Source: Escherichia phage FEC14
Length of the DNA stretch: 64,000 bases
Sequence record: MG383452
Direction: 5' to 3' (one strand)
Position numbers and translations under genes: made by a program. How positions within the stretch are numbered: the first letter of the stretch is position 1; each line of letters starts with the position of its first letter. The notes below the pieces were generated by a model. The model was not told the DNA's origin and made no database searches. It saw only the letters and a program-made list of their open reading frames with translations. Positions 1 through 64,000 of the stretch are shown here, in pieces.

Positions 1-615
1 TATAATATTGATTAAACGCTCTATCTTGACATTAAACATTTGTTGAAACATGACTGAGTATAGACACAATTGAATACTATAATCTTCTATCATGCTTCGA
101 GTTTTTAGGGTGTTGGATGTTTTGAAATCGATTATGCTTGGAATTCCTTCGTAAACCCCGATGAGGTCAACACGACCAGCAAGACCCAGGACTTCGCTAT
201 ATAATGGAATCTCTTGTGCATATATCTTGCTCATTTTGTTAAGGTAGGGGAAAACCTGTTTGAACATAAACACGTATTCCCCTGCAGCTTCCAGAACTTC
301 CTTCATTGGTCTGTTTTTGAGATACAACTCACAAGCCAAATGAAGTTTTTCCCCACGGTCTGCGCAACGATGTGTTTCTATATCAGCAGCTTCATGTCCC
401 AACTTGTCCCGCCAGGCTTCTAACCATGTGTGGTCACCAGTACGCCCTAACATGGTCGTCACTGAAGTTAGTTTGACTCCAGTGGGGGAAACATAGTGAC
501 GACCATTTTCGGTAGTTACGCAAGTCAGTTCCTTAAACGGCAAGGAATATTGCTGAAATGTGTGATGACGATTTTCAAAGTCATTAAGTTTGCGCAAAGC
601 CTGTAGAGAAACCAT
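1..615 (-). CDS. PD-(D/E)XK-type nuclease-like protein, partial (C-terminus beyond window start)
   Basis: Minus-strand frame open from ATG at 615 to the window edge. My translation contains GRVDLIG...IIDFKTS, a D...(D/E)xK nuclease-like motif. Start overlaps the stop of the upstream gene (TAATG). Confidence 0.45.
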   Translation of the reverse strand, partial: MVSLQALRKLNDFENRHHTFQQYSLPFKELTCVTTENGRHYVSPTGVKLTSVTTMLGRTGDHTWLEAWRDKLGHEAADIETHRCADRGEKLHLACELYLKNRPMKEVLEAAGEYVFMFKQVFPYLNKMSKIYAQEIPLYSEVLGLAGRVDLIGVYEGIPSIIDFKTSNTLKTRSMIEDYSIQLCLYSVMFQQMFNVKIERLINII

Positions 616-1070
616 TACATCCCATCCAAATATTTTCGCCAATCAATAGCATTCTTCACTTCATATCCGAGTTTGTTCAAACGATCTAAGCAACTTTCGA
701 TGAACTTGACTTTGGCTTTCTGCTCTTGAAGCATGCTAGACAATTCGATATAATCATCATCTGCTTTTACCCATACGTCTATATCAGATTTCAGGGGGCG
801 AACTTTTAATGGACGTTCAACATAAACGTTGGGTGGCAATTCCCCTGCATAAAATCGGCGTAAATAGAGATCTATTTGGCGGAATTTGCCAGTTAGATAC
901 TCCAGATATCTTCCTTCACGAATATAATGGCGTTGCACAGTCATCCACGAACGACCAATTTTCAATGACATTTGGTCTAAGTTCATGTCTTCAGGATTTA
1001 CCGAAATAAGAGGCTCCAATTCTGCCATTATATCTTCGGTTTTCATCGTTTCAAGTTTTGTTTCGCTCAT
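615..1070 (-). CDS. hypothetical protein
   Basis: 151-aa ORF with ATG start and upstream AGGGAA; 1-nt stop/start overlap with the downstream gene. Confidence 0.5.
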   Translation of the reverse strand: MSETKLETMKTEDIMAELEPLISVNPEDMNLDQMSLKIGRSWMTVQRHYIREGRYLEYLTGKFRQIDLYLRRFYAGELPPNVYVERPLKVRPLKSDIDVWVKADDDYIELSSMLQEQKAKVKFIESCLDRLNKLGYEVKNAIDWRKYLDGM

Positions 1071-1123
1071 GATTTATTCCCTGCTGTTTCAACTCTCTGT
1101 ATTATAACTCTCTGTATTATAAC

Positions 1124-1621
1124 TTATTGTTTATCAATTTCGCGGGTGACGCGAGTCGGAGTCAGTTTCAAATATTTGAACGTGACAGTCGTGACCAGTT
1201 GGGGAACCGCAGCATCCACATCCACCAATACGTTGTCCAAAGCTGTGGGACGGGCTTCTTCCAACAACAATTGTAGACCAACAGGGCGATTCATGTTATT
1301 AAGAAGGTCGATGGTGATGTCACGGCTAACAGCTAAATCAGATCCAGCATTGGACGCAATCCAATTGTAAATCTGTTCCCAGTTGTACCAACTCTCATCG
1401 ATAACGAACGTAAATACGATGGGGTCATACGTGAGACGTTCTGAAGGTATGGAGTTGAGCACATCGCCAGGGGATGGACCCTCGATACCTTCAGAATACA
1501 CTCCAGGAATACTGAAGTCATGTATTGAACGAGTAAGCAATATCAGGTCTCCGATAGTTAAGCGCCATTTATCGGAAGCCGCGAAATTAGGATTTTCGTT
1601 TTTGAATTGTACACCTGTCAT
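1124..1621 (-). CDS. hypothetical protein
   Basis: 165-aa ORF, ATG with AAAGGTG RBS. Confidence 0.5.
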   Translation of the reverse strand: MTGVQFKNENPNFAASDKWRLTIGDLILLTRSIHDFSIPGVYSEGIEGPSPGDVLNSIPSERLTYDPIVFTFVIDESWYNWEQIYNWIASNAGSDLAVSRDITIDLLNNMNRPVGLQLLLEEARPTALDNVLVDVDAAVPQLVTTVTFKYLKLTPTRVTREIDKQ

Positions 1622-1684
1622 GTTAGCACCTTTGCTGTGGAGAACGTTTTAGTGTTCCTGACACGCGGATTCAGAAAATGGATC

Positions 1685-2305
1685 ATGACGATGATAATGG
1701 TGCTTGCACTCACAAGTTGCCGTATCTTTGTCACGTCCGTCATTTCTGTAACCGACCTCTGGGATCCTGAAATCAGAACCATACCTGTTAACATCTCAGC
1801 CGACATTGATAAATGCAATAAAAATATTCTGAATCAAGTAGTATCTGATTTTCAGAACTTTCAGACTCTTCAAGCTGTTGGTTGTTTTGATGATAACAAC
1901 CAGTCACTGAGACCATACTGGAAAACCACGATTCCCCTATTGAGGAAAGGTGACGAAGGAAAGATCCCATATCTATCCGCAAGTATTTATTACTCTCAGA
2001 ATAATAGCATCATAGCGACTTTCAACCCTTCTTTCTTTGACAAACTCAGAAGGAATACTCAAGCAAGGGACGTAGAAATCACCAGAGACGTTGCAATATC
2101 ATTTCAGATAGTTAATAACACCAAATCTCCGATCCGAATTGCCACTCAGGGTGTTTTCGTTAATGGATCTGCTGTAGGTAATGAAATGAACATCTATGAA
2201 ATAAGACCAGGCGGTAAAGTATGGATTCGAATGAGTGATGTTGGGGTGAACTCCCTGGTGATGGAAGGTATCGAACCAGTGGGAGTTCTCCCCGCTAGAC
2301 ATTGA
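1685..2305 (+). CDS. putative lipoprotein, encoded antisense to the surrounding late genes
   Basis: Only long ORF in 1622-2305. Internal ATG at 1685 gives MTMIMVLALTSC, a signal peptide ending in a lipobox-like LTSC. Track ORF starts earlier at 1607. Confidence 0.4.
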   Translation: MTMIMVLALTSCRIFVTSVISVTDLWDPEIRTIPVNISADIDKCNKNILNQVVSDFQNFQTLQAVGCFDDNNQSLRPYWKTTIPLLRKGDEGKIPYLSASIYYSQNNSIIATFNPSFFDKLRRNTQARDVEITRDVAISFQIVNNTKSPIRIATQGVFVNGSAVGNEMNIYEIRPGGKVWIRMSDVGVNSLVMEGIEPVGVLPARH

Positions 2306-3034
2306 TTATTTCAGGGACTCTTTTAATTCTGGAGTCCCTATTTTATCAATAACGCCTCCAGCACAGAGATCTTTGGCCCATTCTTCAAGAACATTCGCAA
2401 AAGAGAAGTTTAGACATTCTTTGATCATACTTTCAATATGAGCAAGTTCTGCAGCTATCCCATCGGTGATATCGTTTATAACTCCATTGACGGCGGTTAT
2501 TGCCTCATTGATATGTCCTGTTACTTCAGCAGCCAATTGCTGTAGTTTTGCCATCTCTTCTGAGGCACCTTCCATAATCATGTCATACAATTCCGATATC
2601 TTGTTTGTTACGGTCTGTAGAGCACCTTCCATAGCATTCAGCCATTGGCGTCCTAAATCCTGAACAACACCAAAAGCCTTGTTGATCAAATCACAATTGT
2701 TTGGCTCTCGTGATATACCCTTCAGACCTGATTTGTATGACACGGAAGTACCGATGCGAGAATACGCGTCATTGATACTTTGGTCGCCATATGTGTTCAG
2801 TGTCGTTATCCCCGTGTTGGCGGTGCTATACATGGTGGTGGCTGCTGTGAGTTTTTCTGGTGTTAGTCCACCAGCCGCCATAGCCGCCTGCATCTCCGGA
2901 GTCGCGTTGGCAGTTATCAATGGTATATTGGTACTACCACTGGTGATTAAATCCTGTGAGGGTCCGGAGAGGGACGGAAGCGGGTTGCTAAATGCATTAC
3001 CAGAGGAAAGGACATCGTAGATTTGTGCGTTCAT
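2306..3034 (-). CDS. hypothetical virion-associated protein
   Basis: 242-aa ORF with ATG start, preceded by a late-promoter-like box and hairpin. Confidence 0.5.
   Translation of the reverse strand: MNAQIYDVLSSGNAFSNPLPSLSGPSQDLITSGSTNIPLITANATPEMQAAMAAGGLTPEKLTAATTMYSTANTGITTLNTYGDQSINDAYSRIGTSVSYKSGLKGISREPNNCDLINKAFGVVQDLGRQWLNAMEGALQTVTNKISELYDMIMEGASEEMAKLQQLAAEVTGHINEAITAVNGVINDITDGIAAELAHIESMIKECLNFSFANVLEEWAKDLCAGGVIDKIGTPELKESLK
2313..2339. terminator. bidirectional hairpin between convergent genes
   Basis: Inverted repeat agggactc / gagtccct flanked by T-rich tracts, between the 1685..2305 (+) and 2306..3034 (-) gene ends. Confidence 0.4.
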
Positions 3035-3062
3035 AAAATACCCCCAATTTTGGGGGTATTTA
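3033..3062 (-). promoter_or_regulatory. late-promoter-like box (TATAAATAcccc) plus 5' hairpin ending in GGGGGTATTTT before ATG
   Basis: Minus strand reads ccgtgatTATAAATAcccccaaaattgggggtatttt-ATG; inverted repeat aaataccccc / gggggtattt. Confidence 0.45.
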
Positions 3063-3270
3063 TAATCACGGAAGATGATAGATAAAATTCTCGCAGAACT
3101 TTTTGGTGTATTTCTTTAGAAATATAAATTTAGGTTCGCGTGGTGTATCTTTCAGATCATTTAGTGTGATATAACTGATTCGCGCCAGAAAGTACATGGT
3201 AAAAGCGACACAAAGAATCAAAATTAATTGCAGCATAGCTAACTCCATATGGGTGTGAAGGCAAACATAT

Positions 3271-3693
3271 TTATAACAATCGTTTGGTTTTGGGTTTGCC
3301 CATGAGAGTGATATTGACATTGACACCTGCTTTTTTCATGCGGGTAATCATGTCTTGCGTCCCAGTAGACGAACCATCCCATAATGCAATTCCAAAGACC
3401 TCAAGACCTTTTTGTTTGGCCAGGGTTGTAGCTTTGTCTAACATATCTTTGTTACGTTGGTTTCCTGCGCCTTTCCCATATATCGTGTGATAATTCTTAG
3501 GGATCTCCATTGGTGTAACATGAACATAATTGATTTCACACCAATCACGAGATATCAAGTCCACACCAACCGCTTCACCTTCTATAAAAGTTTCGATCTC
3601 GTGGGGATCTAACAGTTCATCCAGTTTGGCGAAGATTTTATCCCGCTCGGTTATTGAGCGGGAACCTGTAATGAGCACGACATATTTCTTCAT
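3271..3693 (-). CDS. hypothetical protein, possibly SLOG/DUF2493-like nucleotide-binding fold
   Basis: 141 aa from the internal ATG (track ORF starts at 3738). Pattern VVLITGSRS...GIALWDGSSTGT recalls Rossmann-like SLOG proteins. Weak call. Confidence 0.3.
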   Translation of the reverse strand: MKKYVVLITGSRSITERDKIFAKLDELLDPHEIETFIEGEAVGVDLISRDWCEINYVHVTPMEIPKNYHTIYGKGAGNQRNKDMLDKATTLAKQKGLEVFGIALWDGSSTGTQDMITRMKKAGVNVNITLMGKPKTKRLL

Positions 3694-3698
3694 AGAAC

Positions 3699-4016
3699 TC
3701 ACAGCGCCCCAAGATTGCTGATGACGTACAGGCTGCACAAGGGAGTCCCTGATGAACGAGGTTCTATGCTCATTCCCGAGAGGCGGATCAGTTCCAGCAA
3801 ACCGTCGGTGGTCTGATACGCACGAGTCGAACCGTTTGGACGATATAGCTCCAACTCGGTTCGCCCTTCCTTTAATGCGTTACGGATGCGAGTGAACACA
3901 CTGTGGGCTTGATATTTTTGACGTAGAATATCTAAACGGGTGATGAGATTTCGACTGCGGCTGCGACGTCCCGTTGACGAAACAACTAATTTCATTTCTG
4001 GTGTTTTACAAGCCAT
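3699..4016 (-). CDS. hypothetical protein (Arg-rich)
   Basis: 105-aa ORF, ATG with GAGGA RBS. Confidence 0.5.
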   Translation of the reverse strand: MACKTPEMKLVVSSTGRRSRSRNLITRLDILRQKYQAHSVFTRIRNALKEGRTELELYRPNGSTRAYQTTDGLLELIRLSGMSIEPRSSGTPLCSLYVISNLGAL

Positions 4017-4084
4017 GTTATAGTCCTCTATTTGTAGGGGTCGGGTATGATTTTAACATACCCGTTCAAATGGTTTAGAACAAA

Positions 4085-4549
4085 TTACAGATCTTGGCAC
4101 TGATCGCAATATTCGTCGTATGTGAATGTCTCATCACACAGACCGTCACGCATCATATTGGCCTTGGCTTCGCCAAATATTTTCAGGGTGATAACGTTGC
4201 CGCCTAAATCTTTACGAAGTTCGTTCGGCTTGGTTTCTATGAAGTCGAACACCACAAAGAACCCTTCGGTGACATATTTGATGGTTTTGTTGCTCAGCTT
4301 ACGAATGCCACCGTTCTTTTTGAAGATAGAGGTGCGGAGGTTTTCGAATTCAGCCAGGTTGTCATCGTGATTCTTGATAGCGTTCAGCATTGCGTCAAGG
4401 TCGATTTCAGGACGAAGCATTTTGACCTGATCTTCGCGGTCATAAGAAGTGAAAGATTCTATGTTGGTGATGCCCAGAGCGTTCTTAACAAACGCGTCAA
4501 ATTTGGTGAAATTGTTGAATGCCCAGACGGAGATTTTTACGGTTGTCAT
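4085..4549 (-). CDS. hypothetical protein
   Basis: 154-aa ORF, ATG with GAAGGAA RBS. Confidence 0.5.
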   Translation of the reverse strand: MTTVKISVWAFNNFTKFDAFVKNALGITNIESFTSYDREDQVKMLRPEIDLDAMLNAIKNHDDNLAEFENLRTSIFKKNGGIRKLSNKTIKYVTEGFFVVFDFIETKPNELRKDLGGNVITLKIFGEAKANMMRDGLCDETFTYDEYCDQCQDL

Positions 4550-4652
4550 GGTGTAGTTCCTTCATTTCAGAGTCAGTGTTGTGCTGCTTATGGAATGAAG
4601 TATACGGGGTTTATTGAAGAAGTAAACCCCGTTTATTGAATAAATTTTAAAT

Positions 4653-4889
4653 TTATTTGAAGCGATCAGGAAGAGTGTCGTGAACCTCAGCGCTCAGCAC
4701 CAGGAACTTGCCGTCTTTAGTAGGGAAGCAGTAGTCTTTCTTGATGTGGCGCATGTGTTCAGCCGTAGCCGCTACACAGTCGTTAGTCACGTCGGTCTTC
4801 TCACCTACCCACATACTGGTTTTGGTATTCAATGTACCTTGGAAGATAGTGCCCGTCAACGGGCTTGCTCCAATCTTTTTGATTCTCAT
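4653..4889 (-). CDS. hypothetical protein
   Basis: Start moved to the internal ATG with GGGAGA RBS; ATGA overlap with the stop of the upstream gene. Confidence 0.45.
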   Translation of the reverse strand: MRIKKIGASPLTGTIFQGTLNTKTSMWVGEKTDVTNDCVAATAEHMRHIKKDYCFPTKDGKFLVLSAEVHDTLPDRFK

Positions 4890-5260
4890 AATTTCTCCCA
4901 AGTCCATGTTTGCGCCTTGGCTTTTCCGACTACTGGAACGTTACGGTGCATGTTTCTGAAGCTGCCTGTCTGATAAAAACAGATCCTGATGCGTTCATTT
5001 TCGGTATGCTGTGCCCAAACATGATGACCGTCTGGGTATGGGTCGTGACCAGCGCTACCTCCTTGTAGAGCTGTTTTGGTAACGACATAATGCCCTTGCA
5101 TGTAACCGAAGAATCCCTCAGGGGTGATATAACCAGAGTCCGTTTGCCAATCTCCCTTGCAATTAGAATACAAGAAATGCTTAGGCACCTGAGTTTCAAT
5201 GGTCATTTCTTCTGTGAGAACGAACACATCGCCGACTTGAAGCAGTGGTAAATTGCTCAT
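4886..5260 (-). CDS. hypothetical protein
   Basis: 124-aa ORF, ATG start. Confidence 0.5.
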   Translation of the reverse strand: MSNLPLLQVGDVFVLTEEMTIETQVPKHFLYSNCKGDWQTDSGYITPEGFFGYMQGHYVVTKTALQGGSAGHDPYPDGHHVWAQHTENERIRICFYQTGSFRNMHRNVPVVGKAKAQTWTWEKL

Positions 5261-5271
5261 ATATTAATCTC

Positions 5272-5718
5272 TCACATGTTGCTGATTTTAAATAAAGTCG
5301 GAACATAGCACGGGTGTTGTTCACAGGACATGAAGGTATCAAAACGGGAACCTTTAACCAAGCCAGGCAGTTCGCCTTTCTTCAGGAGATCACGCACTAA
5401 CTCTTGCGTGTCATACCAACTTTTTGCTGGATTGGATTGGGCTTCTGAAACTCGGATTTTCAACTCCCCAGTCGAATAATATTTACCGCTTTCCTTCATA
5501 TAATAAAGGTTGACGGTCAGATATTGAGGAGAATCTATTTCTTCCCAACCGTTATCAACCAAGTCTTGGCGGTCATTGTCGTGACTTTGATAATCAATGT
5601 CACCGCTGGCCAATTTATAGCATTTGAAAATGCGAAAACCTTCGATAGGTGTATCGATGTCGCTACGAAAAAACTGGGAACGTCCTGGACTAATAAAGAT
5701 ATAATTTTGTTTAGACAT
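5272..5718 (-). CDS. hypothetical protein
   Basis: 148-aa ORF, ATG start. Confidence 0.5.
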   Translation of the reverse strand: MSKQNYIFISPGRSQFFRSDIDTPIEGFRIFKCYKLASGDIDYQSHDNDRQDLVDNGWEEIDSPQYLTVNLYYMKESGKYYSTGELKIRVSEAQSNPAKSWYDTQELVRDLLKKGELPGLVKGSRFDTFMSCEQHPCYVPTLFKISNM

Positions 5719-5793
5719 GATGTAGTTCTCTCTTCAAAGTGTTATGTTGTGACAGTTGGGTAATGATGGTTCATTACCCATTTATTGAAAACA

Positions 5794-6108
5794 TTAACAA
5801 TTATCTTTAGACTCGTCTTCACAATTTGGGTGATAAAACGTTCCCAGTTTAGTATGGATGACGTCCATGTGAGCATTGATTCTATCGATGAAATCGTCCT
5901 GCTCTCCTTGTATGTTAAGGATAGCACCAACAAGACCTGGATTGTGTGTTGATTTTTCTTCAGAATCAGATTCGGGAAATTCACCATCTAATTGTCGACG
6001 AATATTGATCACATTAGTGAGGATGTCAAAAAGACGTTCTTTTTGGGTGCGGGAATTAATGAGGATTTGTGACACGGATTGTTCAGAGGTAATATTTCGG
6101 GTTGTCAT
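5794..6108 (-). CDS. hypothetical protein
   Basis: 104-aa ORF, ATG with AGGAG RBS. Confidence 0.5.
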   Translation of the reverse strand: MTTRNITSEQSVSQILINSRTQKERLFDILTNVINIRRQLDGEFPESDSEEKSTHNPGLVGAILNIQGEQDDFIDRINAHMDVIHTKLGTFYHPNCEDESKDNC

Positions 6109-6195
6109 GACTGATACTCCTGTTGTAAGAAAGTTATATCGTACAACAGGAATTGTTATTGAACTATTCGCGTATTAAATCGTTACGATAAACAA

Positions 6196-6432
6196 TCACG
6201 TATTTTGAGAAACATATTTCAGATATGCGTATTTGTAACCTTCCTCGGTGAGTACACACAGATGTGTATCTCGACCTTTTGGTACGTTTTTAACATCAAC
6301 TCGTTTACAAAACCCCAGGGAGGCCAATTCGGCTTCTCCAGATTTAGCAGGTATTTCCCCAGCTTCACGAGGTCCAAACCAGAAAAGAACGAATAGAGTA
6401 TCGACTGCACCGCCAGATAATTGATGAGACAT
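6196..6432 (-). CDS. hypothetical protein
   Basis: Track ORF 6196..6516 trimmed to the internal ATG preceded by AAGGAGGT; the longer version would run through the terminator hairpin. Confidence 0.45.
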   Translation of the reverse strand: MSHQLSGGAVDTLFVLFWFGPREAGEIPAKSGEAELASLGFCKRVDVKNVPKGRDTHLCVLTEEGYKYAYLKYVSQNT

Positions 6433-6480
6433 TTTAACCTCCTTTGATAAATGAGGCTTTATTATCTTACATATCCCTAT

Positions 6481-6508
6481 AAAGAAAAACCCCGCCGAAG
6501 CGGGGTTT
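6481..6508 (-). terminator. rho-independent terminator downstream of the capsid gene
   Basis: GC hairpin accccgc-cgaa-gcggggt followed by a T-tract on the minus strand. The same hairpin sequence recurs near 12845 and 33080. Confidence 0.6.
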
Positions 6509-6526
6509 GTTATCAAAACCTGTCGC

Positions 6527-7849
6527 TTAGAACAGAGATTTGATCAGACCTTTGCGGAAATACGGGTTGCTGTCTTGAGCAATACCGTCAGCAGTCACGT
6601 AAACCTGCGGGTCTTGGTTAGCCGGAATCTGTACGAACGGGTTAGCACAGATGCCGTAACGGGTTTTGAACGCCATACGCGGAGCGAAGGTGGTTTCACC
6701 CTGGGTGCGGTACATTTCCAGCGGCACATACGGTGCGAAGAAGATACCGGCATCCAGCGCAGTTGCGCCTTTGTATGCCAGGGTGATATATTCTGCTACA
6801 GCATACGGGTCAACATAGACGCGCATGCCGTTGGACAGAACACCAGCGAAGGTCTGGCCAGTCGGGTCAACAGCCAGTTTAGTGTTTTCCTGCAGAACCG
6901 GAGCATAGTCCAGCATGCCAGACATCGCCAGAGCGGATGCCACGTTCGGAGAACACAGAACACGGTTGCCTTTACCACGACGGGTGTCAACACCGATACC
7001 GTTCGCTTCAACTTCCAGCATGAAAGTCAGGAACTTCCATTTTTCCAGCGCCCAACGACCGGAGATGTCCTGCGCGATATCAACAACACCGTTGGTGCCG
7101 AATTTTTTGAAGCGAACAGCACTGAAGTTCATGGTACGGATGAATTCACGGTTCATTTCCGCCTGAATTTCAGTTACCATCACGTCAGACAGGATATTAT
7201 CCACGTCTTCGCCGTGAATTGCCATCATGTCCTGACGCAGTTCATGGCTGTAATCAGCGTACAGGCCGCGAGACTTGGCAGTAACAGTCGCTTTCTGAAC
7301 AGTGATACCAACACGCGCCCAAGGGTTGGTGGTAGTACCCAGCAGTTCAGCATCACTTGACGGCATACCTTTACCGATAGTGGTCACGCCAGAGCCGGAA
7401 CCTTCGATCTCAGCCTGACTAAAGCCAGACGGGTCGCCAGCCTGTACAGTACCATCACCGGAATAGCCGGAATCGGCTTCCTGCATGAACAGTTCTTTAC
7501 GAGACTGTGCGGTGTTGGAACTGTCACCAACGCCCTGGCGAGCGCGCAGTGCAAAGATCTGACCGTCAGGACCAGACAGCGGCTGAACACCGAAGAAGTC
7601 CATCGCGATGTTGATCGGCGCCAGACGTTTTGCCATGTCGATCAGAACTGGCTGCCATTTACCGACAGTGCTGTTCACAGAACCAGGTGCGTCAGATTCG
7701 CCCAGGTTTTTTGCGTTCCATTCAGCCTGGTTCTGCATCAGACGGATGGTTACGTTTTCGGCAGACAGAGGTTGAATAGCTTCAGATTCTTTTTGGAGAA
7801 CTGGCAGCCACTGTTTGCGCATTTCTTCGGTTACAAGTTTCTTAGTCAT
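6527..7849 (-). CDS. major capsid protein (T4 gp23-like)
   Basis: 440-aa ORF immediately downstream of the scaffold/protease/portal block, in T4 gene order; GGAACGAG RBS; followed by a strong terminator. Confidence 0.7.
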   Translation of the reverse strand: MTKKLVTEEMRKQWLPVLQKESEAIQPLSAENVTIRLMQNQAEWNAKNLGESDAPGSVNSTVGKWQPVLIDMAKRLAPINIAMDFFGVQPLSGPDGQIFALRARQGVGDSSNTAQSRKELFMQEADSGYSGDGTVQAGDPSGFSQAEIEGSGSGVTTIGKGMPSSDAELLGTTTNPWARVGITVQKATVTAKSRGLYADYSHELRQDMMAIHGEDVDNILSDVMVTEIQAEMNREFIRTMNFSAVRFKKFGTNGVVDIAQDISGRWALEKWKFLTFMLEVEANGIGVDTRRGKGNRVLCSPNVASALAMSGMLDYAPVLQENTKLAVDPTGQTFAGVLSNGMRVYVDPYAVAEYITLAYKGATALDAGIFFAPYVPLEMYRTQGETTFAPRMAFKTRYGICANPFVQIPANQDPQVYVTADGIAQDSNPYFRKGLIKSLF

Positions 7850-7940
7850 GATGCTCGTTCCTTACATTGATATTCAGTTAAGTTGAAATTACTTAGTAGT
7901 TCAAAATCAAGCCCCCTTTCGAGGGCTGTGGCTGCTAAAA

Positions 7941-8780
7941 TTAGCCGTTCAGCAAAGCACTGATCTGGCGACGGACGGCTTCGTTGACTTCTTTGCCAAC
8001 TTCGTCTTTGTCGTCATCGTCATCGTCATCATCGTCGGCTTCACCTTCTTTCTTCGGTTTTTTACCTTCTTTGATGTCTTTTTCAGACTTGTCGCCATCC
8101 GGCTTGCCTTTTTCATTGTCTTTGCCGACTTTATCAGAGAAGTCATCTTTGCCTTCTACCAGGTTACGGAAGGTGCGCACACGGGATTCAAATTCAGACT
8201 CGGTCTGGAATTCAATACCTTCCAGCAGGTTGACAACAGTGTCTTTCTTGGTGTCAACCATGCCTTCACAAATGCGATCAATTACGTCGGTGCGCTGGCG
8301 TTTAGTCTCGCTTTCTTTGAGCTGAGCCAACTCTGTATTAGCCATATTGGCGCGTTGTTCTGCTTCAGCAAGGCGACTGGTGAGGGCGGCAATCTGACCG
8401 TCTGGGTCAGTAGCGAAACTCACACCTGCTTCTTTCAGCACGTTGGAGAAACCAGTGAGGAAGCGTTCAGCAGCTTCAGTTTTGATCTGAGCGTCAATAG
8501 CTGGGGCATTTTTGTTAGCCCATTCTTCAACCACCGCGTTGAGGAATGAGTCAACTTTCCCAGCCAATTGCAGAATGAAATTTTCTTTCAGGTCGGCGAT
8601 TTCTTTCTGGTGAGATTCTACCAAATTCAGGCGCTCGACGTTGCCAGCTGCTTCGGTTTCTTGGATAGCTTTCAGACGAGCCGCTTCAACTTTCGATTCC
8701 AGCAAATTGGATACTTTATCCAGGAAATCTGGGCTGATGCCGTTAACGCCTTCAAACAGATTTTGCAATTCAGGTTTCAT
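7941..8780 (-). CDS. prohead scaffold/core protein (T4 gp22-like)
   Basis: 279 aa, highly charged, with a poly-Asp tract (ADDDDDDDDKDE), located between protease and capsid genes. Confidence 0.6.
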   Translation of the reverse strand: MKPELQNLFEGVNGISPDFLDKVSNLLESKVEAARLKAIQETEAAGNVERLNLVESHQKEIADLKENFILQLAGKVDSFLNAVVEEWANKNAPAIDAQIKTEAAERFLTGFSNVLKEAGVSFATDPDGQIAALTSRLAEAEQRANMANTELAQLKESETKRQRTDVIDRICEGMVDTKKDTVVNLLEGIEFQTESEFESRVRTFRNLVEGKDDFSDKVGKDNEKGKPDGDKSEKDIKEGKKPKKEGEADDDDDDDDDKDEVGKEVNEAVRRQISALLNG

Positions 8781-8808
8781 GATAGTTTCCTTCTGAACGA
8801 TTTTTCAG

Positions 8809-8815
8809 TATTTAG
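8809..8815 (-). promoter_or_regulatory. late-promoter-like CTAAATA box
   Basis: Minus strand reads ctcaCTAAATActg about 30 nt upstream of the scaffold ATG. Confidence 0.4.
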
Positions 8816-8826
8816 TGAGCTGAAAT

Positions 8827-9495
8827 TCAGCCCAGATGATTCAATGCTGCATCAAGGCGGCGCAGGAAATCGTCTTCAACCTGGATATTGGTTTTCACCA
8901 ACTGGTCTACAACTTTCCCTTTAACATCACGAGGCATCCAAATACCCGAAGCCTCATCAAGCTGCCATTCAACAGATTCACTCACAGCCTTAACATAACA
9001 AACTTGTCCAGAAGGACGGTCGACTGCATCAACAGCGGTGAGCATAAAGCCAGGCTGAACGTCATCATAACCGTTTACTGACTTGGTCTCACCCAGGCCA
9101 CGTGTAGACACGGCCAGATTGAAGTCTGCTTCGGCCAATGCACGTATGATTTGGCCTTTTGGTGTATTTAAAATTCGCGCCCGACCGATGGCATTAGTGC
9201 CTTCCCAGCGAAGGGATTCGGTTTTGAGCGCTGCTTCCACCAGATTAGGGAAAGGATAGTCAGGATGTGTGACTTCACCGATTGCGCGACGATCTTGGAT
9301 ATACTCTTTGTCGTATGCTTCGACAGCAGGAATACCCACTTTCTGCAGATCATAGTTACGCCCGTTACGGTTGACTTGGTTACACATCACAAACGGACCT
9401 TCGATGAACATGGCCTTCCCACCAGTTGAGGTTGTGGCCTCACCGATTTGAAGATCCTTCCCTATCGCTGTGATCTCACGCAACAGTTTCATCAT
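8827..9495 (-). CDS. prohead protease (T4 gp21-like)
   Basis: 222 aa, position between portal/core and scaffold genes as in T4; AAGGAG RBS. Confidence 0.6.
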   Translation of the reverse strand: MMKLLREITAIGKDLQIGEATTSTGGKAMFIEGPFVMCNQVNRNGRNYDLQKVGIPAVEAYDKEYIQDRRAIGEVTHPDYPFPNLVEAALKTESLRWEGTNAIGRARILNTPKGQIIRALAEADFNLAVSTRGLGETKSVNGYDDVQPGFMLTAVDAVDRPSGQVCYVKAVSESVEWQLDEASGIWMPRDVKGKVVDQLVKTNIQVEDDFLRRLDAALNHLG

Positions 9496-9502
9496 AAACT
9501 CC

Positions 9503-9820
9503 TTACTTGTTCTTACTCAGTCCCATCATTTTGCGGAACTTCATAGCCTTTTTCTTGCGGCGCTCGATTTTACGTTGATAGCCCATTCCCATACGCTTTT
9601 TAGAGCGGAGAGCTTTGCGGTTGCCGATCTTGCGAACACGACGTTCGCTGGCGTCCATAACTTCACAACGTGAACCATCAGCCGACAATTTGAACCCAGG
9701 GGCACATTTCAAGCGGCGGCGGCGTTTACCACGAGCGTTCACTTTATCGATGACTCGCTGCTCGTCCATACGAGAGGCCAGGAAATCAGCGAACGTGGCG
9801 ATCTCTGTGATTTCCATCAT
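9503..9820 (-). CDS. small basic prohead core/internal protein (gp67/68-like position)
   Basis: 105 aa, Lys/Arg-rich, between portal and protease; AAGGAGA RBS. Confidence 0.4.
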   Translation of the reverse strand: MMEITEIATFADFLASRMDEQRVIDKVNARGKRRRRLKCAPGFKLSADGSRCEVMDASERRVRKIGNRKALRSKKRMGMGYQRKIERRKKKAMKFRKMMGLSKNK

Positions 9821-9828
9821 GCATCTCC

Positions 9829-9999
9829 TTACTGGCCGTTGTTGTTTGAATTCATATCAGCTGCGATAGAATCCAGAACATATGCTGTGCCTTGGTTTAA
9901 TAGTTCTTGACTACGTGCATCAAGTTCCATGTTGCATTCTGCAACAGCAGTTTCAGTGTCACCGTCAATTACTGCACGAACGATATCAATTGCGCTCAT
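9829..9999 (-). CDS. small hypothetical protein (about 56 aa, below ORF-track cutoff)
   Basis: My own translation of the minus strand gives an ATG ORF preceded by GGAGA; coordinates approximate. Confidence 0.3.
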   Translation of the reverse strand: MSAIDIVRAVIDGDTETAVAECNMELDARSQELLNQGTAYVLDSIAADMNSNNNGQ

Positions 10000-10040
10000 G
10001 ATTTTGATCTCCGAATTAATTTTCTATATTTAGTTGAACT

Positions 10041-11723
10041 TTAAATACTATCGTCTGTTGAACCGGAGAATGGGATAGTCTCAGGTTTAAACTTCAACGG
10101 ACTAACATCTGAACCGCTATAATTGCCAGTTTCATCTGCTTGAACCTTCGGATAGAGACCTTTCTTCTTCTCTTCCGCGATCTTCGTTTGTTGTTCTTTA
10201 ACTTCTTCATCAGACATACGCAATACATTTCTCATGACGTAGTCTATGGAGAAAATGGAACCAACAAATGGCTCAACAGTGTTCAATGAAGCCAGACGAT
10301 CATTCAAGATAGCGTTTTCTTGTTGTTCACGAATGTAACTATCGGATGTGAATTCAAACTTTATAAACGGTTTGATCTTCTCATTCCAATCCTTTTCATC
10401 CGTAACGCCTTTCAAAATTAACTGGCGGCGCAAGAATTCCATGAAGAAATGGGAGTAACGGCGTCGTAACCCAGCACAGAACTTGCTGAAGCGCAGCTCT
10501 TCCTGTGTAATCTCCGCAAGGTTAGAACCCCCAATGTTAATAGATCCTTCCTCTTGGAGGCGGCTCTTAGGGATCATTAGAGCATCATAGAGTTTTTCAC
10601 GGAAATAGTTCACGTGATCCATTTCGCCCAATTGATTCCCACCCCCAACAGTCGCAATCTCTGTAGCATTCTGACCTTCGCGGCGCGGCAACCAATAATC
10701 CTCTGCAATACCCATAAGATGGGCATTACCTGTTATCTTACCAGTGGTGCGGTCATATGCGTTGCGGTTTTTGAATTTACCCATCATCATGGTCATGTAT
10801 TCTTCAGCAGATTTCTTACCGAGAGTACCGACGTCAAGATAGAATGCGCGTTTCTCAGGGGCGCGAGTGATGGCATAAATTACAGTCGCATCTTCAGTCG
10901 TAACCAGGTTGTTCAACGGACGGATAGCAGGATTTAAAAGGCCTGGGACAATACCATTGGCCAATGGCTCTTCACCACTATCGATGTAAACAATGCTTTC
11001 GTCATCGAATACGAGTTCTTGCTGTGAAGGCTGGAAGTTCTGGGAAGTACCAGATTGGCCAGTGAATTGGTTTCGATTATAATTCGGGTTGTAATAATAC
11101 TTCAATGTTACAGATTCTATTGCTTCAATACCGCCTTCACGCATCGCCTTCTCAACGATATAGACAGGACGAATGCAACGAGAATCAAGCATAACCAATT
11201 TCTTGATCCCGCCTTTTTTATTCGTGGGATCAACGATGACATGATATGCTTGTCGACCGTCAACATACCATTTCCGGATCTTCTGATATGCTGTATTGTC
11301 AAAGTCCATCAAGTGCATAACTTCTTTGAAGCATTCGGTGATAGATTCTTTAACAGTATCAGATATCCCTTCAACTTTGTCAAGGTTTACTGTCACTGGA
11401 GTTTCATCTTCCTCACAGGTGACAACGTCATTAACAATGATGTCCACAGCTTTGCGGATTTCTGGCTGCTGGGCCATGGACTGATATTCTTCCACAACTG
11501 TTTTAACGCTGAGAAGTTCACTCTCAACGCCAACATAGTTGTAGGTGTTTGCACCGCCCTGAAGGATTATAGAACCGTCTTGAGCATCGTCCAGAGCAAC
11601 AACTGTCGCCTTGGTGAGCAACAATTCATCTTGTTTTTGGGCTAACTTATCGGTGTCGACTTTGGCATTGACTAAACCGCCGCCGCCAAACAAACCGAAG
11701 AACCCTGTGCCGTATCCAGCCAT
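10041..11723 (-). CDS. portal protein (T4 gp20-like)
   Basis: 560-aa ORF between tail tube and prohead genes in T4 order; GAGGA RBS. Confidence 0.7.
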   Translation of the reverse strand: MAGYGTGFFGLFGGGGLVNAKVDTDKLAQKQDELLLTKATVVALDDAQDGSIILQGGANTYNYVGVESELLSVKTVVEEYQSMAQQPEIRKAVDIIVNDVVTCEEDETPVTVNLDKVEGISDTVKESITECFKEVMHLMDFDNTAYQKIRKWYVDGRQAYHVIVDPTNKKGGIKKLVMLDSRCIRPVYIVEKAMREGGIEAIESVTLKYYYNPNYNRNQFTGQSGTSQNFQPSQQELVFDDESIVYIDSGEEPLANGIVPGLLNPAIRPLNNLVTTEDATVIYAITRAPEKRAFYLDVGTLGKKSAEEYMTMMMGKFKNRNAYDRTTGKITGNAHLMGIAEDYWLPRREGQNATEIATVGGGNQLGEMDHVNYFREKLYDALMIPKSRLQEEGSINIGGSNLAEITQEELRFSKFCAGLRRRYSHFFMEFLRRQLILKGVTDEKDWNEKIKPFIKFEFTSDSYIREQQENAILNDRLASLNTVEPFVGSIFSIDYVMRNVLRMSDEEVKEQQTKIAEEKKKGLYPKVQADETGNYSGSDVSPLKFKPETIPFSGSTDDSI

Positions 11724-11745
11724 GATCTAAGTCCTCAACATTTTC

Positions 11746-11770
11746 TTGTAATTAGTGAGGGGGAATAACA
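11746..11770 (-). other. intergenic GC hairpin between tail tube and portal genes
   Basis: Inverted repeat gggggaat-gtta-ttccccc; possible attenuator or RNA-stability element. Confidence 0.35.
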
Positions 11771-11790
11771 TTCCCCCAGCACCGAGGACA

Positions 11791-12324
11791 TTACAATGAC
11801 TTGTCAGAAACGGCTTGGAAATAACGCAAGTCGACAGTGAACTGTGTGTAAGAGTCCATTGCCGACATATCGAGTTCCAATTGGCCGAGGTTTTGAGGCC
11901 AGCCACCCTGCAAAGTCCATGTCTTAGTCACGTTGTCATTCGCGTCCAGAAGTTCCATGATGATATCACGGAAATAATCATCTGGATTCGCGCTGGCGCG
12001 GTTGTTTTCACTACCGTTGATGAATTGCTGCCACACTTCAAAAGCATTGTATGGAGCGTTGTTCACCACGTTAATGAACGTCACAGGAAGCGCTTCGAAA
12101 CGACGATCCCCTGGGAACGGAAGTTCACGACCACCCCAGGGCACCAGAATTTCGCCCAGCTGACCTGTTGGGGTGTTGGTGGTTACAGCCAGCAAGGACA
12201 CGTCACGAATTGTGTCGGAACCAGCAACAAAAGAAGGAAAGTTTACAGTCACACGCCAGCGGTGTTGGCGTTGTACGCCGCCCCCTCGTGACATGGCTGC
12301 GCGAAACTCATTGACTGTCGCCAT
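11791..12324 (-). CDS. tail tube protein (T4 gp19-like)
   Basis: 177 aa, adjacent to the sheath gene (separated only by the endonuclease insertion). Confidence 0.6.
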   Translation of the reverse strand: MATVNEFRAAMSRGGGVQRQHRWRVTVNFPSFVAGSDTIRDVSLLAVTTNTPTGQLGEILVPWGGRELPFPGDRRFEALPVTFINVVNNAPYNAFEVWQQFINGSENNRASANPDDYFRDIIMELLDANDNVTKTWTLQGGWPQNLGQLELDMSAMDSYTQFTVDLRYFQAVSDKSL

Positions 12325-12354
12325 TTTTATATCTCCAAATAAGAGTACACAATT

Positions 12355-12813
12355 CTAATTAGTCGTCAATCTTTTAATCTTCATGGAAGAAAGATCGAAA
12401 CCATGATGAACATTACTTGAAACAGGTTCGATTTCACACAATTCCCAACGGGGATCTATGAGAGAAACAAGACCAATGTGTTCACCTGTGGATGTCAATT
12501 TTGCTGCAGTTTTACCCAGCATATGACTTCCATCATTACCGCCTTTATTCATGTTGTAACCCATCTCATAAGAATTATATTGAGCGATGAGTTGCTTCTC
12601 TAATTCCCATTTATGGACTTCATCGGTCTGAGCAATTACAACGAAAGTAAATCCAGATGTTCCATACTTACGCATAGCATCATACAATTCACTTTGGACT
12701 CCATGATGAAAAGCATTCGCAAAATGCTGATCATATCTTCGTTGTGGGTCATTGGTCACACCGATGTAGACCTTTCCATTAGTTATCGTTTCAATTTTGT
12801 ATGCGTATATCAT
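12355..12813 (-). CDS. GIY-YIG homing endonuclease (free-standing)
   Basis: N-terminal YAYKIETITNGKVYIGVT...RRYDQH matches the GIY-YIG motif with conserved Arg and His; inserted between tail tube and sheath genes. Confidence 0.7.
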   Translation of the reverse strand: MIYAYKIETITNGKVYIGVTNDPQRRYDQHFANAFHHGVQSELYDAMRKYGTSGFTFVVIAQTDEVHKWELEKQLIAQYNSYEMGYNMNKGGNDGSHMLGKTAAKLTSTGEHIGLVSLIDPRWELCEIEPVSSNVHHGFDLSSMKIKRLTTN

Positions 12814-12837
12814 TCAATAACTCAAATCAATAAGACA

Positions 12838-12866
12838 AAGGAAAACCCCGCCGAAGCGGGGTTGGT
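12838..12866 (-). terminator. rho-independent terminator downstream of the sheath gene
   Basis: aaccccgccgaagcggggtt hairpin followed by a T-tract on the minus strand. Confidence 0.55.
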
Positions 12867-12871
12867 CATTT

Positions 12872-14767
12872 TTATGAAGCAGCAACGATGCCGCCACCGG
12901 ATTCGATTTCGCTGAACTCCATATCTGGTCGAACTGCAGCAAAATCCAAATAAATCCAGTTAATGCTGTACTCAGGCTTCAACCAAATACCAGCAACCAT
13001 TTGGTTTGCCGCAATGATATCAGCAGTGTTGTTGTCTTCATCACATTTGACTTTACCATCGTAAATCGCGCCCATATTTGCCAGCTGGCGAATATATGGA
13101 CGAACCGCATTGCTGAACAGACCACGTGTAAACGCGTCATTGTTCTCACCAAGATAGTATTTGGCGATTGCGGCGATGTTCTGCTCAGCCATGATGAACA
13201 GGCCACGAACGTTGATACGGTCAAACGCCGACGGGCGGGTCAGGCCAGTTTTGTCACCATACAGGACGATGCCTTCATTGGAGAAGGTTACGATGCTGTT
13301 GATCTGGTTGCGGTACAACACAGCACGTTCATCAGAAGATGCAGACCACGCCATTCGATTATAGTTGTTGTATTTACCACGGTTGTGGAACGCCGGAGAT
13401 TTGTAGATACCCGCGATTTCAATGCTTCGCGCCCAAACACCTGCGGTGCCACCACAAGCCGGAATCCAACGCATTTTGTCGTTGTACTTGTCGTACACAT
13501 ATGCCCAGTTATCATCCATGAAGAAATAAGAAGAGTCGCGAACAAGGCTTTCACGCCAAGCAACGACATCATCCATTTCACGACCACGGTTGCCAACAAC
13601 CGTATCACGGAGCGGGGATACGAAAGATACCGTATCTTTTCGCTCAGTAGATAAGTCGATCAATGCTTGTTGCTCAATCAGTTCTTCACAGTACGCAAAT
13701 ACTGGCTTCGCATCATATGCTTCAGCATTGTTCAAGACTTGGATAGCTGCCACGCGGTTGATGTTATAATCGTCTACGCCGCCTTCTAATTCAACAACAC
13801 CTGCGGCCAGAGCGGTAGCGAAGGTGTACACCCAATTTGATGTATCATTGATGACATCTTTGAAGTACGCATTCGCGCCATCGGACTTTTTGGAACCCTG
13901 TGTGTTCTGCATGAGTTCGTATTTTTCGATAATAGAACCAGATGCGCCAACAGTGGTAATCACGGCGGTTGCAGTCAGCCCCTTATCATCTGGAACAATA
14001 GCAGTAACTGTCTGGGGACCAATAGCTTTATGGGTCACGATGACAGTGTTGGACTTCACGACAACAGAAGAATAAACACTTGTCAGGGAAGTTAGTGCTG
14101 TACCGATTTTGGTTGCCAAATCGGCTGGAGTATCAGTATCCAGATATGCGATATCTTCACCTGCCACACTGATGGTGCCAGCAGCAGTAGCCGTACCAGA
14201 AACGGAGATACGGTCAACCTGACCGACCGCGCCAGCAGAGTCGGTAATGCGACCAACTTTGTCTACGACAACTACATGGAATTCACCAGACTGAGGTGCG
14301 TATGCAAAGTTATTACGGAATTCCCAAGTTGAGAATCCAGCAGCATCACAAACATTGATAGCAATATCATTACCCAGGGAACCTGGATAACGACCAGTCC
14401 AAGTGATGGACGCCGAAGGACTTGCTGTTTCAAAATCCAGTTTGTTTTTGATCGCAATCGCTGTCTGACCTTTGGTAACAGAGTTCTTGGCCAGAGGACC
14501 AACAACACGGGTCACCCATGCCATAGAGCTGTAAGACAAAAAGTCCGCGATTACGAGAAAATCGGTCGCAGTACTGTCGTTGGGTTTGAAGAATTTCTTC
14601 ACCAAACCTGTCTCACCACCAGTCACCAGCACTGGAAGTTCAACTTCACCCCATTGAAATTTTCCGACGGTCGCGCCCTGAACAACAACGGACGGGGACG
14701 TCTGAAGCGTGGCATCACGCTCAGTCCACTGAACGGACGGCGCAACGCTGAAGCTTTGAGTTGCCAT
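12872..14767 (-). CDS. tail sheath protein (T4 gp18-like)
   Basis: 631 aa from the ATG with GAAGGA RBS (track ORF starts at 14800); directly downstream of the terminase genes as in T4. Confidence 0.7.
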   Translation of the reverse strand: MATQSFSVAPSVQWTERDATLQTSPSVVVQGATVGKFQWGEVELPVLVTGGETGLVKKFFKPNDSTATDFLVIADFLSYSSMAWVTRVVGPLAKNSVTKGQTAIAIKNKLDFETASPSASITWTGRYPGSLGNDIAINVCDAAGFSTWEFRNNFAYAPQSGEFHVVVVDKVGRITDSAGAVGQVDRISVSGTATAAGTISVAGEDIAYLDTDTPADLATKIGTALTSLTSVYSSVVVKSNTVIVTHKAIGPQTVTAIVPDDKGLTATAVITTVGASGSIIEKYELMQNTQGSKKSDGANAYFKDVINDTSNWVYTFATALAAGVVELEGGVDDYNINRVAAIQVLNNAEAYDAKPVFAYCEELIEQQALIDLSTERKDTVSFVSPLRDTVVGNRGREMDDVVAWRESLVRDSSYFFMDDNWAYVYDKYNDKMRWIPACGGTAGVWARSIEIAGIYKSPAFHNRGKYNNYNRMAWSASSDERAVLYRNQINSIVTFSNEGIVLYGDKTGLTRPSAFDRINVRGLFIMAEQNIAAIAKYYLGENNDAFTRGLFSNAVRPYIRQLANMGAIYDGKVKCDEDNNTADIIAANQMVAGIWLKPEYSINWIYLDFAAVRPDMEFSEIESGGGIVAAS

Positions 14768-14810
14768 AATATCATTCCTTCTCGGTAGAGTTTCGCTCAA
14801 TTTGAAAGAT

Positions 14811-14817
14811 ATTTAGT
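14811..14817 (-). promoter_or_regulatory. late-promoter-like CTAAATA box
   Basis: Minus strand reads atcaCTAAATAtct about 45 nt upstream of the sheath ATG, between terminase stop and sheath start. Confidence 0.4.
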
Positions 14818-14819
14818 GA

Positions 14820-17030
14820 TCAATTCTTAAACCACTCATCCATGGTCATCCCTGACATTTCGTTGAAAACTTGAATACCCCCGAAACCAGGCAAATGCTC
14901 AGTTTCGGATGGGGTGTCTCCAACGACTAAACCACCAAATGGGAATACCTGCTGAGATTCAGTTGAAGACATTCGGTTTCTCATGTCCTGAGAAATACTT
15001 GTAGATGTCAAATCACTGAACCATTCTTGTTTAACTGCCCAAGAATATAAGACCAACGGCATGACACAGTCATCGTGACAACCGTCATCGGCTTCATACC
15101 GAGCGCCTTTGAACACAAATGTACTGAGTTCATCTATCGTGTCCTGGTCTTCTATCACCAACATTTCTTTCTCAATGAGCGCTTTCAGGTTAGCACAACC
15201 GATAGATCGGACTTTTCTGTTGGTATTGATACCAGGTTCCGGTTTACGTCCACCAATCCGTTTCCCCGTCCCTTTGTTATCTGTTGATGTGAATATGATT
15301 TCTGGATATTCTATCTCTTGATAAAGAATTGTAATAACCTGACCGCCGACGTCGTTGTTTGTTTCAACAAGGACAGGGCATTCCCCGTATTCGGTGCACA
15401 TATCAGCTATCGTGTATGCATACATCATAGGAGGTATCGTGTTATTCCTGTACTTGGCTGCTATAACATGCGGATATTCAGTTATATCCAGAATTGTTAA
15501 GACGGAATAATCTCCTTCCACCCCCTTCCCAGTGTCCGCAATCCCAAAGTAGAGACGTTGTGGGTCGTATTCCTTATAAATCTTGGTGAATTCATTAGGT
15601 TCCCGATACAACTTGGACGTCATTTTATCTAAGCATTTGGCCGGAATCAATGAACCCACGGAACCACGGAACTTAATGCCAAATTCTTGATCGAAACGAG
15701 CATCCCCCAGACGGGCACGTTGTTTGGTTTCCCAATCTGGATCTTTGGTATATGCCGGAACCTTATACCATGGGACTTCAGTTAGGTGGAAGTCGTTGTA
15801 TTGTGGATGGCGCGGATCTGCTTTGGTGACAATATCATAGAACAACCCTCGCTGGCCTTTCGGAGTACTTGTCAAAATACAGCGTGATGTATCGGCAGAT
15901 GCAATGGCTGGGAAAGTTGATTCCCAAAATTCAAAGTCGTTTTCGATAAACGCGACTTCGTCAACGTACAAGAGCGATACAGAACGACCACGGATGGAGT
16001 CCGAAGACGTGGCATAAGCGTATATCTTAGAACCATTCTCAAACTCTATCAGGGTAGAACCAAACTTCTCACAACCCTGCTGAAGGAAGAATGGGAGGTC
16101 CTGATACGCCTTCCTGATACGGTCAAGAATTTCAATCGCTTGTTTCTCTTTGTTTGCCAGTACCGCGATTTCTTTGTCTGAGTGGAACATCGCATACCAA
16201 AGAAGAAACGCAGCCACGACCGTGGTATTATGGCTGAGGAACCCATTCGTGTAATAACGTTGATCGCTGGACTTGACTTGCAAGTCATACATGTGGTGGT
16301 ACTCACCAGTCTCCCAGATCTCAGAGATGAATTCTATTCCCTCCTGGGTCATTATGGCATCTCCGGCCTCCATGTCTTTAGCAAATACTTCGCGCCCATA
16401 TTCATTGAAGAACATGTGCTCATCTGCGACATGAATTGTGCGTCCGGTTTCAGTCCTGACAACGTATTCAGCGTATTCTTTCGTTTTATGAGCGGCAATA
16501 ACCGGAACCCAGCCAGTGTCGGACTCAACAAAATATCGTTTCCCGAAACGGCTGTCTACAAACTTATTGTGGTTGCCAATGGTATTCAGTGGCACAGCAT
16601 GGTTCGGTCCTTCGAAGCGCTTGTGAAGCTCTTCTATGGTGAGATGCAACTCTTGTTGACTGATTGTATCATAGACATAAACAAGAGTATCACCACGGAC
16701 GCATTTACCGGACTGACGAGCCTGGACGACCGCATTGAATCGATAGTCCTGAAAGTCGTGGAACAACTGCTTCTGATAATCATGCATATCGAAAAGGATA
16801 AAGCCCTTATCGATCGTGGTTATCTTGTAATAGTTGGCGGCGAAGTAGTGTGCATCCATAGAACATTCAACGAATTCGTCTTCTTGTTCATCTGTCAGCA
16901 TTAACTCGACTCGAGGAGCACGCACAGAAGGTTTGCGCATGAACGTTTGGTCCATACGCAATTTCACATCGTCTATTTTGAACCCCGTTTTAATTGGGGC
17001 ATATTCTATATCACGCTTCTGATACGCCAT
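14820..17030 (-). CDS. terminase large subunit (T4 gp17-like) containing a mini-intein
   Basis: Walker A is split: ...VVQARQSGK | C...intein...HN | TTVVAAFLLW. After excision it reads QSGKTTVVA, which from memory matches T4 gp17. Walker B LLYVDE is present downstream. Confidence 0.85.
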   Translation of the reverse strand: MAYQKRDIEYAPIKTGFKIDDVKLRMDQTFMRKPSVRAPRVELMLTDEQEDEFVECSMDAHYFAANYYKITTIDKGFILFDMHDYQKQLFHDFQDYRFNAVVQARQSGKCVRGDTLVYVYDTISQQELHLTIEELHKRFEGPNHAVPLNTIGNHNKFVDSRFGKRYFVESDTGWVPVIAAHKTKEYAEYVVRTETGRTIHVADEHMFFNEYGREVFAKDMEAGDAIMTQEGIEFISEIWETGEYHHMYDLQVKSSDQRYYTNGFLSHNTTVVAAFLLWYAMFHSDKEIAVLANKEKQAIEILDRIRKAYQDLPFFLQQGCEKFGSTLIEFENGSKIYAYATSSDSIRGRSVSLLYVDEVAFIENDFEFWESTFPAIASADTSRCILTSTPKGQRGLFYDIVTKADPRHPQYNDFHLTEVPWYKVPAYTKDPDWETKQRARLGDARFDQEFGIKFRGSVGSLIPAKCLDKMTSKLYREPNEFTKIYKEYDPQRLYFGIADTGKGVEGDYSVLTILDITEYPHVIAAKYRNNTIPPMMYAYTIADMCTEYGECPVLVETNNDVGGQVITILYQEIEYPEIIFTSTDNKGTGKRIGGRKPEPGINTNRKVRSIGCANLKALIEKEMLVIEDQDTIDELSTFVFKGARYEADDGCHDDCVMPLVLYSWAVKQEWFSDLTSTSISQDMRNRMSSTESQQVFPFGGLVVGDTPSETEHLPGFGGIQVFNEMSGMTMDEWFKN
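16227..16703 (-). mobile_element. mini-intein (159 aa) inserted in the terminase P-loop
   Basis: Residues 110-268: starts with Cys (CVRGDTLV), has a T..H block (TGRTIHVADEH), ends in SHN followed by +1 Thr. Too short to carry a homing endonuclease domain. Confidence 0.8.
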
Positions 17031-17691
17031 CGTCTTCTTCCTTCACATCAACTGTTTCACCATCAATGATTTCATCTTCTGGTTGTTGTGCGGCCTTTGC
17101 TTGTGCTCTTTCTTCAGCGCGGCGGCGTGCATCTTCGATCGTCTTCAATAAATCGCGAGAAGATCGCGCCTTTTTCCCAACCGATACTGTTGTTGTTCCG
17201 TCTGGTGAAGTTGTAACATCCACTGTCGTGTCATCAACAGGTGGTTCTTTATCACCTGTTACTGCCTTGATGGTTTTCTGGTTTTCCATCAAGTCTTTAT
17301 TCAGACCTCGCATGAGTTCACCCAATTCACGGAAAACAGAAAATGCTCGCGGAGCTTCTGTGGATGCAGCCAATTTAGCGGCTTGTCCCATCATGAACAT
17401 TGTGGCTTCTTGCATGGCATATGTTGTGTCGCGTATCCGTTTGTAATCCGTTGTAGCATCAGTGTCCGCAAACTCAGGTACTTTGGATTCCTTGGAAGCA
17501 ATATCCTCCAATGAAGGCGGTTCAGGAATCGGCTGATACCCTTCCGGACGTTCACCAAACCATTCACCTGTATTTTCATCGAAGTCAATACCTGGACGAG
17601 GGGCGACAGCCTCCATTGCCTCCTTCCCAACTTCGTCTCGGGCAGTCACCGCATCAAGTGTGGCGAGTAACCTTTCTGACATATTGCTCAT
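17011..17691 (-). CDS. terminase small subunit (gp16 position)
   Basis: 226 aa from the ATG with GGAGGA RBS; overlaps the large terminase start; sits between gp15-like and gp17-like genes. Confidence 0.5.
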   Translation of the reverse strand: MSNMSERLLATLDAVTARDEVGKEAMEAVAPRPGIDFDENTGEWFGERPEGYQPIPEPPSLEDIASKESKVPEFADTDATTDYKRIRDTTYAMQEATMFMMGQAAKLAASTEAPRAFSVFRELGELMRGLNKDLMENQKTIKAVTGDKEPPVDDTTVDVTTSPDGTTTVSVGKKARSSRDLLKTIEDARRRAEERAQAKAAQQPEDEIIDGETVDVKEEDDGVSEA

Positions 17692-17693
17692 GA

Positions 17694-18392
17694 TCAATCC
17701 TCCGGATGATGTATGCCGTCTTTATCAACTCGGAACCATTCAGGAAGTTCCGACCATGGCATGTTCAAATCATTAGACATTTCAATAATTATCTCTTTGA
17801 TGACGTTTGGATCCCCACCGCCCGAACCATCATCAACCCAATAATCTTCTCCATAGATGTGACCATGTAATTGAAAATTGAATGAACAATCTATGTGTGG
17901 TGATTCTGTTGCGTCTCCTTCCCAGTTGTCAGAAATCGTGTGATTTACCAACATTATCTTCACGTTCTGATCTTGAGATAAAGTGTCGTTGTCCTTTATC
18001 TGACAGTCAACAGAAGGAGTGAACACAGAATAAATTTGTTCCAACACCTGTAGCATTTCGACCAGTTTCTTCGTTCTGATGTTATATTCAAAATCTATAA
18101 TGATCGGAATTCGTTGTTTGGACCGCGCAGTTGCAGTCGATATCTGATTATGATACGACTTGGTCACCTGTTTATTGATTTCGAACTGACCAAAGGACAT
18201 TGTTGCAAATGGCAGCATATTGGCTGGCACGTTCCTGTTGAGGTCATTACGGCGGCCAATGGCCATATGCAGCGGGATTTCCATCAAGCCACGTTCGGTT
18301 TTGACTTTTAAATCCGACATGATAGCGTTGAAAACATGGATATATTTCAACAACGATTCATGGTAGAAATATTTTTCAAATGGTCTGGCCAT
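17694..18392 (-). CDS. tail/neck completion protein (gp15 position)
   Basis: 232 aa; called from T4 synteny only. Confidence 0.45.
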   Translation of the reverse strand: MARPFEKYFYHESLLKYIHVFNAIMSDLKVKTERGLMEIPLHMAIGRRNDLNRNVPANMLPFATMSFGQFEINKQVTKSYHNQISTATARSKQRIPIIIDFEYNIRTKKLVEMLQVLEQIYSVFTPSVDCQIKDNDTLSQDQNVKIMLVNHTISDNWEGDATESPHIDCSFNFQLHGHIYGEDYWVDDGSGGGDPNVIKEIIIEMSNDLNMPWSELPEWFRVDKDGIHHPED

Positions 18393-18394
18393 GA

Positions 18395-19036
18395 TTATTC
18401 CCCGAAGTCTATCTTCATTTTATTGGGCGAAAGATCTTTCTCTATTTCGTCCGCAAATTGGTTATCCGTTTGCAGGCTGGCGTCTTTGTACACACCGTCT
18501 CCTTCCAGATCCTGCAATCGTTTATCGATATCGTCTATTTCAGATACACCTGTATCGAAATCTTCGTTACCGTATTGGAACAACGTACATGGTAGGGAAT
18601 ATGTGTACCATTTCCCAAATTGCATGAATTCTTCATCGTTGTTCGGGTTATTCACTTTAAATATTTTGTTAGCCATAGGCAGATATATCAAATCACCTTC
18701 TTGAGGCATTTGTTCAAGGCCTGGACCATTACCAATAACTTCTGAAAAACGACGACGAGCAATAGTGAAGGTCACTTCATCTTGTAATTGGATACCGCCG
18801 AACTTTTCCCACATCTGTGTGTTGAAGCCTTGATAATCCTGCATATACACTTCGATGTCAAACGCTTGGTCGAATTTGTGTTCGGCCTCGTTTAAAATTG
18901 GGTATTTTTCAACAATAGAACGTGGGATATACTTGACGTCAATCCCACGCAATTGTATCATCTCGACCACCAAGTCATCAATTAATTTTTGAGTACCTTG
19001 ATGTGCTGTATAGTTGAAATATTTTGAAGTAGCCAT
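18395..19036 (-). CDS. neck protein (gp14 position)
   Basis: 213 aa; called from T4 synteny only. Confidence 0.45.
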   Translation of the reverse strand: MATSKYFNYTAHQGTQKLIDDLVVEMIQLRGIDVKYIPRSIVEKYPILNEAEHKFDQAFDIEVYMQDYQGFNTQMWEKFGGIQLQDEVTFTIARRRFSEVIGNGPGLEQMPQEGDLIYLPMANKIFKVNNPNNDEEFMQFGKWYTYSLPCTLFQYGNEDFDTGVSEIDDIDKRLQDLEGDGVYKDASLQTDNQFADEIEKDLSPNKMKIDFGE

Positions 19037-19059
19037 GACTTTACCCTCAATTTTGAAGG

Positions 19060-19066
19060 TATTTAG
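19060..19066 (-). promoter_or_regulatory. late-promoter-like CTAAATA box
   Basis: Minus strand reads tgaCTAAATAcct about 25 nt upstream of the gp14-like ATG. Confidence 0.4.
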
Positions 19067-19097
19067 TCAATCATTAATTCTTTTGAGGAATTGATAA

Positions 19098-19310
19098 ATG
19101 AAGGTTGAAGATATTAAAGAAACTCGTGACGGAAGGCGTGTGAGAATTATCTGTGTAGATGCTAAAATCGCCGATGGTTCATATAACATTGTGGGTCTTA
19201 TCAAAGGCGAAAAGGATAATGATTTTATTGAATGGTGGGACGAAAAGAACGTGGTTGATGGTTATATTCTAGCAAATTCAGATCCTTCCGGACGCGACAT
19301 CAAGTTATAA
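19098..19310 (+). CDS. small hypothetical protein on the opposite strand
   Basis: 70-aa ORF with GAGGAA RBS and ATG, followed by a hairpin; embedded between minus-strand neck genes. Confidence 0.45.
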   Translation: MKVEDIKETRDGRRVRIICVDAKIADGSYNIVGLIKGEKDNDFIEWWDEKNVVDGYILANSDPSGRDIKL

Positions 19311-19314
19311 AAAG

Positions 19315-19336
19315 AAAGGCGGGATAACCCGCCTTC
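19315..19336. terminator. bidirectional terminator hairpin
   Basis: aaggcggg-ataa-cccgcctt between convergent gene ends. Confidence 0.5.
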
Positions 19337-19338
19337 TC

Positions 19339-20091
19339 TTATCCCATCATAAAATCGATAGGGTATTGCTGACCAGTACGCAATTCTTCCTCCAGCCGCT
19401 CTATCTCGGTCTCGGCCTCACTGAACATACTATCACCATCCAGTTCGATACCACCAGGGAGACGGATGCCTCTTGCCTTCTTAAGCACCTCTGCCCAACG
19501 GCGCTTGACCAATGCAGTCGCATACGCTTTCAACCACATATCATTCCATGCTTCAGCGTTTTCTTCCGATTCGGGGTCGATATTTTGATAACAACGAAAA
19601 GCCAGAGTTTCATCAACAATGGCAGCAAACTGCGGGTAAAGGCGTCGCTGGAACTTCTTGTACACAAAATTACGGCGAACATTTAAGACGCTTGTGATAT
19701 CCGACAGGCGTTGTTGCATGGAAACATAATCAATGAGACGAATAGAAACCAGCGCTGCTTTGGGGACAAGCATTGCTTGAGCCATTTGCCATTGAGGAGT
19801 TGCCCAGTTTCCGATTGACTCAATAGGAGGTCCAGGGATAACTTCAATCACATCGTCAATATCATCGGGAAATTCTATATATCCCTTGTCGATATCTTCT
19901 TGTTTAACTTGGTACAGGAAGAACGCATCTTGGCTACCATCACGATGATATTCCCAAAATTTCTGCAGAGCATCATCGACTGCATCTTCGACTTGTGAAC
20001 TGTCAAGGTTAATTTGGATCACAGGAGCGCCCAATTTACGCAAGACATAATTCATAAAAGATTTTTTGTCTCGAATCTTATTGACGGCCAT
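19339..20091 (-). CDS. neck protein (gp13 position)
   Basis: 250 aa from the internal ATG with AAGGGGAA RBS (track ORF starts at 20148). Confidence 0.45.
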   Translation of the reverse strand: MAVNKIRDKKSFMNYVLRKLGAPVIQINLDSSQVEDAVDDALQKFWEYHRDGSQDAFFLYQVKQEDIDKGYIEFPDDIDDVIEVIPGPPIESIGNWATPQWQMAQAMLVPKAALVSIRLIDYVSMQQRLSDITSVLNVRRNFVYKKFQRRLYPQFAAIVDETLAFRCYQNIDPESEENAEAWNDMWLKAYATALVKRRWAEVLKKARGIRLPGGIELDGDSMFSEAETEIERLEEELRTGQQYPIDFMMG

Positions 20092-20419
20092 TGTTATTCC
20101 CCTTTTGCTGCAAATCAGATACAGTAATCCGCAGTGTGCGAACATCATCTGAAAGACTGCTGCTATTGAGTTTTAACTCAGCCATGTTTTGTTTGACATA
20201 TGCGAGGTCAGTATTCATGATCGCCATACGTTCACTCATGTCATTCACTTTCTGAAGAACTTGATCCATCTTGTTGGAATCTCGTTCCAATACATTCACG
20301 CGCGTTTCCATCCCGCCCATGAACCAAAGGAACGATGCTGCCGAGACCAATGCAGAAGCCACGACGGCAGTTAAGATACCACGGATGTCAAGCCCCGTTC
20401 TTTCAGCTTGCGTCGCCAT
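20078..20419 (-). CDS. hypothetical membrane-anchored coiled-coil protein
   Basis: 113 aa with a hydrophobic N-terminal segment (ILTAVVASALVSAASFLWF); strong AAGGAGGT RBS. Confidence 0.45.
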   Translation of the reverse strand: MATQAERTGLDIRGILTAVVASALVSAASFLWFMGGMETRVNVLERDSNKMDQVLQKVNDMSERMAIMNTDLAYVKQNMAELKLNSSSLSDDVRTLRITVSDLQQKGNNNGRQ

Positions 20420-20651
20420 TCTGACCTCCTTCGGGGATTTCGATCCCCAACTTTTCGGCCATCATTTTGATTGTCGCCTCCAGATTAGATATCTGGTTTG
20501 ATTGTTCAACAATGGTGGCTTCACGAGTTTCATTGCGTTGACGGGCTTGCAATGCAGCCATGCCAGCGGCGTGATCGGTGCAAATAATCGCGCCAGGGCA
20601 AGAACTGCTTCTCAACATGGATGCGTGCCCCTGTACTTTCACTCCACGCAT
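20403..20651 (-). CDS. hypothetical protein
   Basis: Internal ATG with GAGGA RBS; the track ORF starts at 20690. Confidence 0.4.
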   Translation of the reverse strand: MRGVKVQGHASMLRSSSCPGAIICTDHAAGMAALQARQRNETREATIVEQSNQISNLEATIKMMAEKLGIEIPEGGQNGDAS

Positions 20652-20703
20652 ATCTTTATCCTCTATTGGTTTGGTGGGCTTTACGCCCACCTTTCAACAT
20701 TAT

Positions 20704-23700
20704 TTATGCCAGAGCAATAAGACGGAAGTCTTTAAATGAAGGAGGAGCAACGCGGTTCCCCCGTACAAGCGCTCGGACTTTCAGGCCAACAAACGGGTTA
20801 TTGCTCGCCACAGTCTTGTCATACTCATATTCAAAGAATGTGGAACCGTCGTTAACCAGAGGCGAAGTTGGGGTGACGTCTTCCCAAGCCACACTATCCA
20901 TCTCTTGCCCTGCTCGTAGAAGTTTCACCTGCACCTTCATCGAAGACTGAGATGGGAGCATTGCACCAAAGAACAACTTCACAGTAGAACACGGATTATC
21001 AAATCCGATGTCCTTTGTCACGTATTTGAAGACATCTTCAAATGGATCCACACCGTATGAGTTGAAGATTACGCTCAGGTCATCGCCATCAATCATTGGA
21101 GCAGTGTACACGTTGTTTTCACTACGCGTCATGGTGGCTCGGATTTGGAAATCCCCGACCTGACGATAGATACCTTCAGTCGGCAATGCCACGTCAGTGT
21201 CAGTTTCAAACTCAGCCCAATCAGACATAGAATTTGAAGTGGCATCGCGATAACGGTATTCCAATTTCAGAATTGAACCTTCCAGAGCCGAATTGGTAAC
21301 GCTGGCATAGAACATATCAACCAGATAATTGCCCAAGAAAGAAGCATTATCTCCACCGATTTGTCCATTGCTGTCTGCTGCCGTACCGACGTCAATCTTG
21401 AATGAAGTATAGCTCGCATCTGTCACAGTAAACGTTTTGTTAAGTTGTTCAGGAGTAAAGCCACAACCGCCTGTCAATTCAGAAAGAGTGACATTGTTCC
21501 CAGCAACCAAACCATGACCAGGTGCAAACACAGTCACAACAGAAGACCCGCTTACGCAGTTCAGAGTGTTCAATCCCAACGGACGTTGTTTTGGCCCGAG
21601 CTTCGGATCAAATGTTACAACGTTCTGTCCAGCCGCAAAGTTGCAACGATATATGCGGAATTTCATATCGGCCATTTGGTTCGGAGACCATGTAGAACCG
21701 TTTGAAGAAGTGAAGAACACCCCTGTATACGGTTGTTTGGCGATATATTCGTTGGACAGAAGGTTTTTCTTGCCCATTTCCGCGATATACGCGTTGTAAT
21801 CCTGAGTATTCGCCAACAAAACGATAGCAAACTCAGTCGATGCTTGCAGATACACCGGATAATCAAAGGTGAACTTCGTACCGCCGGAAGAGTCTGTAGA
21901 GATCGTCACTTCAGACGGGTTCAAAGTTTTACGAGTAATGACTGTATGAGAAGGTAAGCCATTCTCCATCTCGCGAATTTCCAGAGTGATCGGAACATCA
22001 CGTGACTTGGTAGAGAAGAATACTTCCACGCCTTCGATATACTCGCCGCCATTCTTAGTCGCCACCATAAACGATTGGGCAATCGGATCACGCCATTGAT
22101 CAACAACCACTTCAGAAGTAGAAGTTTCGGTGCGAGTACTAGCAGTGTAACCCAGGACACGAGTGTTGACAAAGGTCTTTTGAATACCTTGTTTCTTACC
22201 GAAAGATTTATGAACAATTTCTGCATTGGTCAGTGTATCATCCGCAGATTTACTGTCAACAGGGCTATCCGTTAAGCGGAACACGTTGTCACCTGTGTTG
22301 AACTTGATTGTATCGTTCTGTGGAACGCGGAATACACCTTTAACAGCACCATTGGCATCAGTGGTGATTGGGTCACCGAAATTACCACCATTCGGTTTGC
22401 AATACAGATTGACGTCACGACCAGAGAAGAACGCATACATACGAGTGAAAGGTCGCAGTCCAGATGCGTCGAAAGAAATATCGATCTCGCGCATGTATGG
22501 GATAACTTGCGTCTCCACAATCTGTTCGCCAGTCATGGTCGTGGTTGTTTTGTCCGTGTATGTATATGTGGTGACATCACGGGCAGAAACAGTCGTGCGG
22601 TAACGATATCCCCACCACACACCACCAGCACCATGCGGCTCCCAAACACGATCAGAAACAGAAACAGTCCGCCATGTTCCGTACACTGAACCTTCTTGTA
22701 CAGTACCACGGGTGTTGATCGTTTCATTGATAATACGCGGTGCAACATAATAGTTTTCGAACCAGTAGTCTGTGGTCGGGTTAATCTTCAAGAAACCTTC
22801 CCAATTGAATACTGCATACGGGTTAACGTTGATCGTCGTCGTCGCATATTCTTGGTTCACTGAGATTTCAGGCGTGTAATTGCAAACCACCATCCCATCC
22901 ATCACTTTGTTCCAGCCAACAGGAGTCATGTCAACAACGTTCTGTTGTACAAACGGGCGTAGACGTCCGTTTTCGGTATCGATAGAACCCATCCAATCTT
23001 CAGACAAGTCATCAATCAACCGGAAGTCTTTGAACGGATCAGCTGCAATACCATTTTTGAAACGAGGATTACCCGTGATGGGGTCAAACACTTGCTGTGT
23101 CATCGCTGAAGATTCCAGCTGTGACAGAGAGGTATAGTATTCAACATTGGAAATACGGGTTTCCAGTTTACCGATATCGCGCATTGTATAACGACGATTA
23201 TCAATAGTTCGAATTTGGATATCATCAATATTCGGTGTATACGGCGGGATCAACAATTCATACAAACGCATGGCGTTCGCTGGGATTGCTGGAGAAGCCA
23301 GATTATTAGAACTGATGCCTCGAGCCACACCAAACACGCCGTTGTCTGCCAGATAAATCGCGTCGATACGCGGCAGATAATATTCTGTGTCCAGAATAAC
23401 TGCAGTGTTTGGACGTACCATATCTGTGTCAGAAGTTCCGTTGGTGATTTTCGGACGGAAATCTAAACTATCTGCCAGGCCGTACACCGCGCCTGATGTA
23501 GAAGATGTATAATTCGGGATATCTTTATAATCCATCGAAGTATACGAATCAGCAGAGAAGAAATCACCGGAACTGTGGGCGAAGTATTGATACACCACTG
23601 TATACGTCCCTGAGATTGCTCCAGCGCTGGATAACAAGTTAGACTTGTAATACCCTGCATCACGCTGTCCGCCATCTAGGACGAAGCTGGAGGTCACGTC

Positions 23701-25542
23701 TGCGCCAGTATCGTTTTTGACCGATACCAATTTCCAACCATCGTGATTCGCCAAAGGACGGCTGGTCTGCGATGTGAACGTCACTGTTTCAGTTGTTTCA
23801 GTGATGGTCTTCGTTTTAATTGTGGCCGTGGTACGAATCATCAGCGCCAGCAAATTGATTGACTGGTTAGCATTACCACTACCCAGAGAAATCTGCAGCG
23901 CCGAACCGACCGGAGAACCAGTCAAAGACAAAGAGCCAGAGATATCGAACTGCGCTTCCGAACCATCTGATTTCGCTGCAGAGTACAACGAAAATTCTGG
24001 GGAAAAACTATATCCCAGCGGGGCTGAAATAGAACCAGAACCGCTGCTGTCTAGCGTCACCTTATAAGTTCTGAGGACTGTGTAGTTGATATCCACGGAA
24101 CCTGTTGGCGCTAATGTTTTAACACCGAAGACCGGAAGAGAGAAGATCAGGTCTACCATAGAACTCTGGTTAAACTGGTTGGATTCCAGTTCAGCAGAAA
24201 ACATGGTGATCCCACTTTCTTCATAAGACACTTTGGTGATAGTGGACGCGTCCCCAGTCACAACTAAATCACGCATATACAGGCGGAATTCAGTTGAATT
24301 GCGTTCAGCGGATATACACAACGCCGTGGCTTGAGTAGCGCCGGATGCGTTCAATAACTTGTATCGCACAGTGCGAGATATTACTGGAACACCTTTGGAG
24401 TTCTTGGTGACCAGATAATTCCCTGTAGCAACTGCGACAGGCGTGTTATTCAGGACATCGGTATCCCGTGCCTTGTCAACGATCACCAACTCTTCCCCGA
24501 CGTTTTCGATACGACGACCGCGAACATAGGAAATACCTGGTTTCATTACAGACACGAATTTACTTTCGTCGCCGCCATCAGCAGCATTGAATACACCACC
24601 GTTGTTATTGACTTTCAGGTGTTCGCGGATGTCGATCTGATGCGTTGAAACGTTGTAATCGCCGTTGGTTTCATACGTCCGTTGAGCCAACGTGTCTTCC
24701 AGAATATTATAGGTGGACTGAGTCACCATAGACTGGATTTTACCATCACGAACTTTGGCCAGTTCAACAAAGTCTTCAACCACAGCATCATAATCAAATC
24801 GAGATAAGACCAGATCTATTCGAAGACGATGAGCGCCTGGGGCTTTGGAGTTAATCGTTCCCTGAGCATTTGAATAAAGGGATTCGTCTTCAGATTCAGT
24901 CACGATGGTTTCAGTGACTTTAAATCCGACGCGGTGGGAAGACGTGTTCGAAGTTTTATCAACGATAAGAGTCGCGTCATCAACGTCTAGGAACATCCCA
25001 CGAATGAAGTAAACGCCTTTCGTCATACGAGCAACGATAGAACCAGTTACAGCAGCCGCGATCCCATAACCAATACGAATGAAATTATCATTCACGTCGT
25101 AAGTCTGGAAATACAGATTATCGTTAACATGGAATCCGTCAGCATTACCCGCTTCAGTCATCTCAAGGATGGCCAACATCGTATCAGGAGCAGACAGATC
25201 ACGTTCAAGAGACAACACACGCGCTTTGGCGTTATTGTCTTTCCCCAAAACGTAGAGTTCAGAAATACCTTCCAGATCGGTGAATTCAGTACCACCCGCC
25301 AAAGTGAATTTCAAAGAGACTGCGGCATTGGTGATCGTCAGACCGCCAGGGATAACCATAGAACCATCTTTGAACAGATGGTTGCCCAGTTTTTCAATTT
25401 GATCCTGAAGAATAGTCTGCATCTGGTTCAGTTCGCGAGTCTGAACCTTGATAGGCATCGGACGAAAAAGAATCCGTGAAAAACGTTTCCCAGGATTCCA
25501 GTCATCCCAATACGGGCGACGGTTTAAATTTGTAGATTGCAT
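20704..25542 (-). CDS. large virion structural protein (1612 aa), putative baseplate/tail-fibre-associated
   Basis: Single uninterrupted 4.8-kb ORF with GGAG RBS and a late-promoter box, immediately downstream of four tailspike genes. Confidence 0.55.
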   Translation of the reverse strand: MQSTNLNRRPYWDDWNPGKRFSRILFRPMPIKVQTRELNQMQTILQDQIEKLGNHLFKDGSMVIPGGLTITNAAVSLKFTLAGGTEFTDLEGISELYVLGKDNNAKARVLSLERDLSAPDTMLAILEMTEAGNADGFHVNDNLYFQTYDVNDNFIRIGYGIAAAVTGSIVARMTKGVYFIRGMFLDVDDATLIVDKTSNTSSHRVGFKVTETIVTESEDESLYSNAQGTINSKAPGAHRLRIDLVLSRFDYDAVVEDFVELAKVRDGKIQSMVTQSTYNILEDTLAQRTYETNGDYNVSTHQIDIREHLKVNNNGGVFNAADGGDESKFVSVMKPGISYVRGRRIENVGEELVIVDKARDTDVLNNTPVAVATGNYLVTKNSKGVPVISRTVRYKLLNASGATQATALCISAERNSTEFRLYMRDLVVTGDASTITKVSYEESGITMFSAELESNQFNQSSMVDLIFSLPVFGVKTLAPTGSVDINYTVLRTYKVTLDSSGSGSISAPLGYSFSPEFSLYSAAKSDGSEAQFDISGSLSLTGSPVGSALQISLGSGNANQSINLLALMIRTTATIKTKTITETTETVTFTSQTSRPLANHDGWKLVSVKNDTGADVTSSFVLDGGQRDAGYYKSNLLSSAGAISGTYTVVYQYFAHSSGDFFSADSYTSMDYKDIPNYTSSTSGAVYGLADSLDFRPKITNGTSDTDMVRPNTAVILDTEYYLPRIDAIYLADNGVFGVARGISSNNLASPAIPANAMRLYELLIPPYTPNIDDIQIRTIDNRRYTMRDIGKLETRISNVEYYTSLSQLESSAMTQQVFDPITGNPRFKNGIAADPFKDFRLIDDLSEDWMGSIDTENGRLRPFVQQNVVDMTPVGWNKVMDGMVVCNYTPEISVNQEYATTTINVNPYAVFNWEGFLKINPTTDYWFENYYVAPRIINETINTRGTVQEGSVYGTWRTVSVSDRVWEPHGAGGVWWGYRYRTTVSARDVTTYTYTDKTTTTMTGEQIVETQVIPYMREIDISFDASGLRPFTRMYAFFSGRDVNLYCKPNGGNFGDPITTDANGAVKGVFRVPQNDTIKFNTGDNVFRLTDSPVDSKSADDTLTNAEIVHKSFGKKQGIQKTFVNTRVLGYTASTRTETSTSEVVVDQWRDPIAQSFMVATKNGGEYIEGVEVFFSTKSRDVPITLEIREMENGLPSHTVITRKTLNPSEVTISTDSSGGTKFTFDYPVYLQASTEFAIVLLANTQDYNAYIAEMGKKNLLSNEYIAKQPYTGVFFTSSNGSTWSPNQMADMKFRIYRCNFAAGQNVVTFDPKLGPKQRPLGLNTLNCVSGSSVVTVFAPGHGLVAGNNVTLSELTGGCGFTPEQLNKTFTVTDASYTSFKIDVGTAADSNGQIGGDNASFLGNYLVDMFYASVTNSALEGSILKLEYRYRDATSNSMSDWAEFETDTDVALPTEGIYRQVGDFQIRATMTRSENNVYTAPMIDGDDLSVIFNSYGVDPFEDVFKYVTKDIGFDNPCSTVKLFFGAMLPSQSSMKVQVKLLRAGQEMDSVAWEDVTPTSPLVNDGSTFFEYEYDKTVASNNPFVGLKVRALVRGNRVAPPSFKDFRLIALA

Positions 25543-25575
25543 TTTGATGCTCCATCTAGTGCCATTTTATAGAGA

Positions 25576-25582
25576 TATTTAG
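25576..25582 (-). promoter_or_regulatory. late-promoter-like CTAAATA box
   Basis: Minus strand reads gtataCTAAATAtctc about 35 nt upstream of the 1612-aa gene ATG. Confidence 0.4.
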
Positions 25583-25681
25583 TATACAGCCAACAAACAG
25601 ATAGAAATAAAAACCCAGTTCCTCCACCTGATAGTTTTGAACTTCCAGTTCCTGTCAGGTTAACGAGACATAGCAAAAGAA

Positions 25682-25700
25682 AGCCCCCTTATTGGGGGCT
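25682..25700 (-). terminator. terminator hairpin downstream of tailspike 1
   Basis: agccccc-ttatt-gggggct with flanking T-tracts. Confidence 0.5.
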
Positions 25701-25706
25701 TGTATT

Positions 25707-27941
25707 TTAGATTGTTACGTTAGCAATACTTTCCGTGAACCAACCAGATGGAGTCTTAACTAAAGTAACCATCATCTTAGTTGCATAGTCTACCCTCAAA
25801 GCAGTAAAGGCTCCTGCCACATTAAAGTGGAATCTGTCCGTTACAGTAGGCAATGTTGTATCAGCACGTTTAAGCACTACCCCACCACCAGATGAATCAG
25901 AGATAACTGTCACACGCTGGCCCATATATCCACCGCTAAACCCACTAAGGGTAAGAGTAATACCGGAACCAGTGACTAATACAATATCAACACCATCTAC
26001 AGGAATAGATGCTAGGGTCTGAGTTGTAGTGTACTTATCAACAGCATTCTGACTAACCCCCAATTGCTGAATCTTAACTGGAGTACCGTTGCGGTTGAAG
26101 TTAATTAGGTTGGAGTCTTTGTTTACGTAAAAAGAGTAGTTAGGAATAGCGCCGGATGCGAGCATTGCTGTTTCATCTACTGACTCTAATTCTCGCAACT
26201 CTTTGTGATAGCGGTTGTAGTTTCTGTTCTGGATATACTTAGCATTCCATTGAGTAAACCAAATACCACCAAAACCACCTGATTCAGATGTAGAGATTAC
26301 ATAACCATCATCACCACCAGGCATTGATGCGATGTACCCAACAGAATCACTTGTGTTGATATCCCCAGTAGGAGCTAACCCCCAAGTAACTAGGTCACGA
26401 CTAATCCATACTCGGTAGTTAGTACGACCAATAGAATTATCACCTACACCATTAGCACAAGTAAACGCCCAAGTAAGAACACCATTAACCCCATCAAAAA
26501 TAGGAACCAGGTCACCCTTACTATCCGATGTAACTAAATCAGATAAGTGCTGCCAGTTCTTAAACTGATGATCACTGATATAGAATTTCTGAAGCCCTTT
26601 AAGGTCTGTGGTGTGGTAAGCACGAGAGTTCATCACCATACGACCATCCGGCAAAAGGTTCAGTCCGACTTCCCCACCAGATTCTTCGGAACTAAGTACG
26701 TAGTCCATGCTGTACTTAATGTCATACTTCATGATGGTAAGGAAAGAATCAACCCGTGAACCAGTGACGGTAGACACAATCATTGCCATCTTACCATCCG
26801 GTAAAACAACTGGTTTAGTTGGTGAAGTCCAGATAAAATCTGCCGTTGCTGGCTTAAGGGTAGCAGTAATGTTAGCTGGTGTACGCCATATAGTAGGAGC
26901 TTCCGCATCACAGTAGGTAACATATATCTGGGATGATGTATTAGGGTCATTGCCTGGCTGTGAGTATCCCCAACCCAACTGGCCTTTGCAGGAAGTAAAG
27001 TAACAGTATACCCGACCATCTACTGGGTTATACACAGCAGCAATCTCACCGTTCTGATACGTAGCCCCAAAGTTAGCTACCACTACCTTAGCCGACCAAG
27101 ACCACCCATTATCAATGGAGTATTTCATAACGATATTACATTGCTGATCTGGAGTAGCACCAATATCTGTATTGTTACCATGCAACTCATTACAGAAAAT
27201 CATCAGAGTACCATCACCAGTTTTAACAATCTGGGGCATACGGTAGAAGACGGTATCCGTAGGGTTAAGTTTATCAATAGCAACGTCTGGAGCAGACCAT
27301 GCTAAGTTTTTACCAGAGTGACGCTGAACGCCACGGATATGGTGATAAACATTAGGAATAACGGTTCTCACCATATTCTCTTGGTTCTGCCATGCAGCTT
27401 CTTCGGCAAATTCTTCTTCAATGGTTTTGCCATTAGCCAGTACTACCATGGATGCACCACTGGTACTGTTAAGCTGTTCCTTCAGATAAGAAGCACCCAA
27501 GCCAATCCAATTATCATCACTGGATGGTAAAGAGTTCTGAGGTACAACTTTAGGTAATGAACCATTCCAACGATACTGGATACCATTGTGGGTAAGTACA
27601 TCATTCTTTGTGGATACTATTGCACCAGTAGTAAAAGAACCAGGTAATACATTATATTCATTGCGTTGGGAAGCTAGTTCGCCCAGGTCTACAGAACCCC
27701 CAGAGTGTACAAGCAGAGCACTGGCGCTAAGGCTAATAGCCGTGGTTCCTGCTGGAATATCTACAGGCAAGGAATACGCTCTCTGTGTTTCCTTGTCATA
27801 AATAACCTTATATCCAGACAAGGACTGTCCTGATTTCGCATAAACGACTTCCGACTTTTTACACCCAAATTTACGAGCAATACTGTCTTTGTTCGATTCT
27901 TTTGAAGTAGAACCTTTTGGTTGAGCAAATTGCGGATTCAT
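25707..27941 (-). CDS. tailspike protein 1, with sialidase-like (BNR/Asp-box) domain
   Basis: N-terminus MNPQFAQPKGSTSKESNKDSIARKFG... is a module shared with the other tailspikes. Asp-box-like motifs YSIDNGWSW and SRDLVTW are present. Confidence 0.7.
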   Translation of the reverse strand: MNPQFAQPKGSTSKESNKDSIARKFGCKKSEVVYAKSGQSLSGYKVIYDKETQRAYSLPVDIPAGTTAISLSASALLVHSGGSVDLGELASQRNEYNVLPGSFTTGAIVSTKNDVLTHNGIQYRWNGSLPKVVPQNSLPSSDDNWIGLGASYLKEQLNSTSGASMVVLANGKTIEEEFAEEAAWQNQENMVRTVIPNVYHHIRGVQRHSGKNLAWSAPDVAIDKLNPTDTVFYRMPQIVKTGDGTLMIFCNELHGNNTDIGATPDQQCNIVMKYSIDNGWSWSAKVVVANFGATYQNGEIAAVYNPVDGRVYCYFTSCKGQLGWGYSQPGNDPNTSSQIYVTYCDAEAPTIWRTPANITATLKPATADFIWTSPTKPVVLPDGKMAMIVSTVTGSRVDSFLTIMKYDIKYSMDYVLSSEESGGEVGLNLLPDGRMVMNSRAYHTTDLKGLQKFYISDHQFKNWQHLSDLVTSDSKGDLVPIFDGVNGVLTWAFTCANGVGDNSIGRTNYRVWISRDLVTWGLAPTGDINTSDSVGYIASMPGGDDGYVISTSESGGFGGIWFTQWNAKYIQNRNYNRYHKELRELESVDETAMLASGAIPNYSFYVNKDSNLINFNRNGTPVKIQQLGVSQNAVDKYTTTQTLASIPVDGVDIVLVTGSGITLTLSGFSGGYMGQRVTVISDSSGGGVVLKRADTTLPTVTDRFHFNVAGAFTALRVDYATKMMVTLVKTPSGWFTESIANVTI

Positions 27942-27960
27942 AATAAGAATCTCCTGTTTT

Positions 27961-28000
27961 TCTCTAGTAAATACCCTCCGAAGAGGGGTATATTTTTAAA
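27961..28000 (-). promoter_or_regulatory. intergenic hairpin upstream of tailspike 1 (variant of the tailspike promoter-hairpin element)
   Basis: taccctc-cgaa-gaggggta hairpin, then AGGAG RBS and ATG on the minus strand. Confidence 0.35.
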
Positions 28001-30761
28001 TAGAAGAATCCAATATACGGTAACTAATTAACTTAGTAGGGTCTACAGGATTAATCAGGTTGTAGTACCGTGAAGCTACATAATCATTCTCAGAAGAGAA
28101 CATACCAACATACACTTTAGCACCTACACCAGAACAGGCATCCCCACCAGCATTGCTATCCGAGAAGAATGTTAATGAAGAAGTTAATCCGAATATAGAA
28201 TTAAATGGTACAGCTAAATAAGCGCCTCGGAATGACCGTCTGATTCTCTTACCCGTCTGAATATTAAGAATACTCCACCAGAAATATCCAGGTTTAGCAC
28301 CAATAGCTATATGATATGGCACACCACTTTGTAGTTTAAGGTCGTTAGGTAAATCCCCAGATAAAATTTGGGTTGTACCATCGCCCCCCAATAGCAAAGC
28401 AATTGTTTGTTTTCCAGAAGCGTCTATAACTAATTGAAGATGAAGACTGTTGGATGTATCACTAAACCCTGAACCAATGGCCATGAAGTTAAATACTTCA
28501 GCTCCAGATATGGTGGGTACTACAACAGCAGCCATGGTAATACCTTCTGGACCTGCTGTTCTTGAATACAGTAATTTATCTTTGTTGGCTTGTGATAGTC
28601 TCAGACCATTTACTTGCCCTACAGAAGATGGGACACTTACATAAACAGGTGTAGTGCTAACACCATCAAATGTAGGGGTCTCGTTCATGGTTTGCAAACC
28701 AGTCTTGGAATAATTAACCAATCCGTTAATGCTCAGGTCGGAATTGGTGGGGTTGATAATATTGTTATCACCAATAAAGTTAATGCCCATATAACCAGTC
28801 TCAACCACACCATTAATGGTGACACTACAATCATTAGACAGGAACTGAAAATTGCCTGCACTAGAGTTAGCACCTGAACCACTATTCGCGGCATAATTGA
28901 GTCCTACGAATCCGTTGATAACTGCATCACTTTTGTTAAATACGATGTTGTAGAAAGTGTTGTTAGCATTGATGCCGTTACGATTGGTGTTCAATCCGTT
29001 CATGGAAATTGAATATGACTCGCTAATCTCAATACCATTCCCGCCACAATCTTGTACCTCAATACCATTAATAACCATATTCTGGCTGTTATTAATAGTA
29101 ATGCCTGGAAACTGTCCTACTGTACCATAAGGTTGCCAGTTAGCCCAAATGAATTTACCGCCAATAATACGACCATTACCACAACCATCAAGAACTAGAC
29201 ATTGTTTACCGCAGGTATTAACCTGGATATTTGTCCAAGTCCAATCAGTAGTAGCACAACGGACACCCACCTGATTGATGTGGTTGACTAAAAGAGAATC
29301 TGTAGTAACACTAAAGTTACCACTATCAATATTTAACCCATATTCATCAAAACCTGCTATATGGACCTTAGAAATACACAAGTCCCGTCTTGGGTCTGCG
29401 GTAGTGTGGAACGGATAATCGGCTGAGAGACCTGAAGGAGTTTCTACATAGATACCTGTTGTGCCCGCAGTAAATGACGTGCCTTGTTGTGCACCTGTGC
29501 CATATACCCCAAAGGCGTCTAATACAATAAGGGAGCATGTATCTTTTATGGTAATACAATTCCCAGTAGCAGAAGGCAACTGATGCAACCTTGAGTAATG
29601 TAATCCAGACCCATAAATAGACGACGTATTATATTTTAACTGGATATTGCTAACGTAATGTACACCAGTTAATTGTGTGGCCTTACCACTATCCACACAA
29701 GATTGTACTGGAATAGTATCATCATTAGAACCACCCAAAGCACCAAACATGAATGGGTTAACTCTATCAGCATTAACACGTAACCATGCTGCGCCGCCAA
29801 CAGTTTTGATCACAGTACCGTTATTATCAGTCTTTCCTGTACCATCAATTAACGCACGGAATACCCCTCCACCAAGAAGAGTACCCGCAGTGTGTTGCTT
29901 AAGAATAATGCGTTGTCCATCCATAGTGGGTTCAGTATTCCTGAGATCAGCAACAGAATGGCATTCTCCAATATACTTGGCACCATCATTGCGCCCCAGA
30001 GTGTTTATCACATTAATAAATGAATCTTCTAAAGGCAACAAATCAACCTGCACATCACCTGGGTTGTAATTCAATTTCCCAGCAGATACAGAAGAAATGA
30101 CAGAACCATCAGGAATGGTTGGTAAACCATAACTGGTTTGCGTCGCTATATCATAAACAACTTTCTTCCCATCCAACAAAGATATGGTGTCCGTACTAAC
30201 GATGACTTCAGAGTCTTTTACATTAGCAGAACGGGCGATTTCTTGAATACTTCGGTCAAACGCCGGACTGATATTCGGTTGTTTAACAGACATTTCAGCG
30301 ACTACCCAAACGCCTGCAGTCAGTGCAGTTTGCAAAGACACTTTCCCTGTCGTGCTGTTATAGGAATATTCAATTTCGGGTGTTTTGTACTCGCCACCGA
30401 TATAAAGAGATTGGACACCATAGGATGTGAAATCAGGAGTGAACTCGGTTTCACCCCCTACGGCTTGAAATTTGTATATGCGGATACCTTTGGCTGTATC
30501 TTCTGGCGAAAGAATTTTATCGAATAAGCAATACACAACATCGCCTTTGGACAATGCGCGCCCGAGATTCAACGTATTTCCTTCGATTTCAAAGTTGTCT
30601 AACGGAACTTGCATACCACCGTTGATTGTGACTACGCCAGTGACAGGATAGAACGGCAAGGAAAGGAAAGTTTCTCCACCAACATTTGATTTATACGTGA
30701 AAGGAATCTGGTGGGGAGCTGTGATTACGCCGCCGAATAATTCTTCTACATTTCTGGTCAT
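27996..30761 (-). CDS. tailspike protein 2 (right-handed beta-helix-like)
   Basis: 921 aa from the ATG preceded by GGGGTATTTTCAA, matching the start context of the other tailspikes. Gly/Asn-rich repeats (GGKFIWANW...NGIEVQDCGGNGIEI) typical of beta-helix fibres. Confidence 0.7.
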   Translation of the reverse strand: MTRNVEELFGGVITAPHQIPFTYKSNVGGETFLSLPFYPVTGVVTINGGMQVPLDNFEIEGNTLNLGRALSKGDVVYCLFDKILSPEDTAKGIRIYKFQAVGGETEFTPDFTSYGVQSLYIGGEYKTPEIEYSYNSTTGKVSLQTALTAGVWVVAEMSVKQPNISPAFDRSIQEIARSANVKDSEVIVSTDTISLLDGKKVVYDIATQTSYGLPTIPDGSVISSVSAGKLNYNPGDVQVDLLPLEDSFINVINTLGRNDGAKYIGECHSVADLRNTEPTMDGQRIILKQHTAGTLLGGGVFRALIDGTGKTDNNGTVIKTVGGAAWLRVNADRVNPFMFGALGGSNDDTIPVQSCVDSGKATQLTGVHYVSNIQLKYNTSSIYGSGLHYSRLHQLPSATGNCITIKDTCSLIVLDAFGVYGTGAQQGTSFTAGTTGIYVETPSGLSADYPFHTTADPRRDLCISKVHIAGFDEYGLNIDSGNFSVTTDSLLVNHINQVGVRCATTDWTWTNIQVNTCGKQCLVLDGCGNGRIIGGKFIWANWQPYGTVGQFPGITINNSQNMVINGIEVQDCGGNGIEISESYSISMNGLNTNRNGINANNTFYNIVFNKSDAVINGFVGLNYAANSGSGANSSAGNFQFLSNDCSVTINGVVETGYMGINFIGDNNIINPTNSDLSINGLVNYSKTGLQTMNETPTFDGVSTTPVYVSVPSSVGQVNGLRLSQANKDKLLYSRTAGPEGITMAAVVVPTISGAEVFNFMAIGSGFSDTSNSLHLQLVIDASGKQTIALLLGGDGTTQILSGDLPNDLKLQSGVPYHIAIGAKPGYFWWSILNIQTGKRIRRSFRGAYLAVPFNSIFGLTSSLTFFSDSNAGGDACSGVGAKVYVGMFSSENDYVASRYYNLINPVDPTKLISYRILDSSI

Positions 30762-30770
30762 TTGAAAATA

Positions 30771-30810
30771 CCCCATAAAGGATTTGCCAATATGGGGTAT
30801 TTAGGCTGAA
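30771..30810 (-). promoter_or_regulatory. late promoter CTAAATAcccc fused to a 5' hairpin whose 3' arm GGGGTATTT precedes the ATG
   Basis: Minus strand reads cagcCTAAATAccccatattggcaaatcctttatggggtattttcaaATG; inverted repeat taccccata / tatggggta. Confidence 0.5.
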
Positions 30811-30866
30811 CTAATAAAATTTATAATAAGATCCCCCCGCTTTTGGCGAGGAGGGATGGTTGTTAA

Positions 30867-32999
30867 TCATATCAATCCGTAAATGACATTGTGTATTGCG
30901 ATACCACCAACAATAGAGGAAACATTGAAATTAATTTCAGCTTTGTAAGCTCCTGGCGGAACGCAATCCACCAAAGCATAAAAGTTGAACGTGTTTCCTA
31001 CTGGGATGTTATATCCTATGGAATCCGCGACAGCATTTCCTTGCTGGTCCAGGAATCTAATTGATGCCAGGGTGGTGGTTGTATTTTTAGCCCAAAAACC
31101 AAGTTGAAAATAACGCCCAGGCTCACAGTCAATGATTGTCTGGGTGAAATTAGCCGCTGCACCCACTGATGGTACGGATAAGACAAAAGAAGTTGAAAAC
31201 ATTAAATCATTAGGGACATCATTTCCTACAGTAGCGGTGACAACGCCGGATCCAGTTTGTGACAGCGCCCAGTTAGATATATTATTAAACTGTCCTGAAC
31301 CGTTACTAATACTGTTTATATGAGGGCTTACAATGCATCCTAAATCCCAGTTACTTGTGATAAATCCTGCGCGTGGATAGCAACCTCTAGACATTACTTT
31401 TTTACTTAATCCGCCTATCAACTGCCTTGTGGCAAATCCAGTAGCAATCGTTGTATTCCCATAGAGTGGTAGCGAACAATTATTTAGAATAACAACCCCA
31501 TCCCCGTTGTTTACAATAGGTACTGTAGAATAATCATTTGGCAACAGTATCGTCGAATCACTGATGCTTAATCGTGAACTACCATCCACAGTAAACCCAA
31601 CGAAACTCTGACCTGGTTGATACTCAATGTTACCGTTTGTGAAAACCATAGTTGCGTTATCAGATAACGCGACAACAGGGTCAAAATATCCTGATTTTTT
31701 ACCTGCTGGCAGAGAGCAGCTATCGAATATAAATTGACCATTAACAAACGTGAAAGGTCCACCGTTGTCAACCATCCAACAATGATTAAATTTTATAACC
31801 TCACCGGAATTCGCTGGTGAATTGAAAATAACAGAATTTGTAAAACTTCTGGACAACGTACATTTATCAAAAAGAATACGATATGCATTATCAAGAAACT
31901 CAATTCCGGCAGTTGAGATAAACCCGCAATTAGATATTCTTAACTCTGAGACTTCTCCACTGGTAGAACCACCGATCGCCAATTTCCTGGTCCCTTTTCC
32001 AACAAATGACACTCCAGTCATTAACGCAGTTGCGTTAATTACATCTCTATTGGTGTAATCCGTGTCTGTATTAACAATGGTTAGATAGTAGCCGCCCGTT
32101 GCAGATGCAGATTCTATTAGAGTACATTTATTTTTTCCAATAAGTGCACCTTTTGCTATATCAAAAATAATCGGTGTTGTTATCTCACCAGAAACAGGGA
32201 CTACACAGTCAAATCCGACGGCATTTATTTTATTGATGAATATAGCCAAATCTCCGGTTCCTGTATAACCAGCTTCGTACACATCCACCACACCGTTGAA
32301 TAATTTCCTTTTCCAAACGACACCATTGCCTTGGAAAGTAACGATATTATCTACCACAGTATCTGAGTTAACAGCCACCATAACACCGCCACCAAGATTA
32401 AACCCGTCAACATACGAATCAAGAATTATAGAATCACCAATTAATCCTGCTATTGATGATAATTCAGAAACTGATGATACGGTTCCTATATAAGATAAGC
32501 CATTCGGTTTATTTAAATTACTTTTCAGAGATGCAACACCAACACTCAACCATGCACCTAAACCAACGCCACCAGATGTTTCAGGTGTTGAGCCAGCATC
32601 GACAGTTTTAGGAAGTGAACCATCCCATCGATATTTTTTATCATCGTGAACAAGAAGTTCATTTTTCACATTAATGATATGGCCGAAATTAAAAGAACCA
32701 GGTAAAGTCACATATTCTTCGCGGCTTACTGCTAATTCCCCAAGGTCAACAGAGCCAGCGGAATGAGTGAGGATGGCTTGTTCGTTCAGGCTTATCGCAG
32801 TCGTTCCTGAAACAATACCCGAAGGAAGAGAATAAGCCCGTTGGGTAGACTCATCATAAATTACTTTAAATCCACCGAGATCAATACCGACAGTGAAATA
32901 AATGACTTCGTCTTCTTTGACACCGAAATTTCGAGCGATAGATTGTTTGTTAACTTCTATGGAAGTGGAGCCGCGTGGTTGATTGAATTGAGAAATCAT
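30867..32999 (-). CDS. tailspike protein 3
   Basis: N-terminus MISQFNQPRGSTSIEVNKQSIARNFG... is paralogous to the tailspike 1 N-terminal module; beta-helix-like body. Confidence 0.7.
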   Translation of the reverse strand: MISQFNQPRGSTSIEVNKQSIARNFGVKEDEVIYFTVGIDLGGFKVIYDESTQRAYSLPSGIVSGTTAISLNEQAILTHSAGSVDLGELAVSREEYVTLPGSFNFGHIINVKNELLVHDDKKYRWDGSLPKTVDAGSTPETSGGVGLGAWLSVGVASLKSNLNKPNGLSYIGTVSSVSELSSIAGLIGDSIILDSYVDGFNLGGGVMVAVNSDTVVDNIVTFQGNGVVWKRKLFNGVVDVYEAGYTGTGDLAIFINKINAVGFDCVVPVSGEITTPIIFDIAKGALIGKNKCTLIESASATGGYYLTIVNTDTDYTNRDVINATALMTGVSFVGKGTRKLAIGGSTSGEVSELRISNCGFISTAGIEFLDNAYRILFDKCTLSRSFTNSVIFNSPANSGEVIKFNHCWMVDNGGPFTFVNGQFIFDSCSLPAGKKSGYFDPVVALSDNATMVFTNGNIEYQPGQSFVGFTVDGSSRLSISDSTILLPNDYSTVPIVNNGDGVVILNNCSLPLYGNTTIATGFATRQLIGGLSKKVMSRGCYPRAGFITSNWDLGCIVSPHINSISNGSGQFNNISNWALSQTGSGVVTATVGNDVPNDLMFSTSFVLSVPSVGAAANFTQTIIDCEPGRYFQLGFWAKNTTTTLASIRFLDQQGNAVADSIGYNIPVGNTFNFYALVDCVPPGAYKAEINFNVSSIVGGIAIHNVIYGLI

Positions 33000-33005
33000 G
33001 ATAAT

Positions 33006-33045
33006 ACCCCATAAAGGATGACCAATATGGGGTATTTAGTCTGAA
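33006..33045 (-). promoter_or_regulatory. late promoter CTAAATAcccc plus hairpin plus GGGGTATTATC-ATG
   Basis: Minus strand reads cagaCTAAATAccccatattggtcatcctttatggggtattatcATG. Confidence 0.5.
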
Positions 33046-33069
33046 CTAATCAAATTTATGAACAAAGGT

Positions 33070-33100
33070 ATAATAAGAACCCCGCCGAAGCGGGGTTCTT
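33070..33100 (-). terminator. terminator hairpin downstream of tailspike 4
   Basis: gaaccccgccgaagcggggttc followed by a T-rich tract. Confidence 0.55.
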
Positions 33101-33101
33101 A

Positions 33102-36100
33102 TTATGATTCTATAATTTTATAGGATAGAGAAACATTACCATCAACTGGAGCAGCATCGATTCCTGTCGGTCTTGTTGCGGTCTTAACCATGACACCAGC
33201 GATAGTTTGTCCAGCAGTTGCACCAATATACTTAGAGCAATTTACTGAATAAAATAATTGCCTGTATTCAATATTACCTTGAACCTCACTTAGAACAACA
33301 TAGGCCGCACCAGCATTAACTGAACAGTTTGTGTGTATGTTTACCTTCTCCCCTGTGGACACTCTGAACATATGACCACCATCTGTAGATATTCCAGAAA
33401 GGCCGATTAGTGATAATGTGCCACCTGCTTTAATAAGGAAACTACTACCAGAATTTGCTTTTAAGCTCCCAGGACCTTCAAACACCACCATCGGCAGTTC
33501 TGTGTTAGATGTAATAACTGATTCTCCAGCATTAAGGTAAACACTTTTACACCTAAAAAGCTGGCATATTTTCGCAATATTAGTTAATTCACGTATAGGT
33601 TTAGTTCCATTGGTCCCCCAGTTATAATTATTACCATTCACTGGGTCTATATAAAGAGTATCTGCTTTTACACCAACAACATCTTTGATATAGAAAATGT
33701 CACCAACTTCCCCAAATTGGAATTGACTTCCCATGTTTGTACAGTCCAGTACCAATGTGGGGTAATTACCAGTACCCCTAACGAGTTTTACGCCACTTAC
33801 TGGCATTTGTCCTCTAACAACATTTCTGGCAGTTTCTGGGCAGTTTTTAAGGAAGTACATACTATCTAGATCAGGGTCTTGTCCTGAAAGACCCACTCCT
33901 GACAACGTAACATCCGAACTGGTATTGATAAGATAGAAACTATGTTTTTTCTTCCCGCCAGATGACTCAATATGGGGTTTATCAACCATAAATAAACCAT
34001 AGGAATCAGTATCTCGACCAGCGTGAACAAAGTCGAAGGATGCTTGTTCGATGATTGGGCTATTAAACTTAACCTCTGAACCTGCAAACTGAGTGACGGC
34101 AACATCACCTACCTCAGTAAATCCTGCTGGTTTATACACCGCTTGTTCCAACTCACCATTAGTATTACCAAGGCGAGAAATGTAAGCATTGTTTACAGCA
34201 GCACCGCCATTAGAGTCAATGAACACTGCGCCCTGAGTTTTATACAGGATACGTAGATTTTCATGAACAGAACCCCATGATGCTGACTGCAACAATCCTA
34301 CTCTTGGCAGTCTTGCTGTTGTAATATCGCTCCCTGTATTCTCCCCAATGGATAACCCTTTTGTAGTGCAACCTGCCCCACCTATCCATTTAACACCAAC
34401 CTTTACACCTGGTGCTGTAATCAGGTTAAGGTTACTAATATCAATTTTTCTGGCACATGTTACAGCGTCCCCATTATCAATATCTAACCCAGTAGGATAA
34501 TAATCTACATCTTTATTGAGTTTGTATGAACCATCAGGCTGTTTACGGTACACCATTAAGCTGATTGCTGCTGTATTCTTATCTACTGGGTCATAAAACA
34601 ATCCTTGCTTACACTCACGAGTAAAAAAGTTTGGTGCAGGCATTTCAATTGAAACACCTGGAGGTATGTATAGCGTCTCTGTGAAACGGTATAACTTGGT
34701 CAGGTTAATTTTTACTGCTACTTTCTCCATGTACGAGTTTACAGCCGCAGCATCAGGAAGTGTTTCAGGAACGTTGTTTATGTCTGAAAGCATTTCTTTT
34801 AATTTTGAAGTATCGTCAGCTATTCCGTCGCCTACCGCATTGTACTGTTCAGGTGTGCGTACAGTTAATACATTATTTAGCGTCCCGTGCGGATGAACTC
34901 CAATCAACGATCCATTACCGTTTGCCAGTTGTGTTCTCAATGAGGCATCACCAACACTAATCCATGCGCCAACACCAACGCCGCCTGTTGTCGCAGGAGT
35001 TGAGCCAGGAGCAACGGTTTTAGGAAGTGTACCATCCCAACGATACTTTCCATCCGTGTGAGTGAGTAATTCATTTTTAACATTGATGACAGCACCAGAA
35101 TCAAATGTCCCAGACAATGTTACGTATTCTTCACGAGATACAGCTAATGCGCCCAGATCAACACTACCAGCAGAATGCACAAGTACAGCCGAAGAACTAA
35201 GGCTGACTGCCGTGGTTCCAGTCGGTAGCTCTGGAATAAAATATGATCTCTGTGTTACTTTATCATAGATAACTTTATATCCACTTAACACAGCACCAAC
35301 ACTAAAATAAATGACCTCTGTATCTTTAACATTGGTTACACGAGCCACTTCCCGCAAAGTATAATCAATTTGATTATAGATGTTTGGCGTTCCATTGATA
35401 ATTACAACAACTTCATCCTCCGCATCCAGTTCTTGCGCAAGAGTGATTTTACTGGTTAATGGATCGAATGTGAACCCCAGATTTTTATACTGGCGACTTC
35501 CGTTTATATCAATGGCCGGAACATCATCAACAACGATGTCTAGCGTTATTTCGGTTTCGCCACCGATAGCGGATCCGCCATTGTAAATCCAGGTGATTGC
35601 AGAAGCGCCCGAACCCCCGCCGCCAGTGCCCAATTGAATAGGAGTATATTCAATCACCTGAAGTTCTGTGTTGGCTGGCAAAGAAGGACTGAAAGTGATT
35701 ACATTCCCATCTAGTGAATATTTGGATTCCGCAAGACGTTTTCCGTCAGTATACACGTCCACGATTGTTGGTGGAGTATTGAGAGTGACAGCACTTGTTT
35801 CAGACGCCAAAATTTGTGTAAAGATTTCACGACTGTAGACACGGCCTTGGCCAAGACCGACGCCGGATGTGATAACCCAACCTTGTTCAGGTCCAGACCA
35901 AGTGAACGTTGCTGATACGTTATCAGTTGTTATAGCCATGTCTTCAGTGGAGCCATACAAATTATTTCCAGAAGGAGACACGGTCAATGGGTAAGTGGCA
36001 AATTTCCCATAAGCATCACAAATAGTAACGGAATCCCCAATACGCGTAGGGGAAGGGAGAACCACTGTAGATGTCCCTGTGGTATTATTAATGAGATATC

Positions 36101-36392
36101 CACGACCTTCTAACAAATTGCTAGAGGGAGCGTGAGGGAGCGTTTCCCAGCGTATTCCACCACCCCCCAAAGACAACCAACCACCGTTTTCGTAATAACC
36201 TTCAAATTCATCACTATCAGGATTGTAACGCACAGAAGATGGAAGACCTGTAACTTCAGTATCTTCAGGAAATGTCATTACGGCACCAGGGGAATGCTCA
36301 ATAGTGCCGGAGTTGTTGAAGCCTTTTATGTTCGAAGACTCAGAAGTTTCTAAACCCAAAGGGAAAAGAGGCTGTGTTGGTTTGTTGGCCAT
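33102..36392 (-). CDS. tailspike protein 4 (1096 aa) carrying an internal copy of the shared tailspike module
   Basis: Residues about 335-480 (VKDTEVIYFSVGAVLSGYKVIYDKVTQRSYFIP...) repeat the N-terminal module of tailspikes 1 and 3. Confidence 0.7.
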   Translation of the reverse strand: MANKPTQPLFPLGLETSESSNIKGFNNSGTIEHSPGAVMTFPEDTEVTGLPSSVRYNPDSDEFEGYYENGGWLSLGGGGIRWETLPHAPSSNLLEGRGYLINNTTGTSTVVLPSPTRIGDSVTICDAYGKFATYPLTVSPSGNNLYGSTEDMAITTDNVSATFTWSGPEQGWVITSGVGLGQGRVYSREIFTQILASETSAVTLNTPPTIVDVYTDGKRLAESKYSLDGNVITFSPSLPANTELQVIEYTPIQLGTGGGGSGASAITWIYNGGSAIGGETEITLDIVVDDVPAIDINGSRQYKNLGFTFDPLTSKITLAQELDAEDEVVVIINGTPNIYNQIDYTLREVARVTNVKDTEVIYFSVGAVLSGYKVIYDKVTQRSYFIPELPTGTTAVSLSSSAVLVHSAGSVDLGALAVSREEYVTLSGTFDSGAVINVKNELLTHTDGKYRWDGTLPKTVAPGSTPATTGGVGVGAWISVGDASLRTQLANGNGSLIGVHPHGTLNNVLTVRTPEQYNAVGDGIADDTSKLKEMLSDINNVPETLPDAAAVNSYMEKVAVKINLTKLYRFTETLYIPPGVSIEMPAPNFFTRECKQGLFYDPVDKNTAAISLMVYRKQPDGSYKLNKDVDYYPTGLDIDNGDAVTCARKIDISNLNLITAPGVKVGVKWIGGAGCTTKGLSIGENTGSDITTARLPRVGLLQSASWGSVHENLRILYKTQGAVFIDSNGGAAVNNAYISRLGNTNGELEQAVYKPAGFTEVGDVAVTQFAGSEVKFNSPIIEQASFDFVHAGRDTDSYGLFMVDKPHIESSGGKKKHSFYLINTSSDVTLSGVGLSGQDPDLDSMYFLKNCPETARNVVRGQMPVSGVKLVRGTGNYPTLVLDCTNMGSQFQFGEVGDIFYIKDVVGVKADTLYIDPVNGNNYNWGTNGTKPIRELTNIAKICQLFRCKSVYLNAGESVITSNTELPMVVFEGPGSLKANSGSSFLIKAGGTLSLIGLSGISTDGGHMFRVSTGEKVNIHTNCSVNAGAAYVVLSEVQGNIEYRQLFYSVNCSKYIGATAGQTIAGVMVKTATRPTGIDAAPVDGNVSLSYKIIES

Positions 36393-36397
36393 TTGTA

Positions 36398-36436
36398 ATA
36401 CCCCTAAATGTATTCATGTCATCTAGGGGTATTTAG
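36398..36436 (-). promoter_or_regulatory. late promoter CTAAATAcccc plus hairpin plus GGGGTATTACAA-ATG
   Basis: Minus strand reads aaaaCTAAATAcccctagatgacatgaatacatttaggggtattacaaATG. Confidence 0.5.
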
Positions 36437-36438
36437 TT

Positions 36439-37629
36439 TTAGAAAGAAGCTGCAATAGAATAGTCGACAGAACAAGCAGTTGTCGTGTTTGCATTAACAA
36501 CGGAAATTCTCAATTTACCACCCACCACAGCCCCTGTGAACGTCACTGTACCGCTCGTACTTTTCTGAACCAACAACTCTGTTTTGATCGTTCCGTCACG
36601 AGTTATGGTTACTCGATATGTGTCAACAACGTTACCTGTCCCCCATTGCGCAGTTACCAGTATTTGACAAAGGTTCACCAAATCAAAATCTGGAAGAGCC
36701 GTCGTTCCAGAAGCCGAAACCGTGTATGACGACAAATTCGTTTTGGTACGATAAACGGCGTTCCCCAAACTATTGTCGATAGAGGTCATCTTGGCATTAT
36801 ACGTTGATACACTAACTTTATCACTGGAAAGAGAACTGATGCTGTTATCCAGAGATGTCATCTTCGTGTTGTACGTGCTAACCTCGACTTTATTACCCAG
36901 AGACGTATTGATATTGGAGATACTCAAATCCAATGACGCCATCTTAGTGTTGTAAGTCGAGGTGTTGACTTTCCCGTTCAACGACGTGTTGATGTTATTA
37001 ATCTGGGACTCTAAACTCAGCATATCTGCATCATACGCTGTCGTTGTCACATATCCATTAAATCGGTTATCTGCAAACAACGCATCAAAAAATGCAGTCA
37101 TTGTCCAATAACGCGCTCCAGAATCTGTTTGCACTGGAACTGAAGTCGGCAACGTTGGTCCGGTATACGCAGACAATCTGGTGAAATCCAAATTGAATTT
37201 GTAATATCCGGATGTCAACAACTCCCCAGCCAAACCAGAACCAGGCGGGGTAGTGTCTTCACTGACGCCATGCTTTCTCAACATGCTCAGGTTAACACCA
37301 TCTGTCGAGTTCGTTGGTTCATCTGTGATTGAAACGGATTTTCCAGCAGGGACTTGTATACCCCCATTGGTCACCAACAAAGCATTGAAAGTCTTTTTGC
37401 CATTGATTGTTTGTTCACCACTATCTGTCCGAATAACTTTGTTGGCCAAAGTATCATTGATTGTGTCAACAGATCTTTTCAACTCGTATGTCAGGCGAGC
37501 AGACGGTGGAAACAATGGGTCGCTGACTTCAAAATCATCAATGACGTCGTTTTTACTTACTTTGTCGTCAACAGAACCCAATATCTGATCTATCTGCTGA
37601 CCTGTATATTGACTCAGGAAATCGGCCAT
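36439..37629 (-). CDS. tail fibre-like protein with internal tandem repeats
   Basis: 396 aa with repeated ...STYNTKM(A/T)SLD.SISN... units and an AAGGAG RBS. Confidence 0.55.
   Translation of the reverse strand: MADFLSQYTGQQIDQILGSVDDKVSKNDVIDDFEVSDPLFPPSARLTYELKRSVDTINDTLANKVIRTDSGEQTINGKKTFNALLVTNGGIQVPAGKSVSITDEPTNSTDGVNLSMLRKHGVSEDTTPPGSGLAGELLTSGYYKFNLDFTRLSAYTGPTLPTSVPVQTDSGARYWTMTAFFDALFADNRFNGYVTTTAYDADMLSLESQINNINTSLNGKVNTSTYNTKMASLDLSISNINTSLGNKVEVSTYNTKMTSLDNSISSLSSDKVSVSTYNAKMTSIDNSLGNAVYRTKTNLSSYTVSASGTTALPDFDLVNLCQILVTAQWGTGNVVDTYRVTITRDGTIKTELLVQKSTSGTVTFTGAVVGGKLRISVVNANTTTACSVDYSIAASF
36785..37010 (-). repeat. about 57-bp tandem repeats (3-4 copies) inside the tail-fibre gene
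   Basis: Repeated DNA units ...catcttggcattatacgttgatac... / ...catcttcgtgttgtacgtgctaac... / ...catcttagtgttgtaagtcgaggt... corresponding to 19-aa protein repeats. Confidence 0.5.
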
Positions 37630-37631
37630 TT

Positions 37632-38486
37632 TTAGCTCCTTGTGCTTTCTAGGAATACAGTAAATCCAGCAGGATGAAAATGCTGACGGAAGACGCGCTC
37701 AAACACACCTTCAAAATCAGATACGTCGCCTGGGACTCCTATAACATAAGTGTATTCATCATAATAGTAATCATCACGCATCCCTGTCGTGCCGTCACAT
37801 TCAAAATTTCCGTCCAGACCGCCTATGTCTTCTTTCGTAAAATAGACGCTGACTGGACAACCGAAATATATCCAAAAGAACAATTCAATCGCTTTCTTTG
37901 TTCCACGTATTTTATAGATGTGTTTCAACAATTTCAGCCAACGCGGATGATCCAGAGTTCTCCGTTTCGTTCCTTCGATATAAACAGAGAACGTATCGCC
38001 CGTGGCCGTCAATAAAGAATCCGAACCGACTGGGATAAAATGTCCAAATTCTTGAAATGATTTATCAACAGTTCGTTGGAAACCAAAATCATTATACCAG
38101 TCATCTATCTGTTTGTTCTTATCTTCTATTGACAATAGCGGCCTTCCGTCGGCATCTAAAAGTTCTTCGGCATCCAGAGCCATCATGTTCTCAAAGGTAC
38201 GAACCAAGAATTTATCAGACAAATAATCCTTGGCCTCTGAGCCTGGAGTCTTGTCAGCCTTTAAATCAATCAGCTGTTTAACCGGAGAATCTTCACTCTC
38301 GGGATTCATCCAACTAGACGTATCTGCCAGATATGCCAAGATCTCTTCTTGAGTGAACCCCTGCTGTCTATACAGCCAATTGAAGAACGTGTCCATAAAT
38401 TCTATGAACAGAGGGAAATCATTCTGGTAGAACAACGGGGTTTCATACTTAACCCCGTTGTGTCCATTATTAAGATCTTTGGACAT
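37632..38486 (-). CDS. putative baseplate component
   Basis: Internal ATG (MSKDLNNG...) chosen; sits between the baseplate wedge-like and tail-fibre genes. Confidence 0.4.
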   Translation of the reverse strand: MSKDLNNGHNGVKYETPLFYQNDFPLFIEFMDTFFNWLYRQQGFTQEEILAYLADTSSWMNPESEDSPVKQLIDLKADKTPGSEAKDYLSDKFLVRTFENMMALDAEELLDADGRPLLSIEDKNKQIDDWYNDFGFQRTVDKSFQEFGHFIPVGSDSLLTATGDTFSVYIEGTKRRTLDHPRWLKLLKHIYKIRGTKKAIELFFWIYFGCPVSVYFTKEDIGGLDGNFECDGTTGMRDDYYYDEYTYVIGVPGDVSDFEGVFERVFRQHFHPAGFTVFLESTRS

Positions 38487-40251
38487 AGCGCACCTCTGGC
38501 GTAACAACCACATCACCAATCTTGAATACTTGGTTTTGTGTAGCCTGTATGTTCTGGTTCAGTCCATCCGGTAACACGACTATGGTCACCCCTTCAGGGT
38601 TATAGTTAGAGACCGTGATCTGCTGAAGGTCTACAACCCCATTTGCATAATCCACAACCCCTGTTTTTTGAACTAAAAACTCTTTTGTCGTGTCATTGTT
38701 ATTCACTTTATACATGTTCAAATCGCCATTATTGTCGCGCATGTAGTAAGTGAAATCCACCTCGGCAGGAAGCGGTTTGAACCCCGTTATTTTCACAGAA
38801 CCAGGTTTGATACTTCGTCCATAACTGAATGTGAAACTGTCTAAGACTCCATAATCAGGTTTGAAATGGCGTTTATAACCAACCGAAGTAATATTCGAGT
38901 TAATAGAACGCTCCATTTTTGTAATTGCTTCCTGCAATATTTCTTTGTCAAACAATTGATCAAATCCGCCGAGATTATTTTCACCCCATTTAACGATACT
39001 GTTTCCAACAACAACTTTCATCTGTTCTTCAACGTAGACTGTAGAAGTAGGATCCCAAAATATAGTCGTTGAGACTTGGATATATGTGATCTCGGAGTCT
39101 ACTACTTTGGGGGTAATAGATCCCACATTATACTTGTCCAGAGCAGCAACGATATCGGCCTTCTCAGCGTCCGAAAGTGTCTCACCAACAGAAGGTATAA
39201 CAGCGATGTAAACATAGCCAGAATCAGGAGGAGACAGCGTGTCACCACCATATGATTTAGCTCGGGAGACGTTGGAGAATAACCTTTCAGTCAATACACC
39301 ATAATCTGTTTCTGTAACCGCCGCACCATCAGCCTGATAAGCTAAAGGAGCCAACCGTTTAGTGTCCTCAATAGATTCTGGATCGTCTCCACCTGCGCTA
39401 CGTTCGGAAACCAATTCTACGTCGACCTGGTTAAACCCGCCTATGGATGACGCTGATGACAGGCTTGTAATATCATTCCCATCAGCACCAGAAGTTTCTA
39501 AGTATTGAAGGAATATGACGTTCCCATCTTCTACTCGACGCGAAAGATAACCATCTCCGAATTCAAACACATACAGACCATCAATACCCAATTCTACGAA
39601 ATACAGGTAGGCATATTGGCTCAGATCAAATGGACTGTTGTAACGTTGATATGTCGTCGAAACGTCGGAAGACTCTGATTCTTGTACTTGCACGACCATA
39701 TGATTGATATCGACATTCCCAGAAGGAATCGTATATGTTGAAATCGCGCTTCCTTCAACATCATATGTCTTGTACAACCAATTCCCCTGTACCAACTTTA
39801 CATTGTTGAACATGTAATAACCGTCTGCAGTCAACGTTGCCGACACTGGTTTCTCAACAGTAAAGTTGTAGGAACTGCCGTCTTTTGCCCCAACGAACAT
39901 TACGCGCCGATCCATGATGATCTCATTGGGGGCTGTGCTGGCGTCATAAGGCGTAACTTTGATGTTGACATACATGTATGCTGCCCGATAGTTGTCAGGC
40001 GTGTAGGAAAGAAATGCAGCAGATAAACCGACGTTTGAACGTTGATTTGCTGTCTTCAAATGGCCTTCACCATTAAGCATGTTTTGCATAAAGGCTATGG
40101 CGTTCGCGTCAGATGCCAACAAACGAATAATCGCACTAAGACCAGAACCTTCAAAGTCATAATCTTTAAAGGTGGGATCAGCTTTCATTCGCTGTTTAAT
40201 AATGTATTCAAATGCTCTGACGTCGAGTGAAGGAACTGTTTGCGTGGCCAT
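38470..40251 (-). CDS. baseplate wedge-like protein (gp6 position)
   Basis: 593 aa from the ATG with GGAGA RBS; the track ORF start at 40302 is a non-ATG codon that overlaps the promoter box. Confidence 0.45.
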   Translation of the reverse strand: MATQTVPSLDVRAFEYIIKQRMKADPTFKDYDFEGSGLSAIIRLLASDANAIAFMQNMLNGEGHLKTANQRSNVGLSAAFLSYTPDNYRAAYMYVNIKVTPYDASTAPNEIIMDRRVMFVGAKDGSSYNFTVEKPVSATLTADGYYMFNNVKLVQGNWLYKTYDVEGSAISTYTIPSGNVDINHMVVQVQESESSDVSTTYQRYNSPFDLSQYAYLYFVELGIDGLYVFEFGDGYLSRRVEDGNVIFLQYLETSGADGNDITSLSSASSIGGFNQVDVELVSERSAGGDDPESIEDTKRLAPLAYQADGAAVTETDYGVLTERLFSNVSRAKSYGGDTLSPPDSGYVYIAVIPSVGETLSDAEKADIVAALDKYNVGSITPKVVDSEITYIQVSTTIFWDPTSTVYVEEQMKVVVGNSIVKWGENNLGGFDQLFDKEILQEAITKMERSINSNITSVGYKRHFKPDYGVLDSFTFSYGRSIKPGSVKITGFKPLPAEVDFTYYMRDNNGDLNMYKVNNNDTTKEFLVQKTGVVDYANGVVDLQQITVSNYNPEGVTIVVLPDGLNQNIQATQNQVFKIGDVVVTPEVRYVQRS

Positions 40252-40291
40252 GATAATCTCCATCACCTGAGTTTGAATATGGTGTTGAAGA

Positions 40292-40298
40292 TATTTAG
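40292..40298 (-). promoter_or_regulatory. late-promoter-like CTAAATA box
   Basis: Minus strand reads ttggCTAAATAtcttc about 45 nt upstream of the ATG at 40251. Confidence 0.4.
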
Positions 40299-40368
40299 CC
40301 AACGGGAATCAAAACGCTCGCGCGCGTTTAATTTATTCGAATATACTCGCGAGGGGGCTGACGCCCTC

Positions 40369-40618
40369 GCTCGTAACACCGCCTTGACAGGCAGTCCCAT
40401 TCCACAGCCATGGAGGCTGCTTCTCGTTGTTCGTTAACACTCACAACTCGAAGGGCACCGCGTTAAGATACAGTTTCTTGATGTTGTAGAAAAGCTCGTA
40501 ACACCGCCTTGACAGGCAGTCCCATTCCACAGCCATGGAGGCTGCTTCTCGTTGTTCGTTAACACTCACAACTCGAAGGGCACCGCGTTAAGATACAGTT
40601 TCTTGATGTTGTAGAAAA
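40369..40618. repeat. 125-bp direct tandem repeat, two near-identical copies
   Basis: gctcgtaacaccgccttgacaggcag...gatgttgtagaaaag occurs twice head-to-tail, preceded by hairpin gcgaggg-ggctgacg-ccctcgc; lies in the divergent intergenic region 40303-40728. Confidence 0.8.
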
Positions 40619-40728
40619 GTAGTTTTTACCTATTAATAAATCACGCTCCTATTTTGTTGGCCTTTAATTCAATAACACTTGTACGAATATAATAGTTTGG
40701 ACAAACAACCGTTATCAAGGAACCTCTC

Positions 40729-41301
40729 ATGCATATCAACACTGCTGTATTAAAACATATCATCCCTTTGTTAGAAAAATATGAAGGGAAAGTAATGTCT
40801 GAAGTGCCATTTGAGAAAATTCGCACCGAAATAAAGCGTCTGACAAATAAAGATGTCAATTACCGTCGTGTCCTTTCTTCTGGGGTAGAACTTGCAAAGT
40901 CTGACTTCAAAACATCTTCGACATTCTCTTTTAATATCGATGCCACTGCGACACTAATGGGTGAATTAATGCAGTCAACACAATCTCGCCGTGACCGCTT
41001 TCGTCATTTATGTGTTGCTAATGATTTACCGATCACCCGCGTTGGAATCAAATTGGAGGCAATCCGTTCTGACACTTGCTTCACGATAAATTATATTGTC
41101 GAGCCAGGCTCTCAACACATTTATTTTGCCGCCGTGATCGGTTTCTACGGCACCTCCATCAATGGGTGGGCTGAGCGCGTTGAATTAAAAGAGACACTGA
41201 ATAAACACAGCACTCCTTCCACTCATTATATGTCACAGGCCGCCGCCCGTGAATATGTGTATCTGATTGAGCGCGATGTGAAGTTAAAAGTGGTAAAATA
41301 A
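40729..41301 (+). CDS. hypothetical protein
   Basis: 190-aa ORF, AAGGAA RBS and ATG; first gene of the rightward cluster. Confidence 0.5.
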   Translation: MHINTAVLKHIIPLLEKYEGKVMSEVPFEKIRTEIKRLTNKDVNYRRVLSSGVELAKSDFKTSSTFSFNIDATATLMGELMQSTQSRRDRFRHLCVANDLPITRVGIKLEAIRSDTCFTINYIVEPGSQHIYFAAVIGFYGTSINGWAERVELKETLNKHSTPSTHYMSQAAAREYVYLIERDVKLKVVK

Positions 41302-41358
41302 CGCTTTATTCAATAAATAATTGTAGTAAAGTTAGTTGCATGGAAGGGAGGGAACACT

Positions 41359-41505
41359 ATGTTTTACATGATGTTACTCCTCATCCTCCTGATCGGGATT
41401 ACCTGCTCTCTCCTGGGTCTACCTGATCAGTCCGGTAAACAGTTGCCCACTTCGGCGCATCCGGTTTTGAGTGAAGGTTCGTCCGCACTGCTGTGGGCAG
41501 TGTAG
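41359..41505 (+). CDS. small hydrophobic peptide (about 48 aa)
   Basis: Strong GGAAGGGAGGG RBS then ATG; my translation gives MFYMMLLLILLIGITCSLLG... Below ORF-track cutoff. Confidence 0.3.
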   Translation: MFYMMLLLILLIGITCSLLGLPDQSGKQLPTSAHPVLSEGSSALLWAV

Positions 41506-43775
41506 CTCAAAGGGGAGAGGACTTTTCAAATTAGCTGGGCTGCGGTAAAGTATTAAACATGAGGGAAATAACACAGTGGGAGTCGGGTTTGCAGCCCAAA
41601 ACCAGTTAACCCCTAGTCTCAGGGGCTTGTGTGAATAGAGGCGTAATAGCCACCTCGCTGGTGTCAGTGGACGCACTTGACCGTCGGAGAACGAAACTCC
41701 CTGTTGTAGCGTGATTAGCTCAGAAAAACGAGAGCACCCCGTTGGCAAGTCGACACCAACATATAAGGGGAGGTCGGGGGCGCTAATCTCCATCACGCCG
41801 ACAACATTATGAATCTTCATAGAGGGTTCATAATGTTGCGTCAAAGGGCAACAAGAGGATTCCTGTTGGTTGAATTAACTTGATTCATAGTTCCTGCTGA
41901 TCTTCCCGGATTCAGAAGAACACCGACAGGACGAGGCCGGATGCGTAAGTTCCGGCAAATCGATGGTGAGGTGGTGAGGTGGTGCATTGGTGACACGGGG
42001 TAGCGCTCAGAAGTTTGGTTCGATTCCGCACCCTCTCCAACAAAAATAAAAGGTTTTATCAATAACGGGTTACAAAGTATAGTTAACTCACTGAACGGCA
42101 AGCTGTTTGAGTCCTGGCCACTCATAGCGATGTGAGACCAAGACAGGTAGGTTTAGGACTCAAACAGGTTTTCGTTCTCGTTGCTTGCGACTTTGCGGGT
42201 TTTTAGAAACTGACCACAAAGATAAATGCAAACGATAACACGTTCCTGGCAGTAGCTTAACAGCCATACACCAGTGAGGTCTTCCGATTCCTCATCACCA
42301 AATTCGGCGCACTAAAATAGACGGGAGGGTGTGATTAATAATCTCCCGTCGACAATGAGCGGAGCGTGTACTTAATAGGTCGATGGGAGCAGACTACTTC
42401 TGAGAAATCAGGAGCGTACATGAGAAGGTTCGAGTCCTTCCTCCAATCCCAACGCCGTTATATCTGACTGTCCAAAGGGGATAAGCTCCTGAGTAGGCAG
42501 AGGTGGGTTGCCTAAGTCAGATGGGATGTAAGGTCAGCGCTGGCCAAGCATTTGGGTTCGACTCCCTAAAACGGCTCCATATCTTTGAGGGCATTCCGCG
42601 TCAGACGCGAGACTGTATGGAGTTTCAGGAGAAAGGCAACTTAAATCCGAGGCAGTAATGCCCTATGAAATATCGGAGCCTGTTGTACACTGAGTGCCCT
42701 CAAAGATGTGTCTCACAGCGCATCAGTTTGCAGTTATGCAAGCTTCAATAAGTTAAAACGCGCCTCGGGCGTTATGGGATAAAGCCTTAAACAGTGGAAT
42801 CCCCAGGGCTAGCAATCCCTGTCAAAGAAGTAGCCGTGTGGGGGGGTTTGCCCCCACAACGCAAATCGAAGTTCTCTGGGTATATCTTTTAACCCTCAAG
42901 GTCTGTACACAGAAGTGGCCGTCCCATGAGTAAGTTAGGCGATATACAACATGTTGGGTCGAACCTGTTAAGCCCAGAGAACTTCGATTTGCGTACTTGA
43001 GAGAGCGTTGTATGAAATAGGGCAATGCCTTGCAGACCTCGACGCCTACACATTCTAGACACTGGTGGGCGCTGGCGAAGATCTCAATATAAGCTGGTCA
43101 TCAAGGGTAGCTCCCTGACTAGACGAACAATGAGAGGCCGAACTAAGGGGAAACCCGAGACAGGCGCAGTATTCTCGAGTTCGCAAAACAGTGATCATCT
43201 GACAAGTGTGATCACTCTTCGATAGAGACATTACATCGTGGCCATCAACCACATCCTCGCTCTAGTGATGAGTGGTGTTATGTTTCTGTCGGCCAGCCTC
43301 GTTTGGTCCGAGCGATAGAGGACAAGTATTCGGTGTGACGAAGACATTGAATGCGAGTTGTGACATTTGGTTGCAACTTTGATGGCTCTGGATTTCATAA
43401 ACCATGTCTATGGGTGACGCGGGATCTTTAGTACCAGAGCCATCAAAGTTGTGTCCAACCCGATCTTGCAAGCCCGTATCCCTGTATGGTCAAGACTTGC
43501 AAGTGGAAAGCCCTGGAAAAATAAACGCCTGTGGTGAGGCTACGGTGCAAGCCAAAGACCCACAGAAGCGCGTTGCCGTGAGGCGCACAAACAGGCATGC
43601 ATGAACTGATCATGTACAAACGGGATAAAGGGTTGAGAGACCTTGGTTGGTCACACAATAAATTATGGGGCGATAGTTTAAGGGACAGCTGTCCGGACAG
43701 CGAGTCCCCAGAGAGAACAGGCTGGCGGCCAAACCAGCAAGGAGAGGTGAAAATCCTCAGACCCCGCCAAATTTT

Positions 43776-43851
43776 GGCCCCGTAGCTCAGTGGTTAGAGC
43801 AGTCGACTCATAATCGATTGGTCGCTGGTTCAAGTCCAGCCAGGGTCACCA
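43776..43851 (+). tRNA. tRNA-Met (anticodon CAT)
   Basis: Folds by hand into a cloverleaf: acceptor ggccccg/cagggtc, D-arm gctc-agtggtt-agagc, anticodon loop ctCATaa, T-arm gctgg-ttcaagt-ccagc, 3' CCA encoded. Confidence 0.8.
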
Positions 43852-43858
43852 CTAAATA
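43852..43858 (+). promoter_or_regulatory. CTAAATA late-promoter-like box on the plus strand
   Basis: ctaaataaacc immediately 3' of the tRNA-Met CCA end, about 35 nt upstream of the small ORF ATG at 43889. Confidence 0.35.
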
Positions 43859-43888
43859 AACCAGTTGTTCAATAAACAATTGGTGAGT

Positions 43889-44089
43889 ATGATGAAAACG
43901 TTCGGTGATTTTCTTACTGAGTGGGATGGTCTCGCTACCGACAACAAAGAGATTGTTGAGTTTGTTGAAAAGCGAGGCGATAAGTGGGTTGTCCTTGACC
44001 ACACCAAGACTAAAGTTCTTGGGACACATGACACCAAAGCTGACGCGGACGCCCAATTAAGGGCGATCGAAGCGAATAAACATAGTTGA
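43889..44089 (+). CDS. small hypothetical protein
   Basis: ATGATG start with GGTGAG upstream; lies between two tRNA genes. Confidence 0.4.
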   Translation: MMKTFGDFLTEWDGLATDNKEIVEFVEKRGDKWVVLDHTKTKVLGTHDTKADADAQLRAIEANKHS

Positions 44090-44102
44090 AGGGTTCTATA
44101 TT

Positions 44103-44237
44103 ATGAAGAATATTTGGGTGGTAATTTCCAACAGAATTCGCGCTAGTTGGGAAGGTCGGATGGTGAGCATCAAGAACGGGTCTCATCCAAAAACTTACGA
44201 TCGTTATGATCCTGCCCTGGGTCTTCATGCAGAATAA
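44103..44237 (+). CDS. small hypothetical protein (about 44 aa)
   Basis: Short ATG ORF from my own reading of the plus strand; below ORF-track cutoff. Confidence 0.2.
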   Translation: MKNIWVVISNRIRASWEGRMVSIKNGSHPKTYDRYDPALGLHAE

Positions 44238-44263
44238 AGAGTGTTTACGAAAGTAAGAATAGA

Positions 44264-44339
44264 GACGATGTAGTTCAGTCGGTAGAACGGCGGTCTGTTA
44301 AATCGTATGTCGCAGGTTCAAGTCCTGCCATCGTCGCCA
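44264..44339 (+). tRNA. tRNA-Asn (anticodon GTT)
   Basis: Acceptor gacgatg/catcgtc pairs perfectly; D-arm gttc-agtcggta-gaac; anticodon loop ctGTTaa; T-arm gcagg-ttcaagt-cctgc; CCA encoded. Confidence 0.8.
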
Positions 44340-45006
44340 GGATTATGTCGGGCCTTGCAGGATGGAATAGAGATCCTGTTTTGATGTCCAGGGGAGTCTA
44401 GTATTCAAAGTGAACATATGATAGCTTTGAAGAAACACAAACTAAAGATTGGGGTTTGAATCCCCCGCCCGACGACAAACAATGGGTGTGAAACGAAAGC
44501 AAGTAAGCACGAAGTACGCGAACGACAAGTTCTCTCGAGCGACGTCTAATAGCCGAACGGAATCTGAACCCGACGAAAGTAACGCCCACCAAATTCAGAG
44601 TGTAGAGGCTACAGTAGTGCGCACCTCACGGAAAGCTACACCGGACACTCTGATACAAATCTATCACTGCGTGGATTAGCTGAGGAAGGATGGCCGATGT
44701 CCTCAAGCGTGGCCCAGCACGTGGTGGTAGACCAAACACAGTAAGCGTTGCAGCCAGCTGTGTATAAAATGGGGTGACTCCACATCGAAAACGATGCCCC
44801 AACTTCCAGAAATGGTCGGGCGCGAAGCCTGTAAAGTTCCAGGAGATCGAACCAGAAGGCACTGGTGCCAGTTAACCAATCGGCGCTGATAAGCGCGGGG
44901 AGTTGGGCTACGGCAGATCAAATGCACAATCGGGTGTGAAGCCCGTCCTAATTTCGCGGGAGCCATAGGGGTTGGCCAGTAGCTGACTGCTCTCCCGCTC
45001 CAAATT

Positions 45007-45095
45007 GGAAGGTTGCCCGAGAGGTTTAAGGGACTCGACTGCTAATCGAGTGGGGCTTTTAGCCCCCGAAGGTTCGAATCCTTCACCTTCCGCCA
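45007..45095 (+). tRNA. tRNA-Ser (anticodon GCT), long variable arm
   Basis: Acceptor ggaaggt/accttcc; anticodon stem ctcga/tcgag with loop ctGCTaa; 17-nt variable arm tggggcttttagccccc; T-arm gaagg-ttcgaat-ccttc; CCA encoded. Confidence 0.8.
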
Positions 45096-45098
45096 AAT

Positions 45099-45184
45099 TG
45101 CTTCATAGCTCGAGTGGTAGAGCGCAGGAAAGTTTCGAGAGAACAAGGTGCCTGAGGTCACTGGTTCGAATCCAGTTGAAGCAA
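45099..45184 (+). ncRNA. tRNA-like element with non-canonical anticodon region
   Basis: Acceptor tgcttca/tgaagca (7/7 pairs), canonical D-arm and T-arm actgg-ttcgaat-ccagt, but the 35 nt between them do not fold into a standard anticodon arm by hand. Confidence 0.3.
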
Positions 45185-45479
45185 TCAGAATAATGAGTGT
45201 GACTTCCTGAAGATGAAGAAGGTGTGCATGCCGACTTCATAACAATCTGGGGTTAAGGAAGTTAAGAAAGTCGCAGGATATGCAAGTGAAATGCAAATAG
45301 CTTTCAACGTCCTGACGATTTCGGGTTCGATTCCCGACGCACTCTCCCAAACGCCTAATACTAGAAATTGCTGTGAGTAGTCTTTCCATCCCCACGATGG
45401 TTTAACCATAGCCCGATCAGGAAGATCGGGCTTCTTTTTGTCTATAATAAATAGATCTGGCTTGTAAAGGAGGTCTATT

Positions 45480-45713
45480 ATGGCAACTGCTAAGATCACA
45501 CCAAACGCAAGTACATGGACGCAAGTCTCAGACGGCACATCTTTGAAAACTCTTCAAGTGACTCACGGTTCTGTGTATCTGTGTGATAGCCCCAGCGCTC
45601 CAACGGGTAATAACGCGCATATCATATATCAAGGAAATATGGTCGTTTTAACCCCGCCGACGGTGGGATGGGTTAAGGCAATTAATTCTGATGCGACAGT
45701 TATCGTTTCTTAA
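45480..45713 (+). CDS. hypothetical protein
   Basis: 77-aa ORF, AAGGAGG RBS. Confidence 0.5.
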   Translation: MATAKITPNASTWTQVSDGTSLKTLQVTHGSVYLCDSPSAPTGNNAHIIYQGNMVVLTPPTVGWVKAINSDATVIVS

Positions 45714-45722
45714 GGAGGGAGT

Positions 45723-46241
45723 ATGGCTATTTTGACATCTCCCTATTTGGGGAATATGCTTCAGACCCACCGCATTAAAACAGAAGTCAGATTTTCTGGA
45801 TTGTCACAACTGCTAACTTCTGGGGCAACTGGAATAGATTTGTTAACTGTGTTGGATGGAAAGACACCAAACCTTTCTTCTCCTACTGGTTTGGCTCCGT
45901 TCTTTAAATTATCAGATCACAAATTTCATGCGTTTCCCTATGATTCTATTCTTCCTGTGAAGGTTAATATTGTCGGATCATGGTCTGGGTCTACTTCTAA
46001 TAGAACCATGATATTAGATTTTGTGGGTTCTGTGGGGAACCAGTTATCAAGAAGTCGTGATGCTAGCGTACCGCCGCCGGACACTTTGTCTTTCATTACG
46101 TTCTTCAGTGTTGACAAGGATGGGAACCTGGCGACCAACGGGGCGCAAATGAAACTGTACTCTTATGGTGGTGACTTTACCATTACCGAGGTCGTGTTGA
46201 TCGCTGAGCAGGTTGTCCCACTCTATATGACTAGTATTTGA
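45723..46241 (+). CDS. hypothetical protein
   Basis: 172-aa ORF, AAGGAGGGAG RBS. Confidence 0.5.
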   Translation: MAILTSPYLGNMLQTHRIKTEVRFSGLSQLLTSGATGIDLLTVLDGKTPNLSSPTGLAPFFKLSDHKFHAFPYDSILPVKVNIVGSWSGSTSNRTMILDFVGSVGNQLSRSRDASVPPPDTLSFITFFSVDKDGNLATNGAQMKLYSYGGDFTITEVVLIAEQVVPLYMTSI

Positions 46242-46312
46242 TTTGTTCAATGAGGAAGAGGGGTTTAAAATTTAACCGTTTATAAACCCCTTCATTGATT
46301 TGAGGAAACAAC

Positions 46313-47014
46313 ATGCGTAATGTTACGATTTGGGATTACAACGATGTCGTTTGTGACCTGCCTCCATTTGCTCGCCTGTACACATACAAAGGGAACAAAC
46401 GTACTCTGAATGAGTTCTTGTATCCGGCATATATCTATCGGGACGGGCATCTTGCTCCGCGATCACTTGAAGAAACTGGTGTGTGCACTCCTTTTGATAT
46501 CAACAAGAAAGGGCAAGCGGTATTCATTGGTTATTCCAGCGAAGACGACATGGTAAATGGTCGACGCGGTCTGTATATGGTGTTCAATACATTTGAGCAA
46601 GCCGTGAATTGGTTATTCAAAAATGGTTATGATTTCTATGGTGAAGAGAGTTCTACTGCTCGCCGCCGTAAAGTAAAGAATGTTGATTTCTACGCAGAGC
46701 GCAAGAAATATCTGGATATCGCTCATCAATATGAGCAATCTAAGAAATCCGTTCTAATCAAACCATGCGTTACGGTCGGTGAAGAAGTGAGTGTCGTGGA
46801 CAATTCCTATTTGGATCAGGCAATTAAATCTTTGAAGCCAACTCCTCTGGCCAGTGGTGCTCCGGTTGTTAAACATGACAGTTCAATCCCGACACCGCCT
46901 ACTCCTCCGGCCAGTCGTGTTCTGAATGATCAGGGCGCTCCGGTAAAACAAAAGGTCGAGAAGCCGACTTTCATGGATAACATGATGAAGTTCCTTCGTC
47001 TGTTCAAGAAGTAA
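46313..47014 (+). CDS. hypothetical protein
   Basis: 233-aa ORF, GAGGAAA RBS. Confidence 0.5.
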   Translation: MRNVTIWDYNDVVCDLPPFARLYTYKGNKRTLNEFLYPAYIYRDGHLAPRSLEETGVCTPFDINKKGQAVFIGYSSEDDMVNGRRGLYMVFNTFEQAVNWLFKNGYDFYGEESSTARRRKVKNVDFYAERKKYLDIAHQYEQSKKSVLIKPCVTVGEEVSVVDNSYLDQAIKSLKPTPLASGAPVVKHDSSIPTPPTPPASRVLNDQGAPVKQKVEKPTFMDNMMKFLRLFKK

Positions 47015-47083
47015 TCCGAGATTCTCCTTTTCTATACTCCTGTAGATACGCTATGATAAGCCAATGCCTACAGGAGAAATAGA

Positions 47084-48277
47084 ATGAACAAAACCATCTT
47101 CGATACCCTTTCCCTCGACCGTAATCTGGTTCACTGGGAAGATTATCTCTACAAACACACCCCTTGCGAACTCATTGCCAATCCAGAAACCAATCAGCAG
47201 GTTTGGTTCAAACGTGAAGATTACTTCGCGCCTTTGTCATGCTATATGAATGGCAAGCAGGGGATCAATGGCAGCAAACTCCGTCAGGCCATCTGGCTCA
47301 TGATGGAGCATCTGAAAGCGGGAGGATCCCCAGATCTTATCCATGGTACTGTCGTTGGTAGTCCGCAGTCCCCTATGGCGACGGCAGTCTCACGGCATTT
47401 CGGCGGCAAGACAACCACTGTGCTGGGTGCCACTAAACCAACCACATGCATGAATCATGATATGGTTTCAATGTCAGCATGGTTTGGTAGTGAGTTCAAC
47501 TTTGTTGGATCTGGTTACAATAGCACCATTCAGCCGCGCTGTAAGAAACTCATTGAACAATTAAATCCAAAGGCGTATTATCTGGAATATGGCATTACAT
47601 TGGATCATACCGTTCATTCACCAGAACGCATTGCTGGATTCCATATGCTGGGCGGGGAGCAGGTTGCCAACATCCCTGACCATATTACCGATCTAATTAT
47701 CCCTGCTGGTTCTTGTAACTCATGTACAAGCATCCTGACCGGACTGGCAATGCATCCGAAACCAAATCTGAAGAATGTCTATCTGATCGGGATTGGACCA
47801 AACCGATTAGATTTCATTGAAAGTCGTTTGCGCATTATCGGTAAGCAAGCAAACCTCCCTCACATAACTGATTTCACTCGTCGCTATCACGACAACCCAG
47901 ACTATGTGTATGGTAAGAAGGATCTCCAGCATGCCTCTAAGAGCGTTTCGCTGGCTGGCCTCCTAAGTGGTATCAGGCCAAAGAACGAGCCGGATATCGT
48001 GCTTCCTCGTTTTGAGGTACACCATTGGGATCTTCATACCACTAATTGGGTTCGTTACAACGACCTCATGGATTACCAGTGGGGAGATATTGAGTTGCAT
48101 CCTCGTTATGAAGGGAAGGTGATGACATGGATACAGGAACACAAACCAGAATTGCTTAATGAGAACTCATTGTTTTGGATCGTGGGTAGCAAGCCATATC
48201 TGGAAGCGATGAAAGCTGCTTGTCCTGAATTATCAATACCTGAACATGTCCCTGTGAATGAGTTTGTCCCCAGCTAA
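47084..48277 (+). CDS. putative PLP-dependent enzyme (ACC-deaminase / D-cysteine-desulfhydrase-like fold)
   Basis: N-terminal WFKREDYFAPLSCYMNGKQGINGSKLRQ resembles, from memory, the conserved region of that family that carries the PLP-binding Lys. AGGAGA RBS. Confidence 0.45.
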   Translation: MNKTIFDTLSLDRNLVHWEDYLYKHTPCELIANPETNQQVWFKREDYFAPLSCYMNGKQGINGSKLRQAIWLMMEHLKAGGSPDLIHGTVVGSPQSPMATAVSRHFGGKTTTVLGATKPTTCMNHDMVSMSAWFGSEFNFVGSGYNSTIQPRCKKLIEQLNPKAYYLEYGITLDHTVHSPERIAGFHMLGGEQVANIPDHITDLIIPAGSCNSCTSILTGLAMHPKPNLKNVYLIGIGPNRLDFIESRLRIIGKQANLPHITDFTRRYHDNPDYVYGKKDLQHASKSVSLAGLLSGIRPKNEPDIVLPRFEVHHWDLHTTNWVRYNDLMDYQWGDIELHPRYEGKVMTWIQEHKPELLNENSLFWIVGSKPYLEAMKAACPELSIPEHVPVNEFVPS

Positions 48278-48283
48278 TCCATC

Positions 48284-48316
48284 CTAAATACCCCATACGA
48301 CCAGTGTGGGGTATCT
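48284..48316 (+). promoter_or_regulatory. late promoter CTAAATAcccc plus hairpin plus GGGGTATCT-ATG (plus-strand copy of the tailspike element)
   Basis: atcCTAAATAccccatacgaccagtgtggggtatctATG. Confidence 0.45.
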
Positions 48317-48766
48317 ATGAAAACCTTTCTAGAATTTTATCGCGAATCAACGTTACCTGATTTTACGAATATCGTTTTGTATCATGGGTCTAATGTTGAA
48401 TTCGATATCTTTGATTTTGAAAAATTTGGCCAGACTGACTCTGGTACGATGGGTGCTGGGTTTTACCTGACGGGGGATCCAGAAAAGGCACAGATCTACG
48501 CAGAAAATGCCGTGCGCTATCGTCAATCTGGTGAACCTATTGTCATGGCATTTCGTGTCAAGGCCAAGAAGACTCTTGTAATAGATTCCAACAATGTTTC
48601 GGTGTGGGAAAATAAAATGCGTGAGTTGGGGATAAAGCCTGGTAAGATACATGATAATGTGAAAGAACTTATCAACAAAGGGTTCGATTCCATAGCCTCT
48701 ATGAGTGCCAATAACGTTGAGGAAATGGTGGTGTTTAAGCCAGGGCTGGCGACCAGAGAAGCCTAA
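48317..48766 (+). CDS. hypothetical protein
   Basis: 149-aa ORF directly after the promoter-hairpin element. Confidence 0.5.
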   Translation: MKTFLEFYRESTLPDFTNIVLYHGSNVEFDIFDFEKFGQTDSGTMGAGFYLTGDPEKAQIYAENAVRYRQSGEPIVMAFRVKAKKTLVIDSNNVSVWENKMRELGIKPGKIHDNVKELINKGFDSIASMSANNVEEMVVFKPGLATREA

Positions 48767-48801
48767 ATAGTCCAAAGCAGTTTATTCAAGAGGACATTAC
48801 C

Positions 48802-49260
48802 ATGCCAATTTCGAAATTATTTGAAGCGGATTCCCCAGCAGACATGCCTATTTGGACTGGTGTTCAAGACGGGACTACGATTGAATTCTTTGAGCGCGGG
48901 GAAACAGGTGCTGAAGAGATTTATGCTTCCGTGCAAGGGACAGACGTCGTCCGCGCCGCCGTAGCTCTTGCTACATTTTTAGAGGACGCCCCGATTGACG
49001 GTATCCCGTTTGAAGCCCATGTGGACCCAGAAGACCCGACGTCTATCATCATTACAGTCCAGGGTGCTGAATATACATCTTACAGTATTGAGCACGATGA
49101 AGAAACAGGAGCGCTGTTTATAGCCACGGATCTTCAATTGGAAGATGACGAAATTGAATATCTGAAACAGAATGGTCGTCTCCCTGAATATTCTGATGAA
49201 GAATTGGATTCAGCGTTTGACAACGTAGACGATGATGACGATTTCTGGGACGGGAAATAA
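48802..49260 (+). CDS. highly acidic hypothetical protein
   Basis: 152 aa, very rich in Asp/Glu with a C-terminal DNVDDDDDFWDGK; AAGAGGA RBS. Confidence 0.5.
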   Translation: MPISKLFEADSPADMPIWTGVQDGTTIEFFERGETGAEEIYASVQGTDVVRAAVALATFLEDAPIDGIPFEAHVDPEDPTSIIITVQGAEYTSYSIEHDEETGALFIATDLQLEDDEIEYLKQNGRLPEYSDEELDSAFDNVDDDDDFWDGK

Positions 49261-49287
49261 ACAAGGGGGGCTATTGCCCCCTTGTTT
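49261..49287. terminator. bidirectional terminator (perfect palindromic hairpin)
   Basis: caagggggg-ctatt-gcccccttg between convergent genes. Confidence 0.6.
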
Positions 49288-49831
49288 ATGCTTTGACCTT
49301 TCTTGTTGGATATTGGTTAAAAATTTTGCCGAGTTTCGACACGTTGATGATCGTGTGTGTCTTCCAATATTCAATTCCCTCTGGTGTAGTCACTTCCAGA
49401 ATCGAATAATCCCAGATATGGGAACCCTTTAAGATTGCATCACTGTGCCCACCGATTTTATTTTCTAGTTTAATGATGAATGCTTCATATTGAAATGCAG
49501 CGTTACGACGAGCTTCATCAATAAATCGTTTTTGACGGTCTGGGTCGCGCTTAACAATTTCTGGTTTACCAGGCTGATATGTTGAAGAAACGAGTTGAAC
49601 CAATGAATGATACAATGTGTGTTTAGATTTCATGCTCACGTAATCTGGATGACCAAGTCTTATCCCTACGCTGGACGGCCATGGAGCACAAGCATTAATA
49701 TCCCAGCCGTGAGATTCTAAATCTTCCATGACTTTGTTAATAATATTCGTTGCCGACATGACTGCGGCGTCTTCAGCCTGGGACAACAGAGGCTCAACTG
49801 CGATACGGACAGGAGTTTTTGGCATATTCAT
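49286..49831 (-). CDS. hypothetical protein
   Basis: 181-aa ORF, ATG start. Confidence 0.5.
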   Translation of the reverse strand: MNMPKTPVRIAVEPLLSQAEDAAVMSATNIINKVMEDLESHGWDINACAPWPSSVGIRLGHPDYVSMKSKHTLYHSLVQLVSSTYQPGKPEIVKRDPDRQKRFIDEARRNAAFQYEAFIIKLENKIGGHSDAILKGSHIWDYSILEVTTPEGIEYWKTHTIINVSKLGKIFNQYPTRKVKA

Positions 49832-49881
49832 GATATAGTCCTTCAGTTTTCAAGGTAAGCCCCCGAAGGGGCTTTGTCATA

Positions 49882-50439
49882 TTAGAGGCGGGAATCCAAC
49901 CATGCGTTCTTTTCATTCTGCCATTCCCAAGCGGCCTGACCACCTGCCATGATAACTTCCAGAGAAGGAGTATTGTCATCCTCGCCGCCGTGAAGATCTG
50001 GATCAAATCCATCATCTTCCGGATCATCTTCACATTCGTTCTGATATGCGGAATATTCAATATAATGCGCTTCGGCTTCGCAATCCATGTCTCCCAGAGC
50101 AGTCTCAAGAGTCATTTTACCTTCGGCAATCAGCTCAGCCGTTGCGTCGTCCAGACCTGCGTCTTTCGCTTCAACAAAGAGTTCATGACGTTTCTGGAAG
50201 AGAAAGAATTGCATGGCGGCAGAACGTGAATCAAAGAATTCTTGACGAGGAGCGGTGATATCACGCCCATCAATTTTACTTACCATCACGACACGAGAAC
50301 CGTACTCAACCAGGAAGCGACCGCCTTTTACGGGGTTGCTGCCGTCAACTGTGCCCAAAGTGGTGATTACACGGCCTTCTTCGGTGCCGAACAATACAGT
50401 TTTGCCGGATTTGGATTGAGCGATAATTTCGATTGCCAT
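49882..50439 (-). CDS. hypothetical protein with acidic C-terminus
   Basis: 185 aa from the internal ATG with AAGGA RBS; the track ORF extends upstream to 50619. Confidence 0.45.
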   Translation of the reverse strand: MAIEIIAQSKSGKTVLFGTEEGRVITTLGTVDGSNPVKGGRFLVEYGSRVVMVSKIDGRDITAPRQEFFDSRSAAMQFFLFQKRHELFVEAKDAGLDDATAELIAEGKMTLETALGDMDCEAEAHYIEYSAYQNECEDDPEDDGFDPDLHGGEDDNTPSLEVIMAGGQAAWEWQNEKNAWLDSRL

Positions 50440-50534
50440 GATGTATTTCCTTCTCTTCAGATTGTTGTTTGTTCGTACTACAATTAGAAGTATACGCCAG
50501 TTATTGAAGAAGTAAACTTTATTCAATAAATATT

Positions 50535-50747
50535 TTAATAAATTTTGAATTCTGCTCCTTTGTACACTGCTTTCCCTCGTTCTATGAGGCCGTCGGGGAC
50601 AACCACCTTTGTGGGCCATCCGCCGTCCGGTGCTTTGACAGTCAGGCGTGTCTTATGATCACCCAGCTGAATCTGTTCGTAAATCCTTCCTCTCACTATC
50701 GTCGCCCCGCCTTGGGTAACGAGCAATCTCTTGTTTACCACTTTCAT
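50535..50747 (-). CDS. hypothetical protein
   Basis: 70-aa ORF. Confidence 0.4.
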   Translation of the reverse strand: MKVVNKRLLVTQGGATIVRGRIYEQIQLGDHKTRLTVKAPDGGWPTKVVVPDGLIERGKAVYKGAEFKIY

Positions 50748-50788
50748 TCCTTAACACCAAAAGAAAGGGGAGTTTCCTCCCCTCTAAC

Positions 50789-51361
50789 TTATTTCTTCAG
50801 ATCAGGCCACGCACCAGAGGTCGCAGTAGACCCAGCTGGGGGAGCAGACTCAAGATCGGGAGAACCCGACTGAGTAACAACAGTGGGATCTTTGTTAACC
50901 ACTTTGACCCCAAACTGCTTGAGAGCATCCACAGCTTGCGCCTTCCGGCTGTTGCTTTTGTAATGGTTATACCCCTTGATACCGAATGATGCACTAATTG
51001 CTGTCAATAACGAATAGGTATACCATTCAGGTGCGGTATCGAGCGCCTGGAGGCCGCCGATTACTGCTTTGATGAAATCCCCTTTATGATACTCATCAGG
51101 GAACAGAATTAGTTCCACAACCGGAGCAGTCATGACGAGGATAGCGGGTACGGCCAACACGATAGTCCAGAATTCGTCTTTCCAAGACCCGCCGACTTCG
51201 GTGATCTTAGACAGCTCCCAATCTGAGGAGGACTTGATAGCCTCTAGCTTGACATCGTGTTTTGCCTGAACAACTTCCCGCTTGTATTGGATCAAATCAG
51301 TCCCGAGGTTCCAGAGTTGCTTTAGCGCCCCTGGGATAATACTCACAAAGGGGATTGCCAT
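50789..51361 (-). CDS. hypothetical membrane protein
   Basis: 190 aa from the ATG with perfect AAGGAG RBS; hydrophobic segment FWTIVLAVPAILVMTAPVV; divergent from the DNA polymerase gene. Confidence 0.45.
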   Translation of the reverse strand: MAIPFVSIIPGALKQLWNLGTDLIQYKREVVQAKHDVKLEAIKSSSDWELSKITEVGGSWKDEFWTIVLAVPAILVMTAPVVELILFPDEYHKGDFIKAVIGGLQALDTAPEWYTYSLLTAISASFGIKGYNHYKSNSRKAQAVDALKQFGVKVVNKDPTVVTQSGSPDLESAPPAGSTATSGAWPDLKK

Positions 51362-51440
51362 AATAAACTCCTTGGTCATTGAACGTTCCTCGGCTAAATT
51401 ACGGGGACGTGCTAACGGCACGGTTAACCGGAGACAAACA

Positions 51441-54437
51441 ATGACTGTTTTCTATACGAACGTTGCCCGACAGGGTAACGACCTTCTGATTCGTATTGCA
51501 GACGACAACGGCAATCGCCGTATGTTGCGTAAGAAATTCGAACCCACCTTGTATTTACCCACAGCCGATTATTCCAAAGTTGAAAAGATTGGCCTCCTCA
51601 ATGAACCGTTGGTGTCTAAAAAATTTGCGTCAATGCGTGACGCCGACAACTATCTGGAGGAATATAAGGAGGTCGAAGGCGCTGCCGTTTACGGACAAAC
51701 GGATTATGCATATCAATTCATAGCGCATAGTTTTCCTGGGATGATTACCCCCGATTACTCAAATATTCACATCGCCAACGTGGATATCGAAGTTTTCTCG
51801 GCTGGGTGGCGCGATGGAGAAATGACTAAAGGCCCATTTCCTCACGCGACGATTGAATCCCACACGTTTAAGGGGAGCGAGGCGCGTGTTCGCCGATTCC
51901 ATAAGCAAGTGTTGGCCAACCATGATTTCGTTCGAGAGCATTTCCCAGGTTCCTTTATTTCCAACAACGTGACTGACCAGTTCCCTATCATTGATAGTAA
52001 TGGTAAGATCACACAGAACATGAATGCAGCCTTCCCTATTACGCTCATCCAGCTTCAAGACATGAACACCAACAAGTTCTATGTCTGGGGTATGCCGTGC
52101 TCTAAGGATCGCCATAAATTCAAATATGATCCAAATGATGAAGAGATAGGTGGTCTTGAGGTTGAATACAAAGAATACACTACTGAACAAGAACTTCTTC
52201 GCGCTTTCTTAGATTATTGGTCTGAACGTCAATTTGATGGTTGGACTGGCTGGAACATCGAAACGTTTGATAGCCCGTACTTGGTTGAACGTATTACGCA
52301 GGTTCTCGGCGAAACCCAGGCAGAGCGCCTCAGTCCTTGGGGCAAACTCAAGAAACGTTTCATCAAAGACCGTAAAGGCGACGTGACTTCTTATCAATTC
52401 GTGGGTTGTCCTATGATGGACTACATGCAAGTTTACAAGAAACACACGTACACAACCCGCGAAAAATACTCACTGGATTGGATCGCTTATTGTGAACTCG
52501 GTGAGAAGAAGTTGGATTATAGTGAAAGCAAGTCATTGTATGATCTATATTTTAATGATTATTGCAAACACACCCGATATGGTATCAAAGACGTCAAACT
52601 CGTGTGGCGTTTAGAACAAAAGCTGCGTTTGATACAGCTGATGTTCGTATTGGCGTATCGCACCAAATCTAACTATGAAGACGGTCTTGGGACTGTAGCA
52701 CCATGGCTGGCGATGTGTTACTATCGTCTTTATGAAAAGGGGATTGTCCCTAAAATACAGCGTGTGTATGATGGTCCAACGGACTTTGAAGGCGCATATG
52801 TCATGGAGGTTGCACCAGGGATATATTTCTGGGTATTCTCTGAGGACTTAAACTCCCTGTATCCCCACATCATACAGCAATACAACCTTGGTCCTGAGAC
52901 TATCGTATCTGACAAGCACACACGTCGCGATATCATTGAGTCCATGTGTGAGGAATTAACCAAAGCGATGAATGATATGACAACGCCTATGAACAAGCGC
53001 CGTCATCTCAAAAATCTTCACGACAAGCTGCAGCGTGCTATTGATGAACGCATACAAGTTGTTGATGAATTGGTCGCGCTGGGTGAATTCCATTTTGAAA
53101 CATTACGTCGATATAACGTTTCGTTTACCCCGAACGTTCAGTTCTTCAGTAATGAGAAGATGTCCTTCCTTTCCGAAATTATGCGAGGCATATACGCTGA
53201 CCGTAAAGGAGAGAAAGCAACTGGCCTGAAGTATGAGCAATGGGCTGGTTGGTGTAAGGAAATGTCTAAAGGTGATTTCCACCTTGAATCCGCCATGAAG
53301 TCTCGTTTCTACGATCCTGAATGGTATGAAGAACACAAGCATATCGACCTTGATCACCTGACTGAAGTCATGCACAAGTGGGAAGATTTGGGAGTTGCCC
53401 AAGATACGTTACAACAAGGTCTGAAGATCTTGATGAACGCAGGATATGGTGCAATTTCTAACGTCTGGTTTAAAGAATACTTCAACATCAACATCGCTGA
53501 AGCAATTACCACTTCCGGCCAGCTGATCAACAAATGGAATAAACGACACACCGACGATTACCTCAACAAACTCTGTGGCACCACTGGTCAGGATTTTGTT
53601 ATCGCGGGTGATACTGACTCCAACTACATTTGCATTGAACGCCTGGTCAAGCAATTGTGGCCTGAAGAAAAGGACCATCACAAACTCGTTGATAACATTG
53701 ACCAATGGATCAAAGAGAATTACCAGCCAAAAACCAGTGAATGGGCGCAGTTGTTGTGTAATACCATGAACGGGTTTGAGCAGCGCATGGTCTGGGAACG
53801 TGAGGTCATCGCATCGTCTGCTGTATGGCGAGCCAAGAAGATGTATTGTATGGCAGTATACGATAGCGAAGGCATCAAGTATGAGAAACCAAAGATCAAA
53901 TTCAAAGGTCTGGAAGCGCGTAAATCAACCACTCCTGAGTGGTGTCGTGAGCGTCTGGTTAAATGTTATGAGAAAGTCCTGCTCGGTACTGAGGCAGAGG
54001 TTCAGGAATTAATCGCTGGATACAAAAAGGAATATATGGAACTCACCGTGGATGATATCGCTCAGGCATCTGGTGTGAGCGATATTGAGAAGTGGTTAGA
54101 CGCGAACGGGAATTACATCAGCGGTACGCACTTTGCTGCCAAGGCTTGTATTATGTACAACAAGTTGATCGATAAGCACGAAGATCTCGGTCTTCCCCCT
54201 ATCGAATCCGGTGATAAGGTTAAAATCATCAACCTGAAACCTGGCAATCCTGTGGGGAATGATCGCATAGCCTTCCCTGACTTCCTTCCTCCAGAATTGG
54301 GATTGGATAAATGGGTGGATTACCACACCACGTTTGAAAAGACCTTTATAGAGCCAATTCAGTCTATCTTGGATGTGGTTGGTTGGTCTCATAAACGTCG
54401 AGTTAACCTGTTGTCCATGATGGGCAAGAAAGGTTGA
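51441..54437 (+). CDS. DNA polymerase, family B (T4 gp43-like)
   Basis: Exo I DIEV, motif A DLNSLYPHII, motif B KILMNAGYG, motif C IAGDTDS. Start set at the ATG with GGAG RBS (track ORF begins upstream at 51282). Confidence 0.85.
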   Translation: MTVFYTNVARQGNDLLIRIADDNGNRRMLRKKFEPTLYLPTADYSKVEKIGLLNEPLVSKKFASMRDADNYLEEYKEVEGAAVYGQTDYAYQFIAHSFPGMITPDYSNIHIANVDIEVFSAGWRDGEMTKGPFPHATIESHTFKGSEARVRRFHKQVLANHDFVREHFPGSFISNNVTDQFPIIDSNGKITQNMNAAFPITLIQLQDMNTNKFYVWGMPCSKDRHKFKYDPNDEEIGGLEVEYKEYTTEQELLRAFLDYWSERQFDGWTGWNIETFDSPYLVERITQVLGETQAERLSPWGKLKKRFIKDRKGDVTSYQFVGCPMMDYMQVYKKHTYTTREKYSLDWIAYCELGEKKLDYSESKSLYDLYFNDYCKHTRYGIKDVKLVWRLEQKLRLIQLMFVLAYRTKSNYEDGLGTVAPWLAMCYYRLYEKGIVPKIQRVYDGPTDFEGAYVMEVAPGIYFWVFSEDLNSLYPHIIQQYNLGPETIVSDKHTRRDIIESMCEELTKAMNDMTTPMNKRRHLKNLHDKLQRAIDERIQVVDELVALGEFHFETLRRYNVSFTPNVQFFSNEKMSFLSEIMRGIYADRKGEKATGLKYEQWAGWCKEMSKGDFHLESAMKSRFYDPEWYEEHKHIDLDHLTEVMHKWEDLGVAQDTLQQGLKILMNAGYGAISNVWFKEYFNINIAEAITTSGQLINKWNKRHTDDYLNKLCGTTGQDFVIAGDTDSNYICIERLVKQLWPEEKDHHKLVDNIDQWIKENYQPKTSEWAQLLCNTMNGFEQRMVWEREVIASSAVWRAKKMYCMAVYDSEGIKYEKPKIKFKGLEARKSTTPEWCRERLVKCYEKVLLGTEAEVQELIAGYKKEYMELTVDDIAQASGVSDIEKWLDANGNYISGTHFAAKACIMYNKLIDKHEDLGLPPIESGDKVKIINLKPGNPVGNDRIAFPDFLPPELGLDKWVDYHTTFEKTFIEPIQSILDVVGWSHKRRVNLLSMMGKKG

Positions 54438-54469
54438 TTCAATAAACCAAAGGGGGATATAATTCCCCC
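54434..54469 (+). promoter_or_regulatory. sigma70-like promoter overlapping a hairpin (-35 TTGATT, 17-nt spacer, -10 TATAAT)
   Basis: ggTTGATTcaataaaccaaagggggaTATAATtccccc; the -10 sits in the loop of the gggggatataattccccc hairpin, directly after the polymerase stop. Confidence 0.4.
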
Positions 54470-54497
54470 TGTTATCCCTTTGACAACAGGTATTGTT

Positions 54498-54842
54498 ATG
54501 AAACTCAATAAGATTCTTCTGGTGTGTGCTCTGGCTTTCTCTACCACTGCATGCTCTACCCTTCTGGACGTTGCGTCTACTGTTGACCTCGATGCGCCGA
54601 CGTTCACCAATCAGCAAGCGGTGAATAAGATGGAAGACACCATCAAGGCACATGCGGCTTTGGACAACACCGCTCCTGGTCCGTTGCAAACTGTTTGCAA
54701 TTATGATGATTCCATCCAGGAAGATGAAACCTATCACTGCACCACTTACGTGAAGGAATCTTCTGTGGTTCTGTATGCAGATTGCACAGAAGAGCAATGC
54801 ACCGCAACTGGTTATGATCAAGTGGAGAAGTCTGATGAATAA
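54498..54842 (+). CDS. putative lipoprotein
   Basis: MKLNKILLVCALAFSTTAC: signal peptide ending in Cys with a lipobox-like context. Confidence 0.45.
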   Translation: MKLNKILLVCALAFSTTACSTLLDVASTVDLDAPTFTNQQAVNKMEDTIKAHAALDNTAPGPLQTVCNYDDSIQEDETYHCTTYVKESSVVLYADCTEEQCTATGYDQVEKSDE

Positions 54843-55617
54843 TCATGTTGGTCTGTATGATGCCAATTCTAAAATCGGTGGAATGTATCGTATCCTGGTA
54901 GACGTAGACTTGACTTTGGTTGATAGCCTCTCCCCTTGGGTGGATTGGTTTAATATTTCCAATTCAAAAGCTGCTGCGGAAAACATGGGTTGCCATGATT
55001 ATCCCAATGATTTCCAGCGTATCACCAAAGAGTGCTATATGGCTCATGCTGGTGATTTGGCGATCCTCATGCGGGAACGCGCTCACCCAGCATGGTTGAC
55101 ACGCCGTGTGTTTGTTGCTGGTCAATGGATGGATTCACCTACAGGACGTGATCCTATGGATTGGTGGCGCATGCCGGACCTGTATGCCAAGATGAACCCG
55201 CTTCCAGGCGCTTACGAGTTCCTGGTGAATCTGAAGAAGATCCTTCTCGAAGACTTTGAAAATGTTGAATTGATCGCAGTATCTAAGTGTGAGCCAGAAC
55301 ACGAGCGCAGCAAGCGCCAGTTTGTCTATGACAAGTTCCCTGGCATCTTCAACGGGTTCGTCAGCACCGACGAAAAGCATCTTTTGGCAGGTGATGTTTT
55401 AATTGATGATAACCCGAAATACGTTGAACCCTGTGCGATGAACAATATTTTTGTCATCTTTGTTCCCCAGGGAAATTATGAAAAACTGGATCTTTCGAAC
55501 TCGGAAGATATGCTTTATATTAAACCAGTCGAAGGCCAGAACCACTTCGACTTCCTGAACCGCAATATTGTCGAAGTGGTGAACCGCCTGATTGGCCATT
55601 ATCAATACGTCCATTGA
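54835..55617 (+). CDS. HAD-superfamily hydrolase-like protein (possible nucleotidase)
   Basis: ILVDVDLTLVD matches HAD motif I (DxDxT). ATG overlaps the upstream stop (ATGAATAA). Confidence 0.4.
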   Translation: MNNHVGLYDANSKIGGMYRILVDVDLTLVDSLSPWVDWFNISNSKAAAENMGCHDYPNDFQRITKECYMAHAGDLAILMRERAHPAWLTRRVFVAGQWMDSPTGRDPMDWWRMPDLYAKMNPLPGAYEFLVNLKKILLEDFENVELIAVSKCEPEHERSKRQFVYDKFPGIFNGFVSTDEKHLLAGDVLIDDNPKYVEPCAMNNIFVIFVPQGNYEKLDLSNSEDMLYIKPVEGQNHFDFLNRNIVEVVNRLIGHYQYVH

Positions 55618-55627
55618 GGAGGACATC

Positions 55628-55933
55628 GTGCAAGAACAATCCAAGTTTGGGGAAACCCCAGACAAGCGTTCCGGTGATAGCGATATGGATGGCGTTATTA
55701 TCCATGTGAACAACTTCATTCGTAAACAAACCACACCCACTTCCGTTGGTGCGGCGCTGGAGTTAAAGCGTGTTCTGATAGAAAACGGTATGGCACCAGA
55801 TGACGATGAAATTTTCTATAACTTCGACGACCAGTATAAAGTGAAGTTTGTAGAAAACGATCGCCCACAGGTTGCTGTTTTCTGGTCTCCCTGGTTGGGC
55901 GGTGTGAGCTGGCGTATTGAGGAAGATGCATAA
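55628..55933 (+). CDS. hypothetical protein (GTG start)
   Basis: GAGGAGGA RBS 6 nt upstream of GTG; the track ORF begins at a non-ATG codon at 55592. Confidence 0.4.
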   Translation: MQEQSKFGETPDKRSGDSDMDGVIIHVNNFIRKQTTPTSVGAALELKRVLIENGMAPDDDEIFYNFDDQYKVKFVENDRPQVAVFWSPWLGGVSWRIEEDA

Positions 55934-56838
55934 TGGCTAAAATAATTGTAGTGAAAGGAACAAGTGGCGTGGGCAAGGGTACGAGAGTAGTCCAGTTCAT
56001 CGAATGGCTCCGCACTAAGCTGGAGCCTACTGAACTCACCTACACCATTGGTGACAAGACGCGCCCATTCGGCCTGAAATTCGAAGAGCTGAAGTTAATC
56101 TTCGTCGGCCAGTATACTGTGTCCAACAAATCCGGTCTGGCTTCCTGGACTTCCATGGATGCTATTCATGCTGCCACAGGCTCGGGTGATATCGCCCGTG
56201 ATCTGGTCAAAGGCTGGCTGGCTCAGGGTTACACTTTGGTGTGCGAGGGTGAACCCCTCATGCTATCGGATAAATGGCGTCCTGAATGGATGTTCAAGAA
56301 CTATCCGATTGAATCTCTGGCGTTGCTTTATTTTGCATACCCAGACCGCTATCAGTATGATGCGCGCATCCGTGGTCGCTCTGGTAAGGAAGCGGGGGAC
56401 TCCGGCTGGTCACGCAACGAATCTTACTCCAAGGAGTTTGAGAAGTCGAAGACTGAAATGCTGGCGCTGGGTTGGGAAGTGGTGGTCAATGATTACAGCG
56501 GTCAAGACGTGTTGTATCGCCAATCGTCTACAAACACTCAAGAATTCAAAACAGGAAATGATAGCGAATTAGCCATGATGCCGTTTGATGCACCTTTGTG
56601 GGTGATTGGCAACGCTATTCATCATCAAATGCGTGGTGAGTTTCACGCCATGGGTCTGGACATCAAAGATTTCTACGGATTCTGTGAAACTGACCCAATG
56701 ACGCGTGAAGTCGGTGGGGATGATCCTCTAGCGCATCGAGTCCCTGAGAAGGCGACCAAATCTAAAACCAAGGCGAGCGCCAAGGGAGAGGTAACAAAGT
56801 CCTCTGTATCCCTTCTCGGCCTGTTGAGTAAGGGTTAG
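55933..56838 (+). CDS. P-loop kinase-like protein (candidate DNA/nucleotide kinase)
   Basis: Walker A VKGTSGVGKGT near the N-terminus; 301 aa; GAGGAAGA RBS. Confidence 0.55.
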   Translation: MAKIIVVKGTSGVGKGTRVVQFIEWLRTKLEPTELTYTIGDKTRPFGLKFEELKLIFVGQYTVSNKSGLASWTSMDAIHAATGSGDIARDLVKGWLAQGYTLVCEGEPLMLSDKWRPEWMFKNYPIESLALLYFAYPDRYQYDARIRGRSGKEAGDSGWSRNESYSKEFEKSKTEMLALGWEVVVNDYSGQDVLYRQSSTNTQEFKTGNDSELAMMPFDAPLWVIGNAIHHQMRGEFHAMGLDIKDFYGFCETDPMTREVGGDDPLAHRVPEKATKSKTKASAKGEVTKSSVSLLGLLSKG

Positions 56839-56840
56839 AA

Positions 56841-57044
56841 ATGAAACAGATGTCTAAATATTTTGTGTTCGTCGGATTGGTGATGTGTATCACAGCTGTG
56901 CTTGTCGGTGTCATGAAATATTTGGGCATCGTTGAGTTGGATTCAACCGAAATATTGAACGTTTACGCGTTATATTATTTGGGGGGTGCTATCTTATTAA
57001 CGCCTTTCGTCTATAACATAATTCAGAGTTTCAAAAGGAATTAA
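56841..57044 (+). CDS. small membrane protein
   Basis: 67 aa, mostly hydrophobic (two predicted helices). Confidence 0.45.
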   Translation: MKQMSKYFVFVGLVMCITAVLVGVMKYLGIVELDSTEILNVYALYYLGGAILLTPFVYNIIQSFKRN

Positions 57045-57045
57045 A

Positions 57046-57432
57046 ATGAAAATCCTCATTCCACGCAACGTTGTCGCTGTTGCTATTGATTACCGTGGTG
57101 ATGCGAAGATGATTAACGCTGTCCGTTATTATCCGGAACAGAATAAAATCGTCCCACAATTTCAACTGAATACCAATCCTTCTTCTAAGGATTTCGGTTC
57201 TTGGCGTCAGGTGGGTTTGGCTCGTACCCAAGTCAATGCCCAGCATTTTATTTCCGAAAAGACGAAAACCGCCAAGCAAATTTGGTTGGTGACGAATGAT
57301 CGTCGTTTCCTGCCTATCTGGTCTCTGGGACAGCCCGTAGTAAGCCCCGAAGAAATTCAGCTGGCTCCCGAAGCTGAGCCTGAAGTTGTTTCTCCTGTAG
57401 AGGAAGCGAAAGATGAAAATCAAGCAGGTTGA
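57046..57432 (+). CDS. hypothetical protein
   Basis: 128-aa ORF, AAAGGAA RBS. Confidence 0.5.
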   Translation: MKILIPRNVVAVAIDYRGDAKMINAVRYYPEQNKIVPQFQLNTNPSSKDFGSWRQVGLARTQVNAQHFISEKTKTAKQIWLVTNDRRFLPIWSLGQPVVSPEEIQLAPEAEPEVVSPVEEAKDENQAG

Positions 57433-57598
57433 TTTTATCTTCATGATGTTGATGTTCGTTATCTTTACGGTTTCGCTGGTCGGCGTCATGGTCACAGAAG
57501 GGGTGCAACAGCGCCCATTCTTGGTGATATGTCCTGTATCGATCGCCACTTTCTTCTATCTGGCGTTCCGTGTTGAACTCGGGAGTAAAATCGGATGA
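57413..57598 (+). CDS. small membrane protein
   Basis: 61 aa, hydrophobic; GAGGAAG RBS. Confidence 0.45.
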   Translation: MKIKQVDFIFMMLMFVIFTVSLVGVMVTEGVQQRPFLVICPVSIATFFYLAFRVELGSKIG

Positions 57599-58830
57599 TA
57601 CACATTTCTAAAATGCCGCAGGGATATAAAGCCCCTGAAAAATGGAAATACCCGATTGATCTGGCAGTAGATTATCGTAAGCCAGAAAATCGCATGTACC
57701 TGCTCAAGGCATGGGTGGAGGCGCTATCCTACACTGAAGAGCATAACCAGCAAGTCCGTCTGATGGATTATGCCATAGAGGTTACAGAAGGCATCACACA
57801 GCTCGAGAAGATCGAGCGCAAGATTTGGATGGCCTTTTTGTGGGGTTGTTGCTATAATGGGATTGGACCATGGACAATTTACAGTGAATTTCCTGTACCC
57901 CCACAATCTCCGAAAGAGTTTCAGCGATTTTCTGATTGGTATAACCTGAACTTTGATCGTATGCGCTTCGATACAGATTGTCGTTATCGTAAGTCGAAGA
58001 TGATTCCGTGCGTTCAGTCCTATATCGATTGGTTGGGTGGTAAAACCCAAATGGATTCTTTTCGTTGGATGTTGGAATGCACTACCAAGGAAGACCAGTT
58101 CACTGAACTGTGGAATACGGCGATGTCATGGAAATACTTCGGTCGCCTGAGCGCATGGAACTTCCTGGAAGCCCTGAACATGGTCTTCGGTAACATATGG
58201 GATATAGACGTCCCTGGTTTCATGTTGCGTGACCGTGATGGTAGCGAATCCAATCGTAACGGCGCGGCATTCTTATCCAACCGTGATGATTGGGTGACCA
58301 AGCACGGGAAGAAAAAGATCAACGGTTGTCCTATTACAGACGAAGAATGTGATATACTCGAAACCGACCTTGAGAAAGCGTTTCAGGAATGCGTTGAAGA
58401 GTTTGGCCACATCACGTTTATCAATCGTCTGAACTTTGAGACCTCCGGTGCTTGTTGGCTGAAGAAATTCTTCCGACTGAAGAATACCCGTTACATCGGG
58501 TGGGACGCCGAGCGTACATGGGACGAGATCGATTATATGGAACGTATTTGGCCTGAATACTCCTGTAAGGCATTATGGGAAGCCCGTTCACTCTGGCTAC
58601 CAGATACCCTGTTGTGCGAAAAAGCTCCTGCAGGGCACGTTCCTGGCGTCCAGAAGTGGAAGATGCCTGTGTTCTTTGAGACGGGTGTTCCTCTACATAT
58701 ATGGCATTTACAGCAGGGTACGCGTTGGGAACCATCTGAGGTTTACACTAATCTGAAAATGCCCGTCCGAAAGATAGAGGACAATCCGAAGTCGACCAGT
58801 GTAAACCTCATGTCTTTGTTGAAGCGCTGA
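57595..58830 (+). CDS. hypothetical protein (411 aa), candidate DNA-modification enzyme
   Basis: Large Trp/Cys-rich ORF two genes downstream of the P-loop kinase. I see no motif; the function is a guess from context only. Confidence 0.45.
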   Translation: MIHISKMPQGYKAPEKWKYPIDLAVDYRKPENRMYLLKAWVEALSYTEEHNQQVRLMDYAIEVTEGITQLEKIERKIWMAFLWGCCYNGIGPWTIYSEFPVPPQSPKEFQRFSDWYNLNFDRMRFDTDCRYRKSKMIPCVQSYIDWLGGKTQMDSFRWMLECTTKEDQFTELWNTAMSWKYFGRLSAWNFLEALNMVFGNIWDIDVPGFMLRDRDGSESNRNGAAFLSNRDDWVTKHGKKKINGCPITDEECDILETDLEKAFQECVEEFGHITFINRLNFETSGACWLKKFFRLKNTRYIGWDAERTWDEIDYMERIWPEYSCKALWEARSLWLPDTLLCEKAPAGHVPGVQKWKMPVFFETGVPLHIWHLQQGTRWEPSEVYTNLKMPVRKIEDNPKSTSVNLMSLLKR

Positions 58831-58866
58831 TATAAATATCCTCACCTATAAAGTGAGGATATTATC

Positions 58867-59034
58867 ATGTTACAAGATCTGTTGGTGTACGCGCTTCCTG
58901 GCGTTGTTGTCGGCTTCGTAGCTGGCGCTCTGGTCTTCCGTAAACACGCGCAAGACGGTGAAGTGATTGTTCAGAAGGGTAAAGACATCCTGGAACAAAT
59001 CGAAGCCAAACTGGACGAGCTGAAGAAAAAGTAA
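58867..59034 (+). CDS. small membrane protein (about 55 aa)
   Basis: My translation gives MLQDLLVYALPGVVVGFVAGALVF... followed by a charged tail; below ORF-track cutoff. Confidence 0.35.
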   Translation: MLQDLLVYALPGVVVGFVAGALVFRKHAQDGEVIVQKGKDILEQIEAKLDELKKK

Positions 59035-59050
59035 TCTGATTGCGATTGCG

Positions 59051-59100
59051 TTCTTCAATAAAGGGGAATGGGTTATTATTAGCCCGTTCCCCTTTCTTTT
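59051..59100 (+). promoter_or_regulatory. composite terminator-promoter (TTCTTCAATAAA box, hairpin with -10 TATTAT in the loop, T-tract)
   Basis: cgTTCTTCaataaaggggaatgggtTATTATtagcccgttcccctttcttttt; 17-nt spacing between TTCTTC and TATTAT. Confidence 0.4.
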
Positions 59101-59115
59101 TGCAAGGATTGATTT

Positions 59116-59307
59116 ATGACACCTCAATACAAAATATTGGTCACCAGCCGTTGTTATGCTTATGGACAGGGTGAAGCAATATCAGTACACACAGTTGTAG
59201 TTGATTTTGAAAACAAAGAACAAGCAGATTTGGCATTCTATAATATGCAGCAGAGCACGGCTCCTGCCGATATTGGCGTTAAACAAGTTTATACGAAATT
59301 ATACTGA
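59116..59307 (+). CDS. hypothetical protein
   Basis: 63-aa ORF, AAGGA RBS. Confidence 0.45.
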   Translation: MTPQYKILVTSRCYAYGQGEAISVHTVVVDFENKEQADLAFYNMQQSTAPADIGVKQVYTKLY

Positions 59308-59318
59308 GGTCCTATATC

Positions 59319-59540
59319 ATGGCAATGCAACGAATTGAAGACATGTCTGTGCTCGATATGGAAGCGACATTTGGCGACTATTTTGAATCTACCCCGAAAC
59401 AAGAAAAGGGTCATCTGGTAGTGTCGGAAGAGTTCGCACAAAAAGTTCAAGATACGCTTCCGACTAAATTGAACGGTGGGCAAGGCGGTTTCCGTCGCGG
59501 TGAACTGAATATCATCTGTGCCGGAGGGATTACGAGATGA
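59319..59540 (+). CDS. hypothetical protein
   Basis: 73-aa ORF. Confidence 0.45.
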   Translation: MAMQRIEDMSVLDMEATFGDYFESTPKQEKGHLVVSEEFAQKVQDTLPTKLNGGQGGFRRGELNIICAGGITR

Positions 59541-59923
59541 AGCGCCCCGAATACAAACAATATTTGTACGATCTGTTCATGAAAGAAACAGACGGCGTGT
59601 TACATCCTAAGAAAGCGACTATTGTTAAATTGCATTCTGAAGGTGATTTGTCTATAGCATATATCCGAAAAGAACTCGATTTGATGGGAATCGAATACGA
59701 AGACCACATCACGGATACACGTGCTTTAAAAAGAGAAACAGCAATCGTTCTTCATACCGTTGCAACAATTATGCATCGCCACCATGTTTCTTTTGACGAT
59801 GCAATAACTCCACAGTACCACGAAGAGCGCTGGGGACTGTTGTTGCAAAACGGTGCCAATCCCGAGCACAAAGATCAACTCCTTGGAATGACCAAGGCTC
59901 AACTTGTGGATGGTGTGTTATGA
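59537..59923 (+). CDS. hypothetical protein
   Basis: 128-aa ORF, GGAGGG RBS; ATGA overlap with the upstream stop. Confidence 0.5.
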   Translation: MKRPEYKQYLYDLFMKETDGVLHPKKATIVKLHSEGDLSIAYIRKELDLMGIEYEDHITDTRALKRETAIVLHTVATIMHRHHVSFDDAITPQYHEERWGLLLQNGANPEHKDQLLGMTKAQLVDGVL

Positions 59924-61029
59924 TCTACCTCCTGTTTGGTGTGCCACTGATACTAGCCATCCTGTTTGTGGTCTACCACCGCAAGACCCATGAGCCGAAA
60001 GAGACTCTGATGGCGACCGCGATTGTAGTGGTGCTGTCCTGTCTTATCCAGGCGGGAGCATACGCTGCATTTTCCCTGGGTAGTTCGGGAGATGTTGAAA
60101 TTTTGAATGGGTACGTTACTGACAAGCAACGAAATAAGGTGGGTTGTAGCCATTCTTATGAATGTATGTGCTATTACACAACTTCTTGCTCTGGTTCAGG
60201 AAATAACCGATCTTGTACACAAACGCGTCATTGCAGCACATGCTATGAGCACTCTTATGACGTTGATTGGGACGTATTAACAACCGTCGGTGATCTGAGC
60301 ATTGACCGTATTGATCGTCAGGGTACTACAGAGCCTCCGCGTTGGGCACAAGTTAAAATCGGGGAACCTGCGGCACGTGAACATTCATATATGAATTATG
60401 TGCTGGGCAACAAAGATTCATTATTCTCTAAATCTGACCAGCAATTCGCCGAGAAGTTCAAAGAGCATATCCCTTCATATCCGAGGGTGTATGATTATTA
60501 CCGAGTAACTCGTGTTCTGAATATGTCAGGGATGGACATTCCTGTTGATTACTGGAATGATTATCTGAACAATACTCTGAAAACATTAGGTGCTTCACGT
60601 CAAGTTAATATCGTTTGGGTTGTGACTTCTGGCCAGCCTGTTGAATATTTTCAGGGACTTCTATATGCATGGTCTGGCGGTAAAAAGAACGATGTTATTG
60701 TAGTCACCGATATTTCAAAGGATATGAAAATTAATTGGGGTAAGTCTACGTCATTTGCCGACGGCATGAACAACATGGAACTCCATTCTCGTAACGGACT
60801 TTCATTGACTGGGAAACCAATGGGCATATCAGTATTCCAAGAAGTTGCAGTCAATATAAGCAAAGGCTATAACCGCGTTGAAATGAAGGAAATGGATTAT
60901 CTGAAATGGCGTGACCTCAAGACATGGGAAGTGATTATCGTCGTTTTATTAGGTTGTGTTCCGTTTACCGCAATTTTCATATTAGGCCATATGCAGTACA
61001 ATGGTCGCACTTACAAACGTTTGTTTTAA
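59920..61029 (+). CDS. membrane protein with Cys-rich extracytoplasmic domain
   Basis: Hydrophobic segments at both ends (LLFGVPLILAILFVV... and ...VIIVVLLGCVPFTAIFILG) and a Cys-rich stretch CSHSYECMCYYTTSCSGSGNNRSCTQTRHCSTCYEH. Confidence 0.5.
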   Translation: MIYLLFGVPLILAILFVVYHRKTHEPKETLMATAIVVVLSCLIQAGAYAAFSLGSSGDVEILNGYVTDKQRNKVGCSHSYECMCYYTTSCSGSGNNRSCTQTRHCSTCYEHSYDVDWDVLTTVGDLSIDRIDRQGTTEPPRWAQVKIGEPAAREHSYMNYVLGNKDSLFSKSDQQFAEKFKEHIPSYPRVYDYYRVTRVLNMSGMDIPVDYWNDYLNNTLKTLGASRQVNIVWVVTSGQPVEYFQGLLYAWSGGKKNDVIVVTDISKDMKINWGKSTSFADGMNNMELHSRNGLSLTGKPMGISVFQEVAVNISKGYNRVEMKEMDYLKWRDLKTWEVIIVVLLGCVPFTAIFILGHMQYNGRTYKRLF

Positions 61030-61044
61030 CAAGAGGAAGTAAAG

Positions 61045-61614
61045 ATGTCGCAGCGTAAAGGTATTTCAATTGGTTGGATCATCGGTTTGGCGATTCTGGC
61101 TTTTGTTGTAATCTGTGTTGGTAGTTCCGTCAGTTATTTCAACGACTTCAACCGCACTGAGCAGCAGGTCAAGAAGTTCAACAAAGACTCCGAGAACTAC
61201 CTGAGCAACTACACGCTCAAAGTTCAGGAAACGGCGCAGATTCCTGACATGTACAAAGACGGCCTGAAGGAAGTGATCAAAGGTACATTCGAAGGGCGTT
61301 ATGGCGCTGATGGTTCCAAGGCTGTGATGCAGTGGATCCAGGAACAGAACATTCAGTTCGATTCCAGCCTGTACAAAGAGATCCAGGTTGTCATCAGCTC
61401 AGGCCGCGATGAGTTCCGTATCAGCCAGACCAAGAAGCTGGATATCTGTGCGATGTACGAGACCAAGCTGGCTCAGTTCCCTGGTTCGTTGATTGCTGGC
61501 GTGTTTGGATACCCGCGCATCGATCTTGACAAGACCTGCCAGGTGGTGAGCGATACCCGTACCCAGGCTGCGTTCGACGCCGGAATTCAGAAACCGATCA
61601 GCTTTAAAGGCTAA
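61045..61614 (+). CDS. LemA-like membrane protein
   Basis: N-terminal TM helix; C-terminal YETKLAQFPGSLIAGVFGYP resembles, from memory, the conserved C-terminal motif of the LemA family. Confidence 0.45.
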   Translation: MSQRKGISIGWIIGLAILAFVVICVGSSVSYFNDFNRTEQQVKKFNKDSENYLSNYTLKVQETAQIPDMYKDGLKEVIKGTFEGRYGADGSKAVMQWIQEQNIQFDSSLYKEIQVVISSGRDEFRISQTKKLDICAMYETKLAQFPGSLIAGVFGYPRIDLDKTCQVVSDTRTQAAFDAGIQKPISFKG

Positions 61615-61663
61615 TTCACAGTTAGCTCCAGGTGGAGCTAACCAAACCGAGTAAGGTGCTGTT

Positions 61664-61861
61664 ATGCCCACTGATAAATTTAGCTCTGTGTACACGACGC
61701 CTGCCAAGGAAACTTTGGTGAGCTTAGACCCCAGGGGAGTGGTGATAAAGCAGGTTGGGAGTGACGACAACGGGCGTCTTTATGACACCATTCTGTTGGA
61801 CATTGAATCTGCAAAGCATTTGCATGCTGTCCTTGGTGAAATTCTTAACTTAAAAGGCTGA
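61664..61861 (+). CDS. hypothetical protein
   Basis: 65-aa ORF. Confidence 0.45.
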   Translation: MPTDKFSSVYTTPAKETLVSLDPRGVVIKQVGSDDNGRLYDTILLDIESAKHLHAVLGEILNLKG

Positions 61862-61865
61862 TATC

Positions 61866-62294
61866 ATGAGCGTGAAACTGACTGAAGAAACTGCGTTGAC
61901 TTTGGTCCAACAGCAGATGTTCCTCGACGAAGTGGTTATCTCTGCGATCAAGCAGGGGATCATCCGTGACGACACACTGATCAACCGCCCGGAGATGATC
62001 CATCACCTGGTGGTGTGCCTGGGTGAAGCCAATCACCCTCGCAAGAAGATCGTGTTGTTCACTGATGGTGTGATTCATCCGAGCGGGAACTGCGCGTTCT
62101 TGGATGTGGTTGAACATCCGAACACGAAGGGTAAAGAGATCAAGACCTCTGTTCCGGTGACCCCATACACTGAGGGTGTTGACCAGCTGTCTTGGTTTGA
62201 GACGATCAACACCATCTATGTGATGGCGGTGGGTGGTCGACCTGTCCAAGACCTGCGCGGCGCTATTAAACCAGAGCCGAAAACTGAAGTCTAA
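61866..62294 (+). CDS. hypothetical protein
   Basis: 142-aa ORF. Confidence 0.5.
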   Translation: MSVKLTEETALTLVQQQMFLDEVVISAIKQGIIRDDTLINRPEMIHHLVVCLGEANHPRKKIVLFTDGVIHPSGNCAFLDVVEHPNTKGKEIKTSVPVTPYTEGVDQLSWFETINTIYVMAVGGRPVQDLRGAIKPEPKTEV

Positions 62295-62297
62295 TCG

Positions 62298-62343
62298 TTC
62301 TTCAATAAAAGGGGATAGGGTATTATTGCTCTATCCCCTTTTT
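62298..62343 (+). promoter_or_regulatory. composite terminator-promoter (TTCTTCAATAAA box, hairpin with -10 TATTAT, T-tract)
   Basis: cgTTCTTCaataaaaggggatagggTATTATtgctctatcccctttttc; same architecture as at 59051. Confidence 0.4.
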
Positions 62344-62344
62344 C

Positions 62345-62728
62345 ATGGACAGGAACATGACAGACAAGCCAAGAAAGATTGCGATTGTTGGAGCCGGACT
62401 GGGCTCTCGTACTATGGCCATTATCCTTCAAGAAAAGTTGAAAGGTGTTGAAGTAGAATGTATCAGTGTAGACGATATTCCTAAACGTCGTTGTGAACCA
62501 GGTGAACGCATGATAATTTGTGATGATCTGGTAGAAAGTGAACGCAAAACATTGGTATCTCAAGCGGTGGCTCAGTTACGGAAGGCAGATATTTCGTATT
62601 GTGAAGCAGAAGCCGATTACAGGGACATAATTGCGTCACAACGTTATCAAAAGCCGCCGCGCCTATATGGAGCCGCCCAACATAAACGTCAGGCTAAGAA
62701 ATATAAAAATCGGAGTAAACGAAAATGA
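62345..62728 (+). CDS. hypothetical protein with N-terminal GxGxxG-like motif
   Basis: KIAIVGAGLGS near the N-terminus, but the protein is too short for a full Rossmann domain. Start could be the second ATG at 62357. Confidence 0.4.
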   Translation: MDRNMTDKPRKIAIVGAGLGSRTMAIILQEKLKGVEVECISVDDIPKRRCEPGERMIICDDLVESERKTLVSQAVAQLRKADISYCEAEADYRDIIASQRYQKPPRLYGAAQHKRQAKKYKNRSKRK

Positions 62729-63171
62729 CTACTCAAAAACCAACTTATGAGGAATTGGCCACTGCGTTGATCCACATGGATGATGCCTTCCAAGATCTCT
62801 TTGGCCAAGTATGCTCTAATCCAGTGATGAATGCTTGGGGCAAGCCCGTTAACTTTGCTGTTATGAACAAACACCGCGAACAGGCAAGTTCAACTATTAG
62901 CAATTTGCGTCAAACGATGGATGTAAAACAACCAAGCATCCAACGGTATCTTGAAAACTTCGATGAGTATTCTTTCAAAGACCTTCTGTTCAAAGATCTA
63001 GTCGAGCAAGAGCAACGCAGACAGAGTAAGAACTGCTCTGAAGTACAATCTTCTGATGAAATTCGCCAGAACATAGAACAAGAATTCGACAATGCATACG
63101 ATCCTATCGGTTTGGCTGTTATGATCGTAAAAGCTCTGTCGTATGCATCAAAAGGAGAAACAAATGTCTAA
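62725..63171 (+). CDS. hypothetical protein
   Basis: 148-aa ORF, GGAG RBS; ATGA overlap. Confidence 0.5.
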   Translation: MTTQKPTYEELATALIHMDDAFQDLFGQVCSNPVMNAWGKPVNFAVMNKHREQASSTISNLRQTMDVKQPSIQRYLENFDEYSFKDLLFKDLVEQEQRRQSKNCSEVQSSDEIRQNIEQEFDNAYDPIGLAVMIVKALSYASKGETNV

Positions 63172-63370
63172 ACCATTATCTGCTGCGGCTGTAGCAACCC
63201 TTGCTTTGTCCGCCATGGCTGAAGATATGACGCATAATGGTCGTCTCTGGGATGATCATCGTTATGCACAAGGGTGTACCCCTGGGGAACCTGGGCATGC
63301 TCGTCCTTCCGTCAGTCGTCCTAAAAAGGCCAAGACCCATGGAAAGAACAAAAAGAAACGCCGTAAATGA
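63164..63370 (+). CDS. small hypothetical protein with basic C-terminus
   Basis: AAGGAGA RBS before the internal ATG; ends KKAKTHGKNKKKRRK. Confidence 0.4.
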   Translation: MSKPLSAAAVATLALSAMAEDMTHNGRLWDDHRYAQGCTPGEPGHARPSVSRPKKAKTHGKNKKKRRK

Positions 63371-63539
63371 TGTCATCCCCGAATATCGCCTTCACGCATT
63401 ATCGGAAGGTGAACCCAGATCATCACGATGTCATGTTATGTTTCAAGAAGGTAAAATGATGGCCGATGAAATCCTCTTCCTTCGAGCAGAGGTGATCCGT
63501 TTAAGTAACAATAAACCCCCAAAGAAATGAGGATATGTC

Positions 63540-63893
63540 ATGAGTTCTATTGAACAGCTGATCACACCACAATATGTTTACAGCAATATTGTAGAGCACC
63601 TCCGCTCTCAATTGAATGTGAAGCAGTTGAACAGCTCTGAATTGAGTGGTTTAGAAATAACAGAAGTTGAAGTTGCGGCCTTCGGTAGTCGTTATCATTT
63701 TGTTGTCAATCACACTCAGGTTGAACAAGTCACTTCGAGCATTATTGACCTCGGCGCAACGAAGCCTTCCCGCGCAGAGCCGAAATCTGTGACACGCAAT
63801 ATTGTGGGTTATCTGGAAGAGACGTTAGAGCCAGGTGCCACCCACCCGATATTCAATTTCAACGCCACCGTTGTAAACGTTCAGGGAAGTTAA
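63540..63893 (+). CDS. hypothetical protein
   Basis: 117-aa ORF, GAGGA RBS. Confidence 0.5.
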   Translation: MSSIEQLITPQYVYSNIVEHLRSQLNVKQLNSSELSGLEITEVEVAAFGSRYHFVVNHTQVEQVTSSIIDLGATKPSRAEPKSVTRNIVGYLEETLEPGATHPIFNFNATVVNVQGS

Positions 63894-63902
63894 TCCTGAT
63901 TA

Positions 63903-63930
63903 AAGCCTCCGATTGGAGGCTTTTCTATTG
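63903..63930 (+). terminator. rho-independent terminator
   Basis: aagcctcc-gatt-ggaggctt hairpin followed by ttctatt. Confidence 0.45.
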
Positions 63931-64000
63931 AACCACCCGCCAGTATCATAACCTTACCCAATAATGTGTTCTTCTTTGATCTGAACAGGAATTCTATACT

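Follow-up and report, generated by a model that had tools for sequence, protein, structure and literature searches.

Described systems of thymidine hypermodification

In ViI-like Salmonella phages, some of the thymidine becomes 5-(2-aminoethoxy)methyl-deoxyuridine (5-NeOmdU) through a pathway that is already characterised. In phage ViI (Kuttervirus), it comprises gp243, gp247 and gp226 together with gp67, gp160 and a dUMP hydroxymethylase (Lee et al. 2018 PNAS; Lee et al. 2022 NAR), and 5-NeOmdU was reconstituted in vitro from five ViI proteins (PMC5889632). The three steps on the DNA after incorporation are demonstrated: gp243 has kinase activity in vitro, purified gp247 transfers serine and purified, PLP-containing gp226 decarboxylates (PMC8989533). 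Mutagenesis of gp247 identified a Cys and a Glu as essential (PMC8989533). 5-NeOmdU is reported as confirmed in ViI and CBA120 (PMC5889632, as cited in PMC11721090) and was confirmed in phiHS2 (bioRxiv 10.64898/2026.05.19.726188). The substitution level varies among these relatives, with ~40% in ViI (PMC11721090) and ~16% in phiHS2 (bioRxiv 10.64898/2026.05.19.726188).

Pseudomonas phages M6 (5-NedU) and PaMx11 (5-AcNmdU) use the same succession of a kinase, a clade-2 transferase and a tailoring enzyme on 5-hydroxymethyl-dU (5-hmdU) DNA as the system described here, with a Cys-dependent transferase mechanism in common. M6, unlike the FEC14 locus, relies on glycine and a radical-SAM isomerase and has its genes in one tight operon. 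Delftia phage PhiW-14 (alpha-putrescinylthymine) is T4-like and has a clamp of its own; it differs in a putrescine donor and has no PLP decarboxylase. In T4, alpha-glucosyltransferase modifies the DNA after replication and binds the gp45 sliding clamp (PMC13216743).

Modification and replication genes of phage FEC14

The window, a stretch of 64,000 nucleotides, is the final 64 kb of a Kuttervirus genome (ViI-like Ackermannviridae). It is collinear with ViI 94,612–157,061 in the same gene order, and many Kuttervirus genomes match the region at 96–98% identity. Differences to ViI are at strain level only. The preliminary description had proposed a DNA hypermodification module of a P-loop kinase, a PLP-enzyme-like protein, a HAD hydrolase and a 411-aa protein around the DNA polymerase. 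All four ORFs are present on the plus strand, and the kinase, the 411-aa protein and the PLP protein are orthologues of characterised ViI enzymes, with 86–93% identity.

The kinase (55933–56838, plus strand) has 301 amino acids, starts with MAKIIVVKGTSGVGKGTRVV and carries the described Walker A motif at aa 9–17 (nt 55957–55983). The expected relation to 5-hmdU DNA kinases was borne out by the profile search: Pfam PF18747 HMUD2 (‘5-hmdU DNA kinase 2’) covers the full length with E=2.5e-150. Pairwise identity to ViI gp243 (YP_004327565) is 86%. The 411-aa protein (57595–58830, plus strand) is as rich in Trp and Cys as noted before (22 Trp, 11 Cys). It matched Pfam PF18724 ADDT (‘amino acid:DNA transferase’, formerly aGPT-Pplase clade 2) with E=1.8e-57, the family that had been anticipated, and is 91% identical to ViI gp247 (YP_004327568), the serine:DNA transferase. 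A Glu...Cys pair, E282 and C287 (nt 58438–58455), is conserved in an alignment with clade-2 homologues, PhiW-14 gene 109 among them. The kinase lies upstream of the transferase as described, although two to three small ORFs intervene and the distance is not exactly two genes.

The PLP-dependent decarboxylase (47084–48277, plus strand) is 93% identical to ViI gp226 (YP_004327553) in a pairwise alignment and is matched over its full length by phrog_3650. The PLP-enzyme signature was recovered as a Pfam PALP (fold-type II) match of 31.4 bits (E=1.6e-7), slightly short of the 35-bit gathering score. A search by sequence for a PDB relative found none. The protein starts 27 codons later than in the ViI annotation; K65, within nt 47267–47287, is the counterpart of K92, the Schiff-base lysine in ViI. 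The catalytic features of all three enzymes (decarboxylase K65, transferase E282/C287 and kinase Walker A) are conserved between ViI and FEC14.

The family-B DNA polymerase (51441–54437, plus strand), an orthologue of ViI Vi01_190, was recognised by Pfam PF03104 and PF00136 and by a match to RB69 gp43 (E=5e-112), in agreement with the earlier assignment. The mechanical ORF begins at a TTG at 51282; the ATG at 51441 is the likely start. The PLP gene and the polymerase share the strand, as previously noted, but are not one operon, since three minus-strand ORFs (49286–51421) lie between them.

The HAD protein (54835–55617, plus strand) is 86% identical to ViI Vi01_194. Pfam PF06941 matches it with 32.7 bits, above the gathering score of 24.8 bits, and its PDB matches are weak and exclusively deoxyribonucleotidases. 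The HAD motif DVDLT is present at aa 23–27 (nt 54901–54915), accompanied by LIDDNP. The mechanical ORF begins at 54775; the start at 54835 agrees with the ViI annotation and has the better ribosome-binding context. A homologue adjoins the polymerase or the kinase in a Vibrio phage and in Pseudomonas phage Cygsa01. The FEC14 protein indeed belongs to the HAD superfamily and resembles 5′(3′)-deoxyribonucleotidases of the NT5C type; its membership in the modification module is doubtful, as the five ViI proteins with a demonstrated part in the modification do not include it. It stands outside the demonstrated pathway and is probably a nucleotide-pool enzyme, whose most likely substrates would be deoxynucleoside monophosphates; it might, for instance, deplete dTMP.

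Predicted pathway

The region very probably encodes the post-replicative half of a ViI-type thymidine hypermodification pathway, beside the replicative polymerase. Genes beyond the window would make 5-hydroxymethyl-dUTP, by a thymidylate-synthase-like dUMP hydroxymethylase, a dNMP kinase and a dUTPase/MazG. The polymerase would incorporate 5-hmdU, which replaces some of the thymidine. The following three steps are assigned to FEC14 by the 86–93% identity to the ViI enzymes. The kinase would phosphorylate the 5-hydroxymethyl group on the DNA, yielding 5-PmdU. Cys287 of the transferase would attack C6 and expel the phosphate, which is replaced by the side-chain oxygen of free L-serine, yielding O-serinyl-thymidine (O-SerT). 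The PLP enzyme would decarboxylate this intermediate in the DNA to the predicted product, 5-NeOmdU. The modified DNA would resist many restriction endonucleases. The hypermodification proposed earlier is supported, whereas the system, regarded then as distinct and of indeterminable product, corresponds to the known one of ViI.

A dUMP hydroxymethylase had been reported as missing from the window, and tblastn with the ViI thyA-like protein found nothing there either. The gene is presumably missing only from the window; the ViI copy maps at 37.2–38.2 kb, outside the corresponding ViI segment at 94.6–157 kb. Likewise, kinase 1 (gp67) and the clade-1 transferase (gp160) are not visible within the 64 kb, and in ViI both also map outside the matching segment. 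The rest of the pathway in FEC14 is presumed from its close relatives.

A peptide shared by the polymerase and the modifying enzymes

New here is that the DNA-acting enzymes bear the short tail peptide of the polymerase. This peptide, RVNLLSMM (54399–54422, plus strand; aa 987–994 of 998), lies in a HMMER alignment of ...KRRVNLLSM with ...EKKASLFDM of RB69 gp43. The RB69 counterpart, ASLFDMF, lies within the 11 residues at the gp43 C-terminus that were crystallised together with the RB69 sliding clamp (PMC2988020). Similar peptides are C-terminal in the kinase and the transferase and located in a loop of the decarboxylase, all candidates for clamp binding. The kinase has SVSLLGLL (56803–56826, plus strand; aa 291–298 of 301) behind a variable linker rich in Lys, Ser and Thr. 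This linker has diverged from ViI and is three residues shorter here, with the tail motif kept. The transferase has SVNLMSLL (58798–58821, plus strand; aa 402–409 of 411), ending two residues before the C-terminus. In a scan of the whole window, it ranked third among the matches to the polymerase peptide, with the polymerase included in the ranking. The decarboxylase has SVSLAGLL (47942–47965, plus strand; aa 287–294) in a loop that contains indels, is poorly conserved and is flanked by conserved blocks. The HAD protein was searched for the motif, which is absent.

Only five ViI proteins contain the pattern V[SN]L[LMA][SG][LM][LM]: the polymerase, gp243, gp247, gp226 and the small Zn-ribbon protein Vi01_049c. 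The C-terminus of gp160 bears the close variant SVNLLDRL. The motif, including the transferase tail and the decarboxylase loop, covaries among the carriers in four phage lineages. In Vibrio phage 144E46.1, [KR][KR]LW forms the C-terminus of the polymerase, kinase 2, both transferases and the Zn-ribbon protein, the PLP loop has KTRRLF (KTRRLFGG) and gp33 ends with KTRKLF. Cygsa01 has ASVMDFFS in the polymerase, NVFDLF in the kinase, NDLMGFFQ and SVLDLF in the transferases, ASLTSFFG in the PLP loop and SLTTLFG in gp33. In PhiW-14, the motif is of the type GLGxFF, and the kinase (GLGGFFKG) and both transferases (GLGSFFR, TLAQFAP) end in the peptide type of their own polymerase (KLGAFFV) and gp33 (SLGGFAAT).

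Possible tethering to the sliding clamp

Several database records point away from DNA modification. RefSeq and PHROG 4409 name the kinase ‘guanylate kinase’, and some records name the PLP protein ‘putative threonine ammonia lyase’. If these names were correct, the former would be a guanylate/dNMP kinase, the latter a threonine ammonia-lyase, and both would serve metabolism with no role in DNA modification. This can hardly be the case. The kinase matches the dedicated family HMUD2 (E=2.5e-150), the ViI orthologues phosphorylate 5-hmdU and decarboxylate O-SerT in DNA, and the names are legacy labels based on similarity. For the ViI orthologues, a metabolic function was refuted by the in vitro assays.

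The shared peptide probably tethers the kinase, both transferases and the decarboxylase to a gp45-like sliding clamp of the phage, which is Vi01_135c in ViI. Scans with the polymerase peptide alone, which are not circular, recover the carriers at their exact C-termini. The C-terminus of gp33, an established clamp binder in T4, served as positive control, and the enzymes of the clamp-less siphovirus M6, which are shorter and have no polymerase-like common tail, as negative control. Enzymes at the nucleotide level (thyA-like, dUTPase, dNMP kinase and HAD) are without the motif. The clamp-binding peptides of T4 gp43, gp55 and gp33 are also C-terminal, follow variable linkers and are interchangeable between proteins. 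T4 alpha-glucosyltransferase, the precedent for a clamp-bound modifying enzyme, has no clear copy of the gp43 peptide, whereas a near copy is present here in every DNA-acting enzyme of the pathway; clamp binding is demonstrated in T4, and we infer it here from sequence. Some observations fit less well. Purified ViI enzymes are active on naked DNA with no clamp present; therefore, the motif is dispensable for catalysis. The motif of the decarboxylase is internal, and the Kuttervirus gp33 end, KSKKLI, resembles the Vibrio type rather than the polymerase motif. In the Vibrio phage, the polymerase contains VNLFALGG in addition to its KLW tail, so two motif classes or two binding sites are possible. 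Clamp binding of T4 alpha-glucosyltransferase is reportedly not the main determinant of modification levels (PMC13216743). Covariation itself indicates a common partner without identifying it, and the Vibrio K-K-L-W tail is unlike the classical hydrophobic-acidic T4 clamp peptides (gp43 SLDFLFG, gp55 SLDFLYEAND). A real short linear motif for another hub, such as a single-strand-binding protein, a helicase loader or a chaperone, or a signal for degradation or localisation, is nevertheless unlikely: the polymerase and gp33, C-terminal clamp binders in T4/RB69, bear the lineage motif at those positions, and a PhiW-14 exonuclease also ends with it, as expected for a clamp ‘toolbelt’.

Tethering to the clamp extends the pathway and does not replace it. 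If true, hypermodification would be coupled to replication and take place on clamps left on the nascent DNA.

Thymidine hypermodification enzymes

The kinase gene (55933-56838, plus strand) codes for 301 amino acids. The N-terminus of the protein, MAKIIVVKGTSGVGKGT, includes the Walker A motif GTSGVGKGT at amino acids 9-17. The protein matched the Pfam family PF18747 HMUD2 ('5-hmdU DNA kinase 2') with E=2.5e-150 and 500.1 bits against a cut-off of 25 bits, covering profile positions 1-298 of 298. A guanylate kinase function was rejected on the basis of this full-length match. The enzyme shares 86% identity with gp243, the kinase 2 of Salmonella phage ViI, which phosphorylates 5-hmdU in DNA (PMC8989533). 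This identity suggests an ATP-dependent phosphorylation of 5-hmdU within DNA.

The 411-aa protein (57595-58830, plus strand) has 22 Trp and 11 Cys residues. It was assigned to PF18724 ADDT ('amino acid:DNA transferase'; aGPT-Pplase2) with E=1.8e-57 and 195.1 bits (cut-off 26.2 bits) and is 91% identical to the clade-2 transferase gp247 of ViI. Purified gp247 transfers L-serine via the side-chain oxygen and requires a conserved Cys and a conserved Glu (PMC8989533). On the grounds of the identity, L-serine is the likely donor, with an O-linkage. E282 and C287, located in the segment ETSGAC, align with ET..C of the clade-2 homologues of Vibrio phage 144E46.1 (MW824370), Pseudomonas phage Cygsa01 (PP179332) and Delftia phage PhiW-14 (NC_013697) and appear to correspond to the essential residues of gp247. 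Clade-1 and clade-2 transferases aligned too poorly in a joint MAFFT alignment for a cross-clade comparison of active sites, and the analysis relied only on its clade-2 rows and its C-terminal block.

The 397-aa PLP protein (47084-48277, plus strand) had a weak match to the fold-type II family PALP (E=1.6e-7, 31.4 bits, below the 35-bit cut-off). It shares 93% identity with ViI gp226. Purified gp226 contains PLP and decarboxylates the O-serinyl intermediate (PMC8989533). K65 lies in a conserved INGSKLRQA segment and is the equivalent of the Schiff-base lysine K92 of ViI. A function as threonine ammonia-lyase was rejected in view of the 93% identity to a characterised decarboxylase. The annotated gp226 (ViI 140538) has an N-terminal extension of 27 residues. 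The orthologues of the Vibrio phage and Cygsa01 lack the extension, as does the window protein, which has in-frame stop codons upstream of its start at 47084. The real or ancestral start is probably that of the short form. Directly downstream of the decarboxylase gene, a 149-aa protein (48317-48766, plus strand) matched ART-PolyVal, an ADP-ribosyltransferase domain of polyvalent proteins (41.9 bits, cut-off 31.2 bits; also DUF3990).

Sequence searches against the PDB gave no meaningful matches for kinase and transferase and no match for the PLP protein. None of the proteins had a model in NCBIfam.

In ViI, gp67 (kinase 1), gp160 (clade-1 transferase), gp226, gp243 and gp247 jointly convert 5-hmdU DNA into 5-(2-aminoethoxy)methyl-deoxyuridine (5-NeOmdU) DNA (Lee et al., PMC5889632). 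5-NeOmdU has been chemically confirmed for ViI, CBA120 and phiHS2. Since gp226, gp243 and gp247 are characterised and the key residues (K65, E282/C287 and the P-loop) are conserved, the literature answers which modification would result: 5-NeOmdU. The module is a known, biochemically characterised anti-restriction DNA modification of Ackermannviridae, and the preliminary description, which had proposed a hypermodification module, interpreted it correctly. As such, the module adds nothing new; its recovery from the raw sequence was shown to be possible.

The preliminary description also holds in most details. Its four ORFs are real and on the plus strand with the coordinates as described. The Walker A kinase, the Trp/Cys-rich protein and the HAD motif were all seen, the PLP-enzyme signature is reflected in the PALP match, though weakly, and the proposed family-B DNA polymerase (51441-54437) is a T4/RB69-type enzyme. 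Profile searches led to HMUD2 for the kinase and ADDT for the 411-aa protein. Kinase, transferase and PLP enzyme are ViI orthologues and belong to the module; the HAD protein falls outside the five-protein reconstitution set. The common strand was confirmed, but the PLP gene and the polymerase gene are not neighbours. Three minus-strand ORFs separate them, so a single operon of the four genes was rejected. The kinase gene lies upstream of the transferase gene, with two to three small ORFs instead of exactly two genes in between. Interspersed among the modification genes on the plus strand are five small conserved ORFs (54480-54842, 55592-55933, 56841-57044, 57046-57432 and 57413-57598). They code for a lipoprotein-like DUF7292 protein, a DUF7254 protein, two predicted small membrane proteins and phrog_4163.

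Genomic context

The entire window is collinear with ViI (NC_015296) from 94,612 to the record end at 157,061 and is therefore the right-hand part (64 kb) of the genome of a ViI-like Ackermannviridae phage. Many Salmonella Kuttervirus genomes share 96-98% identity with the 11.7-kb region of the modification genes. Phage SF02 is the closest (98.4%), and 276 phage records matched.

A tblastn search of the window with the ViI pathway proteins recovered gp226, gp243 and gp247 only. The pathway is incomplete within the window, and the dUMP hydroxymethylase was not found, as the preliminary description had noted. ViI encodes a thymidylate-synthase-like dUMP hydroxymethylase, gp67, a dNMP kinase and a dUTPase at 36-39 kb, and gp160 together with a MazG protein at 87-89 kb. 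Both loci lie outside the genome part matching the window.

Four large tailspike-like genes are located on the minus strand at 25.6-35.3 kb (ORFs 25707-27941, 27996-30776, 30867-32999 and 33102-36392). Their nucleotide similarity to ViI is nearly nil save for short segments, whereas the flanks are 87-93% identical. This divergence is expected for a host-range cassette exchange, as in Ackermannviridae. Three tRNA genes (Met-CAT, Asn-GTT and Ser-GCT; 43776-45095, plus strand) sit in a stretch of 41.8-45.2 kb without any ORF of at least 100 aa; the same gap is unannotated in the ViI record. A 172-aa protein (45723-46241, plus strand) matched PF16532, the tail needle knob domain of the Sf6 type (E=2.2e-28), a podovirus-type module inside a myovirus genome. 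The annotation of the ViI record is identical.

HAD protein

The HAD protein (54835-55617, plus strand) has a DxDxT-type motif, DVDLT, close to the N-terminus and a DD-type motif, LIDDNP. It matched PF06941, the NT5C 5'(3')-deoxyribonucleotidases, with 32.7 bits (cut-off 24.8 bits). In the PDB, only deoxyribonucleotidases matched, weakly (E=0.01-0.08). The ViI orthologue is Vi01_194, and in distant relatives a homologue adjoins the polymerase or the kinase gene. The protein is not part of the published ViI set of gp67, gp160, gp226, gp243 and gp247, and neither ViI paper refers to a nucleotidase. It is a probable nucleotide-pool enzyme. The Bacillus hydroxymethyluracil phage SP5C induces a dTMP 5'-nucleotidase and the uracil-DNA phage PBS2 a dTMP phosphohydrolase. 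By these precedents, the HAD protein may have a role in dTMP exclusion. A search of the literature turned up no report of a dTMP nucleotidase in hydroxymethyluracil phages.

Polymerase-like peptides on the modification enzymes

The polymerase ends with ...KRRVNLLSMMGKKG, and HMMER aligned this tail with RB69 gp43 ...EKKASLFDM(FDF). A similar short hydrophobic peptide is present in all three modification enzymes of the window. The kinase ends with ...KSSVSLLGLLSKG and the transferase with ...KSTSVNLMSLLKR; both motifs are located 2-3 residues from the C-terminus and are preceded by divergent linkers. The decarboxylase carries SKSVSLAGLLSG in a variable internal loop. The five interleaved small ORFs are without the motif. 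A pattern scan of the complete ViI genome recovered five real proteins only: the polymerase, gp243, gp247, gp226 and a 70-aa Zn-ribbon protein. Gp160 has a close variant at its C-terminus, GSVNLLDRLKKPE. The enzymes acting on free nucleotides lack the motif. Kinase 1 has a motif-like N-terminus (MSYSLKGLLKR in gp67, YGLFARK and MTTLFRK in relatives), a suggestive resemblance.

The peptide differs between lineages. In Vibrio phage 144E46.1, also of the Ackermannviridae, [KR][KR]LW ends the polymerase, kinase 2, both transferases and the Zn-ribbon protein, and no other genuine gene of the genome has this ending. KTRRLF stands in the decarboxylase loop and KTRKLF at the end of gp33. DFF- or DLF-type peptides end the same set of proteins in Cygsa01, with ASLTSFFG in the decarboxylase loop. 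In PhiW-14, with putrescinyl-thymine as a different product, GLGxFF-type peptides end the polymerase, the kinase, both transferases, gp33 and an exonuclease. Gp33 has a polymerase-type peptide in all three of these phages. When each polymerase's own tail was the only seed, scans picked up the same proteins, with the hits exactly at the C-termini. Siphovirus M6 has no clamp; its enzymes are shorter and without the motif.

The Zn-ribbon-like protein (CxCGG...CxxC) is encoded in ViI at 30355-30567 (minus strand), in MW824370 at 56741-57007 (plus strand) and in PP179332 at about 109399-109640 (minus strand), where no annotated CDS shares its stop. All three have the lineage-specific polymerase-like tail. 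In the Vibrio phage and Cygsa01, the next gene downstream codes for the DNA ligase. The small protein may be a clamp adaptor. The PhiW-14 exonuclease (gene 32, 26496-27356) ends with GLGGFFA and an NrdA.1-like protein (gene 98, 81188-81487) with GLGAFFT; the motif may thus extend to further clamp partners.

Proposed sliding-clamp tethering

The RB69 sliding clamp has been crystallised with the C-terminal peptide of RB69 gp43. In T4, gp45 is bound by similar C-terminal peptides of gp43, gp55 and gp33, which can be exchanged for one another (PMC2988020). The most economical reading of the tails would be a tethering of the DNA-level enzymes to the phage sliding clamp, whose gene is located outside the window. 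It would parallel the binding of gp45 by the T4 alpha-glucosyltransferase (PMC13216743), whose best match to the gp43 peptide, YEFLYQ, is not a clear copy of it. Some observations do not fit easily. Kuttervirus gp33 has a different tail, KSKKLI, and gp55 only an internal FSLEDIM. The polymerase of the Vibrio phage carries two motifs. The modification enzymes are also active on naked DNA in vitro.

On balance, we lean towards clamp tethering. In clamp-encoding T4-like phages, all DNA-acting enzymes of thymidine hypermodification (kinase, both transferases and PLP decarboxylase) would carry the clamp peptide of their own polymerase, co-evolving with polymerase, gp33 and Zn-ribbon protein in at least four lineages, and hypermodification would be run from the clamp on freshly replicated DNA. 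The searchable literature contained no paper linking hypermodification enzymes to the clamp via a polymerase-like peptide, and these tails may be the only new part of the system. If the reading is true, the peptide provides a simple sequence rule to tell enzymes acting on DNA from those acting on nucleotides in new modification clusters, and peptide swaps may offer a way to engineer heterologous hypermodification into phage chassis. For the phages, tethering would explain how low-affinity DNA-modifying enzymes locate new phage DNA, and it could bear on the partial substitution of about 16-40%.

Follow-up and report, generated by a model that had tools for sequence, protein, structure and literature searches.

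The extremely acidic protein encoded at positions 48802 to 49260 of a 64,000-nucleotide stretch of the Escherichia phage FEC14 genome (MG383452; this whole stretch is the window) is a component of the virion and the product of a core gene of the enterobacterial Ackermannviridae. The explanation of its function that we tentatively put first is that it serves as a polyanionic decoy, packaged in the phage head and ejected along with the DNA into the host.

The phage is a Kuttervirus of the Vi1-like group (Ackermannviridae), whose members are widely used and proposed for biocontrol and for therapy against Salmonella, E. coli O157, Klebsiella, Shigella and Dickeya, and about half of whose genes have no known function. 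The acidic protein is one of the few such “dark” proteins that are both universal in the group and appreciably abundant in the particle. If it is ejected with the DNA together with the neighbouring ADP-ribosyltransferase (ART), the two would form an unstudied “pre-early” host-takeover kit, and their targeting peptides could serve as tags for loading cargo into Ackermannviridae phages. If it is structural, it would be an unusual, extremely charged component of the particle.

The acidic gene, its transcription unit and its product

The gene and its flanking signals are as follows.

48802..49260, plus strand: coding sequence of the 152-aa acidic virion protein, with an ATG start and a TAA stop
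48788..48794, plus strand: Shine-Dalgarno ribosome-binding site AAGAGGA, 7 nt 5′ of the ATG, from direct reading of the sequence
48763..48769, plus strand: late-promoter core CTAAATA, 32 nt 5′ of the start codon, from motif enrichment and conservation
49257..49289, both strands: bidirectional intrinsic-terminator hairpin common to the acidic gene and the convergent minus-strand gene 49286..49831

An earlier note on this DNA had described an open reading frame here as dominated by Asp and Glu, and both the coordinates and the composition match. The protein contains 21 Asp and 19 Glu (40/152 residues, 26.3%) and only 6 Lys plus Arg, and the two acidic runs that the note had quoted, EDDEIEYL and DNVDDDDDFWDGK, are found at residues 114–121 and 140–152. 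The calculation of pI and charge that the note had proposed gives a net charge of about −34 at pH 7 and a pI of about 3.3 (3.27 on recomputation, which was needed because the Biopython value of 4.05 is the lower bound of that program’s search). Among the 54 plausible open reading frames of at least 100 amino acids in the window, which average 13% Asp plus Glu, this one ranks first for acidity (z ∼4.2). The acidity extends beyond the C-terminal tail, as residues 9–130 are 23% Asp plus Glu and carry a net charge of −24.

The protein belongs to PHROG 3852 and corresponds to Sajous1 gp115, LIMEstone1 ORF174, Vi01_184 and PhiSH19 gp148. Acidity is a property of the whole family, in which every member has 23–28.5% Asp plus Glu and 1–6 Lys plus Arg, and 14 alignment columns hold Asp or Glu throughout. 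The gene is present in 276 phage records, compared with 277 that have this capsid type (MCP at least 80% identical), and is thus a core gene of the enterobacterial Ackermannviridae. Values of pN/pS of 0.19 and 0.026 for the two relatives compared indicate that it is under strong purifying selection. Its retention in these records, its low pN/pS and the detection of its product by mass spectrometry establish it as a real gene. No homologue was detectable in Vibrio relatives whose capsid proteins are 65% identical. A basic 600-aa protein occupies the locus in these relatives, which rules out a syntenic acidic analogue there.

The window holds 16 copies of the CTAAATA motif where 7.2 would be expected, a count reached in 0 of 100 shuffles, and the motif lies 21–37 nt 5′ of the starts of the scaffold, tailspike and baseplate genes, as it does before the acidic gene. 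It is kept 5′ of the homologous gene in LIMEstone1, where it is an annotated late promoter, and in Bue1, Kevin, L011 and L010. ViI-like phages encode gp55, gp33 and gp45 and have TATAAATA-like late promoters (PMC3121705). Judged by these motifs, the acidic gene is a late gene with a T4-type late promoter of its own, transcribed along with the structural genes, and no evidence of an early promoter was seen in the sequence. The hairpin that follows the gene had been called a perfect bidirectional terminator. It is indeed bidirectional, with a strong fold on either strand (dG −21.5 and −20.3 kcal/mol, z −4.7 and −4.5, with 0 of 200 shuffles equally good), but it is near-perfect rather than perfect, because six G oppose five C and one base is left unpaired. 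An equivalent GC hairpin stands 3′ of the homologue in LIMEstone1 (an annotated terminator), Bue1, Kevin, L011 and L010.

Homology searches covered Pfam, PHROGs, NCBIfam, PADLOC, a word-indexed set of 5.8 billion proteins, an exhaustive profile search and the PDB, and they returned only PHROG 3852, to which no function is assigned, and close Ackermannviridae relatives. Scanning 28 members against Pfam gave no match even at E ≤ 10, the Ocr and ArdA families included; there was likewise no match in NCBIfam or PADLOC, or in a sequence search of the PDB. The exhaustive profile search found only 7 cluster representatives of the acidic family itself among 1.84 billion proteins. By these sequence comparisons, the protein is an orphan family.

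Two regions are distinguished in the predicted structures.

48844..49176, plus strand: folded acidic core, approximately residues 15–125, with the order b1-b2-b3-a1-b4-b5-b6-b7-a2 in two AlphaFold2 models
49192..49257, plus strand: disordered poly-Asp/Glu tail, residues 131–152, with pLDDT below 50 in both models

The two independent models give the core the same topology, with block pLDDT values of 72–93 and pTM of 0.70–0.72. The earlier note had held that a disordered acidic tail and nothing more would speak against its proposal; the models instead predict, with confidence, a folded acidic core. A Foldseek search with the models gave no PDB match at E ≤ 0.001 and, in BFVD, the protein’s own family only. 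For both models the top matches are class I T3SS chaperones (ExsC 3kxy, SycE, SchA and STM2138), with E values of 0.033–0.13 and probabilities of 0.77–0.90 for ExsC and chaperone TM scores of 0.30–0.40, below significance.

The tail is 50% Asp plus Glu with a net charge of −10, and its motif (D/E)(D/E)D-[F/L]-W is conserved, with D147 and W149 invariant (codons 49240–49248). The C-terminal tail of SSB is of the DDDIPF type, and mimicry of that tail was considered and rejected: 0–8 residues follow the F-W pair, so the tryptophan is not a conserved C-terminal residue of the family.

Virion association, the N-terminal peptide and the neighbouring ART

In CsCl-purified virions of Sajous1, gp115 was represented by 31 spectra, compared with 33 for the neck protein, 13 for the prohead protease and 4 for the scaffold (PMC10892097, Table 6). 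LIMEstone1 ORF174 is a “confirmed structural protein” in the published proteome, and Vi01_184 is selectively tagged “phage associated protein” in the Vi01 record, where the virion evidence consists of this label and a statement in the LIMEstone paper. The acidic protein is thus a virion component in independent proteomes and, like the T4 internal proteins, is found in purified virions. The virion proteomes of phiD3 and AG3 do not include it, and both are too shallow to bear on the point. A search of the literature found no localisation or ejection data for the protein, and nothing useful was found on Ackermannviridae capsid structure (PDB and cryo-EM literature) or Kuttervirus transcriptomics.

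Three features bear on the route by which the protein may enter the particle.

48802..48825, plus strand: N-terminal octapeptide MPISKLFE, a candidate propeptide or targeting signal, with S4, L6, F7 and E8 invariant
8827..9495, minus strand: T4 gp21-type prohead maturation protease (PHROG 207, head maturation protease, E 1.8e-69)
48317..48766, plus strand: 149-aa ADP-ribosyltransferase (ART-PolyVal/DUF3990; Pfam PF18760, 41.9 bits against a cutoff of 31.2)

The octapeptide is the most conserved segment of the family. In an alignment of 16 diverse members, with identity down to 33%, 5 of its 8 positions are invariant compared with 22 of 144 elsewhere (Fisher p = 0.005), and yet it has low pLDDT and is unstructured in both AlphaFold2 models. 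The residues L6-F7-E8, invariant in all 16 members, fit the L/I-X-E pattern of prohead proteases, after which T4 gp21 cleaves (PMC9026906). Going by this site, the prohead protease would cut the acidic protein after E8, and the enzyme encoded at 8827..9495 is the one predicted to trim the peptide. In T4, Asp at the cut position abolishes processing and leaves targeting intact. MPISKLFE resembles the N-termini of T4 Alt (MELITELFDE) and of the window’s own scaffold (MKPELQNLFE). The extended N-terminus MPISKLFEAD differs from the T4 capsid targeting sequence MKT(Y/F)xEFxxE, which has aromatic residues at positions 4 and 7; the T4 N-termini compared were MKTYQEFIAE for IPII and IPIII and MKTFKEFTST for IPI.

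The canonical T4 signal is found next door. The ART begins with MKTFLEFYRE, which fits the targeting sequence of the T4 internal proteins and parallels MKTYQEFIAE of IPIII; the ART N-termini of LIMEstone1 and L011 are MKTFLQYLQE and MKPFAQYLKE. The ART has a late promoter of its own (48284–48290), and published proteomics found it in virions alongside the acidic protein. It occurs in 225 records, compared with 276 for the acidic gene, and Bue1, Kevin and L011, all of which keep the acidic gene, either lack it or carry it at a place away from that gene. Its distribution marks the ART as accessory, and the acidic gene does not require it as a partner.

Possible roles of the acidic protein

In the explanation that we tentatively prefer, the S-x-L-F-E peptide would steer the acidic protein into the prohead core, and the gp21-type protease would cut it after Glu8, as with T4 Alt and the T4 internal proteins. 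Cleavage would leave ADTPADMPIWTGVQDGTTIEFFER as the new N-terminal peptide, and cleavage of the ART after E10 would leave STLPDFTDIVLYHGSNVEFDVFDFEK. The mature protein would stay in the filled head, exit with the DNA when infection begins, the ART alongside it, and act in the cell ahead of any phage gene expression. There, its polyanionic surface and tail would work as a decoy for nucleic acid and keep a conserved host DNA-binding protein occupied, with a nuclease, a restriction enzyme attacking modified DNA or a nucleoid protein as candidate targets, and the aromatic D-F-W tip may anchor the host partner. The case for a head-internal route is made by an octapeptide that is conserved yet unstructured, the L-F-E site, the likeness to Alt, the encoded protease and the signal on the adjacent ART. 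T4 Ip1–3 offer a parallel for the activity, as they are injected and inhibit restriction enzymes that attack modified DNA (PMC12373910). The DNA of ViI-like phages is itself hypermodified, with a primary amine (5-NeOmdU) on ∼40% of thymidines (PMC5889632). Counting against a decoy, a protein of net charge −34 is electrostatically unfavourable within a DNA-filled head. A more specific version, in which a virion-delivered decoy common to the whole family combines a secretion-chaperone-like fold with a non-canonical N-terminal signal, enters the cell with the DNA and the small ART, and neutralises a conserved host DNA-binding factor by means of its acidic surface and D-F-W tail, is rather doubtful; if true, the injected host-takeover or anti-defence proteins would gain a new class, one that is core instead of accessory and acidic instead of basic.

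The protein may serve only in building or stabilising the particle and do nothing after injection, whether as a gp67-like component of the prohead core or as an accessory or decoration of the capsid, neck or tail; this is a possibility to be taken seriously, although on balance we doubt it. Such a role suits a core, slowly evolving gene better than ejection does, since the injected T4 internal proteins are variable and accessory. Conserved synteny and near-universal presence (276 against 277 records), strong purifying selection and predicted late expression alongside structural genes all point this way, as does a spectral count in the same range as those of structural proteins; “structural protein” is already its label in databases and in the work of three groups, and T4 gp67 shows that a head-core protein can be acidic. 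Against this, the gene lies outside the head and tail modules and adjoins an enzyme of the injected type, and another open reading frame already fills the place of gp67, which is flanked by the portal and gp68-like genes. Scaffold-type proteins mostly leave the head, as the 4 scaffold spectra illustrate, whereas the acidic protein persists with 31. The Vibrio relatives have the related capsid and no detectable homologue, so that capsid architecture does not in itself require the protein. The Foldseek lists raise another idea, which we consider unlikely: an adaptor resembling T3SS chaperones that would bind the extended N-termini of packaged or ejected proteins, the ART and others with targeting sequences, and either bring them into the prohead or hold them in a state fit for ejection. 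Class I T3SS chaperones lead the lists for both AlphaFold models, below significance, and the size of ∼150 aa, the acidity and the predicted b-b-b-a-b-b-(b-b)-a order resemble the chaperone fold. The acidic gene also stands directly 3′ of the effector-like ART in most genomes, but a chaperone gene would be expected beside, and specific for, its effector, and many genomes keep the acidic gene with the ART absent or displaced.

The earlier note had proposed a DNA mimic or anti-defence factor. The small size and acidic composition behind that proposal stand, no match to a known mimic or anti-defence family or fold was found, and the reading may or may not hold. As the protein is pre-made in the virion, it could act before restriction does, as a DNA mimic has to, only if it is ejected, and an anti-defence or decoy role is possible, by analogy with T4 Ip1–3, if it is injected with the DNA. 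An early-expressed mimic of the Ocr/ArdA type, directed against type I restriction-modification, is a different matter and highly improbable. In size, pI (∼3.3) and Asp plus Glu content (26%) the protein falls within the range of Ocr and ArdA, but the gene appears to have a late promoter with no early promoter in evidence, it is a slowly evolving core gene, and its product is packaged in virions and matches neither the Pfam families nor the fold. We give equally little credence to a dedicated inhibitor or immunity partner that would keep the ART inactive in the producing cell or the capsid. In Kuttervirus, Limestonevirus and others the acidic gene and the ART gene sit side by side in one orientation; they are late genes, and the products of both are in virions. 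Each gene has a separate promoter, however, and the acidic gene occurs without the ART in Serratia and Erwinia phages, in most Shigella phages and in about half of Klebsiella phages. This distribution (276 against 225 records, with Bue1 and Kevin as examples) led us largely to reject the idea. A partner of the hypermodified DNA inside the head, for instance in charge balancing or genome organisation, is quite improbable. The amine on ∼40% of ViI-like thymidines (PMC5889632) would suit such a partner, and the acidic gene shares a block with a PLP enzyme of the modification pathway. The Vibrio relatives, however, have the PLP enzyme and neither a homologue nor an acidic analogue at the locus, and the acidic gene appears from its sequence signals to be a separate transcription unit.

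Comparison with known systems

T7 Ocr, ArdA and T4 Arn are, like the acidic protein, small, extremely negatively charged and of phage origin. Such mimics bind and inhibit DNA-binding defence enzymes, with surface carboxylates that follow the phosphate backbone of B-DNA, usually on a dimer. They differ in being early proteins made after entry, whereas the acidic protein is late, core and virion-packaged, and it matches none of them in family or fold.

Class I T3SS chaperones (ExsC, SycE, SchA and CesT-like) resemble it in length (∼130–150 aa), acidity and a similar alpha/beta order. They are often encoded beside the effector that they help deliver, as the acidic gene lies beside the ART in most genomes. 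Relative to the chaperone fold (a-b-b-b-a-b-b-a), the models lack the first helix, and their TM scores of 0.30–0.40 are below significance. Unlike in the chaperone systems, the “effector” ART is dispensable, and the acidic protein is itself in the delivered particle.

T4 gp67 is an internal head protein of the prohead core and a precursor of acidic internal peptides (PMC7697877). Both proteins are small and very acidic (44% Asp plus Glu in gp67) with L/I-x-E sites, but there is no detectable homology. To judge by its sequence, gp67 looks like a short segment and then a long acidic stretch, where the acidic protein has a predicted globular domain of 110 residues. The gp67 gene lies between the portal and gp68; the acidic gene is ∼39 kb from the head module, and a 56-aa open reading frame holds the gp67 position. 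The gp68-like gene of the window, 9503..9820, encodes a basic protein.

T4 Alt, an ADP-ribosyltransferase packaged in the head and so also a virion protein, is cleaved by gp21 (PMC9026906), and its MELITELFDE aligns with MPISKLFEAD (I-[TS]-x-L-F-[DE]). Alt is an enzyme of 682 aa; no enzymatic motif is present in the acidic protein, and the likeness is confined to ∼8 residues.

The T4 internal proteins Ip1, Ip2 and Ip3 (inhibitors of GmrSD-type restriction enzymes) share no sequence or fold similarity with the putatively ejected acidic protein. They are Lys/Arg-rich on reading their sequences, against a net charge of −34, and are products of non-essential, hypervariable accessory genes, against a core gene that evolves slowly (pN/pS 0.03–0.19). 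Other features are common to the two: both are small, late-made and virion-borne, both have an L/I-x-E site in an N-terminal peptide, in the acidic protein a candidate protease site, and both belong to T4-related myoviruses with modified DNA.

The acidic gene, its neighbours and its distribution

The window comes from a Kuttervirus, a T4-related myovirus of the Vi1-like group. The region shares 99% identity with Salmonella phages Se-B and BSP101 and matched ∼270 Ackermannviridae genomes. The window contains a T4-type head module (major capsid protein, scaffold, gp21-type prohead protease, basic gp68-like protein, and portal), along with tailspikes, tRNAs, and a family B DNA polymerase. The acidic gene ends a block encoding, in order, a 77-aa protein, a "tail needle knob"-like protein, an NDUS4-like protein, a PLP-dependent enzyme, a 149-aa ADP-ribosyltransferase (ART), and the acidic protein, followed by a terminator:

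47084..48277, + strand: PLP-dependent enzyme, weak PALP match, same class as ViI gp226
48284..48290, + strand: putative late promoter of the ART gene
48317..48766, + strand: ART, 149 aa, Pfam ART-PolyVal/DUF3990
7 nt upstream of the acidic ORF start, + strand: ribosome-binding site AAGAGGA, a good match
48802..49260, + strand: acidic CDS, ATG to TAA, 152 aa
49257-49289, both strands: hairpin directly after the acidic-gene stop, between convergent genes

Relatives annotate the PLP enzyme as a threonine ammonia-lyase or PLP lyase, and its homologues occur in 342 records, Vibrio and Aeromonas relatives included. ViI gp226 is one of five ViI genes sufficient for making the hypermodified thymidine 5-NeOmdU (PMC5889632).

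An earlier note had singled out the 152-aa ORF at 48802..49260 for its dominance by Asp and Glu, and this observation is confirmed: Asp (21) and Glu (19) make up 26.3% of its residues, Lys and Arg number only 3 each, and the protein has a pI of 3.27 and a net charge of ∼-34 at pH 7 (3.27 is the recomputed value, 4.05 being the lower bound of the Biopython search). No other plausible ORF of ≥100 aa in the window is as acidic (z ∼4.2). Residues 9-130 carry a charge of -24 and residues 131-152 a charge of -10, and the negative charge therefore extends beyond the tail. The "perfect" bidirectional terminator also described there is a strong hairpin on either strand (-21.5 and -20.3 kcal/mol; z -4.7 and -4.5) but is near-perfect rather than perfect, with six G against five C. 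A mechanical 245-aa ORF at 49882..50619 (-) has a likewise acidic C-terminal part (ECEDDPEDDGFDPDLHGGEDD); its start is uncertain because annotated lengths differ (558 nt in "barely", 738 nt in SeF3a).

By tblastn, the acidic protein is found in 276 phage records, compared to 277 for a capsid protein at least 80% identical, which marks it as a core gene of the enterobacterial Ackermannviridae. Sequence searches also point to an orphan family: a word-indexed protein search returned close relatives only, exhaustive profile searching across 1.84 billion representatives gave 7 clusters, and Pfam, NCBIfam, PADLOC, and PDB sequences gave no match. Selection is strongly purifying (pN/pS of 0.19 vs LIMEstone1 and 0.026 vs Sajous1). 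In Vibrio relatives, whose capsid proteins are 65% identical, the PLP enzyme is present but the acidic protein has no homologue; the locus holds a basic 600-aa protein instead. In Vibrio phage D509 this protein (6160..7962), annotated as an RNA polymerase sigma factor, takes the place of the two genes, ART and acidic, in the interval from the PLP enzyme to the DNA polymerase region.

In two records, OR844942.1 ("Enterococcus phage Efm 3-10") and MN871475.1 ("Pseudomonas phage Pa-sanjiao"), the acidic gene and ART are each 100% identical to those of this Salmonella Kuttervirus; the host labels look mistaken, or the samples contaminated. In the Vi01 homologue (NC_015296 10338..10793), residues ∼41-63 are garbled (MHRYRARMCPRCR-SPCNVLRRR) with normal sequence on either side, which looks like a compensated double frameshift or a sequencing error in the reference record.

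Late expression and presence in virions

The window has 16 copies of the motif CTAAATA, whereas 7.2 would be expected, and 0 of 100 shuffles reached that count. Nearly all copies precede the start codon of a structural gene (scaffold, tailspike, and baseplate genes) by 21-37 nt, often with CCCC directly after the motif. Examples are:

8809, 10027, 14810, 19060, 25576, 30798, 33033, 36430, 40292, - strand: CTAAATA
43852, 48284, 48763, + strand: CTAAATA

The distance to the start is 26 nt for ART and 32 nt for the acidic gene. The motif also precedes the acidic homologue in LIMEstone1, where a late promoter was annotated by its authors, in the distant Bue1 and Kevin, and in two divergent metagenomic contigs. 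The T4 proteins for late transcription, gp55, gp33, and gp45, are also encoded by ViI-like phages, whose late promoters are TATAAATA-like (PMC3121705). CTAAATA is the late-promoter core of this phage and the acidic gene a late gene, which alone sets it apart from classical early anti-restriction genes.

Three published proteomics lines agree that the acidic protein is a virion protein. In LIMEstone1, the acidic ORF174 and the ART ORF173 are "confirmed structural proteins" with one peptide each (PMC3296691 Table 2; record HE600015), and all 12 unknown structural proteins were reported to have structural counterparts in ViI (PMC3296691). In the Vi01 record, the label "phage associated protein" is given selectively to Vi01_179, Vi01_183 (ART), and Vi01_184 (acidic), with "putative uncharacterised protein" used for the genes around them. 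In CsCl-purified Sajous1 virions, gp115, verified here as the 152-aa acidic homologue, gave 31 spectra and gp116, the ART, gave 10 (PMC10892097 Table 6), compared to 89 for portal, 33 for a neck protein, 13 for the prohead protease, and 4 for scaffold (PMC10892097). Because few tryptic peptides of the acidic protein (about three) are MS-friendly, 31 spectra suggest an appreciable copy number. We regard late synthesis of the protein as established, as well as its presence in the virions of essentially all enterobacterial Ackermannviridae.

Fold, terminal motifs and proposed head packaging

Two AlphaFold2 runs with different alignments gave one and the same model (pTM 0.70-0.72). The structure prediction proposed in the earlier note reveals more than an acidic tail: between an unstructured N-terminus and a low-confidence tail from residue 131 lies a confident core (∼residues 15-125) of topology b1-b2-b3-a1-b4-b5-b6-b7-a2. 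Foldseek found no significant match to either model in the PDB, and Harris et al. had earlier obtained nothing significant when looking for structural homologues. The best matches on both models, below significance, were the class I type III secretion chaperones ExsC, SycE, SchA, and STM2138 (for ExsC, E 0.13 and 0.033, probability 0.77 and 0.90, on the first and second models). An alignment of 16 family members, the most distant at 33% identity, has 27 invariant positions, including M1, S4, L6, F7, and E8 in the first eight residues, compared to 22 of 144 elsewhere (Fisher p = 0.005). Asp147 and Trp149 are invariant in a (D/E)(D/E)D-[F/L]-W motif followed by 0-8 residues. All members have 23-28.5% D+E and 1-6 K+R.

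In T4, a capsid targeting sequence of ∼10 residues directs internal proteins to the prohead and is cut off by the gp21 protease after L/I-X-E; positions 4 and 7 are important for targeting, and 8 and 10 for processing (PMC9026906; PMC7697877). In the T4 record, IPII and IPIII begin MKTYQEFIAE and IPI begins MKTFKEFTST. The ART N-terminus, MKTFLEFYRE (orthologues MKTFLQYLQE and MKPFAQYLKE), reads as a clear T4-type targeting signal on a protein detected in virions. The acidic protein begins MPISKLFE↓A (arrow, putative cut), which differs from the Ip signal, while its invariant L-F-E fits the prohead-protease site. This N-terminus aligns with that of T4 Alt, a packaged ART (MELITELFDE), and resembles the window scaffold start, MKPELQNLFE↓G. 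From the virion ART signal, the invariant L-F-E, and the likeness to Alt and scaffold, we infer that the acidic protein enters the head and loses its first eight residues by cleavage after E8.

A further candidate for a small internal (ejected) protein lies elsewhere in the window:

43852..43858, + strand: CTAAATA promoter
43889..44089, + strand: 66-aa ORF, PHROG 3684, between tRNA-Met and tRNA-Asn

This small late ORF starts with another T4-type capsid targeting sequence, MMKTFGDFLTE↓W, which includes an L-T-E site. The locus is variable, since Sajous1 has tRNA-Trp in its place. The gp68-like head-core protein at 9503..9820 (-) is extremely basic (pI 11.4, net +22) and begins MMEITE↓I, an I-T-E protease site; as an idea only, it could be an electrostatic partner of the acidic protein inside the head.

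Function of the acidic protein

The neighbouring ART scores 41.9 bits against the ART-PolyVal cutoff of 31.2, conserves the YHGS and GFYLT motifs and the C-terminal Glu, and also matches the candidate defence models PDC-M13A/B (PADLOC, 2.9e-09). It is an accessory gene, present in 225 of ∼277 records, compared to 276 with the acidic gene. Given its T4-type signal, late expression, and detection in virions, it is probably a mini-ART that is injected, functionally analogous to T4 Alt and equipped with an Ip-type signal. That the acidic protein serves as its inhibitor or chaperone is weakened because the two distributions differ: the acidic gene occurs without ART in Serratia, Erwinia, most Shigella, and about half of Klebsiella phages, has a different protein directly upstream in Bue1 and Kevin, and lies three genes from ART in a divergent metagenomic contig. 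Each gene also has a separate promoter, and the inhibitor reading is unlikely.

The most likely account, albeit a tentative one when taken whole, is a chain of four steps. The N-terminal peptide would load the acidic protein into the prohead, the prohead protease would trim it, and the protein would leave with the DNA at ejection, together with the small ART where present. Once inside, it would immediately engage a conserved DNA-binding protein of the host as a polyanionic decoy, anchored by its D-F-W tail. T4 Ip1-3 provide a precedent, as they are injected and inhibit restriction enzymes attacking modified DNA (PMC12373910); ViI-type DNA is likewise hypermodified (PMC5889632). A second precedent is T4 gp67, by which T4-type heads are seen to accommodate a very acidic protein. 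The main rival, a purely structural or assembly role, is about equally likely and is a better fit to core-gene status and slow evolution. A chaperone-like adaptor comes third, and a literal Ocr-like early DNA mimic is unlikely. The DNA-mimic or anti-defence reading of the earlier note is neither supported nor excluded.

The protein was already known as a hypothetical or "structural" database entry, and its virion presence is published. Absent from the literature searched are its late-promoter assignment, core-gene status, conserved terminal motifs, and fit to T4 prohead-protease and Alt-type signals; the contrast of a core acidic gene with an accessory ART bearing a T4 Ip-type targeting sequence is also new. 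The unusual properties belong to what otherwise looks like an ordinary "hypothetical structural protein". It departs from the T4 Ip family in signal and variability, from DNA-mimic families in homology and early expression, and it does not group with T4 gp67. Compared to known head-packaged ejected proteins, it would be an unusual variant: acidic, core, with a non-canonical signal and an orphan fold.

Follow-up and report, generated by a model that had tools for sequence, protein, structure and literature searches.

Candidate promoter-terminator cassettes sharing a family-specific upstream box in a ViI-like phage

The window (the whole analysed stretch of 64,000 nt from Escherichia phage FEC14, record MG383452) is a Kuttervirus segment, of the ViI/CBA120-like Ackermannviridae. 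Three composite elements, S1, S2 and S3, were found on its plus strand where a preliminary description of the sequence had put them; the rechecked coordinates are given in Table 1. Each element follows a stop codon at a distance of 0-16 nt, and 14-28 nt separate the end of its hairpin or T-tract from the next start; the flanking genes are on the plus strand. A position directly after the stop codon, as described earlier, was observed for S1, while S2 starts 16 nt past the stop.

Table 1. Coordinates of the cassettes S1-S3 and of further members and candidates in the window.
Feature	Position	Strand	Remarks
S1 cassette	54438..54470	+	right after DNA polymerase stop TGA 54435-54437
S1 box TTCAATAAA	54438-54446	+	11-nt spacer 54447-54457
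S1 stem AGGGGGA/TCCCCCT	54451-54457 / 54464-54470	+	5' arm within spacer
S1 -10 TATAAT	54458-54463	+	forms the loop; next gene ATG 54498
S2 cassette	59051..59103	+	after small membrane-protein gene; stop TAA 59032-59034
S2 TTC+TTCAATAAA	59051-59062	+	box itself 59054-59062
S2 16-bp stem	59060-59075 / 59080-59095	+	16-pair terminator match
S2 -10 TATTAT	59074-59079	+	spans stem top and loop
S2 T-tract TTTCTTTTT	59093-59101	+	next gene ATG 59116
S3 cassette	62298..62343	+	stop TAA 62292-62294
S3 TTC+TTCAATAAA	62298-62309	+	box itself 62301-62309
S3 stem	62307-62322 / 62327-62342	+	
S3 -10 TATTAT	62321-62326	+	
S3 T-run TTTTT	62339-62343	+	next gene ATG 62357; in-frame ATG 62345
Hairpin-less member TTCAATAAC-N11-TATAAT	40668..40693	+	61 nt upstream of ATG 40729; fold z -0.3
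Candidate member TTCAATAAA-N11-TATGAT	43868..43893	+	17 nt after tRNA-Met
Candidate composite, degenerate box TTCAATGAG-N11-TAAAAT	46246..46300	+	hairpin -18.6 kcal/mol; ATG 46313
Member TTCAATAAC (6163-6155), N11, TACGAT (6143-6138)	6120..6163	-	hairpin z -5.3; ATG 6108

The RNA folding energies of S1, S2 and S3 were -14.1, -26.5 and -24.3 kcal/mol (z -2.5, -6.2 and -7.5), and none of 200 shuffles matched these folds. The form of an intrinsic terminator, a GC-rich hairpin in sense orientation downstream of a gene and directly followed by a U-tract, was observed for S2 (TTTCTTTTT) and S3 (TTTTT). A T-tract had been described for S1 as well, but the tail there (GTTATCCCTTTG) is not a proper one; the S1 tail GTTATCCC has no U-tract in FEC14 and in Taipeivirus is T-rich only. 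Judged from these sequences, the terminator half of the proposed dual hairpin appears convincing in S2 and S3; in S1, which has no U-tract in FEC14, it appears weak. The leader of S1 also has a second conserved hairpin, positioned over its ribosome-binding site.

The hexamers TTGATT (S1) and TTCTTC (S2, S3) had been regarded as the key upstream element, at 17 nt from the -10-like hexamer as in a sigma70 promoter. The spacer is 17 nt in S2 and S3 but 18 nt in S1, and none of the three has a canonical sigma70 -35 (TTGACA-like, at 16-18 bp): TTCTTC matches TTGACA at only 2/6 positions and TTGATT at 4/6, with 10/12 consensus matches for the S1 pair TTGATT-18-TATAAT as a whole. Conserved instead is a 9-mer, TTCAATAA(A/C), located exactly 11 bp upstream of a -10-like TAnnnT hexamer, at roughly -32 to -24 and centred near -28.

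Box-N11-TAnnnT was found far above chance in both the window and the CBA120 genome (156.6 kb). The window had 11 occurrences of TTCAATAAA against 1.35 expected and six of TTCAATAA-N12-TANNNT against 0.05 expected, a count reached in 0/100 shuffles. In CBA120, 10 of the 44 TTCAATAA boxes had TAnnnT at exactly N=11, compared to about 0.5 expected from a background of 0.010-0.015 TAnnnT per position (binomial 7e-10); all other spacings had 0-3 TAnnnT each. The distance from box to -10 was 11 bp in every member with a perfect box and 10-13 bp in the degenerate members.

The ten perfect-box N=11 sites of CBA120 were all oriented toward the next gene; nine were intergenic, one was located at the extreme end of a coding sequence, and for eight the distance from the beginning of the site to the following start codon was 53-63 nt. 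The -35 position (17 bp) of these sites reads NNNTTC in the sequences and PWM columns, with no TTG consensus, and the extended -10 (TGn) was absent from the sites inspected in this set. The named genes downstream of the CBA120 boxes (nrdA, the ligase block, the gp59-loader block and the RNAP ADP-ribosylase) belong to DNA or nucleotide metabolism or to RNA-polymerase modification; the remainder are hypothetical, and known virion genes were not seen downstream of the CBA120 box sites. A different motif, CTAAATA, accompanies many structural genes.

Besides S1-S3, the window has further members and candidates of the class (Table 1). The 40668 site is located where transcription diverges. Two boxes had been noted earlier as related. 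One of them, at 43868, has the same distance between box and -10; the box is within the loop of a small hairpin (CCAGTTG/CAATTGG), and membership is less certain since in the CBA120 annotation a start codon falls on the -10. The other, at 41309, lacks this distance to a -10 and sits in a perfect palindrome, TTTATTCAATAAA. At 6120-6163 the ribosome-binding site is also part of the hairpin, which has no T-tract, so some hairpins may serve other roles.

The TTCAATAA box was also observed in palindromes and, with the spacings N=5 and N=8, within early-like promoters; therefore, it may have more than one role. The early-like promoters make a separate class in the same genome, with a proper TTTACT -35 at 16-17 bp, and those at 4626-4599 and 50516-50489 carry the box inside the spacer. 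Perfect palindromes TTTATTSAATAAA are present at 4632, 41305 and 50518 (0.17 expected, with one mismatch allowed), and S1 is a palindrome with one mismatch.

In 9 of the 18 candidate sites the -10 was at the centre of a strong hairpin (z <= -3), and the rest had a weak one or none; clear hairpin-less examples in CBA120 are the sites 133395, 26056, 27977 and 85281. A GC-rich hairpin made of the spacer and the start region, with the -10 in its loop, was seen at S1-S3 and at about six other loci in CBA120. Among the 21 gene-sense terminators of CBA120 with a hairpin and a T-tract, 15 were plain, having 6-10 bp stems and mostly tetraloops, while six had a -10-like loop. The box was present in 5/6 of the latter, compared to a box-like match in 1/15 of the plain ones (Fisher p=0.0017). 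In the early promoters of phage N4, an extruded DNA hairpin is the recognition element for the phage (virion) RNA polymerase, and the promoter sequence lies within an inverted repeat, as in the cassettes here. However, about half of the predicted box promoters have no significant hairpin, so the hairpin would be an overlay and not the signal, unlike in N4.

The box, N=11 and TAnnnT of S1-S3 are kept in Kuttervirus, Agtrevirus, Limestonevirus and Taipeivirus. The stem-loops are preserved in the four genera, with changes in both arms (GGGG..CCCC to GGG..CCC; wobble replacements), and the -10 of S2 drifts among genera (TATTAT, TAATAT, TATATT). In Serratia phage IME250, the orthologue of the 40668 site retains the box at N=11 from TATAAT, and its spacer is wholly different; the CBA120 box promoters of the gp59 block, ligase and gp41 are not conserved in this phage. 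The 43868 candidate is conserved in Taipeivirus loci. In earlier annotation, Table S2 of AG3 lists S1 as the sigma70 promoter Porf237 (annotated early) and the S2 orthologue as the terminator Torf248, and the orthologous S3 hairpin is annotated as 'terminator' in the Salmonella phage Mooltan record. The annotators made these calls, of S1 as a promoter and of S2 and S3 as terminators, independently.

Similar cassettes have been described in T4-like phages. The PeSLs of RB49 and phi1, where a stem-loop overlaps the -10, acted both as promoters and as terminators when fused to lacZ (Arbiol et al. 2010, PMC2839356), and the 'PmSLs' of phage nt-1 are made of a Mot-box, TATTAT and a stem-loop (Comeau et al. 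2014, PMC4122927); cassettes of these kinds are known from RB49, phi1, PST/T4 and nt-1/KVP40 (PMC2839356, PMC4122927). Like these, the elements described here combine a promoter with a GC-rich stem-loop as terminator or attenuator (both activities being predicted here), have an upstream element and a -10 at fixed spacing, and carry a stable stem-loop at the promoter, commonly in the interval from the upstream element to the -10, or over the -10. They are also intergenic and oriented with transcription, between the upstream stop and the ribosome-binding site or start of the following gene, and share with the PmSLs a -30 box and a TATTAT -10. On the other hand, the upstream element is TTCAATAA(A/C), in place of the sigma70 -35 of the PeSLs or the PmSL Mot box TGCTT, and CBA120 has about 9 composite sites compared to about 50 per genome in RB49/phi1. 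A term search of Comeau et al. 2014 (PMC4122927) gave no mention of Ackermannviridae, and we found no literature report of PeSL/PmSL-type cassettes in ViI-like phages.

T4 middle promoters have a MotA box, (a/t)(a/t)(a/t)TGCTTtA, at 12 +/- 1 bp from the -10 (Hinton 2010, PMC2988021). The box sites resemble them in having a good sigma70 -10 (TAnnnT) without a -35, a phage-specific box of 9 bp at a comparable distance (11 bp, rarely 10-13), and a location upstream of replication and nucleotide-metabolism genes. They differ in the box, which is unrelated to the MotA box, in TGn, present in about half of the T4 promoters and at none of the sites inspected here, and in that no MotA/AsiA homologue was detectable: with the T4 proteins MotA/AsiA as phmmer queries, the best E-values among the ORFs from all six frames of CBA120 and of the window were 3.1 / 0.58. 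That CBA120 has neither MotA nor AsiA was also stated in PMC3184105. The Pfam matches listed included no box-binding protein, and searches of PHROGs and PDB sequences for a box reader among early-gene candidates gave nothing informative. The phage encodes a RegA-like translational repressor.

We consider it probable that S1-S3 are compact promoter-terminator cassettes of ViI-like (Kuttervirus) phage, in which a box promoter overlaps a hairpin. The box and -10 sites we take to be a class of promoters arranged like the MotA-type middle promoters of T4. With no TTG consensus at 17 bp and a conserved box at 11 bp, they are probably not ordinary sigma70 -35/-10 promoters and would probably need a phage factor. 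Promoters of this family-wide class would have TTCAATAA(A/C) near -28 and, 11 bp downstream, a sigma70-type TAnnnT -10, with neither a -35 nor an extended -10; the host sigma70 RNA polymerase would read the -10, while the box would be read by a putative phage factor that is not a MotA/AsiA homologue. In the cassettes, the 11-bp spacer and the region from -6 to +10 form an inverted repeat. RNA arriving from upstream would fold into a GC-rich hairpin whose loop is the -10 hexamer, the AAA of the box would pair with the start of the following T-tract, and the resulting intrinsic terminator is predicted to be strong at S2 and S3 and weak at S1. Transcripts from the cassette's own promoter would start within the 3' arm and, having no 5' arm, would escape termination. 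With a terminator and a promoter of its own, a cassette would thus insulate the downstream block from read-through and put it under box control. These elements are best read as in the earlier proposal: one hairpin could terminate the upstream transcript while, at the DNA level, its loop would hold the -10 of the promoter for the following gene. This matches the tested PeSL cassettes (PMC2839356), with the weaker terminator half at S1. The cassette architecture is already known from T4-like phages; the cassettes here would use a family-specific promoter box, and we found no earlier description of TTCAATAA(A/C) as a promoter box in the literature. A GC-rich discriminator followed by a U-rich initial transcript is untypical of strong promoters and is a point against the promoter reading.

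The sites could instead be ordinary early promoters of the host sigma70 with stem-loops (strict PeSLs), the box being a family-specific spacer or upstream sequence with no activator and no middle class. The PeSLs of RB49/phi1 are indeed strong sigma70 promoters in uninfected E. coli (PMC2839356), the S1 hexamers match 10/12 and were annotated as early sigma70 in AG3, and the search for an activator gene found none (for Pfam, among the matches listed). Still, we think this unlikely given TTCTTC at 17 bp in S2 and S3, the NNNTTC at the -35 of the ten CBA120 sites with no TGn where inspected, and the separate class with TTTACT in the same genome. Only one upstream element is conserved, and with a gap of 11 bp to the -10, or 14 bp on counting TTCAAT as the hexamer, it lies nearer than region 4 of sigma70 could accommodate. 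Less probable again is that the elements are plain intrinsic terminators, with AATAAA as an upstream A-tract (bidirectional) and -10-like loops arising by chance. S2 and S3 do look like textbook terminators with a GC-rich 10-16 bp stem, a U-tract and a 5' A-run that can pair (the AAA of the box with the T-tract), and the box complement on the minus strand, TTTATTGAA, would give S1 a T-rich tail. However, the loops are AT-rich -10 hexamers and not the tetraloops of most plain terminators, only one of the 15 of which has a box-like match; S1 has no U-tract, box-N11-TAnnnT is present at hairpin-less sites, the box unit is at a fixed distance from start codons, and terminator constraints cannot yield the spike at N=11.

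A repressing or DNA-organising protein of phage or host could also use the box as its operator, for example as a dimer on TTTATT(G/C)AATAAA, with repression and not activation as the outcome. The three perfect palindromes, the near-palindrome of S1 and the boxes in early-like spacers (a protein bound there would stand in the way of RNA polymerase) are consistent with such a role. The N=11 boxes, though, are mostly half-sites, and these sites have no other upstream promoter element and would hardly fire without help from the box, which makes this explanation improbable. The least probable, in our view, is an element acting in RNA (processing, stability, or a translational-control hairpin after an AU-rich single-stranded site) and not a DNA promoter. 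The hairpins over ribosome-binding sites at 6120-6163 and in the S1 leader, and the RegA-like repressor, would fit it, but the spacing to TAnnnT is strict and DNA-type even at sites that do not fold, and these elements matched no Rfam family.

The promoter-class reading may be extended, tentatively and with some doubt, to a T4-like early-to-middle switch in enterobacterial Ackermannviridae, in which an unrelated putative factor would both activate and shut off promoters. On TTCAATAA at about -28 it would activate the promoters that have no -35; on the box within the spacers of early TTTACT promoters it would shut these off, as it would from the TTTATT(G/C)AATAAA palindromes just upstream of early promoters. 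The hairpin cassettes would be gates for early read-through, so that each gene block obeys the switch.

According to the papers on the ViI-like phages CBA120 and AG3, it was not possible to assign their early and middle promoters, and MotA and AsiA are absent. The motif with its fixed 11-bp spacing points to about 15 specific candidate promoters in each genome, is conserved in four genera infecting Salmonella, E. coli, Shigella, Dickeya, Klebsiella and Serratia, and could serve as bait in a search for the factor reading it. Since ViI-like phages are widely used in biocontrol and therapy, their temporal programme matters for engineering.

The PeSL/PmSL idea would thereby extend past the T4-like phages, to self-insulated promoter-terminator cassettes that are possibly hot spots of gene shuffling. 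PeSL/PmSL cassettes flank small variable ORFs. Around S2 the flanking genes differ between genera, with gain and loss on both flanks; the neighbours of S1 and S3 are conserved.

The three cassettes S1, S2 and S3 were found at the positions reported for them in the preliminary description, all coordinates having been re-read in the sequence. The pattern is genuine and far from what chance would produce. RNA folding energies were -14.1, -26.5 and -24.3 kcal/mol for S1, S2 and S3, with z-scores of -2.5, -6.2 and -7.5, respectively. The region is bounded by the DNA polymerase gene and rIIA, and small, mostly unnamed genes of the + strand fill the stretch between the two. We observed that 273 phage records match window positions 54000-62500, which are 96.5% identical to Salmonella phage PLL1. 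Nearly all of these records belong to Ackermannviridae, with Salmonella, Escherichia, Klebsiella, Dickeya, Shigella and Serratia as host genera. The genomic DNA of ViI-like phages contains hypermodified thymidines.

Positions and make-up of the cassettes and of other promoter-like or hairpin features in the window and in related phages
Feature	Position	Strand	Make-up or remark
Cassette S1	window 54438-54470	+	directly after TGA, in order TTCAATAAA, ccaa, AGGGGGA, TATAAT, TCCCCCT
Cassette S2	window 59051-59103	+	in order TTC, TTCAATAAA, 16-bp stem with TATTAT in its top and loop, TTTCTTTTT
Cassette S3	window 62298-62343	+	in order TTC, TTCAATAAA, 16-bp stem around TATTAT, TTTTT
Early-like promoters	window 4626-4599, 50516-50489	-	TTTACT-N16-TATACT, TTCTTCAATAA(A/C) in spacer
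Hairpin around early-like promoter	window 4644-4599		10 bp, ACGGGGTTTA/TAAACCCCGT
Perfect 13-bp palindromes	window 4632-4644, 41305-41317, 50518-50530		TTTATT(G/C)AATAAA
Box site at orf223 homologue	window 43868-43893		-10-like TATGAT
S1-leader hairpin	window 54468-54490		CCTGTT...AACAGG
Further early-like promoter copies	CBA120 62089, 30516, 56234		
Virion-gene motif, examples	CBA120 108039-108090, 124039-124110, 133104-133170		CTAAATA(C/T), in some cases TATAAATA
Box variant before gp41 helicase gene	CBA120 31212-31290	-	TTCAATAAT-ggtgatcataggg-TATAAT (N=13)
Protein annotated 'RNA polymerase sigma factor'	Vibrio phage D492 15891-17693		600 aa, adjoins DNA polymerase gene

Each cassette had been described as a hairpin followed by a T-tract, with the -10 hexamer of a sigma70 promoter in the loop, 17 nt after an upstream hexamer. 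Both the spacing and the T-tract fail in S1, where the spacer is 18 nt and no real T-tract follows. As a promoter hexamer, TTCTTC is a very poor -35, with two of six positions matched. A sigma70 -35 (TTGATT or TTCTTC at 17 bp) was rejected as the common element, since S1 alone has a fair hexamer, and that at 18 bp.

The 9-mer box TTCAATAAA, present in all three cassettes, occurs 11 times in the window compared to 1.35 expected. We assembled the related phage CBA120 (156.6 kb) with its annotation and plotted the distance from every TTCAATAA to the next TAnnnT, counting only hexamers with at least four of six matches to TATAAT. A single spike emerged: the hexamer stood exactly 11 bp after the 9-mer (N=11) in 10 of the 44 boxes (about 0.5 expected, binomial 7e-10), with all other distances at 0-3. 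The window has six such sites against 0.05 expected. All ten perfect-box sites of CBA120 face the gene that follows. One of them falls at the extreme end of a coding sequence and the other nine between genes; eight start 53-63 nt upstream of the next start codon. Thirteen sites were used to derive a weight matrix, which recovered its seeds in CBA120 and two further intergenic matches with scores above 17, while the sole coding match had the lowest of the listed scores (14.7). Named genes downstream of the CBA120 box sites include nrdA, the ligase block, the gp59-loader block and the RNA-polymerase ADP-ribosylase; no known virion gene follows a perfect-box site. The box/-10 sites have no -35, those inspected have no TGn, and the box centre is near -28.

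Given the 11-bp spike, the orientation, the distance to the start codon and the presence of other motifs at other genes, the box/-10 unit behaves as a distinct putative promoter class. A T4-type late promoter was considered as the identity of the unit and rejected, because a different motif, CTAAATA or TATAAATA, precedes many structural genes. The CTAAATA(C/T) motif is found upstream of many CBA120 virion genes, some 20-45 nt from the start codon, and is likely a late-promoter motif for the gp55-like sigma; ahead of the tail-fibre and tailspike genes a conserved hairpin, ACCCCATA...TATGGGGT, is joined to it. A third set of motifs, TTTACT-N16/17-TATA(A/C)T, equals the early consensus TTTACW-N17-TAYWAT reported for T4/PST (PMC4122927). 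Both window copies of this early-like promoter are followed by a shared leader ending in ...GGAA(C/A)TACA(C/T)CATG.

Two individual box sites deserve a separate remark. At window position 43868, the -10-like hexamer overlaps the annotated start codon of the homologue of CBA120 orf223; either this start is wrong or the box serves the downstream tRNA genes and not the ORF. At the gp41 site of CBA120, an 8-bp hairpin (GATCATAG/CTATGATC) with no T-tract has the -10 in its loop.

The hairpin is an overlay on the box/-10 unit. Nine of 18 candidate CBA120 sites fold into a strong hairpin (z <= -3) whose loop contains or adjoins the -10, namely S1-S3 and those before orf130, orf156, orf140, orf074, orf227 and orf184; at the remaining sites the hairpin was weak or not significant. 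Among 21 gene-sense intergenic terminators of CBA120 (hairpin plus T-tract), 15 are plain, with stems of 6-10 bp and mostly GAAA/TTCG-type tetraloops, and a box-like match occurs in one of them. In the remaining six the loop resembles a -10, and the box accompanies five of these (Fisher p=0.0017). In the composite sites the AAA of the box is base-paired to the opening Ts of the T-tract. The 5' arm is formed by the 11-bp spacer, the loop by the -10 and the 3' arm by the region around the expected start. With this geometry, a transcript starting 6-9 nt past the -10 would begin within the 3' arm and would therefore be unable to form the terminator itself. The promoter/terminator scan did not call S3 a terminator, probably because A-U pairs swallow the T-tract; a separate scan found the CBA120 orthologue of S3. 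An Rfam search of the window for known RNA families returned three tRNAs only.

A second small hairpin, in the S1 leader, spans the ribosome-binding site of the following gene, where it might control translation. Its stem is kept in three genera and degraded in Taipeivirus; its loop carries a perfect TTGACA that is kept in four genera.

S1-S3 are nearly invariant across Kuttervirus, Agtrevirus (AG3) and Limestonevirus (Ds3CZ), despite an identity to the window of only about 82% in the AG3 and Ds3CZ regions, which align over 68-80% of their length. Box, 11-bp spacing and a TAnnnT hexamer all persist in Taipeivirus (Klebsiella FKP10, Serratia IME250), the -10 of S2 having changed to TATATT; the stems there have either lost one G with its matching C or kept pairing by G-U. 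At the hairpin-less site 40668, box and TATAAT are kept in IME250 with an unrelated spacer; some CBA120 box members are not conserved in IME250. Vibrio phage D492, with a DNA polymerase 47% identical, shows a plain hairpin following that gene, with neither box nor N=11 signal; the box motif thus does not extend to every member of the wider group. D492, which encodes the protein annotated as a sigma factor and lacks the TTCAATAA-N11 signal, may use a different transcription strategy. A scan of IMG/VR with TTCTTCAATAA-N12-TATNAT gave mostly unrelated contigs, the pattern being too loose for that database, and was not used.

Gene content around window positions 59034-59540 differs by genus on both sides, and the S2 cassette itself stays. 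According to the annotation tables, orf252 lies 3' of S2 in all four genera; Kuttervirus has orf250-251 ahead of it, Agtrevirus and Limestonevirus have orf251, and Taipeivirus has neither. In this comparison orf250 was found only in Kuttervirus, and orf249, upstream of S2, is absent in Taipeivirus.

Composite cassettes of this kind are known in T4-like phages. PMC2839356 describes the PeSLs of RB49/phi1 as promoter/stem-loop cassettes, with the stem-loop mostly between -35 and -10 or overlapping the -10, reporter fusions demonstrating promoter and terminator activity, and a proposed role in the shuffling of small flanking genes. The gene turnover beside S2 would be in line with this last proposal. 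In phage nt-1 the 'PmSLs' join a stem-loop to a Mot box and a TATTAT -10 (PMC4122927). ViI-like phages are mentioned neither there nor in the available part of PMC2839356. In T4 middle promoters, 12 +/- 1 bp separate the MotA box and the -10 (PMC2988021), a geometry shared by the box/-10 unit with its 11 bp.

Parts of the cassettes had been annotated: a supplementary table for AG3 gives S1 as a putative sigma70 promoter, S2 as a terminator and, uncommented, a promoter and a terminator that overlap at the orf074-type site; S3 is labelled a terminator in the GenBank record of Mooltan. In the literature searched, we found neither a description of the box motif nor an Ackermannviridae transcript map. 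The AG3, CBA120 and LIMEstone1 genome papers do not describe the motif, and two of them state that early and middle promoters are unidentified. The promoter plus stem-loop architecture itself is already known. Judged from sequence, S1-S3 are PmSL-like candidate cassettes, but in a new phage family, with an undescribed -30 box and no MotA/AsiA. Dual function, as proposed in the preliminary description, is the best explanation of the evidence, with a promoter anatomy different from the one suggested there; promoter activity, termination and the requirement for a phage factor are all putative.

T4 MotA and AsiA had no match when CBA120 and the window were translated in all six frames, in agreement with Kutter et al. 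2011 (PMC3184105). Searches with annotated regulators and the first genes behind early-type promoters against Pfam (eight proteins), PHROGs (ten) and PDB sequences produced no box-binding candidate, and a Pfam search of 137 small CBA120 proteins gave no such lead among the best 25 of 69 families. The first candidates for a box reader would be the proteins encoded behind TTTACT-class promoters, among them those of window ORFs 4085-4549 (-) and 49882-50439 (-). The window has three perfect palindromes, compared to 0.17 expected with one mismatch allowed; two of them are just upstream of early-like promoters, and S1 (TTGATTCAATAAA) is a one-mismatch copy. The palindrome resembles the operator of a dimeric protein. 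Together with the box that lies in the spacers of two early-type promoters, the palindromes hint that such a protein has more than one role.
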